A stretch of 64,000 nt of DNA from an uncultured virus (IMG/VR IMGVR_UViG_3300025012_000065) (lineage: Duplodnaviria > Heunggongvirae > Uroviricota > Caudoviricetes), in IMG/VR virus record IMGVR_UViG_3300025012_000065; one strand, 5' to 3'. The notes below the pieces were generated by a model. That model saw only the letters and a list, made by a program, of their open reading frames with translations, searched no databases and was not told where the DNA came from. Below are positions 1 through 64,000 of the stretch, piece by piece (position 1 is the stretch's first letter; each line of letters begins with the position of its first letter). The position numbers were made by a program, and so were the translations under genes.

Positions 1-8
1 ATAAGAGA

Positions 9-40
9 GGGGGGGTAGTTTTAGCGATGACCCCCCCCTA
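9..40. repeat. G-run/C-run inverted repeat near the window edge; possible genome-end/packaging-associated hairpin
   Basis: AGGGGGGGGT...ACCCCCCCCT, downstream of the last minus-strand gene. Confidence 0.4.
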
Positions 41-233
41 TGGTTATCTTTTAATTTAAATACAATTTCTATGAAAATAAGTAGAAACACTATGAAATTA
101 CATGTTTAACACCTCCTTTATTGACATCGGATATTTGGGATACCTTTAATGGACTTAGTTATGTGAGAACTACACCTCCTTTCTTGGTTATCGACCCAAT
201 AGCATGGGATGGGCTAGGCTTTAGTTAGCAAGA

Positions 234-473
234 TCAATCGTCTATTGATACTCGTATATGCTGCCCGGATGCATTCTCCATAACAATCTCATCAATTGCG
301 GCTTCAATAGCATCTGATTCATCTTGTGGGCTTAGTGACTCCGAAGTCTTGGTAATCCTAGCTAAGAGAGAACATGAGTAATAACCTTTGTCTTCGTCAA
401 AAGCAAGCCATTCATCGTATTGTGTGAATGGATCGAATGGATTATCGGTTGTTGTTAGCATAGATTGTGCCAT
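234..473 (-). CDS. small acidic hypothetical protein, directly downstream of the putative RNA polymerase gene
   Basis: 79-aa ORF with AGGAGA RBS; LTTTDNPFDPFTQYDEW N-terminus. Confidence 0.75.
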   Translation of the reverse strand: MAQSMLTTTDNPFDPFTQYDEWLAFDEDKGYYSCSLLARITKTSESLSPQDESDAIEAAIDEIVMENASGQHIRVSIDD

Positions 474-489
474 AACATCTTCTCCTTAT

Positions 490-3354
490 CTATTCCATGA
501 CTTTAGCTATGGTACTAGTAGAGATACCAAGAGACTCAGCAATTTCTGCTTGAGTGTATCCAGCCGCAACCTTTCTCTTAATCGAAGCTATCTTAGATGC
601 GGTTAGTACTTTAGCAGACCTAGGTGTTGCTAACACCTTAACTTTATCAATGTTAGTATTGCTAAGTATTTGAGATACTACGTTAGCACTTAATGCTCCT
701 GCTTGTATAGCAGCCCATTCTCTATCAGAGATAGTTATAGGCTCTTTCTTAGCCCCTACTCTAACTCTAGCTGCGGCTAATGATTGACCTTTCAGCTTCT
801 TTAGCTCAGCATTATCCATGTATGGATTAGATTCCTTCTTCGCAGCTATAACAGAATTGGCTGATAACTGGGCTTGTCTCTCCATTGGTTTGTTCATTAG
901 AGCGGTGTTTAATTGTCCTAAAAGAGAGCGCACCTCAGGTTCGTATACTTTTTTAGCAGAGGGGGACATAAGTGGGGGTTTAATGTTAAGGGAGACCTTT
1001 CTTGATTGGTTGGCTAAAGCCTTTAATTTATTGGCGTGGGTGGCATATACGGTTTCCATAGGTGTTCCCGATGATAAGTCGAAGGCATCCTTCGCTTCTG
1101 CCATCTTAGTGGATGATGTCGTACGTTGAACTAATTTTCCTTTCTTGTCAGTATATGTTGCAAGGTTTACTAGGTTACCTTTCTTATCGAGGTATGTGCC
1201 CTTTATGTCCTCGTATACTATGGCTCCAGTATTAGGATCATCTTTAAGGCGTTTTCTGATATTGGGTCGTACTTCTGATGACGCTCTAGATATTAGAGTG
1301 GCGGCGCCACTTCTTGAACTACCTTGATATTTTTTCTTTAGAGCACCGATTTGGTTCTCAGCATAAGATGTTTTATAATCCAAACTATGCTTTTGCGAAT
1401 CAATAACGACCATAGAATGTCTTACTGCACGAGCTATTTCTTCACCAGTAGGAACTGCCCCTTTAATAGTCATATCAGTAATCAGATTGGATATGTCTCC
1501 CATTTTCATCTGCATAGTTTGATTTTTAGGCTTTTGGCCTTCAGCAAATTCAGCTTTACCGGTCTTGGCATTAAATATACCACCATCAATGGTTGGCATA
1601 CCGTCATACCCTTTATATTGCACCTTAGGATCGAAATCGACTAAACCTTTTAATGATGCTGCAGTTTTAATTCCGCCATTGTTATTTGGTATAACTAATA
1701 CAGCATCACCATCAAAATCTGCTCCTGATAGTTTTTCTGCGACCTTTGGGTGTATCCCAATAGCATCCTTTGCTGTTCCCGTTTTATCACTAAGAATTTG
1801 CTTAGCATCCTTATTGCGATTATTAACGGTTAGTTCCGGTATTTCAAATATACCACCATGAGGATATCGAATTAACACTACTTTTTCACCATCATTATAG
1901 TTGGGCGCATACACTTCATTTTCTTTAATGGAAGTAAATGGCAGTAATACATGCCAACTAGTTCGAGGTAAGGCCGCTGACTTAAGATGCACCGCTGAGG
2001 AATCACAATCATCAGCGAATGAGTCCATTAAGCGTTTTTTCACTAATGGATTAGTTAGAGATACTATCTCATCAAACGCTTGTTTCTTTTGCTCAAAAGC
2101 TAATTTTAATTGTTTCTCAGCTAATGCGGGTGCTTGTTTGGATAACATTTGAGAGGATAGACTTTTAGACCACTTATCTCTCCACTCACCCTCTTCATTT
2201 ACAACGTTTAAGGCTTTAACTGTTACTGCCTTACGAACTATGTCTTCTGACACATTCAGTTTTTCGGCTATCTGAGAATAAGACATATCGCCCTTAGTTT
2301 TCAAGTCAAACATTTGGGCAGAGTCTTTGATCTTTAATCCAGCATCAGTAATATAATGTTGTTGTCTTACATTAGCCCCAAATGGATTATCGGGATCAAT
2401 TACCCCATCTTTGTCTGTTTTCATTTCTTTAAATACTTTTTCTTTAGGTGTTCCTACCGCCTTATTGGTATTGTAGATTATATCAACACCTTTTGGCAAA
2501 TTGTCAGTATACATAGCCATACCCTTTAAATAATGGGTATCATCTACTCCTATACGGACTTGCATATACTTAGCATTCCCCATTGACAGATCGGAAACAC
2601 CACGACGAAGTTCGATCACGCCATCCTTATCTGATCCACCCTCAGGACCGTACCTTATTTGTATACGGTTCGAGTTAACGCTCTGTATTGGTTCTAAGCC
2701 AAGAAACGTTTTACCATTATCATTGGTATGATCTGTGATCATCTTTATTTGGTCTTTATTTTGGACCACATCAATATAACTAGTCCCCGGTTTAGCTAGA
2801 ACCATAATCCTTGTTTTTTTACTAGTTCCTAACTGATCGACAAGAACGTTATGAACTGAATATCCCTCTTCTTCTAGCATAGCAAGTGAATTTTTTAATT
2901 TAGTTCTACTAATACCAATATGACGCTCAACGCCAAGCCCAACGTCAATATAACCTTTTTTATCAACGCTAGCTTTTAACATTTTAGCTGTAGAATCAGC
3001 TTCCTCAGAACGAGTTTGAATAGCCGAATCTAATAGCGATCTAACTGACGATTCGTTACGACCACCCATCCGTTTGCCAATCTCGACATTAGAATATCCT
3101 TTCGCTTTGAGTCTATTAGCGTGGATGGTGTCTATCTTACGCTGTTCGGCTTTTATTAACGATCTTCTAATTCGTAACTGAGTGGTGTTCATACCTTCAC
3201 CTTTGGCAATATCAACATCACTCATTCCTTGTTTCTTTAAGGCGTTGATTCGCCCAATGAAATCAGGATCTCGTTGTTGTGGGTTTTCACCAGAGCCCCA
3301 CTCATAACGACCTGAGTGTCGCTTAGTGCCATAGTGTTTTATTTCATCAGTCAT
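490..3354 (-). CDS. putative single-chain two-barrel (YonO/RdRP-like) RNA polymerase with multiple HTH motifs
   Basis: LSGADFDGD (DxDGD metal-binding motif) preceded by RYPHGG..E.P; HTH-like segments MSDVDIAKGEGM, YSNVEIGKRMG..ESSVRSLL, MSYSQIAEKLNVSEDIVRK, YTQAEIAESLGISTSTIAK. Confidence 0.75.
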   Translation of the reverse strand: MTDEIKHYGTKRHSGRYEWGSGENPQQRDPDFIGRINALKKQGMSDVDIAKGEGMNTTQLRIRRSLIKAEQRKIDTIHANRLKAKGYSNVEIGKRMGGRNESSVRSLLDSAIQTRSEEADSTAKMLKASVDKKGYIDVGLGVERHIGISRTKLKNSLAMLEEEGYSVHNVLVDQLGTSKKTRIMVLAKPGTSYIDVVQNKDQIKMITDHTNDNGKTFLGLEPIQSVNSNRIQIRYGPEGGSDKDGVIELRRGVSDLSMGNAKYMQVRIGVDDTHYLKGMAMYTDNLPKGVDIIYNTNKAVGTPKEKVFKEMKTDKDGVIDPDNPFGANVRQQHYITDAGLKIKDSAQMFDLKTKGDMSYSQIAEKLNVSEDIVRKAVTVKALNVVNEEGEWRDKWSKSLSSQMLSKQAPALAEKQLKLAFEQKKQAFDEIVSLTNPLVKKRLMDSFADDCDSSAVHLKSAALPRTSWHVLLPFTSIKENEVYAPNYNDGEKVVLIRYPHGGIFEIPELTVNNRNKDAKQILSDKTGTAKDAIGIHPKVAEKLSGADFDGDAVLVIPNNNGGIKTAASLKGLVDFDPKVQYKGYDGMPTIDGGIFNAKTGKAEFAEGQKPKNQTMQMKMGDISNLITDMTIKGAVPTGEEIARAVRHSMVVIDSQKHSLDYKTSYAENQIGALKKKYQGSSRSGAATLISRASSEVRPNIRKRLKDDPNTGAIVYEDIKGTYLDKKGNLVNLATYTDKKGKLVQRTTSSTKMAEAKDAFDLSSGTPMETVYATHANKLKALANQSRKVSLNIKPPLMSPSAKKVYEPEVRSLLGQLNTALMNKPMERQAQLSANSVIAAKKESNPYMDNAELKKLKGQSLAAARVRVGAKKEPITISDREWAAIQAGALSANVVSQILSNTNIDKVKVLATPRSAKVLTASKIASIKRKVAAGYTQAEIAESLGISTSTIAKVME

Positions 3355-3356
3355 AA

Positions 3357-3911
3357 TTACTCTCCCATCTTAAGCTTATCAAGTTCCTTATCGAATATGA
3401 TAATTTTCTCCATTACATTAAGGATGTCTTGAGTAGGCGGTGTGTGAATGAGTATTTCATCACATTGATAGAGTCTCAGTTCAATCTCAATAGTATTCGG
3501 ATCAACATCATACTCTAAGCAAAATAAGGCGGTATATATTTCGAGTTGATGCATCGATGTGGGGGATACTCCGGTTTTTAAATCATGAATCCTCAGGCGA
3601 TTTTGTCTGAAGGATATGGCATCAGCAGTACCAAAACAGTTCTCTGAATATTTCAACCGTTGTTCGATGTCCATCTTAAATCCAATAGCGTCATTAATAT
3701 ACATATTCAGTGTGCTTTTATTTTTAGGTAGTTTAATGCCTAAGGCTATAGACTCTGCAGCAAAAGCATGCAGTCTGGTTCCACGTTGAGTTGCCAAAAA
3801 TTTAATATACGACGTCGTCAGTTTTTCAACGTCATAATTTATCCAATGGTATTTACTAGCACTTAGAAACGCGTGACGACCTTCGAGATCTGAATGCTTG
3901 TTGAAGTTCAT
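3357..3911 (-). CDS. PD-(D/E)XK exonuclease-like protein (DUF2800/Cas4-like fold)
   Basis: HAFLSAS, GTRLH, EQRL, GTADAI, IHDLKTG, QLEIY motifs. Confidence 0.7.
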   Translation of the reverse strand: MNFNKHSDLEGRHAFLSASKYHWINYDVEKLTTSYIKFLATQRGTRLHAFAAESIALGIKLPKNKSTLNMYINDAIGFKMDIEQRLKYSENCFGTADAISFRQNRLRIHDLKTGVSPTSMHQLEIYTALFCLEYDVDPNTIEIELRLYQCDEILIHTPPTQDILNVMEKIIIFDKELDKLKMGE

Positions 3912-4173
3912 CTAGAACCTCCTTCTTTATTTCCGGATAAATAACACTAGCATATGACATACGACCAAGCGTCTCAAGATAGTACTCTTGGTTCGGTTGA
4001 TATGATGCATACTTATCGCGTTTACATTCTAGGACGGCCCATCTATCATTAAATAGGATTAATAGATCAGGAAAGCCTTGAATATAGTTAGCATCGTTTT
4101 TTAAAATTACACATCCTATAAACATCAAATTAAGCTCTTTTATTAACTTACTCTGGAATGCACTCTCTAACAT
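3856..4173 (-). CDS. VRR-NUC domain nuclease
   Basis: ESAFQ...GFPDLLIL...VLECKR...PNQ pattern. Confidence 0.75.
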   Translation of the reverse strand: MLESAFQSKLIKELNLMFIGCVILKNDANYIQGFPDLLILFNDRWAVLECKRDKYASYQPNQEYYLETLGRMSYASVIYPEIKKEVLDELQQAFRSRRSSRVSKC

Positions 4174-4174
4174 A

Positions 4175-4411
4175 TCAAACGCCAGGTTCGGTAGCTTCTG
4201 ATGAGTTACTAACGCTTGGCTGAACCGTGTACTTTGAGAATATAGTCAACTTATCGGTTGGTGCGGCATAAGGATGTGCTAAGTTAGCAGGGACTGTACA
4301 TACAAATACCCAACCTCTAGACGTGAAATCGTATATGGTTGACGGATCTACATAACCATTAGTTATAATTGAATCTATTTCTAGCATTACATTCTCCCTC
4401 TCATAATTCAA
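4175..4411 (-). CDS. hypothetical protein
   Basis: ORF co-oriented and tightly packed in the operon. Confidence 0.55.
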   Translation of the reverse strand: MNYERENVMLEIDSIITNGYVDPSTIYDFTSRGWVFVCTVPANLAHPYAAPTDKLTIFSKYTVQPSVSNSSEATEPGV

Positions 4412-4468
4412 TTCTTAGCTAAAAATAAAAGAGAAGGTTAAATACGATCATATTCTATCCTTCCTTCT

Positions 4469-4494
4469 ATTATAGTGCGTGTTTTGCGCGCGAG
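4469..4494 (-). promoter_or_regulatory. isolated copy of the phage promoter motif, upstream of the nuclease/RNAP operon
   Basis: minus strand CTCGCG-cgcaaaacacgcac-TATAAT (14-nt spacer). Confidence 0.75.
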
Positions 4495-4514
4495 GTAAAA
4501 ATAGTATGTGTCTG

Positions 4515-4874
4515 TTAAACGCGGTCTATTATTTTACCGCCCATATCTAACCAGTCGTCGATAGCTTCGTCATCAATAGCATCCCTGTAAACTATAGTTT
4601 GTTCATCATTAGCAAACACAGGCAGACCATTTGCATACAGTACATTTTCATCATTATAATGAGCTCGCAAAGGATCAGTATCTTCTAGCGTAGGAAAATC
4701 TTCAGTATGACTATCCGTAAGTGTCTCGGAATTTCTAACCATCATAAGTTCCTTACTTAATCCCAATACCACAACTGTCACAACTACTCCAAGAACGACT
4801 TTACCAATAAATGTTATAGTTTTCTTATTGGTTTTAACAAATGTTTTAATTTTATTTTTCATAATATTAACCAC
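4515..4874 (-). CDS. single-pass membrane protein
   Basis: basic N-terminus, hydrophobic stretch FIGKVVLGVVVTVVVLGL, acidic tail. Confidence 0.65.
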   Translation of the reverse strand: MVNIMKNKIKTFVKTNKKTITFIGKVVLGVVVTVVVLGLSKELMMVRNSETLTDSHTEDFPTLEDTDPLRAHYNDENVLYANGLPVFANDEQTIVYRDAIDDEAIDDWLDMGGKIIDRV

Positions 4875-4883
4875 CTTTCAAAT

Positions 4884-6110
4884 TTAGACATTTGCAAACG
4901 TTTGAATATTAAAATTCTTCTTAGCCTTAATAGCCTTAACAATTGAAATATCAATAGCCGAATTAGACCGAACATGATAGTAATATAGATCCGAGAATGG
5001 ACTATTTAATCTGTCAATTCTGCCTGCAGCTTGCACCATGATCTTATAGGAGTAGTTTTGGGAGTAGAATATAATGGTGTCAGTGTCCACACAATTCCAA
5101 CCTTCAGCACCAGCCGTGTATTGGACCAAATAAGCCCACCTATCACCTTTAGGTATAGATTGGTGCTTATGACCATTCCACTCGCTTATAGGCAATCCTA
5201 GAGTGTCTGAGAGGGTTCTGAGTATATCTAGCTCATAGTTGAAGTTGTAGAATATGATTACCTTAGGATGATTGTTAATTATCCTCTCTACTGCCTCGAG
5301 TCTGGCTGGGTCAAGATTTACTACTTTACGCAGTAGGTAGCATAATTCTCCAATAGCTTTCACAGGTCTATTCTCAAATATGTTCCACCTTTCAACCATA
5401 ACCTTATTGAATACTTCTTTATCAAAATCTACAACTATACTCTTATCGTGAGCGATGGTATGTTTCGCATATGCCATAGTAACTGTTATTTGATCTCGCA
5501 ATTTAAGTAGATGTCCACATTCAATAAATTTCTCAATCTTAGGATACTTGGTGAATCGGTTGTATACAGCATGTCGACGAAGAAACTCAGTACGATTCTT
5601 ATAGAAACGATTTGCTACAAACACCGGAATATAATCCGTCCAGGTATCACCAGGTGTTGCGCTTAATAAGATCCACGAATTGTACTTCTTTACGATTTTC
5701 AAAAATGACTTTACCCATGCCCCAGATCCAACAAGTCTTTGCTCATCAAAGATTATAAACGCATTCTTAACGCCGATATACTTGGATATGTTGTTCCAAG
5801 AATCAACAACGACCTTTACTCCACTAATACTAAATTCGGGATTAGAAAATAACATAAATGGAGCACATTCTTTTTCCCATTCAAGGCTATCCCTTTTTTT
5901 AGCAGTAGTTATAATATATAGATCTTTTGGTTTTTTCATTGGAAGCGATGGACCTTTACCATTAGTCTTGATCTTTCCGCCACAAGCCTTGAGAAAATAA
6001 TAGGCTATGGCAGTTCGGGATTTTCCAGAGCCTACTCCTCCACAGAGTATTGAACCAGACTTTAATTCTTCTATGGCTTTCCTCTGATACTCACATAACT
6101 CAATAGCCAT
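4884..6110 (-). CDS. superfamily 2 (SNF2/DEAD-like) helicase
   Basis: GGVGSGKS Walker A, IIFDEQ, LSATP, QAAGRIDR motif VI. Confidence 0.85.
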   Translation of the reverse strand: MAIELCEYQRKAIEELKSGSILCGGVGSGKSRTAIAYYFLKACGGKIKTNGKGPSLPMKKPKDLYIITTAKKRDSLEWEKECAPFMLFSNPEFSISGVKVVVDSWNNISKYIGVKNAFIIFDEQRLVGSGAWVKSFLKIVKKYNSWILLSATPGDTWTDYIPVFVANRFYKNRTEFLRRHAVYNRFTKYPKIEKFIECGHLLKLRDQITVTMAYAKHTIAHDKSIVVDFDKEVFNKVMVERWNIFENRPVKAIGELCYLLRKVVNLDPARLEAVERIINNHPKVIIFYNFNYELDILRTLSDTLGLPISEWNGHKHQSIPKGDRWAYLVQYTAGAEGWNCVDTDTIIFYSQNYSYKIMVQAAGRIDRLNSPFSDLYYYHVRSNSAIDISIVKAIKAKKNFNIQTFANV

Positions 6111-6166
6111 AGACTAATCTCCTTTCAATAAAATGCCCGTCAAGCCGATAGCACAGCTTACCTAGA

Positions 6167-6748
6167 TTAATCGTGATTGTGATCGCAACTACCATCACAG
6201 GTTTCGCAGTTACCACAACCACCAATGGTAGAGGCCGCACTAACCGGCACATCATTATACTTGTGCTCGAACTCATCCTCCACGATTACCACTCGCATGG
6301 TTTTGATATAAGCTTTTACACCACTTTTTGCATTCTTTGTTCCTTCATGCATAGACCAATTATATGGTCGGATAGCCAAATCGACAAGTGGCAAATATAC
6401 CTTCTTACCGTCAACTATTTGTTCCTCATTAGCAATCTCAACCCAGTCCAACATGCTGACCGAATCAGCATCAAGAAGACTCTTACCTCTACTTGAAACT
6501 ATCGTAATCTTTGGTGGCACATTATCATAGCTAACAGCCACCGACATGTACCCTTGTTTTTCTTCATACTCATCTTTTGGATCGAGCCAACGAACATTCC
6601 AGCCATCCTGTTCTAGCGCAGTGGCAACATCAAAGTCCAGAAATACGCAAAAATTTCTGCGTCCTGCAGGATTGAATTTTCCCTCTTTACCAGCAAAGTT
6701 ACGAAATGCAATACGAGCGTTTTCGATTATAATGTTATTCTTAATCAT
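6167..6748 (-). CDS. putative single-stranded DNA-binding protein
   Basis: IENARIAFRNFAGK..FN...RNFCV N-terminus, acidic C-terminal part, position between polymerase and helicase. Confidence 0.6.
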   Translation of the reverse strand: MIKNNIIIENARIAFRNFAGKEGKFNPAGRRNFCVFLDFDVATALEQDGWNVRWLDPKDEYEEKQGYMSVAVSYDNVPPKITIVSSRGKSLLDADSVSMLDWVEIANEEQIVDGKKVYLPLVDLAIRPYNWSMHEGTKNAKSGVKAYIKTMRVVIVEDEFEHKYNDVPVSAASTIGGCGNCETCDGSCDHNHD

Positions 6749-7038
6749 TAGTTTAACTCCTCTTCGTTATATTTAAATACGTATTTATCGGCTTTTTTTC
6801 TGGTCTCAACATTTATATCCTCAGTGGTTATACCATAAATATTAGCAATCATAGCTGAAGACATAGCAACATGTGCTAATTCTTCTTTCAGATTAGCTAA
6901 GGCCTCTGGTTTTCCTCGCTTAACTTTTGAACAGGCTTTTATGAGCTCTGCGCATTCCTCCTGAAGAATGTCAATCTGATCATCGTGATTGAACATTTTC
7001 AAACAACAAAATGTAAACTTCTCGGATATACCAAACAC
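6748..7038 (-). CDS. MazG-like NTP pyrophosphohydrolase
   Basis: QEECAELIKACSK...EELAHV helical motif. Confidence 0.65.
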   Translation of the reverse strand: MFGISEKFTFCCLKMFNHDDQIDILQEECAELIKACSKVKRGKPEALANLKEELAHVAMSSAMIANIYGITTEDINVETRKKADKYVFKYNEEELN

Positions 7039-7311
7039 GCTTAATCCACCATCCTTATCTACCTAGTAATATGGTACCACCAGGCACCAACAAACGGACT
7101 AGCAATAACACATAACCCTAAGATAATAACAATGATTCTCCTTATCACAATCTACCCACCTTTAAATATGGTATTAACAAATCACTACACTCTCTTCTAA
7201 GAAACGCAGAGGCCTCTCTAAGCTGTTGGACTTATATAGCAGTGCGATTATGCCCCATCTACCGCCACTACGCTTAAAACGGCCTTTACGGCTCTATTAG
7301 CCGATGACTTT

Positions 7312-10300
7312 TTAAATTGGAAGGTTCTCATACCCTAATTGGCATGTCCCAAGATTTGCCCCATCGAAATCTGGACAATTAAGACAACTTGTAAATTTAG
7401 TACTACCGCAAGGCAATACCGCATATCTAGAGGTATCGTCGGATATAAACCATTCATAGTCACCGAACTTTGAAATATCAGTTACTGCAGCATTAACCAA
7501 CCCCATATAATATGAGTGCGAGACCGCGTCTTGTTTCCCAAGGACTTTTACAACCTCCGATTCTAGCCATCTATAACCCTTGGTGCCACTAGCAGCATTA
7601 TACTTTCCATCTTTTTCCCTGAGTAATATACCACCACCATGCCCAATTTGAATTGGACAGAACGATCCTACTTTTCCTACGAAGTGATAATTGTGCTCAT
7701 CTTCTGGTAGGTTCTCATTCATGTCAAGATATAAAGCAGTGGTTACCGATTTGGTTTCGCATGTATCTTCGAACTCGATAGGCTCTCTACTGAATAATGT
7801 CTTGAATACGTATGGCTGTGAGAATTGTGCTCCGGTAGTTGTCCATGTACCAGCATCTCTACCATTGATTTTTTCATCCTGACTATATTTAGCAACATAC
7901 ACAGCATTGTTTACTAAGCATAATTTTTCATAGGTGTTTTCATGCTCAAAATCATACCCATATTTTTTACCGAATTGCATAACAAATTCAATAATTTCTG
8001 GAGTAGCTTCGGGTATCTTGATGGAGTCAGTCTTAATATGGGCTGCTTGAAACCCTCGCTCTTGAACTGCGAACATGAGATCGACCATGAACAGTGCGCC
8101 ACGTTTAGCAATAATGTTGTCAATGTTACGAGGGTCTTTAAATGGATTATCAAATCTAGCGAACGTTAATCCATATGCCGCGTTAAGGGCCGTCTTTAAC
8201 CCATTTGATACGTCCTTTAAAGTAAATTTTGGGTTATCGCTTTGTGAGTCTTTTATAAATGGAATAATTCTACCATCTAGAAGAGTCTTTAAGGTTTCAA
8301 GATCTTTATGTTTGATGGCAATTCGAGCCTGCTTTAATTCGCTATACTTCTTAGTATATGGTCCTAGATAGTTTAACGCCTCAATAGTACTTGGGTGCAT
8401 TGCCCCGACATCAATTACCGGAACATTAGCGTACATTCCGGGTTCCCCATGAACAAAACCGCCTTCACCAACCTCAATCCCACGGTAGGTACTTTTACCA
8501 TTCTCAAATTTATATCCAGGAAACATAACGCTCAAGTCAGTATATACCAATTCGTTCTGAGGTTTCCCATTAGTGCCGAATACGATTTTGGTGGTGTGAG
8601 TGTTGGTTGTATCGTTTACAGTTAATCCACTTAGCTCTGCAAGGATTTGTCTCGCTGCCCAGTCCCCCGATAAATGATTGAACGTTGTTTCGGTTGCCAT
8701 AACATCATTTATACAGTAGTCTGCTACTTTTATCCATAAACTTGGATCTACTGGTTTATCCCAGGGTAGTCCTAACTCATGATGATGAATTCCTAGTTTT
8801 ATCTCCCATTTTTTCAGACTCATTTTGTTCTGTGCGGATGCAAAGTCATATACATCGGTGTAGGATATACCATAGGCTTCTGAAAACATACAATTAGCAC
8901 TGCCACTTATGATCCGCTGACTAAGGGTATACAATTGTGCATTATCATAACCAATGTATGCCGCATACAACATATGGTTATCATACCTTCGACAGTTGAA
9001 ACCAACCAACTTAAAGTTTAGTATCGATTCAATATCGGCCGGAGTTGGATTAATCATTCTTACGGGGTCTCTACCCACTGCTTTCCATACAACAACGAAT
9101 AGATTAGGAAATACCTCGACATCAAAGAATACTAAACCATCGCTAATATAGTCTGAACTTGGTATGCTAGCCTCCTCGGATTTAAACTTAATTTTACTTA
9201 CTAACTTGACGCAATAATCCGATTGGTTATTGCTGTTATTAGCAAATGCTAAAACACTAGGTCTCATATCAGTAACGTCATATGCTAACCCTGATGAATA
9301 TGCGTCCTCAAGTATCTTTTGAATGAAGTCTAGACTTGGTTTCGTGCTTGGATGTATCTCTTTCTTCAGATTACGCTTTATTAAAGCGCGTAGCCCCTTC
9401 TCGCTTTTGACAGCATCAAAGTTTATCATGACTTCCTCCTTTAGGGGTAATCCAGAGTTTATAGTTGCTACCGGTATGTTATTGCAAGTACTAAGTTTTC
9501 TACGTAAAGAGCTGTTACCCGTAAATACTTTGACCTCCACATCATCCGAATATATTCGGCTAAGTTTAGTTACATCACCATCATATATATAGTGCAGGTG
9601 TAGTCCGTTACCACTCTTACTGAGTTCAGTATACGTGGCGGGCCACTTACTAGCTGTATCAATATTTTTAGATAGTGACTTGGTCCCTGTTTCATCCTTT
9701 AAATCAAAGTCAATAACAATATGATTGTCTGGGACTTTAACATAATGGACCTGATGTGTATCTAACTTATTTAATTTAGTTCTTACTTCTGACCATTTAG
9801 CAATTGGCGTCCCTTGATCGTTTGCATATTGTGCTGGACACTTAGCACACATAGTATCAAATATGGACTCAGTACAATCTATTAATAATGAGTTTGGAGG
9901 TTCCTCTTTGACTGGGGGTACAATTTTTAGTTTATCCCCTAGAAACCCAGAATAGTAACTTCTAACTTGCAATCCAGCAACGCGCATAACTTCAGAGAAT
10001 GTTTTAAAATAACTTCTCAGTTCCTCCCTAAATTTATGACGTGGGGCTTTATACTCGATTAAAGCTTCATCACAATATGTTTTATACATTGCATATGCTT
10101 GTGCTAACGAGACCCCGTCTTGCTCTTTAAAAATATCATAATTACATTCCACAAAATTATAAAATATGTCGGTTTGCATCATCATATCAATTGGACGATA
10201 TGATGAATAGTAATTCTTACCTAAGTCCCTATAAACATCAAGACAATGTTTAGCTATGGCTCCAAGCTCAAAGTCTATTTGGGACATTAGGATTTGATAT

Positions 10301-11217
10301 TCTTTTGGCGGTATCTTATTGCCCGATGGTTTGACATCTATAAGTCTTCGTATAACACCAGACTTAGCATCGGTGATTTTTACCGGCTTATTAGTACCCA
10401 TGAACAAGAAGGCGTTGAATCGAGTGGTATATGACGGCTTATATAATTCCCTAACACTCATTTCTTCGTGGGATACAATAGAGTTTAGTTTGGTGTTATC
10501 CTCAATCTTTGATAGGTCGCCATCATGCTGAATCGCCACAAGCGGGTTAGATTTAAATGCTTCTGTCGAGAAGGTGTTACCTGAAGCAGTAAGCGCTTTG
10601 GCTTCGAAGGTGACATAATATCCCATAAATAACTTTTGAATGATGTTAAGTATCGTTGACTTACCAGAACCCATTTCTCCATAAAGGACAATAAACTTTT
10701 GGATATCTTTTGAATCGCCTGAAACAATAGCGCCAATTGCCCACTCAAGCTTTTCACGCTCTTCTGGATCATAGAGCGTCCCAATGATCTTGTCGTAGCT
10801 ATCAATCTTTCCTTTCTCTAATGGATAATTTAATCGTTTGCTAACATAGTCTTTTTTATTAACCGTAGTATTAGCAAATGTTAATTGAGTATCCAGTTGC
10901 TGGGCATTGTCAGAAATATGCCCAATGTAATTTCTAAACTCTGCCCACGAGTTACTAGAGAAATCGCTCATTAACTTTACATTGATTCGATTATCGCTTT
11001 TAGCAGTAAGTTCTTTTTGATGCACAACAAGTTTACCATCTACTAATCTTTGAACGTCATACTCATCGGTGGACCACATTCCTCGATCCTCATCCCAGAT
11101 AGCATAGAATGATCTTCCTCTAACCATTAAATCTTTAGATCGACACACTTTAAAATCTGGGAATAATTCTATGACACTATTCTTTGCAGCCCTTTCTTTG
11201 ATTTGATAAAAATCCAC
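7312..11217 (-). CDS. fused replicase: SF3/D5-like helicase + primase-polymerase domain + 3'-5' exonuclease + family B-like DNA polymerase (probable GTG start at 11217; the ORF track extends it to 11364)
   Basis: GEMGSGKST Walker A; VIDFD...SKSGNGLHLHY primase motifs; FDVEVF, GFN..YD, YCINDV exonuclease motifs; DVGAMHPS, KTALNAAYG, IKTDS polymerase motifs. Confidence 0.8.
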   Translation of the reverse strand: MDFYQIKERAAKNSVIELFPDFKVCRSKDLMVRGRSFYAIWDEDRGMWSTDEYDVQRLVDGKLVVHQKELTAKSDNRINVKLMSDFSSNSWAEFRNYIGHISDNAQQLDTQLTFANTTVNKKDYVSKRLNYPLEKGKIDSYDKIIGTLYDPEEREKLEWAIGAIVSGDSKDIQKFIVLYGEMGSGKSTILNIIQKLFMGYYVTFEAKALTASGNTFSTEAFKSNPLVAIQHDGDLSKIEDNTKLNSIVSHEEMSVRELYKPSYTTRFNAFLFMGTNKPVKITDAKSGVIRRLIDVKPSGNKIPPKEYQILMSQIDFELGAIAKHCLDVYRDLGKNYYSSYRPIDMMMQTDIFYNFVECNYDIFKEQDGVSLAQAYAMYKTYCDEALIEYKAPRHKFREELRSYFKTFSEVMRVAGLQVRSYYSGFLGDKLKIVPPVKEEPPNSLLIDCTESIFDTMCAKCPAQYANDQGTPIAKWSEVRTKLNKLDTHQVHYVKVPDNHIVIDFDLKDETGTKSLSKNIDTASKWPATYTELSKSGNGLHLHYIYDGDVTKLSRIYSDDVEVKVFTGNSSLRRKLSTCNNIPVATINSGLPLKEEVMINFDAVKSEKGLRALIKRNLKKEIHPSTKPSLDFIQKILEDAYSSGLAYDVTDMRPSVLAFANNSNNQSDYCVKLVSKIKFKSEEASIPSSDYISDGLVFFDVEVFPNLFVVVWKAVGRDPVRMINPTPADIESILNFKLVGFNCRRYDNHMLYAAYIGYDNAQLYTLSQRIISGSANCMFSEAYGISYTDVYDFASAQNKMSLKKWEIKLGIHHHELGLPWDKPVDPSLWIKVADYCINDVMATETTFNHLSGDWAARQILAELSGLTVNDTTNTHTTKIVFGTNGKPQNELVYTDLSVMFPGYKFENGKSTYRGIEVGEGGFVHGEPGMYANVPVIDVGAMHPSTIEALNYLGPYTKKYSELKQARIAIKHKDLETLKTLLDGRIIPFIKDSQSDNPKFTLKDVSNGLKTALNAAYGLTFARFDNPFKDPRNIDNIIAKRGALFMVDLMFAVQERGFQAAHIKTDSIKIPEATPEIIEFVMQFGKKYGYDFEHENTYEKLCLVNNAVYVAKYSQDEKINGRDAGTWTTTGAQFSQPYVFKTLFSREPIEFEDTCETKSVTTALYLDMNENLPEDEHNYHFVGKVGSFCPIQIGHGGGILLREKDGKYNAASGTKGYRWLESEVVKVLGKQDAVSHSYYMGLVNAAVTDISKFGDYEWFISDDTSRYAVLPCGSTKFTSCLNCPDFDGANLGTCQLGYENLPI

Positions 11218-11250
11218 ATCTCCGCCCTCTTCTCTCCCCCACTGTCTACC

Positions 11251-11525
11251 TGTTACACTTGTTACGTTTTGAAACACATTTATAAACTTTCTATATATTA
11301 ATTTTTCTCTTATAAAGGTTAGTGATTTTTTTTGTTTTCGTAACAGAAAACCCGCAAAGCCCACTCCCCCTAAGGCTAAGGCCTGTTACACTTTTTTTTA
11401 AAAACGTCACAACTGTCACAAAAACGTCACACTTTTTGCCTTTTTTCGCCCTTTTACACAATTTCTTCAAATATCCAATTTTCAAAAACGTAACAAGTGT
11501 AACAAAAACGTCACACTTTTTTCAC
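11251..11525. repeat. iteron-like direct and inverted repeats flanking an AT-rich tract; candidate replication origin
   Basis: AAAACGT(A/C)ACAA(G/C)TGT(A/C)ACA at 11401 and ~11485, inverted copy at 11251-11272; extra AAAAACGTCACACTTTTT units. Confidence 0.65.
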
Positions 11526-11530
11526 CCATT

Positions 11531-12472
11531 TTACACAATTCCCTTGAATATTGGACAATTTAGTGATACCATCCCCTTCTTATTTTTAGACTCACCAAAG
11601 GATTCCATGTCAACTAACCTACCTAAATATGCTTCTCGGTTAGCCCAAATCTCCTCACGCTCCATAATATTTAACCCGGAACCAACACTAACGGCGTGTC
11701 CTTTGTAGTCGACAATCAATGATCCAAGCATACCCTTAAGTTTACCATCCCCTTCACTAAATGCTATGATCGGTAGAATATGGTCCTTACTCTGTTTAAC
11801 TTTCAGCAAACCATTGGACCGTTTGAACTCGTACTTACCATACAAAGTATTCAGCATAACGCCTTCAAAGCCGCGATCCCAGATCTCCTGAGCGTACCCC
11901 ATTATCTCTTCGTCCGTAGAAGCCACGCCTAAGATTGGCACAGATCTAATATACTTGAACTTAAAGATCGAGTTGAATGTGGGTTCCACTTTCCTCATAA
12001 AGTAGTCGTACGTACCCTGGTCTGTCAGTAATAAACTAAAGCTCGGGTCCTTCAAAATAGAACAAATATAGATCTTCCTAGCCACTGCGGGTTCTCCACG
12101 ACCATCAGTTAATACTCCTAATCTGAAGAACTCAGCTACCGGAATAGCATCAAATATGTTGAACGTTAACCCACGCTTCATACCTTTAGTAGACGCTATT
12201 GCATTAGTAGCCTGACGTAACTCAAGAGCATTAGAATATGACCCCATGGCTAGTAACTCTCCATCATATACCATGTTATCTGGAAGATGCAATGCTTCCT
12301 GTCTGAGGTCAACTAATCCAGTGTCCTCGATACCAGTCCTACTATAAAACTTAGGAGCTCCATCTTTCTTTATCAGTAGGCGTCGTACGCCATCTAATTT
12401 TTCAGTAACGATATATGGGCCTTTGTTCTTACCCTTACTAAATTGTTTTCCTAGCATGACGCCTACGTCCAA
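11531..12472 (-). CDS. ATP-dependent DNA ligase
   Basis: EKLDGVR (KxDG), YDGEL, FNIFD, EGVML, LLKVK, VGSG motifs. Confidence 0.9.
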   Translation of the reverse strand: MDVGVMLGKQFSKGKNKGPYIVTEKLDGVRRLLIKKDGAPKFYSRTGIEDTGLVDLRQEALHLPDNMVYDGELLAMGSYSNALELRQATNAIASTKGMKRGLTFNIFDAIPVAEFFRLGVLTDGRGEPAVARKIYICSILKDPSFSLLLTDQGTYDYFMRKVEPTFNSIFKFKYIRSVPILGVASTDEEIMGYAQEIWDRGFEGVMLNTLYGKYEFKRSNGLLKVKQSKDHILPIIAFSEGDGKLKGMLGSLIVDYKGHAVSVGSGLNIMEREEIWANREAYLGRLVDMESFGESKNKKGMVSLNCPIFKGIV

Positions 12473-12494
12473 AGTAGTTCACCTCATCCTTCAT

Positions 12495-12836
12495 TTATAA
12501 TAATGGTTTTAATACTATTGTTTTTGGGAGGGACTTATTTAATCCATCCAAGAATCTTTCAGTAACCGTAAGATCATACTTTGCAAAATCCTTTGGTGGA
12601 AGTTCTATGCTTTCTACACTAATTCCTACTGGTAAATTAAGCATTGGTTTATCTTCCAAAATTACTTCACTATTCTCTATCCAAATCTCATCAAGAATTG
12701 TATCCTTGCCGTGAGCTTTTAACTCATCTAAGAATCTTTGAATAACTTGAAGTTCGTCCAATTTAAAATTCTCAGTGGGCCATTTAACTACATCCTCACC
12801 ATCATACGCTGGGGATACATAAAATATAAACGGCAA
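12495..12836 (-). CDS. hypothetical protein
   Basis: ORF with GGAGGTG RBS. Confidence 0.55.
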   Translation of the reverse strand: MPFIFYVSPAYDGEDVVKWPTENFKLDELQVIQRFLDELKAHGKDTILDEIWIENSEVILEDKPMLNLPVGISVESIELPPKDFAKYDLTVTERFLDGLNKSLPKTIVLKPLL

Positions 12837-12938
12837 AACAGTTCACCTCCTAGTTATCCATGCCGCTAATAACCTACAATATATATTACAGCTTACGGAG
12901 TATGTCGTACAACCATTACAAGGAAACCTCAAAGTACT

Positions 12939-13127
12939 TCACCCTCTCATAGTGTAATCCGCATTACCCTTAGTGTAACAACCACAATTACCAGGATGAC
13001 ATTTGTGATTATCACACGTAGCTTTATCTAAGATACATGAAAAAGCACATCTATCCTCGCAATCGTGACAGCACTCAACAATATCGCGTCTTGCCGGTCG
13101 AAAGATACTTAACAATTTTTTAAACAT
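12939..13127 (-). CDS. small Cys-rich protein
   Basis: GAGGTG RBS; many Cys residues in 62 aa. Confidence 0.5.
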   Translation of the reverse strand: MFKKLLSIFRPARRDIVECCHDCEDRCAFSCILDKATCDNHKCHPGNCGCYTKGNADYTMRG

Positions 13128-13136
13128 AGATTCACC

Positions 13137-13721
13137 TCATCGCCCATAATAGTTCTCTAACAAATATGCATTCAATTGATACCACAATTCAACCTTTCGT
13201 TGATCTTGCTTGGCGTGATTTAGTGGAAATAGACTTCCTTGACCGTTGCGACGATATGTCCGATCATTGACTTCCCTTAATATCCGATCCACATTCAGAT
13301 CCCCGTCAATCGCGGTCCACACTTCGTCCGTAAACTTACTCAATCCAATATTACCCATCATGTCCCAAAACCATTTGGTCATAGGCATGTTGCCATATTG
13401 GTCAGCCATAATACTCTCGCATCTATACGCTAACGCTACTATTAATTCTAGCATGGAGCATTCGTCATTAAAATATTCGCATACATAGCGGATGTTATTC
13501 TCATCGCAAAATCTCTCACGTAAATTCGTTCCTTCATATGCCCGATTGTCATCATTAGGCACTGTCCAAGAGAAATACGTATCTTCGAGCTTCTTCGTGA
13601 GTAGAGTATAGCTTCGAGTAGATTGGTTGGTATTGATTAAGTCACAAAACCAGAAGTGATATGCACTTATCAGTTCGTTCTTAGACATTATGACCGGCTC
13701 AGTAAACTTCTTACTTCGCAT
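13137..13721 (-). CDS. hypothetical phage protein
   Basis: 194-aa ORF with RBS, packed in the operon. Confidence 0.7.
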   Translation of the reverse strand: MRSKKFTEPVIMSKNELISAYHFWFCDLINTNQSTRSYTLLTKKLEDTYFSWTVPNDDNRAYEGTNLRERFCDENNIRYVCEYFNDECSMLELIVALAYRCESIMADQYGNMPMTKWFWDMMGNIGLSKFTDEVWTAIDGDLNVDRILREVNDRTYRRNGQGSLFPLNHAKQDQRKVELWYQLNAYLLENYYGR

Positions 13722-13726
13722 TTATT

Positions 13727-14305
13727 TTAAGTCTCCTCCCCTGAGACTACTACTGAGAATTTCTTATCTAAGAAAACGATCTCGTAGTCAGTCTGTAGTA
13801 TTTCATTACGTACGTACACTGCGTGAGTATCTCTTGCATCCACACCAAAATATGAATGCACATCGCCAACCAATACCATGTGGTTAGTAACTTCATCTGA
13901 CTGATCATCACATAATATTCGATCCTTACCGTAGTAATATAGGATCTCCTTCTCGTGATCGTCACATTCAAATGAGAATGCTTGAGTTGATATCACGTAT
14001 GGATATGGATTAACGTCACCATTAATGTTACTGTCTTCCTCCTCCGCGTCTTCCTGCTGAGTGTCGTATCGTTTAGCCAAGCCAGTGTATTCTTTCCGCA
14101 TGAGCCTCAGTTTACTAACCTGGCCTGTAATACTGCCTTCTGGATCTCCGTGATCCGCAGAAACACGAGCCTTAGACCCCAGCTCAATATCATCCAGTCG
14201 CTCCTGTACTCGTTCTTCAAAGGAGTCTTTCAAAGCCATGTTAGCGCCGATTACCCCAAAACCAAAACCTAGTGCAAATATAAGTACGCCTTTAAATACC
14301 GTCAT
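13727..14305 (-). CDS. membrane-anchored hypothetical protein
   Basis: N-terminal TM helix, acidic C-terminal domain. Confidence 0.7.
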   Translation of the reverse strand: MTVFKGVLIFALGFGFGVIGANMALKDSFEERVQERLDDIELGSKARVSADHGDPEGSITGQVSKLRLMRKEYTGLAKRYDTQQEDAEEEDSNINGDVNPYPYVISTQAFSFECDDHEKEILYYYGKDRILCDDQSDEVTNHMVLVGDVHSYFGVDARDTHAVYVRNEILQTDYEIVFLDKKFSVVVSGEET

Positions 14306-14636
14306 TGTTTAAAACCTCTTCCTTTTCTGTAGTTACTCTTTTTACACGGGGTTTTTTCTCAACGGGTGACTTTATTGCATTAATCTCAGCATTTACACGT
14401 GCAATTTCAGCTCTCGTTCGCACTCTATAATCTGAATGATCATTAATCATCGCAGCTTCCCGTTCCTGGTAATATGTTTTAAGGTCTAATTCCCTCTCGT
14501 CATACTCTGCTTTAATACATGCGTCCCTGTCAGCATCGATTTGGTTAAGTTGCTTGGCATAGAGCACATACATACTTCCCGCACCAGCAACTATACCAAT
14601 ACCAATCCCGATTAATACCAATCCGATCTTATTCAT
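14292..14636 (-). CDS. membrane-anchored coiled-coil protein
   Basis: N-terminal GIGIGIVAGAG hydrophobic helix. Confidence 0.65.
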   Translation of the reverse strand: MNKIGLVLIGIGIGIVAGAGSMYVLYAKQLNQIDADRDACIKAEYDERELDLKTYYQEREAAMINDHSDYRVRTRAEIARVNAEINAIKSPVEKKPRVKRVTTEKEEVLNNDGI

Positions 14637-14637
14637 T

Positions 14638-14898
14638 TTAATACGTCCTTTCTATAAAATCATAGTAACCATCTTCCTCTTCACCTTCCCGAGGAAATAC
14701 TACTTCATAAGTAACATCCACTTCCGTTTGAGATTTAAAATAGAATGTTCCTCGTTTTTGCTTGCACCATAATAACCTACTAGGAGACATGACTCTGAAT
14801 ATATCTATGACTGGGCGTCCCTCTTGGTCAATAAGCATGTTGTCATACGGATCGTAGTACCAAGAATTAATAATCGGCCGATCATTAACTCTATTCAT
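14638..14898 (-). CDS. hypothetical protein, paralogue 3 of a tandem trio
   Basis: YYD..N.LID.EG.P.IDIF..MSP...YEVVFPREGEEED shared with neighbours. Confidence 0.7.
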   Translation of the reverse strand: MNRVNDRPIINSWYYDPYDNMLIDQEGRPVIDIFRVMSPSRLLWCKQKRGTFYFKSQTEVDVTYEVVFPREGEEEDGYYDFIERTY

Positions 14899-15163
14899 TT
14901 AAGTACATCTGCTCGCGTTCGTATACATATAAATCAGGATCTAAAAAGTAGTAATAATCCTCTTCTTCGCCTTCGCGTGGAAATACCACCTCGTATTGGA
15001 TACCCTTATCTAAATGGCAATCAAAGTAATATGTCCCTCTGTGAAGTTTACACCATGCATATTTAGCTGGCGACATAATCTTAAACACATCAATAAAAGG
15101 AGTACCTTCCTCATCTATAAGATAATTATAATACTCCATATAATAGAAGGATTTAGTTTCCAT
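14891..15163 (-). CDS. hypothetical protein, paralogue 2 of a tandem trio (probable start METKS)
   Basis: similarity to 14638..14898. Confidence 0.65.
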   Translation of the reverse strand: METKSFYYMEYYNYLIDEEGTPFIDVFKIMSPAKYAWCKLHRGTYYFDCHLDKGIQYEVVFPREGEEEDYYYFLDPDLYVYEREQMYLNE

Positions 15164-15419
15164 AACGGCTATCTTCCGCGTCATGATATACCAGCACAAC
15201 AAGATTCCCATGATTATCCCAAACGGACGTGCTTTGTTTATGATTCTTAAACACCGCCAACCTTGCGGGAGATACGATTCGATGTATGTCATAAATTACT
15301 TTCCCGCACTCATCGATCATATAATTCATATCGGCGTCATAATGTAGCTCCGTAATATCAAACGCGCCATAACCCCTACTTGTTTTTACAGCAGCCATAG
15401 TTATACCACACCTACCCAT
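15153..15419 (-). CDS. hypothetical protein, paralogue 1 of a tandem trio
   Basis: LHYDADMNYMIDECGKVIYDIHRIVSP aligns with neighbours. Confidence 0.65.
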   Translation of the reverse strand: MGRCGITMAAVKTSRGYGAFDITELHYDADMNYMIDECGKVIYDIHRIVSPARLAVFKNHKQSTSVWDNHGNLVVLVYHDAEDSRYGN

Positions 15420-15530
15420 ATCAATGTGTCAGAAGATATCTTATCATAACATAAATAAGCCAACGCCCACCAATACAGTCGGCTAATGCGTCTAATCCAG
15501 TATGTGGTTTTGCTACTTTAACCTTCCACA

Positions 15531-16118
15531 TTACGAAGCACCTCCCACTTTAACACCGCACATAGGACAATAATTAATTAAACATGACACGCCATTACTA
15601 CTAGTTCCGTTCGGATCATACCCAAAAGCTACGAGTCTATTTGGATGTTGAATAGCTATGCCACGATCGTTGTCGTCAATGATGATTAAAGCGTGTCCAC
15701 CGTTACAGTGGATGCACGGTTCGGAGGCATGTAATATAGGTCTAACTTCGGAATCCCAAAGTTTACGCAACTCTTCTACGGACTCCGCCGATAATGTTTC
15801 TTTTTCTAAATGTTTAAGATCAAATGGACCAACACCGTCTATATCCGGATACCTTGTTTTCGCCGGGCGATACAGATGACAATTATATCGTACTTCTTCG
15901 TACGAAGCCGGTTTGAACTGACAACGAGTAACCGCACACGTCTTGCAACTAGATAGTTCAGTTATTCGATCTGTAAATATCAACAACTCATCAATTGCAT
16001 TAGCTGCAGAGTCCGCCATGTCGGATATACGAATAGCACCAAAATCGGTGGGTAGCCCTTTGTGTTTTTTAGATATCAACCTCAATTCTTTGGATACGTC
16101 AATTGGTGACATTGACAT
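15531..16118 (-). CDS. hypothetical protein with C-terminal CxxC...CPMCG zinc-binding domain (probable start MSMSP)
   Basis: GAAAGGGG RBS before the ATG at 16118; C-terminal domain shared with 18826..19347. Confidence 0.65.
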   Translation of the reverse strand: MSMSPIDVSKELRLISKKHKGLPTDFGAIRISDMADSAANAIDELLIFTDRITELSSCKTCAVTRCQFKPASYEEVRYNCHLYRPAKTRYPDIDGVGPFDLKHLEKETLSAESVEELRKLWDSEVRPILHASEPCIHCNGGHALIIIDDNDRGIAIQHPNRLVAFGYDPNGTSSNGVSCLINYCPMCGVKVGGAS

Positions 16119-16186
16119 TTTAAAATCCCCTTTCAAGACGCCCACAGGGCGGATTCCGGCTTTTGCCATGATGTTTATTACCATCA

Positions 16187-16846
16187 TTAGATATCATTTG
16201 ATTTGAATCCATTATTATCCATTCCCATAATGATTGGAACTTGAACTCCATCTATAAGGAATATAATACTGTTACACCCATTGATTGATGTAAATGTATT
16301 TACTGCCTCGTAGATATACACCATAGCTTGCGTTGATCCACCTTTATACGCATCTATAAAATCATGCGATAGGTCGAGATAACCTACTCCACCTTCCTTA
16401 ATTGAAAAATCCAAAACGCTAACACCTTTAGGCTCATCGGCAAGCATATCCCAAATAGCTTGCGGTGTAGTTTCTTTAATTGTTATAGATTTACCGATTA
16501 AATAACCTTGCTCATCGGCGTGATATATTGTTAAGTTAGTCATTATATCAGGATTAACCGCGATTGGTGTAGGTATTACAATTTCTGGTTTAATTACCGG
16601 ATCAACACTTACTGGTTGTTGTACTACTTTTTCATCAACACTTACCGGCTCAATTTCTGGTTTAATTACCGGATCAACACTTACTGGTTGTTGTACTACT
16701 TTTTCATCAACACTTACCGGCTCAATTTCTGTTATTGGCGTTTCTTTAATAACTGACGCAATAGGACTAGTAGGGATGTTTGATTTAGCGCAACCTATAT
16801 TTGATAGCGCGATTAACATTATGGTGATTACTAATAACTTCTTCAT
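16187..16846 (-). CDS. lipoprotein with Pro-rich repeat linker and GerMN-like C-terminal domain
   Basis: MKK + hydrophobic stretch + IGC lipobox; LDLS.DF....GGST......AVNTFT.....FLIDG. Confidence 0.7.
   Translation of the reverse strand: MKKLLVITIMLIALSNIGCAKSNIPTSPIASVIKETPITEIEPVSVDEKVVQQPVSVDPVIKPEIEPVSVDEKVVQQPVSVDPVIKPEIVIPTPIAVNPDIMTNLTIYHADEQGYLIGKSITIKETTPQAIWDMLADEPKGVSVLDFSIKEGGVGYLDLSHDFIDAYKGGSTQAMVYIYEAVNTFTSINGCNSIIFLIDGVQVPIIMGMDNNGFKSNDI
16579..16731. repeat. perfect 72-bp tandem duplication (24 aa) within the lipoprotein gene
   Basis: caatttctg recurs at 16579, 16651 and 16723; EIEPVSVDEKVVQQPVSVDPVIKP x2. Confidence 0.95.
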
Positions 16847-17206
16847 AGTATTCCTTTCAATATATGGTTATCGTCGTTCAAAATTGTTTTGATTTGAGTA
16901 CGCACAACCGGTTGCCGCATGTTGGACACATGTCGGATTCCTCAGTAAACATATTTTATCACAGCGTACACATTCGCAACGGTTTGGGCAATCGGGATTC
17001 ATTAGTATGTCAGTCATTGCCCCGGTCGGTTTGCACTCCTCCGTCTACCGAGCAAACCTAAAAAGTCAGGATATAACAGATGTCCAATAGCGCCTATTAC
17101 TAAGTCCTCAGACTCGCGCTTGGTTATTCGTCGCTTAGGAGCCTTAGGTGGGAGTTTCCCCGCCTTTGCTAATTTGGCTGTAGGGTTATGCTTGTGTTGA
17201 CCCATA

Positions 17207-17473
17207 TTAATTGGCGCTGGTAATTGAGTTGGATTTAGGATTAGACCTCTCGTTTAGCAAGTAGTTGGCCATGTCACTTTTGGAATCCGACTTAACTTCC
17301 CGCTTAGGCGTTATCGAAAACCACCGTACAGTCCGCAGTGGGATATGGCGATTCTGACCAGTAACCAATACCATCCAAAGCAGATCATTACCGGCTCTAA
17401 CTTCGGAGGCTTCAAACTCCTCCAAATATCCATCAGACCAACGTACTGACACATCTTTAATTTCTTGTTTCAT
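17207..17473 (-). CDS. hypothetical protein
   Basis: GGAGG RBS, overlaps the upstream stop. Confidence 0.6.
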   Translation of the reverse strand: MKQEIKDVSVRWSDGYLEEFEASEVRAGNDLLWMVLVTGQNRHIPLRTVRWFSITPKREVKSDSKSDMANYLLNERSNPKSNSITSAN

Positions 17474-17907
17474 TTTAAATCCTCCTTCTTCTGACTATAT
17501 TCATAGGCTCCAGTTGCAAAATTTCTTGAGTATTGAATTGGCTCGGATAAGTTAAACCCGGCATGTATGAGCAAGGACTCAACCCACTTTTGATCATTCC
17601 GAACAATATCAATTAATGGGACGTCGAGTTGTATAAGGTTATCCTCAACTTCACATCGTTTACCTCTAAGAAAATTAGGTATCTGGATATCTAATCCTAC
17701 TTTTAACCCATCGATTATTGATTCCCCGGCATCTTGGGAATTATCAGGCTCACCAATATACTTTTTACATACAACTTCATGGTTGCAACCTATAATAACA
17801 ATGGCTTCGGTAATTTGACCATCACAATTATATAAAGCCTCATCATTTAGATAGGTCTTTACTTGACTACACTTATGGCAGCAACCTTTAAAGTTTATAT
17901 TAATCAT
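17470..17907 (-). CDS. hypothetical protein
   Basis: ORF with RBS. Confidence 0.6.
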   Translation of the reverse strand: MININFKGCCHKCSQVKTYLNDEALYNCDGQITEAIVIIGCNHEVVCKKYIGEPDNSQDAGESIIDGLKVGLDIQIPNFLRGKRCEVEDNLIQLDVPLIDIVRNDQKWVESLLIHAGFNLSEPIQYSRNFATGAYEYSQKKEDLK

Positions 17908-17920
17908 CTCGAACCACCCT

Positions 17921-18154
17921 TCAAGATTTTAATAGTTTAGTAATATTAACGTCTAAAGCGTTAGCCACCTTAACTAACGACGAGATACTAGGTACAAAAT
18001 CGTAATTCCCACTTTCCCATCGTCTAATCATTTTTTCACCAACGCCAACTAACTTAGCTAAACTTCTCATTGATAAGTCTCGCTTTTGTCTATAATAACT
18101 TATCTTGGAGGCAATTGTTGACTTTACCAACTCGATATCATTCTTTTCAGACAT
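17921..18154 (-). CDS. XRE/Cro-family HTH transcriptional regulator
   Basis: YRQKRDLSMRSLAKLVGVGEKMIRRWESG...PSISSLVKVANALDV. Confidence 0.85.
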   Translation of the reverse strand: MSEKNDIELVKSTIASKISYYRQKRDLSMRSLAKLVGVGEKMIRRWESGNYDFVPSISSLVKVANALDVNITKLLKS

Positions 18155-18825
18155 ACGATTTCAGCCCCTCCCCCTTCTAAAGACTAATAACATTTATATC
18201 CAAATACCAATCACTAAAGATACCACATGCTCTCTAGACTTAACCATCGCCATTCAAATCCTTTATAAATACAGTGTTACCGATATCGTCCATCGTAAAA
18301 TCCATATACCTACAGAACATATATTTCACCCTAAACATTTGACCCGACACAGCAATCACTTCGCCGTGAATGGTTGCTTCATGGCCATTATAAGGTCGGA
18401 ATACCTTAGCCATAACAAGATCGCCGACTTTACACGGTATCATTATCAATCACTCCTCCGTCAAATGAGATTGTAGATAGTCTTGGCTACATGTTCTGGA
18501 ATCACAATACCATAATCCATATCGAGGATATACAGTACGTCAATTTCCTTACCATTAATATTAGCTTTAACTATAGCCATTACGTTTGCATGATCTGAAC
18601 TACGCTCTTCAATCTCTAATTCGCCAACACATTTACCGGCATCAAACACTAAAATAGTTTTCTTCATTTCAAAGCTCCTTTTCTAAAAGAAGACAGGCCA
18701 AAATAAACATGCAGCCTATCATAATGCCTATACTCATTTCGAAGCCTCCTCAAGATACTAATCTACCCCAACCTATAAACATAAATCGGGGTAGTCCATA
18801 ATATCCTTTCAAAATAAGATTTCCG

Positions 18826-19347
18826 CTATTGCCTGTGCAGATGTTTTAAACTACGACCACACATAGGACAATAATCAATTTTAACCTCAATACCATTGTT
18901 TCCGAACCCATGAACATCATATCCATATGCATTAAGAATGCCAGGATATCTAATACCAATTCCAGAATCATTAGTTTTACCAGTCGTTAAAGCTACTCCG
19001 CCATCACAATATATACATTCTAATTTATCAATCACCTCGTTTGATTCTAATTTAATTTTTCTAACACCACTTCCTCCTACAAGATAAATACGATTAAATT
19101 TATCTTGTACCGCAATACAATACTCGTTTTTATCATATATCTCATCCAGAACATGGTTGTGCACCCCGATGATAGTTAACGGAAATCCCGTTGGTTCAAC
19201 AAAACGTTTATACTGCCAATATGGAGCATACTTAGGATGTTTCTTAATAAATTGACTATACGAATAATATATCAGATCCTGATTTATTATCACTTCGTCG
19301 CCGATATTAAACCCAAGATTTAATTTTTTCACTTCACGTTTGGTCAT
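18826..19347 (-). CDS. hypothetical protein with C-terminal CxxC...CPMCG domain (probable start MTKRE)
   Basis: GGAAGGG RBS; C-terminal domain shared with 15531..16118. Confidence 0.65.
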   Translation of the reverse strand: MTKREVKKLNLGFNIGDEVIINQDLIYYSYSQFIKKHPKYAPYWQYKRFVEPTGFPLTIIGVHNHVLDEIYDKNEYCIAVQDKFNRIYLVGGSGVRKIKLESNEVIDKLECIYCDGGVALTTGKTNDSGIGIRYPGILNAYGYDVHGFGNNGIEVKIDYCPMCGRSLKHLHRQ

Positions 19348-19468
19348 CTTAATTTCCCTTCCTAGGACAACAGTCCACCCCAACCTATAAACACAAATAC
19401 AGGTTAGGGTAGTCCATAATATCCCTCTCAAAATAACCGGACCCGACGGCATTCCAGCCGTCCCGGAG

Positions 19469-20404
19469 TCAAATCTTGTCGTACATCGTCCCGTCCACAT
19501 TAAAGTCGAGGAGAATACTACGTTCGTAGCCATTCACGAAGTCTCGAGCCTTACCGCTTTCAGCATCAAATATACCAAAGTCAATATAATCATCACCTTG
19601 ACCCTTGACCCAACCAACAACAGCTCCGGCAGTCGTGTGAGGCACACCAATTAGATCATAGACTTCGTTAAGGAATACGTGTCCACGGGAACGTAACATA
19701 TCGTTGGCAAAGTTTTGTTGTCCTTTTAAATATGCCATGTTATACCCAGGATCTTTACTCCACTGAGTAGAATACTCATCGAAGAACTTAGCGTATTCGC
19801 TGTGACCATTAGGGTCTATGACTTCGACAGTTGTTGTTTTGGCCTCATGTTCTACGCCATTTTCATCTGTATAAGCCATATCTGTTACGTCCATTGTGGT
19901 AATACCATATTTAAGACGACGATCCTCTTCGACACCATACTTGGCAACAACCCTCTTGCGATAGTCGGAATAACTTTCTTCAACGGCTTTATAAGCAGCC
20001 ATGAGAGCTACATTGCGTTGCTTAAGAATATTATGACCGGCAAGAATACAACCGACAGATAATACGCCAAGTGTAATAGGCTTCCAGTAAACTATAACGA
20101 AGTCGACAGCTGTCTGAGCATAGACCACAGCAATATCCCTTTTATAATCGGTACCACTATAATCCTCAACTGGCAGTGTGTCATGGGCAATATGGATCTT
20201 ATCCAGTTTACCTTTGGCATTTTCGAGTGCGTCTTCGGCCTTGATCGTAGCCTTACAAGCCATCACAGTACTCGTTATGACACCAGCGATACCCACAACT
20301 ACTAATATCTCAGGACTAAACTTCTTGAGAAGCAGAAGACTTCTAGCGCCTTTACTTGTTACTGCTGCTTTAATTAATGCTAATTTACTCATTTGTTTTA
20401 CCAC
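19469..20404 (-). CDS. membrane-associated phage protein (DUF6353-like), paralogue of 29264..30088
   Basis: K.SPEILVVVGIAGVITSTVMACKAT; RNVALMAAY; FLNEVYDLIG...VGW...ILLDF. Confidence 0.7.
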   Translation of the reverse strand: MVKQMSKLALIKAAVTSKGARSLLLLKKFSPEILVVVGIAGVITSTVMACKATIKAEDALENAKGKLDKIHIAHDTLPVEDYSGTDYKRDIAVVYAQTAVDFVIVYWKPITLGVLSVGCILAGHNILKQRNVALMAAYKAVEESYSDYRKRVVAKYGVEEDRRLKYGITTMDVTDMAYTDENGVEHEAKTTTVEVIDPNGHSEYAKFFDEYSTQWSKDPGYNMAYLKGQQNFANDMLRSRGHVFLNEVYDLIGVPHTTAGAVVGWVKGQGDDYIDFGIFDAESGKARDFVNGYERSILLDFNVDGTMYDKI

Positions 20405-20643
20405 CTTCGTTTTTAGTTCCGCTGTCCGTCAACATAAACCATGTTTTAAACGCGTTTAATCAATGTAATGAATGGAGCATTAACTTTACCGTACAATCCT
20501 TGGCAATCATACACCAACCACAAATAGATCCATGGGTAGTAGCAAAGCATCGATTAAATAACAATCTATTCATACCTTCGAGTTCATCCACCCTTTTCGT
20601 CAAGATAGAGATCTGCTGACGTTGCTCTTCAAGAGTATCCATT

Positions 20644-21537
20644 TTAGGTCTCCTTTATGAGTTGTTCGCAGTCTAAAGCTTGCCCACAATTCGGACAATG
20701 ATTAACCTTACGATGTTTAATCTGCCCAATTCCACATATATATGCGTCGCAAATTGGACAACGGACTTTACCGTAATCTTTTATGACAACGGATTTTTTG
20801 TCAGATACGGGCTCAGAAGATTCATTTGGTGATTGATCTACGATATTTCCACAGGTCTCAGACTCACCATCACATTTACCGACACAGGCGTCCTTTTTAG
20901 GACATTCCTCGCAACAGATATATTTATGCTCGCGACAATTGTACTTACAAGCGAAGGTGTATTCGCCTTTAGGTTTTCTTTCGCCTTCGTAATTATATGT
21001 AAGGTTTGGATTTACAAGGCAGACACGGCATACATCACTAATACCCATAAGATTTAGCCCAACATGTCCCTGATTACTATTAACGCAAGCAAAACAATCC
21101 TGATCAGATTTCACCAACCATAATAATCGAGCGTGAACATTATTTATAAATGCGTCAAGATCAATAAAATCGTTCTTCCAACTCTCACCAGTCTCTACAT
21201 CATACCTACTGGTGAAGCCATATTTCGGGCGGCTTTCGTCATCAACCAAAATACCCTTTTCGAATTCCGTTTGGGATAAATTGAGCTCGGTAAATTCGGG
21301 GATACCCATAAGTAAATCCTCTATGAATTTATAACTAGTGAATGTTCCATCCGCTTCCGGTACCTCTGCAGCATACCATTCATTATCATTATAACAAAGA
21401 GCCCTAAATGCGTCTCTAACTTTTTGCATAATGATTTCTGGTTTCCTTGGCTGTCTATTGGGCGCTTGGTCGAATAGTTGACCGGCAATAACGAACATTA
21501 GGTGTCCCTCACTAATCAATATACTTTTGTTTCTCAT
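20644..21537 (-). CDS. Cys-rich hypothetical protein with C-terminal zinc ribbon
   Basis: multiple CxxC; CPIC...HCPNCGQAL. Confidence 0.65.
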   Translation of the reverse strand: MRNKSILISEGHLMFVIAGQLFDQAPNRQPRKPEIIMQKVRDAFRALCYNDNEWYAAEVPEADGTFTSYKFIEDLLMGIPEFTELNLSQTEFEKGILVDDESRPKYGFTSRYDVETGESWKNDFIDLDAFINNVHARLLWLVKSDQDCFACVNSNQGHVGLNLMGISDVCRVCLVNPNLTYNYEGERKPKGEYTFACKYNCREHKYICCEECPKKDACVGKCDGESETCGNIVDQSPNESSEPVSDKKSVVIKDYGKVRCPICDAYICGIGQIKHRKVNHCPNCGQALDCEQLIKET

Positions 21538-22329
21538 TAATTATTTCCGCCTTTCAAGATATTTTTTAACATGGTGCCCCTTATTCTATTTCCACGATAA
21601 CTTCGTCATCCGTAAAAGTCACAGATATAATTTTTCGTTTCACTCGATCTGCCCCAGGCCTATCAGTCCAATCAATATACGTACCGACTTTAGACAACCA
21701 GGCTTCTTGCATAATTTCTTTCGGACAAACCATATATGCGCCCATCATAGTATCAGCATTAGGCATTTTAATTATGAACATTATCTAAATCCTCCGAGTT
21801 CGTTAGTGTATTAATTTTACCGTTTCCACATATACAAATAAAACCTTTCATCATAGCGTCGACTGCGTCTTTTAAGGTAAATGCCTTAATAGGTTTGAAG
21901 TGCCAATCTTCATATTTAACTTCCATTTGGGTTCTCCTTACTTAAATTTCCTCTCAGCTAAGAACTTATAGTACATGGCAATAACCTGACCATCAGCCAT
22001 AGTAGAGACCTTACGTTTCCACCTCTCACCAGGATATACAGTCAATAGAGTATTCCTCATTTGATCGAGGGACATTACCGTTACCTCCTTGAATAAGTTT
22101 CCACCAAGTGCATTTAGAATAATATATTTCTTCACGACTCGTTGGGTCCGTCCTTTCACTGCATCACAAGTATACAGACGTGACCCTGCCTCGAGTATTC
22201 TATGTGCACATCCTTGATATTACTCTCCCATATAGTTCAAGACCATCATATGCGTTCGTCGCCTACTTAATTCTTACTACCACACAAAACAGATTTGAGG
22301 GCCATACATCTCATATACAATTATGCTCC

Positions 22330-22596
22330 TTACAGTTCATTCACTAGTTTAGCCAGGAAATCTCCGTGACATCTCTTTGGCTTACAGAAGCATCCGAGAC
22401 TCTTGCCTTTCAGCTTATACAACTCAGATACCAAGTTAGTTGTCCAAAAATACTCTTCGTAGAGGTCACAAACACGATTGCGTTCTTCATCAGAGGAATC
22501 TTTCATTAATACAAAAGGATTACCCCACTTACTTCCACGCCCAATGTAAATATGGAATGGGTCCTTGTATTTATTGACGACGGTGCAGATAGGCAT
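22330..22596 (-). CDS. DUF4326-like protein
   Basis: YIGRGSKWGNPF...LKGKSLGCFCKPKRCHGDFL. Confidence 0.8.
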   Translation of the reverse strand: MPICTVVNKYKDPFHIYIGRGSKWGNPFVLMKDSSDEERNRVCDLYEEYFWTTNLVSELYKLKGKSLGCFCKPKRCHGDFLAKLVNEL

Positions 22597-22836
22597 TTCG
22601 TCACCTCCCAGTTGCACTAAAAACATTTAATCTCGCTTTAACCATTGGATGTTCGCATGCTTCGGATATGGTAATCCCGTGGTTTCTAGAGAATGCAAGT
22701 AAATATTTACCATAAGGAGTAAGCGCGTTTGCGGATTGATCCGGCGAAGAAGCTAAGTCTATTCCAGTAATAACATTACCGACTATTCCATTTTCATAAC
22801 ATATAACTTTATCGCCAATCTTAAAAGATTTCATAA

Positions 22837-23382
22837 CTAATCCATCTCCTCTATCGCAAGAATACATTGCTCGACGTAATATAACAAAACATTACGATTT
22901 GCGCTGATCATTTCTAATTCGGAAAAGGATATTTGGGAATGATGATCCTTACTATCACTAACTCTAACTGTATACTCCATCTGCTCTGTGTCACGACGCA
23001 CCATCATACTATACTCAGTTCCAAGCAACTTCAACATAGCATTGTTATCGTCGACCACGGCCTTCTCCCGTATATCGACCATAATCTTGGGCGCTGGAAG
23101 CACTATAGCTTCGGGTAAATGAAGTCGATAACGCTTCTGAATACCCGCCCTATAAGGTTCGCCACCAGTGACATGAATGCGAGCATTAGTGAGATCTACC
23201 CATCCATGCTCTTTATTCTCAGGATGATTAGTTCCTCCAATACAGCTATGCAGATCAAAAACGGTTACACTACCTCGTCGCTTGATGGTGTCATTAAGAT
23301 GGTCTAGAACATACTCGGCATCACCACGATTATCGAACAGAATCTCTTCTACTTTCTTAAGCATTTGTCGATACCTCCACAT
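22837..23382 (-). CDS. two-domain chimeric hypothetical protein
   Basis: N-terminal half resembles 24515..25159 and 23357..23779; C-terminal half resembles 23818..24285. Confidence 0.7.
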   Translation of the reverse strand: MWRYRQMLKKVEEILFDNRGDAEYVLDHLNDTIKRRGSVTVFDLHSCIGGTNHPENKEHGWVDLTNARIHVTGGEPYRAGIQKRYRLHLPEAIVLPAPKIMVDIREKAVVDDNNAMLKLLGTEYSMMVRRDTEQMEYTVRVSDSKDHHSQISFSELEMISANRNVLLYYVEQCILAIEEMD

Positions 23383-23779
23383 CTAAGATCACCGTCTCAG
23401 GCAATCTAAGCATATAACCACCATACGTACCAGCCACATGAGCATAACTAAGATCCTTCCAACCAAACTTATATTCCACACTAGAAGTAGTAATACCAAG
23501 TAGTTCTTTTAAATCAGTTATGCTAGTCTGACCATACGTATTAATTATATCGTTAAGCTCGCTTAAAATGTGCTCGGCTTCTTTTCGGGTTTTTAATACT
23601 GGAAATTTCTTACCTTTATAATAAGCAATAGACTTACAGTATCTACCAGATCGTGAGAACTGTTTACAATCAGCCGTCTCTTTTTTTAGTGTAGCGAGTA
23701 AAAGATACTTTAACCCTAAAACCCCCACTACAATCCCTAAAATAAACGCAAGAAGTACTGCGATTATGGTGATAATCAT
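23357..23779 (-). CDS. TM-anchored hypothetical protein of the R.EA..V...L...GW.DL family
   Basis: N-terminal TM; RKEAEHILSEL...FGWKDLS...GGYMLRLPE. Confidence 0.7.
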   Translation of the reverse strand: MIITIIAVLLAFILGIVVGVLGLKYLLLATLKKETADCKQFSRSGRYCKSIAYYKGKKFPVLKTRKEAEHILSELNDIINTYGQTSITDLKELLGITTSSVEYKFGWKDLSYAHVAGTYGGYMLRLPETVILDVEVSTNA

Positions 23780-23817
23780 TTTACCATTCCGCCTTTCAAG
23801 ATTCGTTAAGGTGTCTT

Positions 23818-24285
23818 TTAATTAACTTTTACTTTACGTCCACAACCAGGGCAATATTTACTTAAGTTTTCTAATGAGTCATATACCGTAGGATGTATGT
23901 AACCGCATTTAAGACATTTAGCATTTTCGATAGGTTTATCGTGATTACCACTCCATCCAGACCTATATAACCAAGACGTAGTATCTGAGTCATGTTCTTC
24001 TTTTAACGAGAGAATACACTGTTCGATGTTACATAACAAAACATTATGATTAGCGGTTTCGACTTCTAATTCGGAAAATGTTTTGATCATCATACGATCT
24101 TGACTATCACAAATTGCGACAATAAACTTTCCTGTACTCATGTCACGTCGCAATTCCATGGTATACTCAGTGCCAAGCATTTTCAATATAGCATTGTTAT
24201 CATCTCTTCTGATAATACTAGGTGCCTCTGGTTTAGTGATAACCGCAACCCCTTCAGACAGGGCTTTCATAAATTTATCATTCAT
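23818..24285 (-). CDS. hypothetical protein with C-terminal zinc ribbon
   Basis: CLKCG...YCPGCG. Confidence 0.65.
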   Translation of the reverse strand: MNDKFMKALSEGVAVITKPEAPSIIRRDDNNAILKMLGTEYTMELRRDMSTGKFIVAICDSQDRMMIKTFSELEVETANHNVLLCNIEQCILSLKEEHDSDTTSWLYRSGWSGNHDKPIENAKCLKCGYIHPTVYDSLENLSKYCPGCGRKVKVN

Positions 24286-24514
24286 GTTGACATCCCTCCC
24301 AAGATTATTTAAGGCAATTTAATCTATATACACTCGTCCGTCATAGACTACCCATTTTCTTAATCGGCATCTACTACGTTTATAATACTTTCCAAAAACA
24401 TGTCCGGTAGGACCATCAGTATATTCACCTACATATATCCAATCGCATGGTCTAACCGAACATGGTAGTTTATCAATAAGTCTTCGAATAATTCCAATAG
24501 GTCATGCCCCCCCC

Positions 24515-25159
24515 CTAATCCAAGAATATAGGTTTAGGTAGATTTAGAACATAACCCCCACCGCGTAGTGGACTAGCACTGGCACTACTAAGATCTGTCC
24601 ATCCCCATCGGGTATCGGTAGATGTATGTGGGGTTCCGACCAAGGCATACAGATCAGATACAGTCGCCTGATCATAATCCAGGGTTAGATCCACAAGAGT
24701 ACTTATAACCTCGTCAGCCTCAGCCCGCGAATCAAGGATTATCTCATCGAAGTTGTGTCGGGCTCTATTTTTAGGTGATACATCCCTGCTACGATCATCT
24801 CTTTGGTTTCGTTGATTGGTATTTCGGTGTCTGTCGTAGCTTACATACGAACGACCTTGTTCCCGTCTACCTCTCGACCCAGAGTTTCCTCGTCCAGGGA
24901 ATAATATCATATCGATGCCGCCTTGAACCGTATCGGCGACTGCGCTCTTTGCAGCAGGTACAAGCACATCATGGACTATATAGTGGATTACATTACTAAT
25001 ATCATCCACCACAAATGTATCCATAAAGCGTTTATACAGCGACTTCTTTCTTGTGGCAACCTTACCTGTTGTGATCTTAGTCAATTGCTTGGGTTCTTTT
25101 TTTTCCTGACGGGCCTTATGTGAATTTCCCGGGTAACTTCCTAGCGGATCTCTTTCCAT
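24515..25159 (-). CDS. hypothetical phage protein
   Basis: 214-aa ORF; C-terminal SRAEADEV...WGWTDL...GGYVLNLPKP domain. Confidence 0.75.
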   Translation of the reverse strand: MERDPLGSYPGNSHKARQEKKEPKQLTKITTGKVATRKKSLYKRFMDTFVVDDISNVIHYIVHDVLVPAAKSAVADTVQGGIDMILFPGRGNSGSRGRREQGRSYVSYDRHRNTNQRNQRDDRSRDVSPKNRARHNFDEIILDSRAEADEVISTLVDLTLDYDQATVSDLYALVGTPHTSTDTRWGWTDLSSASASPLRGGGYVLNLPKPIFLD

Positions 25160-25194
25160 GGCTTAAGCGCCTCTCTTTCTACAAATATGTTCGA

Positions 25195-25626
25195 TTATCT
25201 GATAAGATTTTCCAGAAATCGTTTTGCTGCGTCGTTCGCCAAGTCGTGAATATTTTCCATATTTGACATTTGGTCCTTAAATCCGCAGTATTTTAAGTTC
25301 AGCATGGTATCCATTATTGCACACGCAATGTTTGATTGCCACGAGTAGTAATAACTACCTGGTTCTTTATCTTCTTTAAGTGCGTCAATCAATAGTGATA
25401 TTGCTATGGAGACTGGATTTTTAAGGTCCTCGGTTTTGAATTGGACGCTTGTGTATTCCGGTTCCTTAGGTGTACAGTTTTTCCCGTGACGATTTATTTC
25501 AAAGTGCTGTGGGCTATGACATTCACATTTAATAGGATAGTAAAAAACAGTTCTCTCTAAAGTCTCATCTTTGCCACAAACATCACATCTTCCGTGCTCC
25601 ATTTCTCCACACATACGGATTAACAC
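25195..25626 (-). CDS. hypothetical protein
   Basis: CDVC motif; YYYSWQSNIACAIMD. Confidence 0.6.
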   Translation of the reverse strand: MLIRMCGEMEHGRCDVCGKDETLERTVFYYPIKCECHSPQHFEINRHGKNCTPKEPEYTSVQFKTEDLKNPVSIAISLLIDALKEDKEPGSYYYSWQSNIACAIMDTMLNLKYCGFKDQMSNMENIHDLANDAAKRFLENLIR

Positions 25627-26045
25627 CTCTTTCTACAAATATGGTTTACCTAAGGTTATTTATTGCGTGTAGTCTCGCGACATGATATCCGTCACTTGAG
25701 TCATAACCCCATCCAAAATATCGTTTACGAACCCTAGCAACTGCCCAATCGTCTGGCGAGTGTTTCCTACCCAGCATAAAGACCGCAGCCCATGGTGTTG
25801 CGTTTCTACTAATATAGAAGTACATCGGTCTCCAGTGTAACTTATCACCGTACTTAATCTTACCAGACAGTCCGCATACAATAGGTAACCGCCAACAAAG
25901 GTAACCGTACTTCTCCGTCCAGAAAGTACAACCAAAGTGCATAGCGTTGTCTCCAAACACGGTAAGTCTACCGATCGTGAAGTGGCCATCAAAACGCATA
26001 AAGTATACGGTTGCTATTAATACGCAAACTAAAAATACTATCATG

Positions 26046-26480
26046 TCAACGCTCCCTTTTAGAATAGTATTCGGGTTTAAATGATGATGGCGGCCATATA
26101 TCTCGTTCTTGGTTATGTTTTGATTCGTCTCGAGTGAATATTTGCCGTGGCGAAAGTTCGGCCATAATGAGCACGTAATAAATACGGATGACTTCTTCTC
26201 TAAAGAATCTTGCATAGTGTGACACCTGACCCGCAGATTTATATCGGTCATTAATAGTCCAATCGTCCGCATACCTGATGATATCATCGTTTCCAAGGGG
26301 TTCATCATCAGCAAATAACATCTTAATGATATACACCAAGGTCTTACCAGTTCGCCGACCAGTGATCCGCATATCCAAAACCATAGGTATGTCTAACATG
26401 TAGTTTTTCTGCCATTCTTCAAACTTAAAACCCAATATGCCCTCAATAGTTTTAATGAGATCCATATCTAACTTATCCAT
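26046..26480 (-). CDS. small protein with terminase-like P-loop motif
   Basis: LGFKFEEWQK...GRRTGKT. Confidence 0.55.
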   Translation of the reverse strand: MDKLDMDLIKTIEGILGFKFEEWQKNYMLDIPMVLDMRITGRRTGKTLVYIIKMLFADDEPLGNDDIIRYADDWTINDRYKSAGQVSHYARFFREEVIRIYYVLIMAELSPRQIFTRDESKHNQERDIWPPSSFKPEYYSKRER

Positions 26481-26701
26481 AAATCACCTCAAAACAGTTA
26501 CTTTCAAACCACTCATCGCATCCTAAAATCTTATACCTCTTTCCGAAGATAGGGTGGTCTTCGACTTCTGTAATTTCAACCAGTCGTCCGCCTATTATAC
26601 GAAACAGTTTATTATGGCCTTTTTTAATAAGCCTTCCATAATATCTCCTTTCAAATACAAAAGATAAATACCACGTTAATGGTACTATCCTTCGATTTAG
26701 T

Positions 26702-26947
26702 CTATTTCCCTTTTGGTTCAATATCAATTTTAATTCGGTCATCCCAAGCCTCAACAATTTGTTCTTCAATGAAGTTAACGGTTTTCTCACCTACCATGAA
26801 TGCTACCGCCGACCCCGCCACAGCAACGCACGCTCTACTAAAAGTGCTCATTACTGCAGGGGTGGTGGCTTTCACTACATTTGTGATGATTGTTCCTACT
26901 CCCAATGAAATAACAACTTGTCCAAGACCTTTAACAAGTCCAAACAT
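26702..26947 (-). CDS. small membrane protein behind a promoter copy
   Basis: GAAAGGGG RBS; two hydrophobic segments. Confidence 0.6.
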   Translation of the reverse strand: MFGLVKGLGQVVISLGVGTIITNVVKATTPAVMSTFSRACVAVAGSAVAFMVGEKTVNFIEEQIVEAWDDRIKIDIEPKGK

Positions 26948-26983
26948 ACTAATAACCCCTTTCAAGAGTTCAATATCTATTTC

Positions 26984-27009
26984 ATTATATAGCACGTAAT
27001 CTACGCGAC
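26984..27009 (-). promoter_or_regulatory. phage promoter motif copy
   Basis: GTCGCG-N14-TATAAT on the minus strand. Confidence 0.75.
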
Positions 27010-27416
27010 GTTCAGACAATTACGTTTTCCTTCGCTAGGAATAAGGGGACACCCATGAGTATTCCAAAGATGAGACCTGTACCATTCCCATCTATGGATA
27101 CTGATAGCACCCCTGCGCAGACAATAAGTACAGCATACAGCTTGTTAGTAGCCGTCTTAATTGTTAATTTTCGCATGTTTCGGTCCCCTAACATAGTAAT
27201 TGTTAATTACCATAAATATAGGGTTTTTGATAACCGGTTTGCTTGGGGTGACGGCTTTGATTATGCTGATGCCCGAGAATATGGCTACACCTACATGAAC
27301 GGTTTTAACAATAACCTCGCGATTGATGTTTTTGGTGGCGTTTAATGCCCGTTTAACAATAGTTTTCAACATAGTGATTAATCCCCTTTCAAAATATGGT
27401 TGGAAGTCATGAACTT

Positions 27417-27992
27417 TTATTCGTAGTTAGGACTATTGGGCAATGGACACCAATGTGTAACTTTTACTCCGAGCACTTCCTCGAAAGGAGTGATACAACA
27501 ATCAGCATACCATTTGCCATTTCTAAGTTCTGCTACATGTGGGATACCATAATATCCCTCGGGGTCCATCCTACATAATACAAGCACCCAATCGTACGTA
27601 GGAGATTCTGGTAATCTTTCAGTTACTGGAATCCAGGTTCGGTAACTATTAATAGACAGCAATCTACCAACATCTTTATCGGTATGACCATCCCATGGTT
27701 TCCCAAATCCAAGTTCCCGAACATTAAATATGTCCCAATCCTTATCTTTATAGTGATAAGTATATGATCCGTCTGGAGTATCAATCCCAACAATAAACCA
27801 TCCACCACCGAAGCATTCTCGACCATCGGCATGCCTACGAGACTTCCAAGACAGTTCTTCAAAAGCATTAAACAATGCGGCAGATAGAGCAAGTCTTTGG
27901 TCATATAGATCATTAAAAGAGTGATAACCGTCGCTTACTTCCCCGATGGAAATACCATTTTTTTCACATAGGTCTTTTAAAGTTTGTAACAT
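27417..27992 (-). CDS. WDGH-motif domain fused to a DUF551-like domain
   Basis: DGYHSFNDLY...WFIVGI...YHY...WDGHT; WIPVTERLPE...VTHWCPLP. Confidence 0.7.
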   Translation of the reverse strand: MLQTLKDLCEKNGISIGEVSDGYHSFNDLYDQRLALSAALFNAFEELSWKSRRHADGRECFGGGWFIVGIDTPDGSYTYHYKDKDWDIFNVRELGFGKPWDGHTDKDVGRLLSINSYRTWIPVTERLPESPTYDWVLVLCRMDPEGYYGIPHVAELRNGKWYADCCITPFEEVLGVKVTHWCPLPNSPNYE

Positions 27993-28052
27993 GGCGATTA
28001 ACCCCTTTCAAGGCGCCCTGTGGGCGAATTTCGGTTTTACCGTAAATGATGA

Positions 28053-28601
28053 TTAATTACCGATCTTAAATGTCATTTCTGAGTCTTTCTTCTTAGTCAT
28101 ACTGTCGGCTATCGAGCTATAGATCTTGGACACATTCGACAGGCTACCATTGAATTCCTCTAATAATCCATTAAGATTAGCATCAAACTTCTCGACAACA
28201 AGCTCTTTGGCTCTATTTTTGACCTCTTCCCTAAGTTTGTTCATGTCCATGTTGGCCACTTGCCTAGCTACCTCGTCGGTAACTGAAGATCTAACATGCG
28301 AATATGCTGCATCCACGCTAGTTTTAACTTCCTTATGAATATCATTACGGACTGTGGACGTCACGTCATAGGAAATTGATTTGATAGCTTTACCCACTTC
28401 ACGATCCACGGCTCTACTAACTGCCTTCTCAATTATAGCATCGGAAACATTAACGGAAATATCCTTGGATAGTCCATCAGCAGACGATTCAATAACAGCT
28501 AACAATTCATTAACCTTAATGTGTAAATACCTTGTATATGCTGATGCGACTACCCCTACAATACCTACGCCTATGATTCCTACTTTGATTACGTTACTCA
28601 T
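28053..28601 (-). CDS. TM-anchored coiled-coil protein
   Basis: N-terminal hydrophobic helix, long amphipathic helical region. Confidence 0.7.
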   Translation of the reverse strand: MSNVIKVGIIGVGIVGVVASAYTRYLHIKVNELLAVIESSADGLSKDISVNVSDAIIEKAVSRAVDREVGKAIKSISYDVTSTVRNDIHKEVKTSVDAAYSHVRSSVTDEVARQVANMDMNKLREEVKNRAKELVVEKFDANLNGLLEEFNGSLSNVSKIYSSIADSMTKKKDSEMTFKIGN

Positions 28602-28915
28602 GGTGATTAATCCCCTTTTCAAGGCGCCCGGTGGGCGAATTTCGGTTTACCGGTAATGATGACTACTTATTCAAAGATTCCATTTTACGACGGTATAACA
28701 TCTCAAGATCATTACTACTTTGATTGGCTATGAAATTCCGGTTCTTCAATTTCTCAATACGCCATTCCACATATTTAATTCCGACGGCTCCAACTCCGAC
28801 ACATACAACGGCACCAATGGCTACGGTTCTAAAATTAAATGCCAACATAATCATAGTTTCACCTCACTGAAAAATAGGATGCTATGTATTTTACTACATG
28901 CATCCCGTTCAAGAT

Positions 28916-29110
28916 CTACTCTTCTGAGTCGGTTTCAATATCCACGATTTCATTTAAATCTACTTCCACATCCTCAACAACCACTTCATCAGTACCTAGT
29001 TTACCGGCCACTACAACCACTAACGCTATTGCGCCAGTTACTGCTAATGCTCCGTAAACTAATCCTTTTAAAACTCTCGTTTTGTTTGCTTTAATAATAT
29101 TCATAAACAT
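28916..29110 (-). CDS. cassette-encoded small single-pass membrane protein
   Basis: promoter copy at 29143-29168; TM plus acidic tail. Confidence 0.65.
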   Translation of the reverse strand: MFMNIIKANKTRVLKGLVYGALAVTGAIALVVVVAGKLGTDEVVVEDVEVDLNEIVDIETDSEE

Positions 29111-29263
29111 GATATATTCCCACTTTCAAATTTTATTCTTTCATTATAGGGCATGTAATTTTCGCGAGGCTAGGTTACTTTGCTTTTCGAGTTTAACAAT
29201 CGTAGTAGTTCCAAAGGCTGATGCCTCATAACTTAATACATTCTTTTCATAGTGATTAATCCC

Positions 29264-30088
29264 TTAATAACTACGCTCTTGATATCTTGGGGTAACGGTA
29301 AAGTCCAACACGATACATGGCTCGTCATTCTCAGCAAATGCAGTTCCAAATTTAGCTTCGATTAACCCCTTATCATCGGAGTACCAACCCAGCAAATCGC
29401 CCATTTTAATCCCCTTCATGCCAAGACCAATATATACATCGTTTACAGGCATGAATCCTTGCATATCGTTCAATAACTCTCGACTTAGATCGTTAAGCAC
29501 TCGTTCAATTTGTGCCCTGTCACTTCTAAAATATCTTCCTGACAATTCATCATAACAAAGAGTCTCGCCTCTACCTGTGAATACAACTTCACGTTCGCTA
29601 ACCGGATTGACTATAAGTTTATCCTTGTATATTTCTTCTACAACCTCACGCTCCTTACCCTTACCAATGGTTTCAATCACCTTACTCTTATACTGTCTAA
29701 AAGCTGCGTCAGATAATGAATATAACCCCGCCAATGCAGCGTTCCTACGCAGATGGATAGTGTTAGCTCCCACAATACCCCCGATTGTAACCACACCCAT
29801 TATTACGGTTGGAATATAACACTTCCATGTGAGTTTGACAATTTCCAGTTTGGTAATAGGGATTATGGAATAGTGGCCGCTACTCTCTTCACCTTTCTCA
29901 ATACCCTCATCTTCACGACGATATCGTTCCTCGTCAAGAATACGAATAGCCTTAGGTGTTGCCCTTACGGCCATTACTGCAGTACTAAGTAGCCCTGCTA
30001 CACCGAGTATTGTAAGTAAGGTTGGTGAGTTTTTACCAGCTAATGCACCTATGGATCTTGTTGCTTTTTGTATGTTTGCTACGTTCAT
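29264..30088 (-). CDS. membrane-associated phage protein (DUF6353-like), paralogue of 19469..20404
   Basis: KNSPTLLTILGVAGLLSTAVMAVRATPKA; RRNAALAGLY; LGW...CIVLDF. Confidence 0.7.
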   Translation of the reverse strand: MNVANIQKATRSIGALAGKNSPTLLTILGVAGLLSTAVMAVRATPKAIRILDEERYRREDEGIEKGEESSGHYSIIPITKLEIVKLTWKCYIPTVIMGVVTIGGIVGANTIHLRRNAALAGLYSLSDAAFRQYKSKVIETIGKGKEREVVEEIYKDKLIVNPVSEREVVFTGRGETLCYDELSGRYFRSDRAQIERVLNDLSRELLNDMQGFMPVNDVYIGLGMKGIKMGDLLGWYSDDKGLIEAKFGTAFAENDEPCIVLDFTVTPRYQERSY

Positions 30089-30093
30089 TGATA

Positions 30094-30399
30094 TTATTCC
30101 CCCTTCAAAAGTTCAATTTTGCTTAGATGATTATTAATTCGTTCCTGCAATAAAACTATTGCCGATTCCGCATAGGCTATTAAAATTTCCTTTGCTCGAG
30201 CATCATCCCTTTCTTTAAGCCATACCATTGAATTGTATACTATACCTTCTTCGGCAGCACAACCAAGACTTTTAGTTTTGGATTTAAAGGACCCGCGTTT
30301 GTGATATTCATAAACCCGTCCTTCATGAACAGTGAATCTGCCGTTCAATAAAGAATACAAATAGACGTGTTCTTGAAGTAATGGATATGGTCTGGTCAT
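30094..30399 (-). CDS. hypothetical protein
   Basis: AGGAGA RBS. Confidence 0.6.
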   Translation of the reverse strand: MTRPYPLLQEHVYLYSLLNGRFTVHEGRVYEYHKRGSFKSKTKSLGCAAEEGIVYNSMVWLKERDDARAKEILIAYAESAIVLLQERINNHLSKIELLKGE

Positions 30400-30431
30400 T
30401 AGTATTATCTCCTTTCAAAAAATATAATGAA

Positions 30432-30501
30432 AGAATATGTAGGATTCGAACCTACGACACTTAGCTTACACTAATCGCTCTAGCCACTGAGCTAATATTC
30501 T
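30432..30501 (-). ncRNA. tRNA-like RNA (degenerate; 6-nt anticodon loop TGTAAG, no encoded CCA)
   Basis: AGAATAT-TA-GCTC AGTGGCTA GAGC-..TTAG TGTAAG CTAA..-GTAGG TTCGAAT CCTAC-ATATTCT immediately after a promoter copy. Confidence 0.75.
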
Positions 30502-30533
30502 TTCATTATATAGTATGTAATTTTCGCGAGCAT

Positions 30534-30902
30534 TCATCGATACCCATTTTTTTCGTTACGTAATTCCAGTACAACTACAGATCGACATTGGCTTATACTC
30601 AAACCAAACTTCATACCAATATCTTTGTAGGTGTATCCCGAGTCCCGCATTTGTTTAATGGCGATGTTTCGAGTTTTACATTTAGTTGATCCTCGCTCCT
30701 TTGCGTAGTTATGGGCACTCAATGGTTGGGTTATCTTTTCGATTTTTTTGGTGTCACCATTGGCATACATAATTACTCCAAACTTTTTTTCATAATTAGA
30801 TCTGATTTGTAATAGAGTCTTCACAACAGATATTAAATCGTCGTTGGAATCAATCTCCGTTGGGAGTTCCTGTTTTTTTCGATCCAGATAACGCTTCTTC
30901 AT
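30534..30902 (-). CDS. protein with C-terminal HTH (sigma region 4-like)
   Basis: MRDSGYTYKDIGMKFGLSISQCRSVV. Confidence 0.55.
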   Translation of the reverse strand: MKKRYLDRKKQELPTEIDSNDDLISVVKTLLQIRSNYEKKFGVIMYANGDTKKIEKITQPLSAHNYAKERGSTKCKTRNIAIKQMRDSGYTYKDIGMKFGLSISQCRSVVVLELRNEKNGYR

Positions 30903-31052
30903 CTCTAAAACAATAGTCTCCTTCCCAACAGCCCATTAGGGCTTCGACGCACTTACTACAGTCTTTAGGTAATATACCTTTAGTTGGTGATACTTGGCAC
31001 TTTATGAGTTTAGACTTTTTTTTCATTAGTATCCTCCTTAAAATATGAGCAA

Positions 31053-31107
31053 AAAAGAAATGGCTAGGACTTACTCCTAGGTAGACTATTCAAACAGTCC
31101 ACTTCTT
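31053..31107 (-). ncRNA. small two-hairpin cassette RNA
   Basis: promoter, GACTG-TTTGAA-TAGTC and CTAGGA-GTAAG-TCCTAG hairpins, closing stem and T-tract; no RBS/ORF. Confidence 0.6.
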
Positions 31108-31139
31108 TCATTATATAGTGCGTAATTCACGCGAGCAAA

Positions 31140-31214
31140 AAAGAAGTCCAAGCGAGAATTAACTCATTAGGTACTCTTGGATGTCCGTATGTCTAGCATA
31201 TAGAACTCTTCTTT
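31140..31214 (-). ncRNA. small structured cassette RNA
   Basis: promoter; AAGAAG/CTTCTT closing stem, TCCAAG/CTTGGA stem, T-tract; no RBS. Confidence 0.55.
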
Positions 31215-31246
31215 TCATTATATAGTGTGTAATTTTCGCGAGAAAA

Positions 31247-31305
31247 ATAATGGTTATTCAATATACCCGACTTGCGCCGATGGGAATCAAACCCACTAAC
31301 ATTAT
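31247..31305 (-). ncRNA. circularly permuted tRNA-mimic RNA, copy 1
   Basis: ATAAT-GTTA-GTGGG TTTGATT CCCAT-CGGC GCAA GTCG-GGT ATATTGAATA ACC-ATTAT. Confidence 0.75.
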
Positions 31306-31378
31306 CTTTCATTATACAGCATGTAATTTCGCGAGCAAAAAGAAATGCTAAGTTTCCTTAACAACTTCTCTTTATAAG

Positions 31379-31564
31379 TTAATCTTTATCCATACTTAGT
31401 TTCACATGTTCCGCCTTGAATCGTATCTTAATCATAGTTTCTTGGGTCTCTCCATTGTCGCTTGTTGTTGTGCTTGGAATATCAAATTCCATTTCACAGT
31501 TACGTGCTTCGTATAAGACACCTTTTTTTATAATTGCTGATATAATTACATCGGTGATTTTCAT
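31379..31564 (-). CDS. cassette-encoded small protein
   Basis: own promoter (31595-31620), RBS and terminator. Confidence 0.7.
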   Translation of the reverse strand: MKITDVIISAIIKKGVLYEARNCEMEFDIPSTTTSDNGETQETMIKIRFKAEHVKLSMDKD

Positions 31565-31636
31565 ATGCTTTTCCGCCTTTCAAATATAACTTCTATTATA
31601 GCGCATGTATCCTACGCGAGCAAAAAGAATAGAAGC

Positions 31637-31870
31637 TTAATAAGCTTCTATTCTCCCTTTAATTCCAACAAAGCTTAATACTTTTAAATCATATTCTAAT
31701 TTCTTAATAACCGACTTCTTACTGACGAATGTAATTTCAACTGTTCCATCAATCATGAGACATATGTCGATCGTTGTTCCCGATTTCTTATATGTTTCAA
31801 TGAGTTTTGTAACTTTCGAACTATCCCCGTTCAATACTCTTGTGATTACTTTAAATTCCTTAGTAAACAT
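31637..31870 (-). CDS. cassette-encoded small protein
   Basis: own promoter, AGGAGG RBS; stop within the terminator hairpin. Confidence 0.7.
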   Translation of the reverse strand: MFTKEFKVITRVLNGDSSKVTKLIETYKKSGTTIDICLMIDGTVEITFVSKKSVIKKLEYDLKVLSFVGIKGRIEAY

Positions 31871-31927
31871 GCTATATTCCTCCTAAATTTTATTTCTTTC
31901 ACTATATAGCATGTTACGTACGCGAGT

Positions 31928-32398
31928 CTATCGATTAGAATACGGACATCCACCAATGCCTGGATTGTCATCACACACGGGAACGTCATACTTGGCAAAT
32001 AACTTTCGTACACTACAATTACTCGGTAAATCGGAACAATTATTGCAAGCTACCATAGCTTTTTCACATAGATCTAATAAATCTGAAGTCTGGATTGGCG
32101 TGACGCTGTCAAGTTCTAACATTTGCTTATACTCACGTATTGCGTCGTTGCGGTACTTCAAAACAACATCCATTTTCTTAGACTGACTCATTAAATTATC
32201 GGATTCGAGATCATCCAACTGTTCACACTTTATACATAGTGCTCTGAATATAAACGATTTAGCCATTCGAAGGGCTTTGACAGAATCTTTATTGCCTATG
32301 TTCTTAGCCCATTCATCAGCCGTACCAGTTGCATAATCTATGAACGCCGATAAGGTTAAGACCTGGTTCTTCTCTAGTCGATTGAAATATGTTTTCAT
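31928..32398 (-). CDS. hypothetical protein with Cys-rich C-terminus (DUF5651-like)
   Basis: GGAGG RBS; CxxC...C...VP...CPY. Confidence 0.65.
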   Translation of the reverse strand: MKTYFNRLEKNQVLTLSAFIDYATGTADEWAKNIGNKDSVKALRMAKSFIFRALCIKCEQLDDLESDNLMSQSKKMDVVLKYRNDAIREYKQMLELDSVTPIQTSDLLDLCEKAMVACNNCSDLPSNCSVRKLFAKYDVPVCDDNPGIGGCPYSNR

Positions 32399-32502
32399 CG
32401 TACGCCTCCTCCTACTCTATACACGGTATAGTAACGGTCCAATGTGAAGCCACGGGTACATAGTATATAATACCACCTCCACGCGAGCAAAAGAGAAAAG
32501 GA

Positions 32503-32652
32503 TCAGCCCTCAAGGAGCTTTTCCAATTCATCTACTTGTTCCGTAAATCGCTTTTTAAATTCTTCAAATGTCAGCGAACAGGCTTCCGATTCGATAAAGG
32601 TTCTCAATTTTATAAGTACCTCATCTATTTCTTCAACCGTAATCTTTTTCAT
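32503..32652 (-). CDS. cassette-encoded 49-aa acidic helical protein (below the ORF-track cutoff)
   Basis: promoter, AAGGAGG RBS, MKKITVEEIDEVLIKL...EKLLEG*. Confidence 0.65.
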   Translation of the reverse strand: MKKITVEEIDEVLIKLRTFIESEACSLTFEEFKKRFTEQVDELEKLLEG

Positions 32653-32730
32653 AATAAAACCTCCTTCAATTTACTTTCATTATACGGTATGTACCTAACG
32701 CGAGCAGAAAGAGAGAGACTAAGTCTCTCA

Positions 32731-32952
32731 TCAGTTTCCTAATAAAGTCTCTAACTCTCTCATAGCTCTTTCAAATCTTCTTGTGGCTTCCCCTCCTGTA
32801 TATGTATCCGCGTCAGTACCAATGCGTTCGTGCCAGGTTATTGCTTCGGACGATACCATATAAATGTCATTTACAATGTCATTTTCATAATTTTCGTCTA
32901 TCATCTTTAACCGATACTTCATATTGATCTTCGTAACTTCTATCATATCCAT
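32731..32952 (-). CDS. cassette-encoded small protein
   Basis: promoter, GAGGAGG RBS, GAGAGAC-TTA-GTCTCTC terminator. Confidence 0.7.
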   Translation of the reverse strand: MDMIEVTKINMKYRLKMIDENYENDIVNDIYMVSSEAITWHERIGTDADTYTGGEATRRFERAMRELETLLGN

Positions 32953-33013
32953 AATAAAGGCCTCCTCAAATTTATTTTCATTATGGAGTATGTAACTAAC
33001 GCGAGTAATATGT

Positions 33014-33607
33014 CTACTTAATTTGCCAAAACACTATATCTCTTTTTTTTGTACCCACTTGCATTGGATATTTTGTGATTTCCAGCAATTTGTCAAATAA
33101 ATCGTAATTATATAGAGTTAACAAATCTCGTCTAATACATAATTTATTTATGCCATATCGCTTATTAAACACGTTCCAAAGATGAATGCCTTCCGACAAA
33201 TTCCCAGAACATGATAACAATGACACGGGATGTCTATACATATGCCTCAACGGTATTTTTAAATCCGAAGCTTCAAATATAAAGTCTCCATTCTTTTTAA
33301 TTTTAGCAACCATGTTATACTTTTGAAACTTATCGTATTGAATAGCGTTACTTATAATAAGTTTATATTGTTTACCCTGTGCCTCATCCCAGATCAAATC
33401 TAAATATTCATTATCTTGCTCTTTTGCCTTGTCAAATACATAAAAAGGCAGGTCTTCGGATATGTATTTATGATCTGTTCTTATGGTGCACAATCCAAAC
33501 TTATCTATCAGATCCACGTACTCATCATATGTTTCGGGTATGTAAAATTGATGAATATTCAAATTTAATTCCATAATGCGATTAAGACTTTGAATTTTAT
33601 CGAACAT
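33014..33607 (-). CDS. AT-rich hypothetical protein
   Basis: 197-aa ORF, GGGGGG RBS. Confidence 0.6.
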   Translation of the reverse strand: MFDKIQSLNRIMELNLNIHQFYIPETYDEYVDLIDKFGLCTIRTDHKYISEDLPFYVFDKAKEQDNEYLDLIWDEAQGKQYKLIISNAIQYDKFQKYNMVAKIKKNGDFIFEASDLKIPLRHMYRHPVSLLSCSGNLSEGIHLWNVFNKRYGINKLCIRRDLLTLYNYDLFDKLLEITKYPMQVGTKKRDIVFWQIK

Positions 33608-33646
33608 GTTATACCCCCCATATATCCATTGTGAGAAAAAGAAAAC

Positions 33647-33832
33647 CTAAGCTTTCTCTGGTATAAGAGTTAAATGTTTATTGGACTTAAAGTTTATTTT
33701 GAATTCTTTAATTCCGTTTTGATGAGCAATATTGGTTACTAAATCCATAAGATAGTCTAATGATATAGTAACTCCTTCTCTACTCTCTAATTCAGCAACT
33801 AGTTCTTCGGTTGATATTTTTGATAAATCCAT
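33647..33832 (-). CDS. cassette-encoded small protein
   Basis: promoter, AAGGAG RBS; DLSKISTEELVAELESREGV. Confidence 0.7.
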   Translation of the reverse strand: MDLSKISTEELVAELESREGVTISLDYLMDLVTNIAHQNGIKEFKINFKSNKHLTLIPEKA

Positions 33833-33906
33833 AATTACTCAACTCCTTTCATTATATCGCATGTATCCATCGCGACCAAAAAGAAAGCCTAAACTTTCTC
33901 TCCTTT

Positions 33907-34137
33907 CTATAAAAGTGGTTTGTTTAGTATTGTTCTGATACTGGATTCGTTTATAAACATATTTTTGCTAATTTCGACATTAGACAGTCCTATACTCTTT
34001 AGTCTGGTTGCCTTGGCGTAAAGATCATTCATTAATTCCTCTTCGCCCTGACACGCTATACTTCTTAGTTTAGTTACTGTAATACCCATTCTTTTAGCAA
34101 CGTCTGCTTCACTTACTTCCAATGTACGTTCAATCAT
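33907..34137 (-). CDS. stand-alone double-HTH protein homologous to the N-terminus of the putative RNA polymerase
   Basis: ATRLKSIGLSNVEISKNMFINESSIRTIL vs ANRLKAKGYSNVEIGKRMGGRNESSVRSLL. Confidence 0.8.
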   Translation of the reverse strand: MIERTLEVSEADVAKRMGITVTKLRSIACQGEEELMNDLYAKATRLKSIGLSNVEISKNMFINESSIRTILNKPLL

Positions 34138-34252
34138 ATTAAACACACGCCTTTCACTTTCATTATAAAGCATGTTATGTACGCGAGGTCTACCGATAAC
34201 AGCCTACTACGCAGAACCGGCAAAAAGAAAGCCTAAGCTTTCTCCGCTAGAC

Positions 34253-34582
34253 CTATAATTCTACCTCATGGTAATTTCCGTTATCGAGATCACTCATTGT
34301 TGCGAGGAACGCTTCGGATACCGTAATATCACTATTAACCGGTAAATCTAACGTCCATCCAATACCTGAGCCTTGCTCGTTTCCTTGAAACCAATGAATA
34401 GAATAATCAGGTTCCTTTGCGGGAATCTCTACGACTTCTTCTTCTTTCTTAGTGTTTAGGCCAATTGTTATTAGAGCTAAAACCCCCATTCCAACGATAA
34501 TCCCAGCTGCTATGACCTTTTCTTTGTGGTTGTTCCACAAGACCTTAGCCTGTTCTTTCACTGATAATTTGTTTTTAATCAT
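34253..34582 (-). CDS. cassette-encoded single-pass membrane protein
   Basis: promoter at 34603-34628; TM VIAAGIIVGMGVLALITIGL. Confidence 0.7.
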   Translation of the reverse strand: MIKNKLSVKEQAKVLWNNHKEKVIAAGIIVGMGVLALITIGLNTKKEEEVVEIPAKEPDYSIHWFQGNEQGSGIGWTLDLPVNSDITVSEAFLATMSDLDNGNYHEVEL

Positions 34583-34781
34583 AATACAAATACCTCACTT
34601 TCATTATGACGTATGTAACAGTCGCGATCCTATCGATCCTCCGTTCGCATGATTAATGTGAATATAGCGGTGGCTCTAGCCTTAAGTTCCTCATTCGTAA
34701 GGTCTGATAGTAATTCGATACATAAACGATCATGTTCGGCATATAGCTCGGCATAGGTCATGGTATAAGAATCTTTCGTCA

Positions 34782-35081
34782 TCACACGTCCTCCACCAAC
34801 ACTAATGTTTTTCTGTTAACGGCATAAGACATATACTTTAAAACACGTTGTTTCTTCCGCTGTATTAAATTATCATTATCAAGAATAGGAATAAGACATT
34901 CTTCTTTAAGCATTTCAAATACCCCAAGAAGATCTCCAAACTCAATAGCGATTTTTTCAGCAGTATTAATATCACTCTTCCATTTATCATCAAGGCCAAA
35001 TCGTAAAGCTTTTGCGGCTTCTTTTTGAATTTCTGAACATTCTTCAATTAAACAGGTTAATAAATGTTCGGTTTTATTCAT
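34782..35081 (-). CDS. MazG-like NTP pyrophosphohydrolase
   Basis: LIEECSEIQKEAAKALRFG...EFGDLLGV. Confidence 0.65.
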   Translation of the reverse strand: MNKTEHLLTCLIEECSEIQKEAAKALRFGLDDKWKSDINTAEKIAIEFGDLLGVFEMLKEECLIPILDNDNLIQRKKQRVLKYMSYAVNRKTLVLVEDV

Positions 35082-35323
35082 AATATCCTCCTTATTAATT
35101 TTTAGACTTAGACATTAACCTAAAGTACTATTCGTTAACCCCATATACAAATATCCAATTCTCTGCACGAGTCTCATAATATACACGATCGTCCACACGT
35201 ACGTCAAAGTACTTAATTCCGTTTTTTTCATAGACGGCCACTACAATTCCACTAAACTCGTTGTTGATATTTTTTACCTCATCTTGATAGCCTGGTAATG
35301 TTACACTCATAGTTATACTCCTC

Positions 35324-35857
35324 CTAAATGCCTTTTATTTTGCATGCTATCATATCTGCCATGTGGGAATACAGAACATTCGGATAACGATCAATGGCTC
35401 TACCATAATATGCCCATTTATTGGTATCTTTTTCATAAGAACCCATATGCCATCTTATACACGCTACTTCTTCGTCCGTAAGATCCATATATTTTTGAAG
35501 GTATATAACCGACTTCTCCCCATGACCATCAATAAGGAGTTGATCATTGTACTTATATGGATGTTCCCCATCGGGCGTTTTGATATAGTTGTCAATTTTA
35601 CATAGATCATGGAATAACCCAACGATCAACGGTGATTCTGGACGTTGCCATTTCAAGCCCATACCTATTGTTAGTTTCTGTAACGTGTCATAAACCTCGT
35701 AGCTGTGGTCAAATAACCCGCCCTCGTAACTTCCATGACGCTTCGTACTTGCTGGTGCGGTTAGGAATTCGGCTATTGGGAATTTACCATTCGTGAGAAC
35801 TCCTAGTTTACCATAAGTTAAAGCTCTAAATTTGTCATATCTATCATCGAAATTCAC
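35324..35857 (-). CDS. HD-domain phosphohydrolase
   Basis: APASTKRH..EGGLFDHS, LFHDLCK, GHGEKS, IRWHMG, ADM. Confidence 0.85.
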   Translation of the reverse strand: MNFDDRYDKFRALTYGKLGVLTNGKFPIAEFLTAPASTKRHGSYEGGLFDHSYEVYDTLQKLTIGMGLKWQRPESPLIVGLFHDLCKIDNYIKTPDGEHPYKYNDQLLIDGHGEKSVIYLQKYMDLTDEEVACIRWHMGSYEKDTNKWAYYGRAIDRYPNVLYSHMADMIACKIKGI

Positions 35858-35859
35858 AA

Positions 35860-36096
35860 TTACACCTCCTTCCTTAGAATATGATTCCGGAATTCATGAT
35901 CATCACTTATTTCACTAGCGCGTAATATTTGTAGCGTCATCCAAGTGGCGATATAACCCTTTTGGTTTAGATATTTCTTACCTTCGGTGACATCCATTTT
36001 CCACATAACGCCAACGACTTCTCTAGGGGCATTCGTTATTAAGACATTATGTGCATCATATATGAAGGCTCTACAACTATCTAAGTCTCCCTGCAT
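35860..36096 (-). CDS. hypothetical protein, paralogue of 37513..37707
   Basis: AFIYD.HNVLITNAPREVV.VMW..DVTEG.K.L.QKGY.ATWMTLQ shared. Confidence 0.7.
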   Translation of the reverse strand: MQGDLDSCRAFIYDAHNVLITNAPREVVGVMWKMDVTEGKKYLNQKGYIATWMTLQILRASEISDDHEFRNHILRKEV

Positions 36097-36099
36097 TAA

Positions 36100-36522
36100 T
36101 TACACCTCTTTCCTTAAAATATGGTTCCACAACACGCCTTTGATATAAACATTTTTAATACCAGCGTTGACAATCATTCGACGGCACATAAAGCAGGGTT
36201 CGTCCGTAACATAAATATCCGCACCATCAATCGATATACCATGTCTCGCGGCTTGAATGATTGCATTTGCTTCAGCGTGCACACTTTTGCATAATTCGTA
36301 ACGTTCGCCGGGTTTAACCCTTAGTCGTTCACGCTCACACACCACACAGTGCGCTTCACCCATAGGGGTTCCATTATATCCACTACTTAATATTAGTCTA
36401 TCTTTCACGATTATAGCACCCACGTTACGACGTAAACACGTTGATCTAGTCGCCACTGTCTTAGCAAGTAATGCAAAGTATTCACTCCATGATGGTCTAG
36501 TCAAGTTTACGCACCTTCTCAC
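36100..36522 (-). CDS. dCMP deaminase
   Basis: RSTCLRRNVGA, SGYNG, HAEANAI, PCFMC. Confidence 0.9.
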   Translation of the reverse strand: MRRCVNLTRPSWSEYFALLAKTVATRSTCLRRNVGAIIVKDRLILSSGYNGTPMGEAHCVVCERERLRVKPGERYELCKSVHAEANAIIQAARHGISIDGADIYVTDEPCFMCRRMIVNAGIKNVYIKGVLWNHILRKEV

Positions 36523-37516
36523 TAGTAATTGGATTTATCAGATATACGTCTCCCATATTTTCTCTTATCCATTGAATTTTATCATCCGATGGTATTGGTC
36601 CATATTTATCCTCGACGAGCTTAATAAGATTTATCAGATATACGTCTCCCATATTTTCTCTTATCCATTGAATTTTATCATCCGATGGTATTGGTCCATA
36701 TTTATCCTCGATGAGCTTAATAAGATTTATAGACATCCCTCCATATTTACGATTTGTTTCAATTTCACCCAACATGCTTTTTAAATTAGAAACATGTTTG
36801 TCGACACCATCTAACATTTTTAATGTTTTCTGATTAGACTCTTCTCCATTAAGGTTTTCTTCTCTCATCAATATGTCATTATTTTTCTTAATGATCCCCT
36901 TTCTTAAATCAAAATTAAATAGAGATCGTTCGGGCTTAGATCTTGATGGAATATCCTGTAATTCAGGATGCTTTTCTTCTATCCACATAGCACCAATAAT
37001 ATTCCACGCAGCAGCAACAAGATGATCCTCGTCCGTCTGCCCATCAACACATTTTAATAGATGTCGAATTCCACTATCTATAAAACTACTAATCGGAAGA
37101 CCTTTTTCCCAATTTCTCGGGGCATATTTTACTGCGCCAGCCTCATAATGCTTCGAAAGACGTAATAATGCACATGCTGGATATGATGAATATTTTGGAA
37201 TATCTATTGATTTTTTTTCTTCCATATACATGGCATCTATTAAATCACATGCGGCCGCGCAAAGATGATCATGATTTGTTTCGCCATCTAGATAAAACAT
37301 CAATCGGATCAACGAATCATCCAACATAGAGCAAAACGATACATTATCGTTAAGTCTTCTGGCATTAGCCCGATATTGAGATATTCTCAATAGAGCCGCC
37401 GCCGGTAATAGATCACATCGACCCTTACCTTCACTCATATCACGTACGGCACCACTTTCAAATTCTCGTCTATCGCCACTGTCTTTTAACATAGTATAAA
37501 CATCTCTCTTTCTCAA
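36497..37516 (-). CDS. DUF5664-like dATP/dGTP diphosphohydrolase domain protein with C-terminal tandem repeat
   Basis: KDSG.R.EFESGAVRD...KGRCDLLP; HYEAGAVKYAPRNWEKG...RHL...EDHLVAAAWN. Confidence 0.75.
   Translation of the reverse strand: MRKRDVYTMLKDSGDRREFESGAVRDMSEGKGRCDLLPAAALLRISQYRANARRLNDNVSFCSMLDDSLIRLMFYLDGETNHDHLCAAACDLIDAMYMEEKKSIDIPKYSSYPACALLRLSKHYEAGAVKYAPRNWEKGLPISSFIDSGIRHLLKCVDGQTDEDHLVAAAWNIIGAMWIEEKHPELQDIPSRSKPERSLFNFDLRKGIIKKNNDILMREENLNGEESNQKTLKMLDGVDKHVSNLKSMLGEIETNRKYGGMSINLIKLIEDKYGPIPSDDKIQWIRENMGDVYLINLIKLVEDKYGPIPSDDKIQWIRENMGDVYLINPITSEKVRKLD
36532..36730. repeat. near-perfect 96-bp tandem duplication (32 aa)
   Basis: INLIKL(I/V)EDKYGPIPSDDKIQWIRENMGDVYL x2. 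Confidence 0.95.
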
Positions 37517-37707
37517 ACTACTTCACTGGAACGTAATCGTTGTAAGGTCATCCACGTAGCCACATAACCTTTTTGTGTTAGATTTTTCAAACCTTCGGTA
37601 ACGTCTAAATGCCACATAACCGCAACAACTTCCCTAGGCGCATTGGTTATCAAGACGTTATGCTCGTCATATATGAATGCCTTACACTTATCTAAATCTT
37701 CTTGCAT
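37513..37707 (-). CDS. hypothetical protein, paralogue of 35860..36096
   Basis: high similarity; AGGAGA RBS. Confidence 0.7.
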   Translation of the reverse strand: MQEDLDKCKAFIYDEHNVLITNAPREVVAVMWHLDVTEGLKNLTQKGYVATWMTLQRLRSSEVV

Positions 37708-37983
37708 GGCAATATCTCCTTTCTTAAACTTAGAATATAAATTACTAATGTGGCATAGAACATAGCATCAGATACATTGTTCCCGTAAAACTGAAGTTAG
37801 TGTTGGTCGAATTTGTAACTTCTCTCCAAGTTCTCTTTTCGAAGAAATTCACATCTCACATTTTAGACCCTATCTTTTTATTAACGAGTTAACCCGATAT
37901 AACAACGATCATAGCCGCTACGCCCATCAAAACACCTGTAAAATATACTGGTTCCTTCTTTCAAAATATGGCTTAGTGAGAAA

Positions 37984-38077
37984 AAAGAAATAGCTGTACG
38001 TAGGTCCGGTTTGACTCTTAATCTTCATCTCCTACTGTTATCGCCAGGGACTTAATGCCCTATACTCGCTTATTCTT
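37984..38077 (-). ncRNA. structured cassette RNA (~95 nt)
   Basis: promoter; AGGG/CCCT hairpin, GTAGG/CCTAC stem, closing stem, T-tract. Confidence 0.55.
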
Positions 38078-38119
38078 TCATTATATAGTATGTAATTTTC
38101 GCGAGCAAAAAGAAAGAGT

Positions 38120-38272
38120 CTAAGCTCTCTCAGATTCAATTGCTTCTGTAACAACATTATCGCTCAGCGTAAGATAGACATAGTCCTTTGGATTAGGACC
38201 TTCTCTGAATATGGCGAACGTTTCATTGTTATCGGCATTTAAGTCTAAGAGTTCTTTAACTCTTTCTAAATT
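38120..38272 (-). pseudogene. 5'-truncated cassette ORF lacking RBS/start
   Basis: open frame ...ERVKELLDLN...IESERA* ends in the terminator loop; no in-frame ATG with an RBS after the promoter. Confidence 0.5.
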
Positions 38273-38316
38273 TATTTCATTATAGAATATGTTACGTACG
38301 CGAGCAAAAAGAAAGC

Positions 38317-38508
38317 CTAAGCTTCCTCCTTATCAATAAGTTTATTAATAATATGGGCTTTTATATCATTCAGTTCTGTAGCACTTGGTATCGAATTTCC
38401 GTCCTCATCCAAAACTTCCATTTTAAAGTTTTCAATTTTAAATTGTTTTGCGTTCTCGATATTTACATCAATTAGTACCTCTGCTACTGCTACGATTTTT
38501 ACTTTCAT
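38317..38508 (-). CDS. cassette-encoded small protein ending EEA*
   Basis: AGGAGG RBS; stop in the repeat hairpin. Confidence 0.7.
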   Translation of the reverse strand: MKVKIVAVAEVLIDVNIENAKQFKIENFKMEVLDEDGNSIPSATELNDIKAHIINKLIDKEEA

Positions 38509-38606
38509 GATAATCCTCCTTATTTTATAAATTTCTTTCATTATATGGAATGTAATTCACGCGAGGTCTCATGACAACCATCTACTACACAGAATGGGCT
38601 AGAAGG

Positions 38607-38671
38607 GAAGATGTGTACATGGATATTCTCCCGTACGTATCAGTCTACTATTTTCGACTAATATCATCTTC
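38607..38671 (-). ncRNA. three-way-junction cassette RNA
   Basis: GAAGATG/CATCTTC closing stem; TATTAGTC/GACTGATA and GTAC.GG/CC..GTAC hairpins, directly after a promoter. Confidence 0.65.
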
Positions 38672-38710
38672 TATTATAGAGTAGGTTACGTACGCGAGCA
38701 GAAAGAAAGC

Positions 38711-38917
38711 CTAAGCTTCCTCTACGTCTGATATAATTTTAGCGGCGATAATTGTTCCAATTATTAATCCTGCTGTAGCGCTTATAAACGCGCACGCAAA
38801 CCCCTTCCACCAACCTTCATCAAAGCACTTCTTTTTTAATTGTTGTACTTCAAATTCGTTTGTTGGAATAGTCTCACATTCCTCTGTTTGTAGGTGATGC
38901 ATTCTTATCATTTTCAT
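38711..38917 (-). CDS. cassette-encoded small membrane protein ending EEA*
   Basis: AAGGAG RBS; C-terminal TM. Confidence 0.7.
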   Translation of the reverse strand: MKMIRMHHLQTEECETIPTNEFEVQQLKKKCFDEGWWKGFACAFISATAGLIIGTIIAAKIISDVEEA

Positions 38918-38995
38918 AATATCAATCTCCTTTAAATTTATTTCATTATATAGCAGGTTATCCACGCGAGCAGAAAGAAAGCCTAAGCTTCCTTC

Positions 38996-39259
38996 TCACA
39001 TTAAGGTCTTAAATCCTTCGTAAATTATTTCTGTCATTTTTTGTTGAACTTTAAAATTCTGATAATCCTGTTCTCTACCTTGGCAGCATAATACGTACAC
39101 CTTTGATACTAGTGATCCATCTGAATCTGAAACTACTTCCGACTCTCTCAAGTCGAGTACTTTAAATTCATTGGCTCTAAGTATCCTGGTTACACTTATT
39201 ACTGCCTTTTCTAACAACTGAGTTATCACTCTAAATTCAATTATTTTAGTCATAATCAT
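38996..39259 (-). CDS. cassette-encoded small protein
   Basis: promoter, AGGAGG RBS. Confidence 0.7.
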   Translation of the reverse strand: MIMTKIIEFRVITQLLEKAVISVTRILRANEFKVLDLRESEVVSDSDGSLVSKVYVLCCQGREQDYQNFKVQQKMTEIIYEGFKTLM

Positions 39260-39321
39260 TCCTCCTATATTTTGCTTAATGTCATTATGGTGTATGCAAA
39301 TATCGCGAGCAGAAAGAAAGC

Positions 39322-39555
39322 CTAAGCTTCCTCGATGTTTTCTGCTACTTCGTAGAATTTCCCATCGATTTCAATTATGCTTCCATCTTTTAAACCTTGT
39401 TTAATTTTCTTGTTGAATTTCACTTCGTTAATAACATTGCCAACTCCAACAGCAACATGCCCTATAGCACTAAATGCAATTCCAACTACTGCTGGCACTA
39501 CTACTAATACTACAAAACCCATTACTGCTAGGTCTACGATATCTTTATCTTTCAT
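39322..39555 (-). CDS. cassette-encoded small membrane protein ending EEA*
   Basis: promoter, RBS, long hydrophobic segment. Confidence 0.7.
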   Translation of the reverse strand: MKDKDIVDLAVMGFVVLVVVPAVVGIAFSAIGHVAVGVGNVINEVKFNKKIKQGLKDGSIIEIDGKFYEVAENIEEA

Positions 39556-39628
39556 GATAATTCCTTCTTTCAAATTAAATTTATTTCATTATAGAATATG
39601 TTACGTACGCGAGCAAAAAGAAAGAAAC

Positions 39629-39757
39629 CTATTTGGCTTCTCCCCATGTCAATACCTTGGATGTTTCGTTAGCTATTACTATACTCGCCATTGCTACTAC
39701 CATTACTAAAGAAACTCCAGCGAGTCCTCCTAAAATAGTTTTTGCAATATTCTTCAT
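39629..39757 (-). CDS. cassette-encoded 42-aa membrane peptide
   Basis: MKNIAKTILGGLAGVSLVMVVAMASIVIANETSKVLTWGEAK*; GAGGG RBS. Confidence 0.6.
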   Translation of the reverse strand: MKNIAKTILGGLAGVSLVMVVAMASIVIANETSKVLTWGEAK

Positions 39758-39878
39758 AATAAATTCCCTCTTTCAAGTTTATTTTCATTATATAGCACGT
39801 AATTCACGCGAGCAAAAAAAGAAACCTAAGTTCCTTCATTATGCTATTTAGTGATTTGTAATATACTCGTTCATTGTA

Positions 39879-40013
39879 TTATTTCATATTTACTGCGTTG
39901 TTACGTCTGTGATTCACTACTACCGTTGCTATTATCGCAAAGGCTACAATCAATCCTGCTGTAATTCCTACAGTAGTCATGGTTAATGCTACTTGTTGAA
40001 CTTTAATATACAT
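39879..40013 (-). CDS. cassette-encoded 44-aa membrane peptide
   Basis: MYIKVQQVALTMTTVGITAGLIVAFAIIATVVVNHRRNNAVNMK*; AAGGAG RBS. Confidence 0.6.
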   Translation of the reverse strand: MYIKVQQVALTMTTVGITAGLIVAFAIIATVVVNHRRNNAVNMK

Positions 40014-40083
40014 ATTAATCGCTCCTTTTATTTACATAATTCTTCTATTATATAATGCATAATGGACGCGAGCAAAAAAAAAA

Positions 40084-40142
40084 ATAATGGCAATCCAATT
40101 AACCCAGTTTTCACTGATGGGAATCGAACCCACTAACATTAT
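40084..40142 (-). ncRNA. circularly permuted tRNA-mimic RNA, copy 2
   Basis: ATAAT-GTTA-GTGGG TTCGATT CCCAT-CAGT GAAA ACTG-GGT TAATTGGATT GCC-ATTAT. Confidence 0.75.
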
Positions 40143-40214
40143 CTTTCATTATATAATGTGTAATTCACGCGAGGTATGATAACCACTATCTGTCACGCAG
40201 AACGAGCAAAAAAA

Positions 40215-40288
40215 AGAAGCGACGGGTTCGAACCGCATTTCTCTGGTAGATATACCAGCGCTTTAACTTTTAAGCTAAATTTTCTTCT
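40215..40288 (-). ncRNA. degenerate tRNA-like RNA
   Basis: D arm GCTT..AAGC, CTGGT-ATATCT-ACCAG arm, GCGG TTCGAAC CCGT T arm, weak acceptor stem, no CCA. Confidence 0.65.
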
Positions 40289-40329
40289 TTCATTATGTAG
40301 TATGTAATACACGCGAGCAGAAAGAAAGC

Positions 40330-40491
40330 CTAAGCTTCCCTCCCGACAATGTCATGAATAATCGGTCTTTTGTTTTTAACATTCATTGTATCTATTATGT
40401 CGAATATCTTTTTGTTAGCATCTTTTCGTCCTTGCCAGTAACATGTACCAGCAATCGTCAAACCTACAATCAATAACCATAATGTTTTCAT
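40330..40491 (-). CDS. cassette-encoded 53-aa membrane peptide ending EA*
   Basis: MKTLWLLIVGLTIAGTCYWQGRK...IVGREA*; AAGGAG RBS. Confidence 0.65.
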   Translation of the reverse strand: MKTLWLLIVGLTIAGTCYWQGRKDANKKIFDIIDTMNVKNKRPIIHDIVGREA

Positions 40492-40578
40492 AATGTTAAT
40501 CTCCTTTCAAAATTATCATAACACTTTCATTATAGTATATGTTTTGGATGCGAATCGAGCAAAAAGAGAAGGCATGTT

Positions 40579-40872
40579 TTACACACGCCCCTTAATGATA
40601 AACCCTAACGCTTTCGTAGTTATTACTCCAGCTTGTTCAAATCCCAATATCAGTGCTATGCCCAATAGATTACCTGCTATGATCAGAATCGTGTCTTTCT
40701 TTATTTTCTGTTCGCGTTTTATCGCGTCCATTTTATAAAGCTTTTCAAGATTATCGGTCATATTTTTGTATTCCGCTGAGTCTGGCTGATGTTGTTTCAT
40801 AATTTCCAAGACTGCTGCAATTTCTGCTTCAAGCGCCGTTTGTTTATTCTTTTTGGTGAATTTCTTAAACAT
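40579..40872 (-). CDS. cassette-encoded protein with C-terminal TM
   Basis: first cassette of the array; AGGAGA RBS. Confidence 0.7.
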   Translation of the reverse strand: MFKKFTKKNKQTALEAEIAAVLEIMKQHQPDSAEYKNMTDNLEKLYKMDAIKREQKIKKDTILIIAGNLLGIALILGFEQAGVITTKALGFIIKGRV

Positions 40873-40995
40873 TTGCGTTCTCTCCTTCAAGATTTTATTC
40901 TTTCATTATAGCGTGAGTTATTTCCGCGAAGGAATCATCAACAATGGATTTTCGTAAACCTTGGAATTTTTACCGTCAATTATAATGTCGGTACA

Positions 40996-41439
40996 TTATA
41001 GGCATACGCCATCCTTCGCTGTTTGAAGTAAGAAACCGAGAAGAAACCACACTTTGTTTTTGATTCGGTCCTTACAAATATCCGAGCCCAACTTCTCATT
41101 GTAGTTAGCAGGGTCAACGCAGGCCGAAGACTCTACAATTGTGAAGTTATTAGCAAGAGTGGCCGTCACAATGGTGATCTTATTTTGTTGAGTCACCACC
41201 TCATAGGCTACGATGAAACCCTCAACTAACTCCTGGGTAATTGTGTTATTATCCCCAACTTGCATATACGCTTTTTCAAAAACATCTTTTGGAGACCAAC
41301 CACTGTAATTATCAGGATAATCCACTTTATAACCTTCTTGACTAGCGCCACTGTACACTAGAGGCCGAACTTGTTTGTTATACTCAGCTACGGTCATTGG
41401 TTCAGCTTGAATCATCTTAAAACCGATGTATTTTTTCAT
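40996..41439 (-). CDS. two-domain protein: KYIG.K...AEPM/WSPK.VFE.AY domain + N4 Gp49/Sf6 gp66-like domain
   Basis: GYKVDYPDNYSGWSPKDVFEKAY; L.N.FTIVESSACVDPANYNEKLG..IC......KVW.LLGFLLQ. Confidence 0.7.
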   Translation of the reverse strand: MKKYIGFKMIQAEPMTVAEYNKQVRPLVYSGASQEGYKVDYPDNYSGWSPKDVFEKAYMQVGDNNTITQELVEGFIVAYEVVTQQNKITIVTATLANNFTIVESSACVDPANYNEKLGSDICKDRIKNKVWFLLGFLLQTAKDGVCL

Positions 41440-41629
41440 TAGTCTTAATCCTCTCTTCTTTTAAATACCGTTTCATGCAAAATATAGCCAAATCGTTTCT
41501 AAGGCCCCTGAGAGGCCTTCTAAGCCGTTTGACGTCCGTAGCCTATATATATGTATGCCCAGTAGCTTATAGTGGCGTACAGGGCAACGTCGAGGGCGGT
41601 TTTTTATGACTTTCGAAATATAGGGTGTA

Positions 41630-41815
41630 TTAAGCCTCAGGTATACCCGCCATGCTTGTTAAGAGAGAATATATCCCCGCCACGAGAGCCACTGATCCGA
41701 CATATTGCCAGTTAACCCCGTCCATAGCCACACCAATGGTGATCATACCGAGACCGGTTTGGGCAACGGTCTTAACCGCGCGAATGGCCGCTGCTTGTAA
41801 CCATTTTACTGTCAT
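41630..41815 (-). CDS. holin (r1t-like)
   Basis: WLQAAAIRAVKTVAQT...VNW...SLLTSMAGIPE; adjacent to the endolysin. Confidence 0.85.
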   Translation of the reverse strand: MTVKWLQAAAIRAVKTVAQTGLGMITIGVAMDGVNWQYVGSVALVAGIYSLLTSMAGIPEA

Positions 41816-41908
41816 TAGTTTTCACCTCCTACTTCACATGTGCTCCGTGATTGAACATTAATATTAAGACTAGTGCAACCGCATATATAACTACGTACGT
41901 CATAGTCG

Positions 41909-42634
41909 TTAATCCCGTCGTAACTTTAATGGAAATTGTTCGGCATAAAACCCTAATGCGTTTATCCCTTTTATTGCTTCCTGAACCTTTGACGTACGAA
42001 CCCAAACGACCACATTAACATCCGGGTCTGATATCCCCGTAGAGGTCACAGGAGGGCTTGTGACGGGGTTAACCGCTTCTGAGTAAGGAACGTTCACAGC
42101 TCGACTTAAACCCCTACAAATGGCACTAGCGACCGTCTGATCCCATTTTGAATCTTTCATCAACGCTTCTTCTTTGGGGTTGGATATAAAGCCACATTCC
42201 ACAAGTAAAGCCGGACCATTAGTCTCCCTCGTAACGTGCAGGTTGGCGGTCTTTACGCCACGATCAGTAAGACCAGTTGCGAGCACCATTTCCTTCTGAA
42301 CTTCTTTAGCAATCCTCTCAGCCCAACCACCTAAGCCTTGTACGTACGTAGTTATCCCATGCGCTGTCGGATCGTAAAATGAATCGGCATGTATGGATAA
42401 GAAGTATTGTGGGACCCAAGCGTTTGATATATCAGTAACATCGTCGAGATCTCCGTCCTGAATATCAAGCACTTGCCATCCGTTACGTCGCATATTAGTA
42501 ATGACCAGATCACCAATTTCTTGGTTTTGTGTGGACTCCTTAAGCCCAGTGGGTCCGATGGCTCCTGGATCGAATGTTCCGTCATCTTTTGGGCCATGGC
42601 CTTTGTTGACTGTTAATTTACCGGGAGCATTCAT
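41909..42634 (-). CDS. endolysin, N-acetylmuramoyl-L-alanine amidase (Amidase_3)
   Basis: GHG...DPGA..E, SIHAD, ALLVECGFISN. Confidence 0.9.
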   Translation of the reverse strand: MNAPGKLTVNKGHGPKDDGTFDPGAIGPTGLKESTQNQEIGDLVITNMRRNGWQVLDIQDGDLDDVTDISNAWVPQYFLSIHADSFYDPTAHGITTYVQGLGGWAERIAKEVQKEMVLATGLTDRGVKTANLHVTRETNGPALLVECGFISNPKEEALMKDSKWDQTVASAICRGLSRAVNVPYSEAVNPVTSPPVTSTGISDPDVNVVVWVRTSKVQEAIKGINALGFYAEQFPLKLRRD

Positions 42635-42984
42635 ACGGATTCCTCCATTTCCAATTTTTGTGAGATTTCCACTAACTTCATATTAGCAATTTCTTGATTG
42701 TCAAATACTTTACGAAATAAACCGAATTGTTCAAGTCTACATGTACCACAATGTCTTTGATCGGTTTCAATCATTGACTTCAATGCGGAGTTTACTTCGG
42801 TGTTCCTCTCAATTACTTGTATTAATCGTCCTTCGCGGTCGAAATCCTGTTTCCTCTTTGTGCCGTCTATAGACGCTAGCGTTTTCATGACCGGTATTAA
42901 TGCTACTATGATTAATGCAACCACTACGAGGAGAGTTATAATCGTACTATCACTCTGTTTTGCTAAAGTGATGGCTGACTCCAT
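42631..42984 (-). CDS. membrane protein of the lysis module (holin-like)
   Basis: TM helix followed by coiled coil; overlaps the lysin start. Confidence 0.55.
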   Translation of the reverse strand: MESAITLAKQSDSTIITLLVVVALIIVALIPVMKTLASIDGTKRKQDFDREGRLIQVIERNTEVNSALKSMIETDQRHCGTCRLEQFGLFRKVFDNQEIANMKLVEISQKLEMEESV

Positions 42985-43039
42985 TTTTACCTCTTTCTGG
43001 CTTCCGCCCCTTTCGTTGATACCTGTGGAAAACAACTTA

Positions 43040-43189
43040 CTATATGATTGAGAATAAGGTCCCTGGTGTTTGTGGTGTTTCTAGAATAGTAGCACACTCT
43101 GTCGCAGTGATAAACTTTGGAACACGCTCTTGAATATACTCAGCTGTGACTCGGGCCATCGTCCATTGTCCTGACAGATAATTATACAT
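43040..43189 (-). CDS. XkdX-like small protein
   Basis: MYNYLSGQWTMARVTAEYIQERVPKFITATECATIL; position after the tail fibre genes. Confidence 0.55.
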   Translation of the reverse strand: MYNYLSGQWTMARVTAEYIQERVPKFITATECATILETPQTPGTLFSII

Positions 43190-43212
43190 AGGACTCACCA
43201 CCGTCAACCTCC

Positions 43213-43875
43213 TTACATCATTGTCATGATCACGTTTAAGGCATCCTCAGCCATGGTCACTCTCTCCGCTGTTATTTCCTCTACGGTCTTAACTGGGACT
43301 GTGTTTGCGATGGCGTTTAAAACCTCGTCAGCAGTGAAGATATAACAGTTCTGCTCTAAAGTGTACGTACGAACGATTACTTCTTCCGCTATGATGGGTT
43401 CGTGATCGTTCCAGGCGATAGGTACTTCTAAAGATGTCGTGATGATGTCATACACGGGAACTTCGACGTCTTCCATTACAGTCGTTCCATCTGGTTGTAT
43501 TACGGCCTGGAACTCGGTAGTAGTTTGATCAGTGGACGTTTTGTACGTAACGGGTCGCGTCTCCCATGTAGTTACTGTTAGAGCGTCCGTAGTCTCTACT
43601 GTATTAATATCCTCCTCAACGTAACCGCCATATCCAATAGGTGTAATTACATCCATCCAATATAGCAGCTGGCCAGCCTCATTGACCTTCTGAACCATAT
43701 TACCAGTAGGTTCTTTAACCGTCTTCTGGAGACTGATAGGATAAGGGATGTCTATAGATAACTCGAATGGTAAGGGTTCGCGGTCATATCCTTTAATCTG
43801 ACCTGTTACTATGTCATAGACAACATTTCTCACAGTTGTACCTCCTCTTGAGAAGGGCGATATTTCACGCCCCAC
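43213..43875 (-). CDS. tail fibre-associated protein
   Basis: position; C-terminal TAERVTMAEDALN. Confidence 0.55.
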   Translation of the reverse strand: MGREISPFSRGGTTVRNVVYDIVTGQIKGYDREPLPFELSIDIPYPISLQKTVKEPTGNMVQKVNEAGQLLYWMDVITPIGYGGYVEEDINTVETTDALTVTTWETRPVTYKTSTDQTTTEFQAVIQPDGTTVMEDVEVPVYDIITTSLEVPIAWNDHEPIIAEEVIVRTYTLEQNCYIFTADEVLNAIANTVPVKTVEEITAERVTMAEDALNVIMTMM

Positions 43876-44065
43876 TTAATTTTACTTACCGTGCTCGTAA
43901 TCGTAGTAAAGAGTGTGAAATACTCCATCTTTATCGGTGATATAACTTTCTCGACATCCCTTACAGACAAATTCGACGTAATTACCCTTTACAATGATTT
44001 CGAAGTGTTCTTTATTACCGCACTTAGTACATTCCAGTTTAACCTCAATCGACATAGTCTCCTCC

Positions 44066-47000
44066 TTAGATACTGTTACCAGTAGTAATAAGTTTATTGG
44101 TTGCCTTATCAACATATCCCATCGGAATTAATTCGCCGGACTTCCAAGCAGTAGGCGTGTTAACGCCAGCCCTTACAACGCCATCGGCTTCTTTAGATAG
44201 TGGTTTGCCGGGTAGATTAACAAGTATTCCCACACCTGTTCCATCAACTGTAAACCCTCCTGTAGCAGAGTATTTACTGAAGACCAACAGCTTTAGTTCC
44301 CCACCGACTAAAACTAAATATCGGGCAATACCCACCATGGGTTTACCGATTGTCGCTAAAGCATATTGCTTCCAGTAAGCTGTGCTAAATCCTGTTGCGT
44401 TTACAGTGACTTTACTCCCAACGTTGATATCCTTAGAGTCTGGCGCGAACTTAACAACGCTAAAACCCAGTTCACCATACAAATCACCTTTATCCTGTCC
44501 TACACGATAAGTCAAGTTCATCCAATGATGAATTCCTTGCTTATTTCCTACAGCACTTCCTAAATCTGTAATCAAGAACTCTGGGATTTCAGCAAGTATC
44601 GTTACGTCAGTATTCGCGGAAATAGGGGTAGGTGCTTCAAGATAATCACTATACGTAGTCAACATAAACTCATTGGAATAAGGGAACATTGATTGAACTT
44701 CCTTAGTCTCTTTTCTTACGAATAGGATGTTACTTAACCCCGCATCCCTTCTTGGATTAGATGGAGATAAAACGTCATAACCTGTCGGCTTTTTGAAGGT
44801 TAATTCGATGTTGCAGTAGTCCGTGTAGATGGTGGAGGTGATTTCTCCATTGCTTGCATTAGCCCATGAAAGGAAGTGAACGAATCCGTCCGATTGAATA
44901 CATGCAGATAATTTTACGTTTGCATTCGATTCATTAACATTTCCAGATACTTTTGAAACACTCCCCAAAGTATTGTAAGATTGGGCTGTCCATACTCCAT
45001 TCCATGTTGAAATAGTAGCATAGTTTCCTGAAGGATTTGTGCCATACCCCCACCAATTAAAGTCGATATTCAATAAATTATTCTTCAACCACTGTACCTT
45101 ATCAATTGCAGGAATGGTTCCCATCTTATCTTCTACTATGCGGATTAGGTTGAAGGAGAAGAGTTGTTGAGCCATATTCCCATTATAGCTATAAGCACCA
45201 GTAAGGGTGTTATCAAGAGCTAAAATACCTGAGTATCTACCAGCATCCATCTCAACAGTAAACTGACTTGGAGTTTTAAGAGTAGAAGAACCTTCGCTAT
45301 ATTTTGCAATATTCGGATTCCCAACCACATCACCAGCAGTTTTTCCAGCAAAATCATCCCTCACATCAACGGTTTGACCTGTTGCTAAACCCATCGAAAT
45401 CACGATTTTATCTGAAAATTTGATGTCTAAACTAGCAAAGTCTACATTAATGGTTGAGGGGGTGATGCCATCTGAGGGGTCGGCAAAACAGAGAAAGAAA
45501 GCGTATCCATCAACACTAATACTATCAAGTAGAGATTGTCCGAATGGGACAGGGATGCTCAGAGTTGCAACTGTACTAGATGTCGTAAACGTATTTACAA
45601 TATCCCAATCATTCCAAAAATTACCTGTATTGTTATAGCGAGTTAGCGTGGCTTTATTTCCAGAAGGAGAACTACCGTGTCCTTTAAAAAGGCATGATAT
45701 TCTATTCAAATTATTCTTCAACCAAGTAACTTTTAACGCCTTAGTCTTAGCAGGTATCTTACATCCCAATTTCCTCTCAGATTCCTTAATTAAGTCAAAA
45801 CTTAATAGTACGCACGCCTGTTTACCATTGACATTTGTACTAAATGTTGTAACTGTCCCATCCTGAATAAACATCTTAGCATACTCACTCGTAATCAACT
45901 CATCAACAAACGTAGAAGGAGCGGGATTATTCGCTACAATTGCACTTAATGTCTTAGCAATATTCGGATTCTCCCAAGTTCTACCTGAAATCTTACTAAC
46001 ATAATCACTCGTAATAGTCTGATTAGCATATGGAAGTCTAAACCCTGCTTCACCCATCAAGGTAGTTGTGGTTGGTACACTCAATGCAGGTTGACCACTA
46101 GGCATAATCATAGAATAATCAATCTGTAAATCTTGTGCTACTAAACTGGCATTTGTACCTAATTTAAACGTAGCAACATTCCCAAACATCCCAGTCCAAG
46201 GTGTAACTGCATCGCCAACAACTTCAGTTTTAGTTGTTCCATTCATGTAATAAACCTTTGGATTTGATGATGTTGCGGTTGACTCCATAGCAACAACTTG
46301 ATATTTACTTAATGCTACTCCAATTGTTTCAGTGAATGTTAATTTTTTATTTACTGCATCTACTCCACCAGTATTAATTATTTTCGTAGCTAAAAGTGTT
46401 CCCAAAACTCTATCAACTAATTTAACTGTATCCCCATCTGAATACAAAGTTGCATCAACAATATCAAAATAAGCTGAAGTATCAGTTGATAAAGCATCTT
46501 TTACTAATGTGGATTTAGCAGTATCAGTATCAAAGACACCGCTAATCAATTCCCCTGCCATACCTGTTACAGTAATAGTATCTCCTGCGCTCCATGTATT
46601 AGGAGTCCCAATTACAACACGATTAATTCCTCGACTATTTAACAAATTTGTCGCTTTTACAATAGAATTGACTGTTTGTGGCATCTGTGCTTCCGATGAA
46701 ATGCGTCTTTGATTGGTGTAGGCTGGCATGATGATAGCATCACCTGAGATGAAGTCAGGAGGGAGATTTGGGAAGAGTGAGCCTCTGTCGATGTTGGAGA
46801 TGGAGATGTCCGAAACAGCACCTACATATCCATATCCACTAGTTGTACTTCCGATGTATCCAACGTTTGCGGAACTTAAATTTGTAATACCTATGGTAGC
46901 GACTTGGACACCATTGAGGAACACATACATATTCGTGCTTGTAATTCTAATCCTAATATGAATAAATGGTGTATTTGGTTTTGCTAGAGTAAAAGTAAGA

Positions 47001-49198
47001 GCATTATTTGTACCATTACCACCAATTAGATAATAACTAGTAGAAGAGGGATTCTTATTTAAACCGATATAGTTAGTTCCATCGTTTATATTAAGAATGG
47101 ATTGAGCATTTGATGTAATAGCAAAAAAGTCATCTGCCTTAAAAATAGCATCTAGTGTACATGAAGTTAATCCACTTGCAAAAGCACAACTGACTCTGCC
47201 TGTATTTGGAATTTGCAAACCTGAACCTGTAGGCATTGGTTTGTAAGTAGGAATAGGGATATTTGTTAATGTGGTTGTTCCAACTTCAGGCACAGTCGTC
47301 CCATCCAAACTAGCATAAAACACAGTATTCCCATCTACTTCACTCTTAGGTATTCCATGGTGTACGGTCAGCATTTTCTTCGGCGAAAGTTCCCCACGAT
47401 TGAACATGTTATCTGCTTTTTTGAGGATGTAGTCATAATTATATTGAGATTTTGTTTCATGTCTCAAGTCTGTGATGTCGCGTGAGTCGATGACGTTGGC
47501 GTAGAGGGATTGGGGGTGGTCTGATTTTGCGATAATAGTACCACCACCGCCTAGAGTCCCTATAGATTGACCTATTGTGATTGTTTGAGGATTCGATACT
47601 GTGTTTATGGCAGTAATTACTCCTAACAATGTACCTGTTGTGTTAATTAGCATTTCACCCACACTATAATTTGACCCTATTGGAGTGCTGGCAGAGATAT
47701 TTGCAACATAGTTAGTTTGGCCATTTGTAATACCATTTGTTACTGTTAAGGGATTATAACCTCTCGCTCCATTCGCATTACTTGGTGAAAACCCCGATGA
47801 ATTCCGTCTTTTAACCCTAAATAATGGAATTGCGTAGGAGTAGCCATCGTATGTCACTAATGCAGTCTTACTGGCAGAAGTTCCATCTCCCGCAATATAC
47901 AAACCAACATCTTCAAGAGAAATTCCTTTTCCACTAATACCTACGTTGTTTATTCTATCCGATTGACTGAAGAAATGACTATATTTAAAGATACTAGAAG
48001 AAGCAGACCAATCGTATATATAGTTAAGTGGTACAGTGTTTCCTCCTTGTGCTTGAACCAAGGCATCCCTAGCGTTAACCCCATCTGTATAAGGTGCAAT
48101 AAAATTAACATTTGATACGGTTCTATAACGTCCAGCCATAGTATATCCATTCCCGTTAGCTGGAAAATATGTTTCAAGGAATACTAAATCATCCCATTTC
48201 TCTCCAACGTTTGCAGGTGCAGTAGGAAGTGTTAAAATAGTTAACGGCATTTTTATTTCATAACCATTGATAGGATAAACAGTTTCGGGAATTGTAATGG
48301 AATTTAAATTTGTAGTTGAACCAGTTGTAATCGCTGGAATTGTTCTACAACCAGAATGCATTTGATTACGAATCATATCTGCTTTTGCTTTATCTACATC
48401 ATTTAAACTAACCACAGTTGCAGCACCAGTTATACTAAAGTTTCCTTTATATTCCCATACTGTTCCACTATATCTATACCATTGATTATTGTCTAATGTT
48501 TGAGCACACCAACCTATTACGGCACTTGGATATGTAGATGCCAAAGCAGCAAAATTTGCTACAGGTGTTTGCCATATGAGCTGTGTTGTGTTTGCTGAAC
48601 TATTTGCTAGTGTGGCAGCGTTTTGAGCGTTTGCTATGGCTGTGTTTGTATTAGAAGTGGCCGTAATAGCTAATTGACGTGTAACTTCTGTCTCGGCAAT
48701 CTTATTCGTCGCTTCTGCCAGTTTATTATTCACGTCAGAATTCCATCGAGCTGAGTCGTCGTTATATTGAGCTTGTATATCTATGATTTTAGCGTCCAGC
48801 TTAGGTATTACATAGACACTAAGCGTATCGCCATTATCTAGACTCTCTGTGACGTTGAATGTGAATTGGGCGGTACTAAGTTTTGTTCCAGCAGTACTGA
48901 AATCAACTTCGCCTTTCACAATACCGGTGACCGCGAGAGTGTTAGAGCTTAGAATACACTCCACTTTACCAGTTGTAGCGTTAATCACAGTGACACCGGT
49001 TAGACTGTCCTGAATGACAATGGTTCCGTCCGGTTTGTAGAACGACACGATTACTTCTTGGTTGGAGATGTCTACTGGCACACCGTTATTGGTTATGCGA
49101 AATTCAAGCACACTCGAGTTTATATCTCCCTGAACAAACTTGACATTAAATATACTTCTTTGTTTAAAGTCTAAATATACTACTTGTCTGTTCTCCAA
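44066..49198 (-). CDS. tail fibre/receptor-binding protein with BppU-like N-terminus, LamG-like domain and internal duplicated module
   Basis: FVQGDINSSVLEFRI...KPDG...GKV; NPN.AK...FNLI...KV.WLKNNL...G..PSGN.AT...DG...FL..A..S.G...STI..D module present twice. Confidence 0.8.
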   Translation of the reverse strand: MENRQVVYLDFKQRSIFNVKFVQGDINSSVLEFRITNNGVPVDISNQEVIVSFYKPDGTIVIQDSLTGVTVINATTGKVECILSSNTLAVTGIVKGEVDFSTAGTKLSTAQFTFNVTESLDNGDTLSVYVIPKLDAKIIDIQAQYNDDSARWNSDVNNKLAEATNKIAETEVTRQLAITATSNTNTAIANAQNAATLANSSANTTQLIWQTPVANFAALASTYPSAVIGWCAQTLDNNQWYRYSGTVWEYKGNFSITGAATVVSLNDVDKAKADMIRNQMHSGCRTIPAITTGSTTNLNSITIPETVYPINGYEIKMPLTILTLPTAPANVGEKWDDLVFLETYFPANGNGYTMAGRYRTVSNVNFIAPYTDGVNARDALVQAQGGNTVPLNYIYDWSASSSIFKYSHFFSQSDRINNVGISGKGISLEDVGLYIAGDGTSASKTALVTYDGYSYAIPLFRVKRRNSSGFSPSNANGARGYNPLTVTNGITNGQTNYVANISASTPIGSNYSVGEMLINTTGTLLGVITAINTVSNPQTITIGQSIGTLGGGGTIIAKSDHPQSLYANVIDSRDITDLRHETKSQYNYDYILKKADNMFNRGELSPKKMLTVHHGIPKSEVDGNTVFYASLDGTTVPEVGTTTLTNIPIPTYKPMPTGSGLQIPNTGRVSCAFASGLTSCTLDAIFKADDFFAITSNAQSILNINDGTNYIGLNKNPSSTSYYLIGGNGTNNALTFTLAKPNTPFIHIRIRITSTNMYVFLNGVQVATIGITNLSSANVGYIGSTTSGYGYVGAVSDISISNIDRGSLFPNLPPDFISGDAIIMPAYTNQRRISSEAQMPQTVNSIVKATNLLNSRGINRVVIGTPNTWSAGDTITVTGMAGELISGVFDTDTAKSTLVKDALSTDTSAYFDIVDATLYSDGDTVKLVDRVLGTLLATKIINTGGVDAVNKKLTFTETIGVALSKYQVVAMESTATSSNPKVYYMNGTTKTEVVGDAVTPWTGMFGNVATFKLGTNASLVAQDLQIDYSMIMPSGQPALSVPTTTTLMGEAGFRLPYANQTITSDYVSKISGRTWENPNIAKTLSAIVANNPAPSTFVDELITSEYAKMFIQDGTVTTFSTNVNGKQACVLLSFDLIKESERKLGCKIPAKTKALKVTWLKNNLNRISCLFKGHGSSPSGNKATLTRYNNTGNFWNDWDIVNTFTTSSTVATLSIPVPFGQSLLDSISVDGYAFFLCFADPSDGITPSTINVDFASLDIKFSDKIVISMGLATGQTVDVRDDFAGKTAGDVVGNPNIAKYSEGSSTLKTPSQFTVEMDAGRYSGILALDNTLTGAYSYNGNMAQQLFSFNLIRIVEDKMGTIPAIDKVQWLKNNLLNIDFNWWGYGTNPSGNYATISTWNGVWTAQSYNTLGSVSKVSGNVNESNANVKLSACIQSDGFVHFLSWANASNGEITSTIYTDYCNIELTFKKPTGYDVLSPSNPRRDAGLSNILFVRKETKEVQSMFPYSNEFMLTTYSDYLEAPTPISANTDVTILAEIPEFLITDLGSAVGNKQGIHHWMNLTYRVGQDKGDLYGELGFSVVKFAPDSKDINVGSKVTVNATGFSTAYWKQYALATIGKPMVGIARYLVLVGGELKLLVFSKYSATGGFTVDGTGVGILVNLPGKPLSKEADGVVRAGVNTPTAWKSGELIPMGYVDKATNKLITTGNSI

Positions 49199-49200
49199 TG

Positions 49201-49341
49201 TTATCCCTCCTTAACCTTCTTCAGTTCGACTATCTCTTTCTGCAGCGATTCTATCATAACATCTTTCACGGCAATTCCTTTTGACATATGTTTTATTTGC
49301 TCTAATAGCATGTTAATGACTCTATTAGCATCTACTTCCAT
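49201..49341 (-). CDS. 46-aa coiled-coil protein
   Basis: MEVDANRVINMLLEQI...; AGGAG RBS. Confidence 0.55.
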   Translation of the reverse strand: MEVDANRVINMLLEQIKHMSKGIAVKDVMIESLQKEIVELKKVKEG

Positions 49342-49352
49342 TTTGATTCTCC

Positions 49353-50843
49353 TTACGTAATCGAATTCAAATCGCTAACTAGTAAATTTAAAAAGGATGC
49401 GTATACTTGAGTACCACTACTGACTTGCGACATACTCATAGCTTGCATATCACTTATGGCTGTTCTGGCTTGGTTGAATATTGAGGCTGAGAACACCGTA
49501 CCCTTGTATGCTTGAGTAAATGTGACTTCAGACAAACCCTTATATACCCTGACTAAGTTTATATTAGCAAGGAACGCATTCCACTCCACCGCTGTTAATG
49601 CGACAGGATTTAAATACGAAGGTGTGTGAGTCCAAGCGAACGTGGAAGGTCTTACCCTCGTATATGTTGGAGAATACGCCCAACCCCATGCCTCTCCTCC
49701 ACTAGTCTGAATTAACCAAGGCTTGACATCTACGTATCTTGCCCTGAATTGAACCGTTTGTCCCTGAGTCATTGACTCTATGTCGTGATACTGCTCCGCA
49801 CCAGCGTACAGGTCGGCTCCGCGCCAAATATTAGCATAAGGTCCGTAGTTAAGTTTTTTATCAAAGGCTAACGTCCCAATTTCATAGTCAATGGTGGCTG
49901 AGGTGTTGATGTACTGGGACAACTGACTGTCAATAGTATATATGCAACTCTCTGGGGCAGGGCAATTCTGTTCGGATAAATCGTCGGTAACTGTGATAAA
50001 GCGTATGATGTTCTCATAATAAAGAGGCATGTAACATCTTCCAGTAGAAAGGTTAGGGCTTATATATTCGCCCCACCACCAATCGCCCCAATTGTTATGA
50101 ACGATCCAGTGTGTAATCCCATCAATCAGCTTCCATCCAATGATGCACATTACGTGAGAGGTCTTGGTTTCACCTATGACTATGTTTTGGTCGACATTAG
50201 CGGGAACTACGCCGTCACAACCGGCTCCACCTAGATCCTGAAAGTTATTCGCGACATATGTCGTCACTAATACTACGCCGTTGTCGATGATACTTTGCTT
50301 AAGACTCTCAATCTGGGTAGCGTTGATGATATTAATAAATTCGCCAGGATGAACTGGGTCAGGTCCTAAAGCTTCCATTACCGAATAGCTTGATATTTTG
50401 GCTTTGTACATCTCCCTATTGGCGTTGTTAGCCACAAGTGTCTCTGCGCCTATGATAGGGGTGCCGCCGTCAGTCCAGTCATAATACATATAAGTATCTG
50501 GATACGTCCATTCACCCCAACCATTATAACGATTCTCAGGTAAACTCTTATACAGGGGCACGCCATCATATTTAAGTCTATCGAGAGCATAGTTGACAAT
50601 CATTCCGTCGTTAGGGTTATCCTCCTGGGTCGTCCTATTTCCGAATATCCAACCTATAGAATATCTATTTGTGTAACCGTACTGTCTATACTCATGAACT
50701 TCCTTCATTGTACATAGGGCGTTAGCTACGCAACTACCAGCTTCACTCTCCCAACCATGAATGTCTGGACCATTGCCTATACCCCATACCCACTGGTCTG
50801 TTACTTTGGGCCAAAAGGAGGGTATATATTCTGTGGGTGGCAC
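49353..50843 (-). CDS. papain-like (C1) cysteine peptidase within the tail module
   Basis: GSCVANAL (Cys), HVMCIIGW (His), WIVHNNWG (Asn). Confidence 0.8.
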   Translation of the reverse strand: MPPTEYIPSFWPKVTDQWVWGIGNGPDIHGWESEAGSCVANALCTMKEVHEYRQYGYTNRYSIGWIFGNRTTQEDNPNDGMIVNYALDRLKYDGVPLYKSLPENRYNGWGEWTYPDTYMYYDWTDGGTPIIGAETLVANNANREMYKAKISSYSVMEALGPDPVHPGEFINIINATQIESLKQSIIDNGVVLVTTYVANNFQDLGGAGCDGVVPANVDQNIVIGETKTSHVMCIIGWKLIDGITHWIVHNNWGDWWWGEYISPNLSTGRCYMPLYYENIIRFITVTDDLSEQNCPAPESCIYTIDSQLSQYINTSATIDYEIGTLAFDKKLNYGPYANIWRGADLYAGAEQYHDIESMTQGQTVQFRARYVDVKPWLIQTSGGEAWGWAYSPTYTRVRPSTFAWTHTPSYLNPVALTAVEWNAFLANINLVRVYKGLSEVTFTQAYKGTVFSASIFNQARTAISDMQAMSMSQVSSGTQVYASFLNLLVSDLNSIT

Positions 50844-50858
50844 TATAAACGCCTCCTC

Positions 50859-53570
50859 TTATCCAAATACTGCTATTACTCCGTTCGGAGCTGTGATAAC
50901 CCCAGTAACAGTTAAGTCTCCGTGAATTGTGGTGGCTAAAGCATCGATGTCTACTTGTAAGGCGTCTATGGATAATAGGGAGCTACCATCACCACTAAGG
51001 CCCTGATAATACTTTATTGTGGCTGGGGCAGAATATCCAGCTACCACGGCACCAAATTGTAGACCATAGGAAGAACCATTGTTCCAGATATTAGAGGATA
51101 CCTTCAGGGTGTCGTAAGCTTCGATCATAACGCCGTCGATTGTGCCGCCAGAAATAGTTGGACTCTCAATAGTAGTTTGTGTTATCTTAGTTGACGTAAT
51201 ATAACTAGGAAGAACCGGACTGATCCCATCGACCCCATCGACTCCATTAATACCATTTATCCCATCTACTCCATCGGCCCCTGTTAGATTTACTTGTGAT
51301 TCAGGTGTAAGATTAGCCCATGATATTACGGCGTTGTCGCCCATAGTAACATTGGTGCCTACCACCAGCTCGTCGGTTTTAATCTTACTAGCCGAAATAC
51401 TGTTCGCAGCTATAGCATCGCCGGCGATCCCAGCTCCAGTTATTGCCGTGGCGAAAGTTAAGCCGCCGTCTATGCTTACGCCAATTCCACCCGCAGTTAT
51501 CTTAACTACATTATCGCCGCTTACTGCGTGAAATCCAGACGCATCCCAATAAAAATCTGAACTAACCGATATTTTGTTAGTGGCGGATATTAAAAAGTTA
51601 ATTAATCCGTTCGTGATGTCCGTCGTGGGAACAGCAGCATTAGCAGTTGATTGGGCATTATCTGCTTGGGTTTGGGCTGCGTCTATAGCCGCCTTTCGTT
51701 GGTTCTCCAGCTCCGTCTGTAAATTTGCCTTGGCCGTACTATAAGCGGCAAAGTAGGCTTTAAAAATGACAGCATCAATATCAGATGTCCCAGTGATTGC
51801 TAAAATTGCCTCGAGATAAGTTGATAGGTTGTTATACTGTGCTACGTAAACTTGATATGCGGTAGCATCTCCCGCAGTGGGCCATAATTGTTGGGCTCTG
51901 ATCGAATCCATAACGGTAATAGTTCCGGTAATATTCAAGTCGTATGACATGTCTAGTTGGGGGATTAGTGAAGCTAGATAATCCAATATATTTTGTGACA
52001 CATGGATAATCGGTAGAGTATACTTTGAGGCACTTGCGTCAAGAGCTAGTTTTTCGGCTTTTATACCGTCGTAAGTCACAGAGAGGCTTTGTTTTTCAAG
52101 AGGTGTGAATTTGTTATCGCTCGCCAAATCAAGGGTTTGTGCATGAGCATAGTTCCAATCCGTAGCGCCGTCTATTAAGTCATCTGCTATCGTCTCTCCC
52201 AGGTCTCCAACCATGATTTGATTAGCGCGAATGGTTACGAATTTCCCCAACAAGCCTGTAATGAAGCTACCTACTATTGATCCATCTTGGGTTATGGCTG
52301 TGGTATATGGGCCGTTAACCCCCATAGAACTATGTCCGAATCCACCAAGATTCCAACGCCACACGTCGAGTGCGGTCATGACGTCTGTCGTGTCCATGAT
52401 AAGTATCTCATAAGGCTTTCCGGCCTCATCCGTACGTATTACTACGTTACCACCATTTGAACCTGTTATGAGGGCTGTGGCGTTCTCTATAGCGAGTTGA
52501 TACGCGGATTTAACGTTAATAATATCTTGTTTTACTTTCTGAATGGAATTAGTAATACCTGTTGCAAGGTTGGGTTTAAAGCTTCCCAATTCAACACTTT
52601 CAATCCTATCGGTTATGATATTCTTGGTTATTTTAATAACCTTGACTTTTAGATTGAGGTTGAGTCTGGAGTGCTTAACGGTAACTGTATCGCCTAAACA
52701 TACACTTTCGAGCACTGCGTAGTTTTTGTACTCTTCGGTCTTAGATAGCTCAACGAAATCAACTTTGTAATTGAATTGAGGAATATCTATTTTGGAGGTT
52801 TCCATGTACGCCAGAGCCGCAGTCCTGAGTTCATCCCAGGTGTCTATTTCACTAAAGTCAACCACTTTGATCCTTGGGTTGGGGTAATTACCAATATACG
52901 GACTGTCGATGTACTTTTCGTCAAGTGTTAAGCCGTCACTACCAATAGGCATTAAGCGTGTACAGATACCACTAGTATCTAACGTCTCCTCTATGCCCTG
53001 GATGTTCTTACCGTAAGCTATTAGGACTCCTCGATCAGACCCTCTAACCCCTAAATGTTTAATAAGGAAGTTGTCTCTGACCAGTTCTCCTCCGTACGTA
53101 CTAAGCAGTCCTTCCGAACCCATGATAGCCTCGACTGGATTCTTACGAATGAAATATAAAGTGTTGACCCCACCAACGTCACTTATAGACGTAAAAGGGT
53201 GAGCATATTGGGTATTAGTTAGAATATGGTTTAGCGTAGCTTGTCCACTTAAATCAGTAGAAGTTACGTCTTCTAGTAGATTGTCAAGAAGATCATAAAA
53301 TATATGACGAGCATTGACTCTGATGGAGGTTAACGTCTTTACTTTGTTGTATATGCGAAAGAGTTGTCCGTCAGCTTTTATGACGTTATCCTCTATGAGA
53401 TACTCCCACTTACCACGTGCGTCTAAGGGGTGTTCGAGTTCGCACTCAAATATGCCATTAAGCTCTTCGGTGACCACGGATGATATGGAATCAGATAAGA
53501 CCACTAGACCGTTGCTTGTAAATTCAGTGGCCTTGCTGTCATGTACAGAAATCATTACATCCACCGCCAA
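50859..53570 (-). CDS. Tal/tail spike (phage minor structural, endopeptidase_tail family) with short collagen-like stretch
   Basis: EELNG..E.EL..P, QLFRI, YGKN..GI, TRL.P.G; GADGVDGINGINGVDGVDG. Confidence 0.85.
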   Translation of the reverse strand: MAVDVMISVHDSKATEFTSNGLVVLSDSISSVVTEELNGIFECELEHPLDARGKWEYLIEDNVIKADGQLFRIYNKVKTLTSIRVNARHIFYDLLDNLLEDVTSTDLSGQATLNHILTNTQYAHPFTSISDVGGVNTLYFIRKNPVEAIMGSEGLLSTYGGELVRDNFLIKHLGVRGSDRGVLIAYGKNIQGIEETLDTSGICTRLMPIGSDGLTLDEKYIDSPYIGNYPNPRIKVVDFSEIDTWDELRTAALAYMETSKIDIPQFNYKVDFVELSKTEEYKNYAVLESVCLGDTVTVKHSRLNLNLKVKVIKITKNIITDRIESVELGSFKPNLATGITNSIQKVKQDIINVKSAYQLAIENATALITGSNGGNVVIRTDEAGKPYEILIMDTTDVMTALDVWRWNLGGFGHSSMGVNGPYTTAITQDGSIVGSFITGLLGKFVTIRANQIMVGDLGETIADDLIDGATDWNYAHAQTLDLASDNKFTPLEKQSLSVTYDGIKAEKLALDASASKYTLPIIHVSQNILDYLASLIPQLDMSYDLNITGTITVMDSIRAQQLWPTAGDATAYQVYVAQYNNLSTYLEAILAITGTSDIDAVIFKAYFAAYSTAKANLQTELENQRKAAIDAAQTQADNAQSTANAAVPTTDITNGLINFLISATNKISVSSDFYWDASGFHAVSGDNVVKITAGGIGVSIDGGLTFATAITGAGIAGDAIAANSISASKIKTDELVVGTNVTMGDNAVISWANLTPESQVNLTGADGVDGINGINGVDGVDGISPVLPSYITSTKITQTTIESPTISGGTIDGVMIEAYDTLKVSSNIWNNGSSYGLQFGAVVAGYSAPATIKYYQGLSGDGSSLLSIDALQVDIDALATTIHGDLTVTGVITAPNGVIAVFG

Positions 53571-54253
53571 TTAGGAGTTATTACAACTGAAGTAACTGTT
53601 CCCGTCCAACTAATAGAGTTTTGACCGACGACTAATTCGGGGAAATCACCCGACATGTCGTTGTTCTTAAGTACAGTATCCTTATAGCAGTCCATCAGAT
53701 CACTATCTATCGTAACGTGACCCACAACGTTTGTGAGATGAATCACGTTACCGTTAATATCGAGATCGATGGTTCCGGTGCCATAGACTTTGAATATGGG
53801 TTTGCTTGTGCAGGTTCCTACGTTAATCAGAGCACTGGGGACAGTCAGTGTAATCTCCGAATTCTCGACCGACAAGGGAAACGGCTGACAATCAAATATG
53901 ACAATGAATTTGTGCCACTGTCGCATAATTCGTTCGAATGGTATTTGATTGATTATACTAGCCTTGTATTTTCGGTCTGGTTGGTCGGAGAAAATAACAT
54001 CTCCGGAGCCATCCAACCATGCTAAGACTTTATCAACCTCAGCAATATCTAAGAGTGTGCATTCACACGACTTAACCATACTACTATAAGTCCCAAAGTC
54101 CTCCGTTAAAAAACCATCTCTACCGGGTATAACTATCTTGTTAATGTCCCTATTGACCTTGATGATGGGCGGTAATGTATTCACCAAAATACCCATATCT
54201 TTACTTGAAATCCTGTTGTATATAAAATATGGCTCTTCGTGTAAATAGACCAT
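53555..54253 (-). CDS. distal tail protein (Dit)
   Basis: IPGRDG, F.CQPF, N.GT..SKP, FPEL..G.N.ISW, PNWRW; follows the tape measure gene. Confidence 0.85.
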   Translation of the reverse strand: MVYLHEEPYFIYNRISSKDMGILVNTLPPIIKVNRDINKIVIPGRDGFLTEDFGTYSSMVKSCECTLLDIAEVDKVLAWLDGSGDVIFSDQPDRKYKASIINQIPFERIMRQWHKFIVIFDCQPFPLSVENSEITLTVPSALINVGTCTSKPIFKVYGTGTIDLDINGNVIHLTNVVGHVTIDSDLMDCYKDTVLKNNDMSGDFPELVVGQNSISWTGTVTSVVITPNWRWM

Positions 54254-57200
54254 TAGTTACCGCCCCTTCCGATTACTACTTGTTTACGATAGAACTCAAG
54301 TTCCTCCATGAGGGCCTTAGTGTCTTGTGCTCGGTTATTGATGAAGTTTTCAATTTTTAACACTAATCCACTAACATTTGACTCAGGAGTACTATTCGTA
54401 ACCGTGGTATTACTTCCATTTTGATTAGCATTCATTCTGCGGTTAGCGTCTAGATTTGAAATACTCGCAGTCTTACTTGTAATGCTACCAACATTGATCG
54501 ATTGACTCTTGTTGAAAGCAGAACTAAGCCCTGAACTAACATCCGTCAAATCCAAGACAGGTCTAATGGTCGGCTGTATGTCCATGTCACTATTTATGAT
54601 ATCTGCGATACCTGCTACAGCTCCTGTGAGGGCCGATACAGCCCGTTTACCCACGTTGACGGCCTCTACACTAGCTACGTCCGAATAAGCCTTTAAACCG
54701 CCAGCAAACCCTAGAGCTGAGTACATACCCACTTCTTCAAATGCTTTAGACGGCGATTTAATACCTAAAGCGCTTTTGGCAGAGTTCAATGCCTGTAAGG
54801 CAGTCCTTGCTACTTCTTGTGCTAGGGCCGCGGACTTACTGTTTATGCCGTTAATCATGCCTTGTATAATGTTTATACCGACGCCAGCCCAATCAGGCGC
54901 GGACATTACCGTTTGAATGCCGCTTGCAAGGGTCGTAAATTCGGTTTCAACATTGACTCGTAACTCAGTAACAGTCGTTGCAATGTCAGTGGACATAGCT
55001 TTGAATTCGGTTTGAGATGCAGTTCTTAATGTTCCGAGTTTGGTCGACCATTCCGAATTCAAGGCTGATAATTGTACATCCGCGTCAGCATTTAAAGCTA
55101 CCATTTGGTCGTTCCACATAGTCCTATAGCTAGTTAATTCTTTTGATGCTTCTTTCTTTAACGTGGATATTTGACTTACGGTGCTCGAACGCATATCTTT
55201 GAGTTCGGCCACGGCTTGGGTTTTTGCATCTTGGTGTTTGTTTTGCCATAAGGATACGTACGTAGTCAGTTCTGACGCACTTAGGGTGTTTAACGCTGCA
55301 ATTTGAGCTGAAGCAGAAGGACCCATCGCTTTGAGTTCGTCAATTAAGTCGGAACTAATTCCCTTTCTGGATAAATCGGTAAGACTTTGTCTCCACTCAT
55401 TTAAATCGGCAGCTTGAGACTGCAAGTTTTTGATTAGAGACACTCCACTAACTCGTTTTTTGGAAGCAACCTTATCAAATAAACCGTACGTGCCGTATAT
55501 TGTTTTACTGCGAGAGTCAAGAGCATCTTCGTACTCTTTGTTCACGCTTGCAATATCGGCTATTAACTTTTCGTTAGTAGATTGGGTTTTAGCATAATAC
55601 TCATCTTCAAGACGCATACGTTCATCATTTATACTTGTCTCAAGATCCAGACTACGTTGCGAATATGATTCATTAAGGTCATTTATGTTTTGTTCAATTC
55701 GATAAACTTCTTTGTCCGCTCGTATCCGTTCATCGGACCCATTGGCATGTTTTTTTTGAAGTCTTTGCCACGCATAAAGTTCGTCTTCTAAACCCAACTT
55801 GTTATAATACTTATACTCGTCAATCGTTTTGACGCCCACATCAAAATCATCTTTTCGGATTTGGTCCTTAATTCTATAAACTTCTTTGTCCGCTCGTATC
55901 CGTTCATCTGTACCGTCTAAATATTTTTTCTGGGCAGCTTCCCACGTCGCAAGTTCGTCAGCCACACTTAACTTTTTATAGTATTTTAGATCATCCATGT
56001 TTTTAACCATTGCGTTAAACTCAGCACTGACCATTTCTTTTCGCAGTCTATAGACTTCTCTGTCTGCTTTTTTCCGTTCCTCCGATCCTTCTGAATATGT
56101 TTTCTGAATCTTTTGCCAAGCAGCGAGCTCCTCTTGTAAGCTTAAAGTGTTGTAATACTTATGCTCATCGATCCATTCAATTGACTTATCGAAGTTGGAT
56201 TGACCTTGGGCTTGTTTCGTTTTACCGATAGCTTGTTCTTTTTTAGCCATATCTTTTTGACTAGCATACACATCATTTTGACTTCGATAGGCTTCGTGTT
56301 CGGCTTTTATGCGTGCGTCCGTAGCGTTATCATATACTGCTTTAGACATAGCATCTCCAGCACCAACTGCTTCCGAGGTGCTGGCTTTTAGTCCGTTAGC
56401 CATACCTACGCCAACCATTTGTCCTACTTCTTTGTCGAAATATTTAGACGGCGAACGAATACCTAAAGCGTTCTTAGCCGCTTGCAGTACAGTGGCACCC
56501 ATATTTGCAGCGAAAGAAGCAGCGTCAGAAATCTTATCTCTCATCCCTTTAATGAATCCGCCGATCAAATTTCCGCCAGCCTCTATGAATTTATCAATTG
56601 CTCCGCCAATAGCGCCAATAATAGCATCAACAAGATTACCTACAGCACTAGTTATTTCCGCGCCGTTAGTTCTGATTGCGTCGGCTAATCCGTTGATAAA
56701 ACTAATAATAACTTCGAAGGCTGCTTGAATCACCGCCGGGAGTTTATCAGCCACACCTTTTAAGAATTCTATGATTATTAGAGTTCCAACCACCAATATC
56801 TTACCGATATTGTCTAGAATGCCCTTAAGTAGACCCATAACCAACTTCATGCCCGCATCCACTATCATGGGTATAGACTTAACGAGAAAATCTAATACTG
56901 ATTTTAGAACGACCGATAGTCCCTCTAATAGTTTAGGTATTATTCGTATGAGCCCGTCTACAAGGGCTGAAACTACAATTACCAATGCGTCGACAAATGC
57001 TGGTGCTGTAGCCGCTAAGACTTCACATAGAGTCACAAGCGTCACGCGTAACTGGGAAAGAAGCATAGGTAGTAATCCAACGATACTTGTGATGAATAGT
57101 GCAATTGCTCCACCACTAGCAGTTAAAGCTACACTGAGAGCTGTCAACGCTACCGAAAATAAGGTTAATCCAGCCCCGACGGCCAGACACCCAATGCCTA

Positions 57201-60200
57201 AAAGTAGTACTGCTGCGCCAAGTGCTAGTAACACGGGAACTAACGGCGCTAAAATAAGAGCGGATAATCCTAGTACCGCAAATACGCCCACTAAAGCAAT
57301 CAGACTTTTACCAATTTGAGCTAAGGACATTGCTCCTAATGTTTGCATGACTGTCGCTAAGACGGTAAGGGCCCCTGAAATAATTAACAATGCTGCAGCG
57401 CCTGCTAAGGACGTTGTCATTAAGGCCATTGTCGCCGCGATGATAATTAACGCACCACCCAATACAGTAAGACCTCTGGCGATCTCGTCCCACGTCATAC
57501 CACCCATAGTTTGTAATGCTCTTGATAGAATAACCAAGGCAGCCGCGATGGCTATAAGCCCAACGCCTGTGAATACCATTCCTTTAGGCATTAATCTAAC
57601 GGCAATAGTTACTGCAGCCAATGCTCCCGCCATTGCAAGTAGACCTTTTTGGAGTTGTTCAACGGACATATTTCCAAGAACGCCAATGGCTTGGGCAAAT
57701 ATAAGCATTGCTTGTCCCAGAATCAGTAACCCAAGGGCTGTAGCGATTACGTTCTTAGCGTTGCCTGTAAGCTTAGTAAATATAGCAAGTTCAAGAAGAA
57801 CTGTAACAACTGCACCTAAACCCTTGATTAATGTATTAACGTCTAATGCTGCAAATGCTGTTACGGCAGTTGCTAACATAATTATAGCCTGAGCCAGAGC
57901 AATAAGTCCGAGGCTGCTACTTAGACCCATACCTTTACCGCTTGTCAACTTCATAAATATACCTAACTCAAGAACCAGCACACCAACTGAGCCTAAACCT
58001 TTAGCTAGAGACTTCATATCAATAGCTCCTAATTTTATAACTGCGTCAGCAAGCATGTTTAACGCAACCGCAAATAATATAAGACCTACACTACTGGATA
58101 CCATTTTAGACGACGCTTTTGAAAGCCCTGCTGAGGTGGCGACTAATATTACACAAAGCGCAGCTATAGCGGTAAGACCTTTGGCTATTTCTTCCCAATT
58201 GAGTTTTGCTAATTTTCCCATAGCGACAGCTAGAATAAGAATGGCGATGCCTAGTCCTTGCATGGCTGCGATTAGCTTGAACGTAGCGATTATACCAGGT
58301 CCTCCAGCAATTTTGCCAAGCAGACCCATAGCCACGAATAGCTCAGTCAGTAAAGTACCTATGGCTACCAATGAAGAAGTTAGTTTTTCCGAATCGATTA
58401 ACGAAATAGCAACTAAAGCCGCAGCCAAAATAGCAATAGAAATCGCGATACTCTTTATTATTTTTGCTTGTAACTCTTGCTGCCACAATCTAAGACTGGC
58501 TCTGACTCCGTTAAAGACTCCGGTAATGTTTTGTAAGAAGCCACCCTTGGTTGCTATGTTCGTTATGGAATATATATACTTGTTTAGTCCGATTAGTATG
58601 CCTGCAAACAAGGTTCCGTTTATCATGTCAAATATAGCTTTAAAGTTACCGGCTTTGAGGGTGTTTAGTATGATGTCTCCGAACTGATTAAGTGCTTCAC
58701 CGGCAATAGTGGCAAGCTTACCAAACACGGGGAACATAGTTTTAAACGCCGTAACTAGTTTAGATAGGGCTTGATGTAATAAGTCAAGTACTTTGTTTAA
58801 TCCAGCAAACCTAGCGGACACTCTACCTGTAAACTTATCTCCGTCACCGGCATCGTTGTTCCATAGAGCTTTGAATGCCTCTGTCAAGGCCGTCAGTGCG
58901 TCAGCAATAAAGTTAGCGACCGGGGTTATAACTGATGCTAGAAAAGTAATCGCTTCGTTAAATATAGTAGAAGACTTTACTGATTGGTCTACTGCTACAA
59001 GGAATCGACCAATGGCAGCTGTTATATACAGTAGTCTATCTGCTATTGGTAGTAAAGGGGCTGCCATGTAAGCTACAGCTTTGCCGAATGCAAGGAGGAT
59101 TAGTAAACCCGTATTTAGTACGGCGAATACTCCCTTGAATGTGTCTTTAATATTGGAGGCTTGTGTGTCTCCCATTTTGAATTTATCGGTTAGATCCTTG
59201 AGTCCGCCCGTAAAGAATAACAGTTGAGTGACAGTTGCTGCTGGAAAGATCTCTTGAAAAGCATCTTTGATGGGTTTTAAAATGCTATATAAGCCTTTAG
59301 TGACATTGTGTACTGACTGAAGTACATTTACTAATGGTCCAAAATTTTTGATATCTAATTTATCAATGATCCCTTTGCTTAATCCAGTAGTAACGGTATT
59401 AAATACACCAATCAACGGTTTAAGAGCCGTATGTACATTATTGATAACCGGTCGTAACGCGTTTAAAATGTCACGTAGATTATCGAATGCCACAGCGGCT
59501 ACGTCTGCGCCTATACGACCCAAAGCCGATTTTACATTAGCTAGTGCTCCGGTAAATAGTTTATTAGCATCTTTAGCATGTGCCCCAAAAGCATCGTCCA
59601 TAGCATCTGAGAATATTTTGAAACTGATCTTACCATCGCTCACCATCTCACGAACTTCGGCTTCACTTTTATTTAAAGCTTTAGCTAGAGTTGCTGCCGC
59701 GTTAACACCGCTACTCGATAGTTGTAAAAGATCGTTACCCATTAGTCGCCCATTACCAGCGACCCCTACAAAGATTCGACCTATATCAGAATATTCCCTA
59801 CCAGTCATTGCCGCGACACCTGAAACAGCTCTCAAGGACGAGTACATTGCGTCTCCGGCTCTCATGCCGGATGCTCCGAGCTGAGAAGCTACCATCGCAG
59901 CGTCGGCAAGACCATACGCAGTCCCGCTTACTGCATCATTTGCATTTTTCATCGTGGCTTCTATATCCATACCAAGACCTTCGAATTGGAACTTAGCTTG
60001 GGCTATAGCCAGTGCTCTCTTTTTACCACCTTCAATGAGGGGTCCAGTTATAGCGCCCGCTAATTTTCCGCTCATATCGATAGCGGCATTAGTAAGATTG
60101 TGAATCACAGTCATACCGGCAATACCCATAGTCGAGAACCTATCGACGAGCTGTTGCACTCCTGCGCCTATTCCCGCTAAAGAGAAATTATCACCAGTGA

Positions 60201-60348
60201 TTTGAAGGCCTTGTAGTGCTTTAGTTGCGGCGTCTAAATTAAGTCCTTTTTTTAGACCCTCAATTGCCTGCATACTATCTTGTACATTAGCTTGAAAATG
60301 TTCATTTTTAAACTGCATTTCTATAATGCGAGTATCAACAGCGTTCAT
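54253..60348 (-). CDS. tape measure protein
   Basis: ~2030 aa, Ala/Gly-rich amphipathic repeats, tape-measure N-domain, LGI.SPS motifs. Confidence 0.95.
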   Translation of the reverse strand: MNAVDTRIIEMQFKNEHFQANVQDSMQAIEGLKKGLNLDAATKALQGLQITGDNFSLAGIGAGVQQLVDRFSTMGIAGMTVIHNLTNAAIDMSGKLAGAITGPLIEGGKKRALAIAQAKFQFEGLGMDIEATMKNANDAVSGTAYGLADAAMVASQLGASGMRAGDAMYSSLRAVSGVAAMTGREYSDIGRIFVGVAGNGRLMGNDLLQLSSSGVNAAATLAKALNKSEAEVREMVSDGKISFKIFSDAMDDAFGAHAKDANKLFTGALANVKSALGRIGADVAAVAFDNLRDILNALRPVINNVHTALKPLIGVFNTVTTGLSKGIIDKLDIKNFGPLVNVLQSVHNVTKGLYSILKPIKDAFQEIFPAATVTQLLFFTGGLKDLTDKFKMGDTQASNIKDTFKGVFAVLNTGLLILLAFGKAVAYMAAPLLPIADRLLYITAAIGRFLVAVDQSVKSSTIFNEAITFLASVITPVANFIADALTALTEAFKALWNNDAGDGDKFTGRVSARFAGLNKVLDLLHQALSKLVTAFKTMFPVFGKLATIAGEALNQFGDIILNTLKAGNFKAIFDMINGTLFAGILIGLNKYIYSITNIATKGGFLQNITGVFNGVRASLRLWQQELQAKIIKSIAISIAILAAALVAISLIDSEKLTSSLVAIGTLLTELFVAMGLLGKIAGGPGIIATFKLIAAMQGLGIAILILAVAMGKLAKLNWEEIAKGLTAIAALCVILVATSAGLSKASSKMVSSSVGLILFAVALNMLADAVIKLGAIDMKSLAKGLGSVGVLVLELGIFMKLTSGKGMGLSSSLGLIALAQAIIMLATAVTAFAALDVNTLIKGLGAVVTVLLELAIFTKLTGNAKNVIATALGLLILGQAMLIFAQAIGVLGNMSVEQLQKGLLAMAGALAAVTIAVRLMPKGMVFTGVGLIAIAAALVILSRALQTMGGMTWDEIARGLTVLGGALIIIAATMALMTTSLAGAAALLIISGALTVLATVMQTLGAMSLAQIGKSLIALVGVFAVLGLSALILAPLVPVLLALGAAVLLLGIGCLAVGAGLTLFSVALTALSVALTASGGAIALFITSIVGLLPMLLSQLRVTLVTLCEVLAATAPAFVDALVIVVSALVDGLIRIIPKLLEGLSVVLKSVLDFLVKSIPMIVDAGMKLVMGLLKGILDNIGKILVVGTLIIIEFLKGVADKLPAVIQAAFEVIISFINGLADAIRTNGAEITSAVGNLVDAIIGAIGGAIDKFIEAGGNLIGGFIKGMRDKISDAASFAANMGATVLQAAKNALGIRSPSKYFDKEVGQMVGVGMANGLKASTSEAVGAGDAMSKAVYDNATDARIKAEHEAYRSQNDVYASQKDMAKKEQAIGKTKQAQGQSNFDKSIEWIDEHKYYNTLSLQEELAAWQKIQKTYSEGSEERKKADREVYRLRKEMVSAEFNAMVKNMDDLKYYKKLSVADELATWEAAQKKYLDGTDERIRADKEVYRIKDQIRKDDFDVGVKTIDEYKYYNKLGLEDELYAWQRLQKKHANGSDERIRADKEVYRIEQNINDLNESYSQRSLDLETSINDERMRLEDEYYAKTQSTNEKLIADIASVNKEYEDALDSRSKTIYGTYGLFDKVASKKRVSGVSLIKNLQSQAADLNEWRQSLTDLSRKGISSDLIDELKAMGPSASAQIAALNTLSASELTTYVSLWQNKHQDAKTQAVAELKDMRSSTVSQISTLKKEASKELTSYRTMWNDQMVALNADADVQLSALNSEWSTKLGTLRTASQTEFKAMSTDIATTVTELRVNVETEFTTLASGIQTVMSAPDWAGVGINIIQGMINGINSKSAALAQEVARTALQALNSAKSALGIKSPSKAFEEVGMYSALGFAGGLKAYSDVASVEAVNVGKRAVSALTGAVAGIADIINSDMDIQPTIRPVLDLTDVSSGLSSAFNKSQSINVGSITSKTASISNLDANRRMNANQNGSNTTVTNSTPESNVSGLVLKIENFINNRAQDTKALMEELEFYRKQVVIGRGGN

Positions 60349-60731
60349 TTTTGGGTTACCTCCTTCCATGCTTCATCTGCAAAGCCATCAAACACAGATT
60401 GAATTGCCGGATTTATATAGTCTCGTCCTTGTACGTAACTTCCGTTTTTAGTACCATGCCCGTATTGTAAAAGTATGGCAATAAGGACTCCGTCCACAGC
60501 ATTCGAGTTGGTCCAATATATTTTCAAAGTACCTTTGGATATCTTTATCTGATAATCCCAGCACTGACTTGTCAAACCAGTATCAACAGGGGTGGCCGAA
60601 GCAAGAGCTAAAACACCCATTTGTCCGTACTTTTTTAGTATATCTAAGTAGTCAAGTCTTTCGGCTATTTTAAGAAATCTGTCAGTATTCTTAAAGTCTC
60701 CGCTTTGTTTGAACGTAATCATGTAGCTCAC
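60345..60731 (-). CDS. HK97 gp10-like tail/neck protein
   Basis: ATPVDTG...W...LQYGHGT..G.YV.G.DYINPA. Confidence 0.7.
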   Translation of the reverse strand: MSYMITFKQSGDFKNTDRFLKIAERLDYLDILKKYGQMGVLALASATPVDTGLTSQCWDYQIKISKGTLKIYWTNSNAVDGVLIAILLQYGHGTKNGSYVQGRDYINPAIQSVFDGFADEAWKEVTQK

Positions 60732-60755
60732 CTCTCACTTCAGTTATCCCGTTGA

Positions 60756-61295
60756 TTATCCCTTAGTGTTCATTGATTTTCGACGTGATTCATTAAGGGT
60801 TTTGTTTCTACTGATGAGTTCTTTTTTACTCATCTTACCGGCAGGTTGATTCTTTATATTACAAACATTAATTAAAGTTAATAATCGGTTAAGATGCCAC
60901 TTTTGACATTCAAAAGGAATGGTCATGGATATCATCCAGTAGTATATGATTTCGGCCGTAATTATCTCTCGATTAAGTGTCTTCTTTTCGTTGGAGAATA
61001 TGGTTGCAGTCATCGGGGTTTCTATGTATTGACTGACTTGGGCAACGTTCTGATCGGTAATATAGGCATAGACGCTAGGGTCAACATTTTGGGTCAGAGT
61101 CATACACCTGACATAATCGGTTGATTCTTCGAACGTTTTTGACTCTTTGGATAAGAACGGTTTACACCACTTCGACTCCCATTTTGAAAGTGAGACCAAG
61201 GAATGTTCCAGCTGCAATACTTGTTCTTTTGTTGTGATGAACTCGTCGTTAATCTCGTCGTATTGTTCGACAGCAGGTATTATAAGCTTTAACAT
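60756..61295 (-). CDS. probable tail assembly chaperone
   Basis: position between the major tail and tape measure genes. Confidence 0.6.
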   Translation of the reverse strand: MLKLIIPAVEQYDEINDEFITTKEQVLQLEHSLVSLSKWESKWCKPFLSKESKTFEESTDYVRCMTLTQNVDPSVYAYITDQNVAQVSQYIETPMTATIFSNEKKTLNREIITAEIIYYWMISMTIPFECQKWHLNRLLTLINVCNIKNQPAGKMSKKELISRNKTLNESRRKSMNTKG

Positions 61296-61311
61296 TCCTG
61301 GTCCTCCTATT

Positions 61312-61692
61312 CTATACTGTTAATTTTGGCTGTGCGATTGTGGGAGTAATCCCGTTAACAAAAGCTGCGGCAGAGTCGGCATTCGTAGCCAGCTCCATAA
61401 ATAGAACACTATATGCTTCAGTCTGGGCGAAAGAATCACTGATCTCTTGACTTTTCTTAAACCGCTTCCCATCAACAGACTTCTCACCATAGGCCTTGAG
61501 GATTAGATCTTTGAAGATCTCGATAACCCGTTTAGTATCCTCTGCGGCGATAATACTTTCGATAGTCTTCACTAAACCACCATTGTGGGACATCTCCATC
61601 TCTGTTAGTTCGGCTTTATTAAGATTGAAGTAGAAATCCTCAGTTCTTGTGTTCCCATCATAATCTTCATAGGTAATTTTCTTCTTTAACAT
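61312..61692 (-). CDS. probable tail assembly chaperone
   Basis: position; MLKKKITYEDYDG..RTEDFYFNL. Confidence 0.65.
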   Translation of the reverse strand: MLKKKITYEDYDGNTRTEDFYFNLNKAELTEMEMSHNGGLVKTIESIIAAEDTKRVIEIFKDLILKAYGEKSVDGKRFKKSQEISDSFAQTEAYSVLFMELATNADSAAAFVNGITPTIAQPKLTV

Positions 61693-61716
61693 GGTATCAT
61701 GGTCCCCTTTCAAATT

Positions 61717-61760
61717 AAAAAGAGGGCCCTCATGTTACAGAGAGCCCAAGTAGGAGGGCT
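61717..61760 (-). terminator. intrinsic terminator-like hairpin, copy 1
   Basis: GGGCTCTC-TGTAACAT-GAGGGCCC-TCTTTTT. Confidence 0.7.
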
Positions 61761-61762
61761 AA

Positions 61763-62785
61763 TTAATAGGCCGTCCCAAGAGAAATACGGCGCCAGTTTT
61801 TGCCGGATGTAGTATTATCGGCCACAAGTTTGTATAGGTAGGTAGCGTCCGCCATTCCTTGACCAGCAACACCAACCGTACCGTCTATTCCACCTGTTAG
61901 TAAAAGGGCACCGGCTGTGAAAGCTCCATTAGTCATGGTTTCGCCAATAATAATAGCGTTACCAATAACGCCTGCGACGTCCGCAGTTAAATCCACCGTG
62001 TCTCCAGCGCCATCAACAGCACCTACTCCTTGGGTATCAGATGCGGTAATGGCTGCGACAAGAGCCGTTATTGCATTAGCGGCTATGCAATCTGCTCCTG
62101 ATCCTAGAGTAACAGCACCAAAGACATTTGTCACGGCATTAAATGTTTCAGTAGTAGCAATAGTGTCTCCGGCGACACCGCCTACTAATGCAGTGATGGC
62201 ACAATCGTTTACTACGAATACCCCAGCGGTTACCAATGGGTGTGGAGGGTTAAATGCGTCAGTTCCGTTTATAGCGGCAACGATCGCGATTTTAGCACTT
62301 GGTAAATCTGTACCAATATTGATTTCTCCATCCACAGCGGCAGTACCATCAGCAACAAAAGTATACACCTTTGTCCCGATGGTCATCGTATCGGTAACCG
62401 TCGGTTGTGTATCCACGGTTAATACTATAGATGATTTAGTTGTTGACGCTGTGATATTAACCGGAATATTTGTTGGAGTAGTTTTAGTCTGGGCGGTATC
62501 GGCTAAGAATTCATAAACGTCAACGCCTGCAATGGCGGGATTATTAATCGTTACCGTTTCACCATCAATAACAACGCCTGTTACCGCCAGGGTTTTTGCC
62601 GCGTTCGCTGCATTCACAGGAGTGCCCGAAGTGGTATATCCACTATTTATAGCAGTGATCATTTCTTGAATTTTGGCACCAAAACCCTCAGGCGAGTTCA
62701 TATTAAGATGGGTGATATGCCGAATTTGAGAAGCGGTTAAATTTTCCATTATTTCCATCCTTTCTAAATAAAAGAGGGCTCTCAT
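61763..62785 (-). CDS. Thr/Ala/Gly-rich structural (decoration/tail-associated) protein with internal repeats
   Basis: beta-rich composition; repeated ..G.T.TI....Y.F...IVAAI...TA..GV.G..I...ET units. Confidence 0.65.
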   Translation of the reverse strand: MRALFYLERMEIMENLTASQIRHITHLNMNSPEGFGAKIQEMITAINSGYTTSGTPVNAANAAKTLAVTGVVIDGETVTINNPAIAGVDVYEFLADTAQTKTTPTNIPVNITASTTKSSIVLTVDTQPTVTDTMTIGTKVYTFVADGTAAVDGEINIGTDLPSAKIAIVAAINGTDAFNPPHPLVTAGVFVVNDCAITALVGGVAGDTIATTETFNAVTNVFGAVTLGSGADCIAANAITALVAAITASDTQGVGAVDGAGDTVDLTADVAGVIGNAIIIGETMTNGAFTAGALLLTGGIDGTVGVAGQGMADATYLYKLVADNTTSGKNWRRISLGTAY

Positions 62786-62812
62786 ATTTCAGAGAACCCA
62801 GTTGAGGAGGCG
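62770..62812 (-). terminator. intrinsic terminator-like hairpin, copy 2
   Basis: GGGTTCTC-TGAAATAT-GAGAGCCC-TCTTTT. Confidence 0.7.
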
Positions 62813-62845
62813 TTTAGACTGTGTTATTAGCACAGGACCAATTAA

Positions 62846-63799
62846 TTAAGCAGTCGTGAATTTCTTGACCACAGGAGCGAGTGTTTGACCATAGATATCG
62901 GTCGCCAAACTAATCACAACAAGATAAGACGTAGCCGCTGTAAGGTTGACTGTTGGATCGATAGTGAGTACTTTTCCAGCAACGTCCCAAGTCTTCGTTG
63001 CTGCTACGAGCACTCCAGCTTGTGAGGTTAGAACGATTGACGAAGCGGCTATTTTGTTATTGAACGTGAGAACAACGTCCGCAGAAACAACAACCGCTGT
63101 AGCTGCGTCAGCAGGAACAATAGTCAACGCTAGTGTTGTTGGTGCTTCAGATCCAAATATAGCTGCGATTTCATCTGGGAATGGAAGACGTGGATCGACG
63201 CCAACACTACCATAAATAATTGACTCAAGTGTGGCAAGTTTGGTCGAGTCCACTTTTGTGGAGTCAATTGTTAAGGATGCCGTTGGTCTTTTCCCAGTAA
63301 CTTCTACCGGAGTCGTAGTTACTGCCCATGAAAACGTGATGGCTTCAGGAGCATCGTTAACTGTAGCATAGCCCTTCTCCGAAGGAGCTGCCATAGCACC
63401 ATAAATCAAATGTAACTTATAACCGTGTTCGCTACCGGCAGTATCATTGCCGAGTTCAGTTCGATAACTGAGACCAAATCCTTTTCGGAGCTGCTGATTA
63501 ACCATTACCCCAACTGATAGTTCTGCTGATCCATCACAAATCGCAAACTCGTCAGGATATGTGTAGGCTTCTACCGTGGCCCCAAATTCCTCGGCGGACA
63601 TCAGATTAAGATACTTGATGTTATCGGCATAAATAGGAGTCGGTTCTGCCCCAGAAGGACTTTCGGTAACAGCCGTTAGACCGTTCCAAACGACGCCTAG
63701 CGGATAAACGCCATTTGTATCCTGGGGGTAGAGAACCCCATTACTCACACCAGTTTCATAGAACTTTTTACCAACTTCATCCCAAATAAGTTTAGCCAT
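62846..63799 (-). CDS. major tail protein with C-terminal Ig-like domain
   Basis: YETGV..GVLY, WNGLTAVTESPSGAE...YADN; C-terminal PAD.AT.V....VVLTFN Ig-like module. Confidence 0.85.
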   Translation of the reverse strand: MAKLIWDEVGKKFYETGVSNGVLYPQDTNGVYPLGVVWNGLTAVTESPSGAEPTPIYADNIKYLNLMSAEEFGATVEAYTYPDEFAICDGSAELSVGVMVNQQLRKGFGLSYRTELGNDTAGSEHGYKLHLIYGAMAAPSEKGYATVNDAPEAITFSWAVTTTPVEVTGKRPTASLTIDSTKVDSTKLATLESIIYGSVGVDPRLPFPDEIAAIFGSEAPTTLALTIVPADAATAVVVSADVVLTFNNKIAASSIVLTSQAGVLVAATKTWDVAGKVLTIDPTVNLTAATSYLVVISLATDIYGQTLAPVVKKFTTA

Positions 63800-63814
63800 G
63801 TTGTCGTTCCTCCT

Positions 63815-64000
63815 TTAATAATATAATGTGTACACGTCGTGGTTTAGATTGTCTTTCTTGAAATGGGTACTGAATGAGCATAGCGGTAGAAGCATGACCT
63901 TATCTGGGATTAGACTATCAGGATTCTTGTCAATGACCGTTACCTGATACCTTTTTTTGTGGTTGTATAGGACGCCATCCGCAAACTTGGCGGATACAGA
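63815..64000 (-). CDS. 3' end of a probable tail terminator/completion protein (truncated by the window)
   Basis: ...RYQVTVIDKNPDS...HFKKDNLNHDVYTLYY*. Confidence 0.6.
   Translation of the reverse strand, partial: SVSAKFADGVLYNHKKRYQVTVIDKNPDSLIPDKVMLLPLCSFSTHFKKDNLNHDVYTLYY

Follow-up and report, generated by a model that had tools for sequence, protein, structure and literature searches.

A 76-residue protein encoded in the small-gene array of an uncultured tailed phage is, by homology, a member of the N-terminal helix-turn-helix (HTH) module of the predicted single-chain RNA polymerases of the phage 1706 family, carried here as a free gene. The same DNA, a window of 64,000 nucleotides that is the whole stretch analyzed, encodes one such polymerase in a predicted protein of 954 residues, and the small protein aligns colinearly with both HTH units of its N-terminal region. 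The reading that we favor, at a probability of roughly 40%, is that the free module binds what the polymerase's resident HTH pair binds, probably the TCGCG and TTACAT blocks of the array promoters, and in doing so damps or times the polymerase at these promoters.

Most of the genome of a siphovirus-like phage is covered by the window; every gene in it lies on the minus strand, and the gene of the 954-residue protein is the last large one. The features relevant to the argument are collected in Table 1. Several other elements were observed in the same DNA. In the gap before the DNA polymerase/primase gene (11365-11530), a GTGACGTTTTTGT(T/G)ACA-like word occurs four times, in two pairs; the gap is a candidate origin or operator. 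An element of about 60 bases, GA(A/G)AGG(G/A)ATATTATGGACTACCC...TTTATAGGTTGGGGT, is common to the intergenic stretches 18668-18845 and 18972-19468, upstream of small ORFs. Two small genes (35860-36096 and 37513-37707), which are 78% identical over 63 residues, flank a dCMP deaminase gene and a gene of 339 residues, and the latter (region 36497-37516) contains an exact internal repeat, LINLIKL(I/V)EDKYGPIPSDDKIQWIRENMGDVY, twice.

Table 1. Coordinates of the features discussed in the text, with the evidence on which each assignment rests.
Feature	Position	Strand	Evidence
Tail genes	from 63.8 kb down	minus	
Holin and endolysin	41.6-42.6 kb	minus	
Small-gene array of about 26 promoter(-terminator) cassettes and one tRNA, home of the 76-residue protein gene	26984..40928	minus	
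Terminator hairpin of the preceding cassette (gene 34253-34582), upstream border	34226..34243	minus	
Array-type promoter of the 76-residue protein gene, CGCG-N4-TAACATGC-N3-TATAAT, then GAAAG	34162..34185	minus	matrix score 41.3
Stand-alone double-HTH coding sequence, 76 aa	33910..34137 (stop codon 33907-33909)	minus	BLASTP, PHROG profile, AlphaFold2, dN/dS
Terminator-like hairpin (AGAAAGTTTAGGCTTTCT) and U-run closing the cassette	33877..33899	minus	RNA fold
DNA polymerase/primase	7312-11364	minus	replication genes, with helicase and exonuclease
Weaker promoter copy, upstream of the block ending in the exonuclease and polymerase genes	4469..4492	minus	matrix score 35.6
Part of the polymerase gene encoding residues 44-109, the resident N-terminal double HTH	3028..3225	minus	alignment with the 76-residue protein
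954-residue protein, phage 1706/PHROG 4291 family of predicted YonO-like single-chain RNA polymerases	490..3354	minus	PHROG profile, GADFDGD

The longest ORF at the locus (33907-34173) would encode 88 residues, and a second ATG, at 34137, gives 76 residues and the stop codon. The second ATG is taken as the right start because the array promoter covers the upstream one and the orthologues have 76 and 81 residues; the 88-residue reading from the first ATG was rejected on the same grounds. The original prediction had credited the gene with a CGCG promoter of its own, which is indeed present (CGCGTACATAACATGCTTTATAATG, read from 34185 to 34162) and ranks 18th by array-matrix score among the 28 matches in the window. 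The leader that follows contains a Shine-Dalgarno-like GAAAGG. On the 3' side of the stop codon, RNA folding gives a hairpin from 33899 to 33882 with -12.1 kcal/mol (z -2.87), and the next array promoter begins at 33874, after this terminator. Promoter, leader, ORF, and terminator make the gene a closed unit, which lies about 30 kb from the polymerase gene.

Pairwise BLASTP aligns residues 20-84 of the 88-residue form with residues 44-109 of the 954-residue protein (27 of 68 positions identical, 43 of 68 positive, E 2e-9), which bears out the earlier claim of a stand-alone copy nearly colinear with about residues 44-108. When the 93 ORFs of the window were compared all against all by BLASTP, the ORF of the small gene was the only match to the 954-residue protein (E 1.7e-8). 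Positions 48-115 of the PHROG 4291 profile match residues 17-84 of the small ORF (E 2.4e-9), and an orthologue on a JGI metagenome contig (L133) independently matches residues 40-109 of the 954-residue protein (24 of 70 identical, E 4e-9). Significant colinear similarity by BLASTP, profile, and alignment thus spans both HTH units of the polymerase module. Twenty-seven positions are conserved in at least 70% of 23 polymerase modules, and 15 of them are retained in the free copy, among them A14, G18, L24, R25, N63, S65, S66, R68, and L71. These lie in or beside the two second helices, whose most conserved residues (TxTxLR and NESSxRxxL) are kept as in the polymerases; the other 12 positions are altered, for example KGY to IGL, G61F, and R36M. 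The net charge is +1, compared to +8 for the resident polymerase module and +3.4 on average in the family.

In alignments of the family, conservation is strong over the first ~135 residues of the polymerases, which contain, one after another, the motif hydrophobic-x-H-Y-G..R.SGRYPWGSG.NPYQ, a helix, HTH1 (G.S..EIA...G.TTTQLR), a long helix, and HTH2 (KGYS..EIA..MG..NESSVRSLL). The 76-residue protein begins just before the second helix of HTH1 and ends directly after HTH2, with clean domain borders. It differs from the polymerase N-terminal region in being free-standing, in its own cassette and in a clade of its own, and in lacking three parts: the tag motif (hydrophobic-x-H-Y-G...SGRYxWGSG), whose SGRYxWGSG core occurs in the window only in the 954-residue protein, the first helix of HTH1, and the polymerase body, in place of which a stop codon and terminator follow residue 76.

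An AlphaFold2 model of the protein, built from an alignment of 25 sequences, has a pLDDT of 80.5 (below 50 for residues 1-5) and helices at residues 10-16, 21-48, 53-60, and 64-72. HTH2 is complete in this model, being formed by the end of helix 21-48 together with helices 53-60 and 64-72, and HTH1 consists only of helix 10-16 and the helix from residue 21 onward. Residues 30-76 superpose on DNA-bound HTHs, best on the DeoR DNA-binding domain with its operator (Z 6.7, rmsd 1.2 Å over 47 residues), followed by SorC (Z 5.5), ParB (Z 5.3), and KorB (within Z 5.1-5.5), all values below 8 and hence in a range that may reflect a common arrangement only. What sets the protein apart from the tri-helical HTHs of DeoR/SorC, ParB/KorB, resolvase, and sigma region 4 is its tandem layout, joined by a single 28-residue helix. 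Foldseek with the model returned nothing at E ≤ 0.001. The scores of the protein in Pfam and NCBIfam all fall below the curated cut-offs (Sigma70_r4_2 18.8 bits against 25.7, GerE 15.3 against 23.5), and the weak matches are all to HTH families. The double HTH of the original prediction therefore holds in outline, through the helices of the model and the DeoR superposition, although HTH1 is without its first helix.

The 954-residue protein has an N-terminal tag motif, the HTH pair, a core with GADFDGD, and a C-terminal sigma-4-like HTH. The profile phrog_4291 covers residues 2-953 with positions 9-905 of its 909 (E 0, 1188.6 bits), and GADFDGD, of the DxDGD type that forms the catalytic, metal-binding loop in two-barrel polymerases, occupies residues 544-550 and is invariant in 24 aligned sequences. 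Of 250 matching cultured phage records, 249 align over at least 80% of the query. The cultured homologues, from phages of Arthrobacter, Gordonia, Streptomyces, Lactococcus, Faecalibacterium, and others, share 37-51% identity with it and are nearly always encoded by the last large gene; a PHROG 4291-type polymerase is also present in 139 IMG/VR stretches. Above its thresholds, Pfam reports sigma-70 region-4-like HTHs at residues 910-952 and HTH_11 and HTH_28 at 348-377, and no HTH in the N-terminal pair; NCBIfam sigma matches occur as well, and Pfam detected no DUF7211 in the first 45 or 151 residues. Sequence and profile searches of the PDB returned no polymerase, and an Atlas feature search pointed to a cluster (score 0.87) in which 60% of the members carry PF05183, which is a lead only.

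Ruprich-Robert and Thuriaux (2010, PMC2919709) set the phage 1706 family apart among YonO-like proteins. Its members appear as the "phage 1706 ORF75" family of putative RNA polymerases with HTHs at both ends in Koert et al. (bioRxiv 10.1101/842583), where the DxDGD motif is remarked upon too. DNA-dependent RNA synthesis has been demonstrated only for YonO of SPbeta, a distant relative, and the same study treats it as an open question how YonO finds promoters without a sigma factor (PMC5467207). The literature yielded no published biochemical test of the phage-1706 polymerase family. Because of family membership, the invariant GADFDGD loop, and the published HHpred work, we regard "polymerase" as a well-founded prediction for the 954-residue protein. 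The homologue in Lactococcus phage 1706, orf75 (L135, EU081845.1 52082-55171), was entered by its depositors as a "structural protein", the ReqiPepy6 record (L120, GU580941.1) echoes this note, and RefSeq renames orf75 an RNA-dependent RNA polymerase (RdRP). There are thus hints that polymerases of this type are packed in the virion, and a polymerase delivered with the DNA, which would be the first to fire the array promoters, fits the annotation of orf75 as a structural protein.

The pattern CGCG-N14-TATAAT, with at most one mismatch, has 28 matches on the minus strand of the window versus 2 on the plus strand. One match inside an ORF (33130) was left out, and the remaining 27 give the consensus CTCGCG-N4-TTACATAC-N3-TATAATGAAAG; 26 of these copies lie in the array (26984-40928) and one at 4492. 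Array promoters at 40148-40236, 38040-38080, 31070-31133, and 31180-31217 have no convincing ORF after them, and two of these ORF-less promoters are followed by strings resembling a tRNA T-arm (GGTTCGATTCC near 40120-40148 and GCGGTTCGAACCCGTCGC at 40219-40236). ARAGORN and Rfam recognize only one tRNA in the window, Leu-TAA at 30429-30502, and the ORF-less promoters possibly belong to small-RNA cassettes.

A 27-base form of the promoter, TCGCR-N4-WWACAY-N5-TATARTGA, accompanies the PHROG 4291 polymerase in both Firmicute-type and actinobacterial phages, is specific to this lineage, keeps its spacing, and always lies on the coding strand. It is present in six of eight cultured relatives (Scap1 4 copies, Circum 9, Duffington 7, ReqiPepy6 16, DrGrey 11, Pippin15 2, FP_oengus and P078 0), with 49 forward and 0 reverse copies and 0 for a reversed-pattern control. 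All 12 further records have it (85 forward, 0 reverse; controls 3 forward, 1 reverse), as do all 11 IMG/VR genomes examined, with the lineage variants TATTATG, TATAGTG, CGCA, and CGTA. Exact-pattern scans of IMG/VR returned 0 and 3 stretches; as they passed over relatives in which variants are known to occur, they carry no information. In actinophages, conservation continues into the leader GAGACCCCTAcGAAAGGA (TATARTGAgaccccTAcGAAAGGA), and neither a conserved sequence upstream of TCGC nor a -35 element was found. A sigma-70-type two-hexamer scan of the array gave 52 sites, compared to 55.6 expected; it called one of the 26 array copies of the motif with its own TATAAT as the -10 element and made no call on the promoter of the 76-residue protein gene. 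Since the motif is kept across hosts of 30-60+% GC in two phyla, and no -35 element goes with it, its reader is expected to be encoded by the phage, with the polymerase as the obvious candidate. These comparisons suggest that the promoter is probably read by the phage polymerase. TATAAT equals the -10 consensus of host sigma-A, and the host polymerase may use the array promoters. The literature on phage-1706-type phages contained, as far as we found, no described promoter of the TCGCR type and no free HTH copy.

The free module recurs in other lineages. A 76-residue protein in ENA (P0004) is 78% identical to it, and the orthologue on contig L133 (GC 30.6%), of 81 residues, is identical at 38 of 75 positions (51%). 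The latter has its own promoter of the array type (CGCGtcaaTAACATatacTATAATGAAA) and a terminator hairpin, and it belongs to a denser array, with 20 promoter copies in 8.2 kb and six genes in common with the window. Between the window and L133, dN/dS is 0.29 (pN 0.319, pS 0.64, with dS near saturation). As the frame has been kept in three lineages down to 51% identity, with this dN/dS and a complete cassette, the 76-residue protein gene is, on these comparisons, a working gene under purifying selection. In a tree of 34 modules with an unresolved backbone, the three free copies group together (99/98) on a stem of 1.03, as a clade that is not sister to the resident polymerase, and they have conserved strings of their own, DVAKRMGITV and ESSIRTILN. 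Given this long-stemmed clade and its position, the free copy is, as far as the phylogeny can tell, an old paralogue and not a recent partial duplication.

The free copy is rare. A search of 20 related IMG/VR records with the 76-residue query at E ≤ 0.01 found it in none: 19 had one match each, always inside a frame of 890-937 residues, and one had no match. In cultured phages, 155 records have 158 places matching the protein; among the 85 matches listed, the real ones all lie under the polymerase gene, and three extra places fall outside that set. Thirty matches in Acinetobacter phages, in tape-measure genes at E 0.4-1, were rejected as chance, and a search of viral contigs gave only a partial match of 17 residues. 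A profile search limited to proteins of 36-147 residues gave 76 matches. Polymerase fragments account for 73 of these, recognizable in 57 cases by the tag motif and in 16 by 46-95% identity to the N-termini of polymerases; the other three (P0003, P0004, and P0071) are free-standing by appearance. This rarity in relatives implies that the free copy is not a core part of the circuit.

Two groups of short relatives were observed beside the three-copy clade. P0071 is a divergent protein of 112 residues on a 5.3-kb Logan contig, with two HTHs by Pfam and N- and C-terminal extensions of its own; it sits on a long separate branch, as a second, apparently free kind of double-HTH relative, and was possibly detached independently. 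P0017, P0032, and P0042, on Logan contigs of 1-3 kb, are three different 91-residue proteins with 75-88% identity to the N-termini of polymerases; each begins at the methionine of HTH1, and all three stop at the same position directly behind the HTH pair. They may reflect split polymerase genes or an artefact of gene calling common to all three.

In the mechanism that we propose, the 76-residue protein would be a functional small DNA-binding protein that arose by ancient detachment of the N-terminal HTH pair of a single-chain polymerase and that is transcribed from the same type of promoter as the rest of the array. It would bind the DNA element contacted by the polymerase's own N-terminal pair, presumably the conserved upstream half of the promoter, where TCGCG and TTACAT have their centres one helical turn apart. 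Occupancy of these sites would lower or time the use of the promoters by the polymerase, since the protein is without the catalytic body, and would thereby exert negative feedback on the cassette promoters, its own included. Four steps of this mechanism are our inference: the phage polymerase is the reader of the promoters, its N-terminal pair contributes to reading them, the free copy recognizes the same DNA, and the effect is negative. In a more specific version, which we consider doubtful, the free module would imitate in trans the head with which a virion-delivered polymerase reads its promoters; the module would be made from the early promoters of that enzyme and would shut them by occupancy.

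A part of the N-terminal pair in promoter reading is a premise of this mechanism. When the HTH2 helix (NESS, PESS, GESS, NDSS, or NEST) was compared with the fifth base of promoter block 1 (CGCG or CGCA), no covariation signal emerged: early lineages had been suggestive, but the pattern broke down once eleven more cultured phages were added. A NESS helix is paired with CGCG in the window, G013, G020, Circum, and contig89 but with CGCA in Pippin15, Eevee, Argan, Synepsis, and Phaby, and Damascus and Camille combine PESS with CGCG. Judging from the profile matches, the C-terminal sigma-4-like HTH and the internal HTH of the polymerase are candidates for the promoter reader at least as good as the N-terminal pair. 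The original prediction of a detached promoter-recognition module has therefore come through in its first half, as the gene is a detached, separately transcribed, and selected paralogue, whereas the premise of promoter recognition is weakened by the null result for covariation and the absence of a Pfam HTH above threshold in the N-terminal pair. The rarity of the free copy, its trimmed and less basic HTH1, and the location of the sigma-4-like matches elsewhere in the polymerase (910-952) also speak against a competitor.

The foremost alternative is a small phage regulator of the usual HTH type that has come to recognize a separate target, for example another phage operator, host genes, or the repeats before the DNA polymerase gene, in which case the likeness to the polymerase would be a matter of history. 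The long stem of the clade and its separation from the resident polymerase, the clade-specific strings, the 12 altered positions out of 27, and the presence of other repeated intergenic elements in the window are all compatible with such a regulator. However, the residues that were kept are those most conserved in the two second helices of the polymerases, no separate repeated site is associated with the 76-residue protein gene, and its promoter is a typical array copy. We therefore judge this alternative unlikely, though it deserves to be taken seriously. Distinctly unlikely, in our view, is a positive trans-acting factor, which might help in the manner of a sigma factor, by marking promoters or by passing them on to a polymerase, for example newly made or host enzyme, or might shift promoter choice in the phages that carry it. 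In favor of such a factor, the protein has the enzyme's own module, its expression goes with that of the array, and other non-canonical phage polymerases are reported to use separate specificity subunits. Yet the resident polymerase retains its own module, relatives manage without a free copy, and no second promoter class tied to the gene was found in the window.

The free copy might also act at the protein level, as a decoy that titrates a docking partner of the N-terminal pair, be it the polymerase core, the head or portal in packaging, a host factor, or a defence sensor. The annotation of the phage 1706 homologue as a virion protein implies that the N-terminal region may serve packaging, the charge of the free copy is lower than that of the resident module, and without the tag motif the free copy would stay in the cell. 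All the structural and profile matches are nevertheless to DNA-binding HTH domains, and the conserved surface-exposed residues that were kept sit in the would-be recognition helices, so we rate a decoy as very unlikely. A non-functional remnant of a recombination event that placed a copy of a polymerase gene's 5' part in the array deserves next to no credence: 73 of the 76 short database matches are indeed polymerase fragments, but decay was rejected in view of the orthologues with an intact frame down to 51% identity, the dN/dS, the clade support, the clean domain borders, and the gene's own promoter, Shine-Dalgarno-like leader, and terminator.

A competitor of the kind that we favor would have a parallel in IS1, where InsA, a product consisting only of the DNA-binding domain, competes with the full-length transposase InsAB'. 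The proposed logic is similar in that a short HTH protein would occupy the sites of an enzyme and damp its activity. In the phage, however, the enzyme is a predicted RNA polymerase, the short form has a gene to itself that diverged long ago, instead of being made from the enzyme's gene as a second product, and the sharing of sites is presumed. Phage-made negative regulators of a phage's own RNA polymerase are known from T7, whose lysozyme (gp3.5) binds the enzyme and is unrelated to it. Both are small phage proteins, and the 76-residue protein, likewise proposed to feed back on a phage polymerase, differs in being a paralogue of the enzyme's DNA-binding part that would act at the DNA.

What is new here is the existence of the polymerase N-terminal HTH module as a free gene copy, with an inferred function and in a narrow carrier lineage. 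Standing under the presumed promoter of the enzyme, the free module is a small and easily made handle on the question of whether the N-terminal module reads the promoter and, if so, which block. If it binds elsewhere, it would be one more small phage HTH regulator, albeit of unusual ancestry. Should the enzyme indeed travel in the virion, it would have the array as its early regulon, with the free module among the first products. If, moreover, the module is a mimic of the polymerase's promoter-reading head, it would be the first case in a phage of a "micro-protein" switch derived from a polymerase and a natural reagent for establishing which part of the polymerase reads the cross-phylum promoter. 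As a competitor, it would provide the phage with a simple timing device for early transcription, and it may become a tool for switching these polymerases off.
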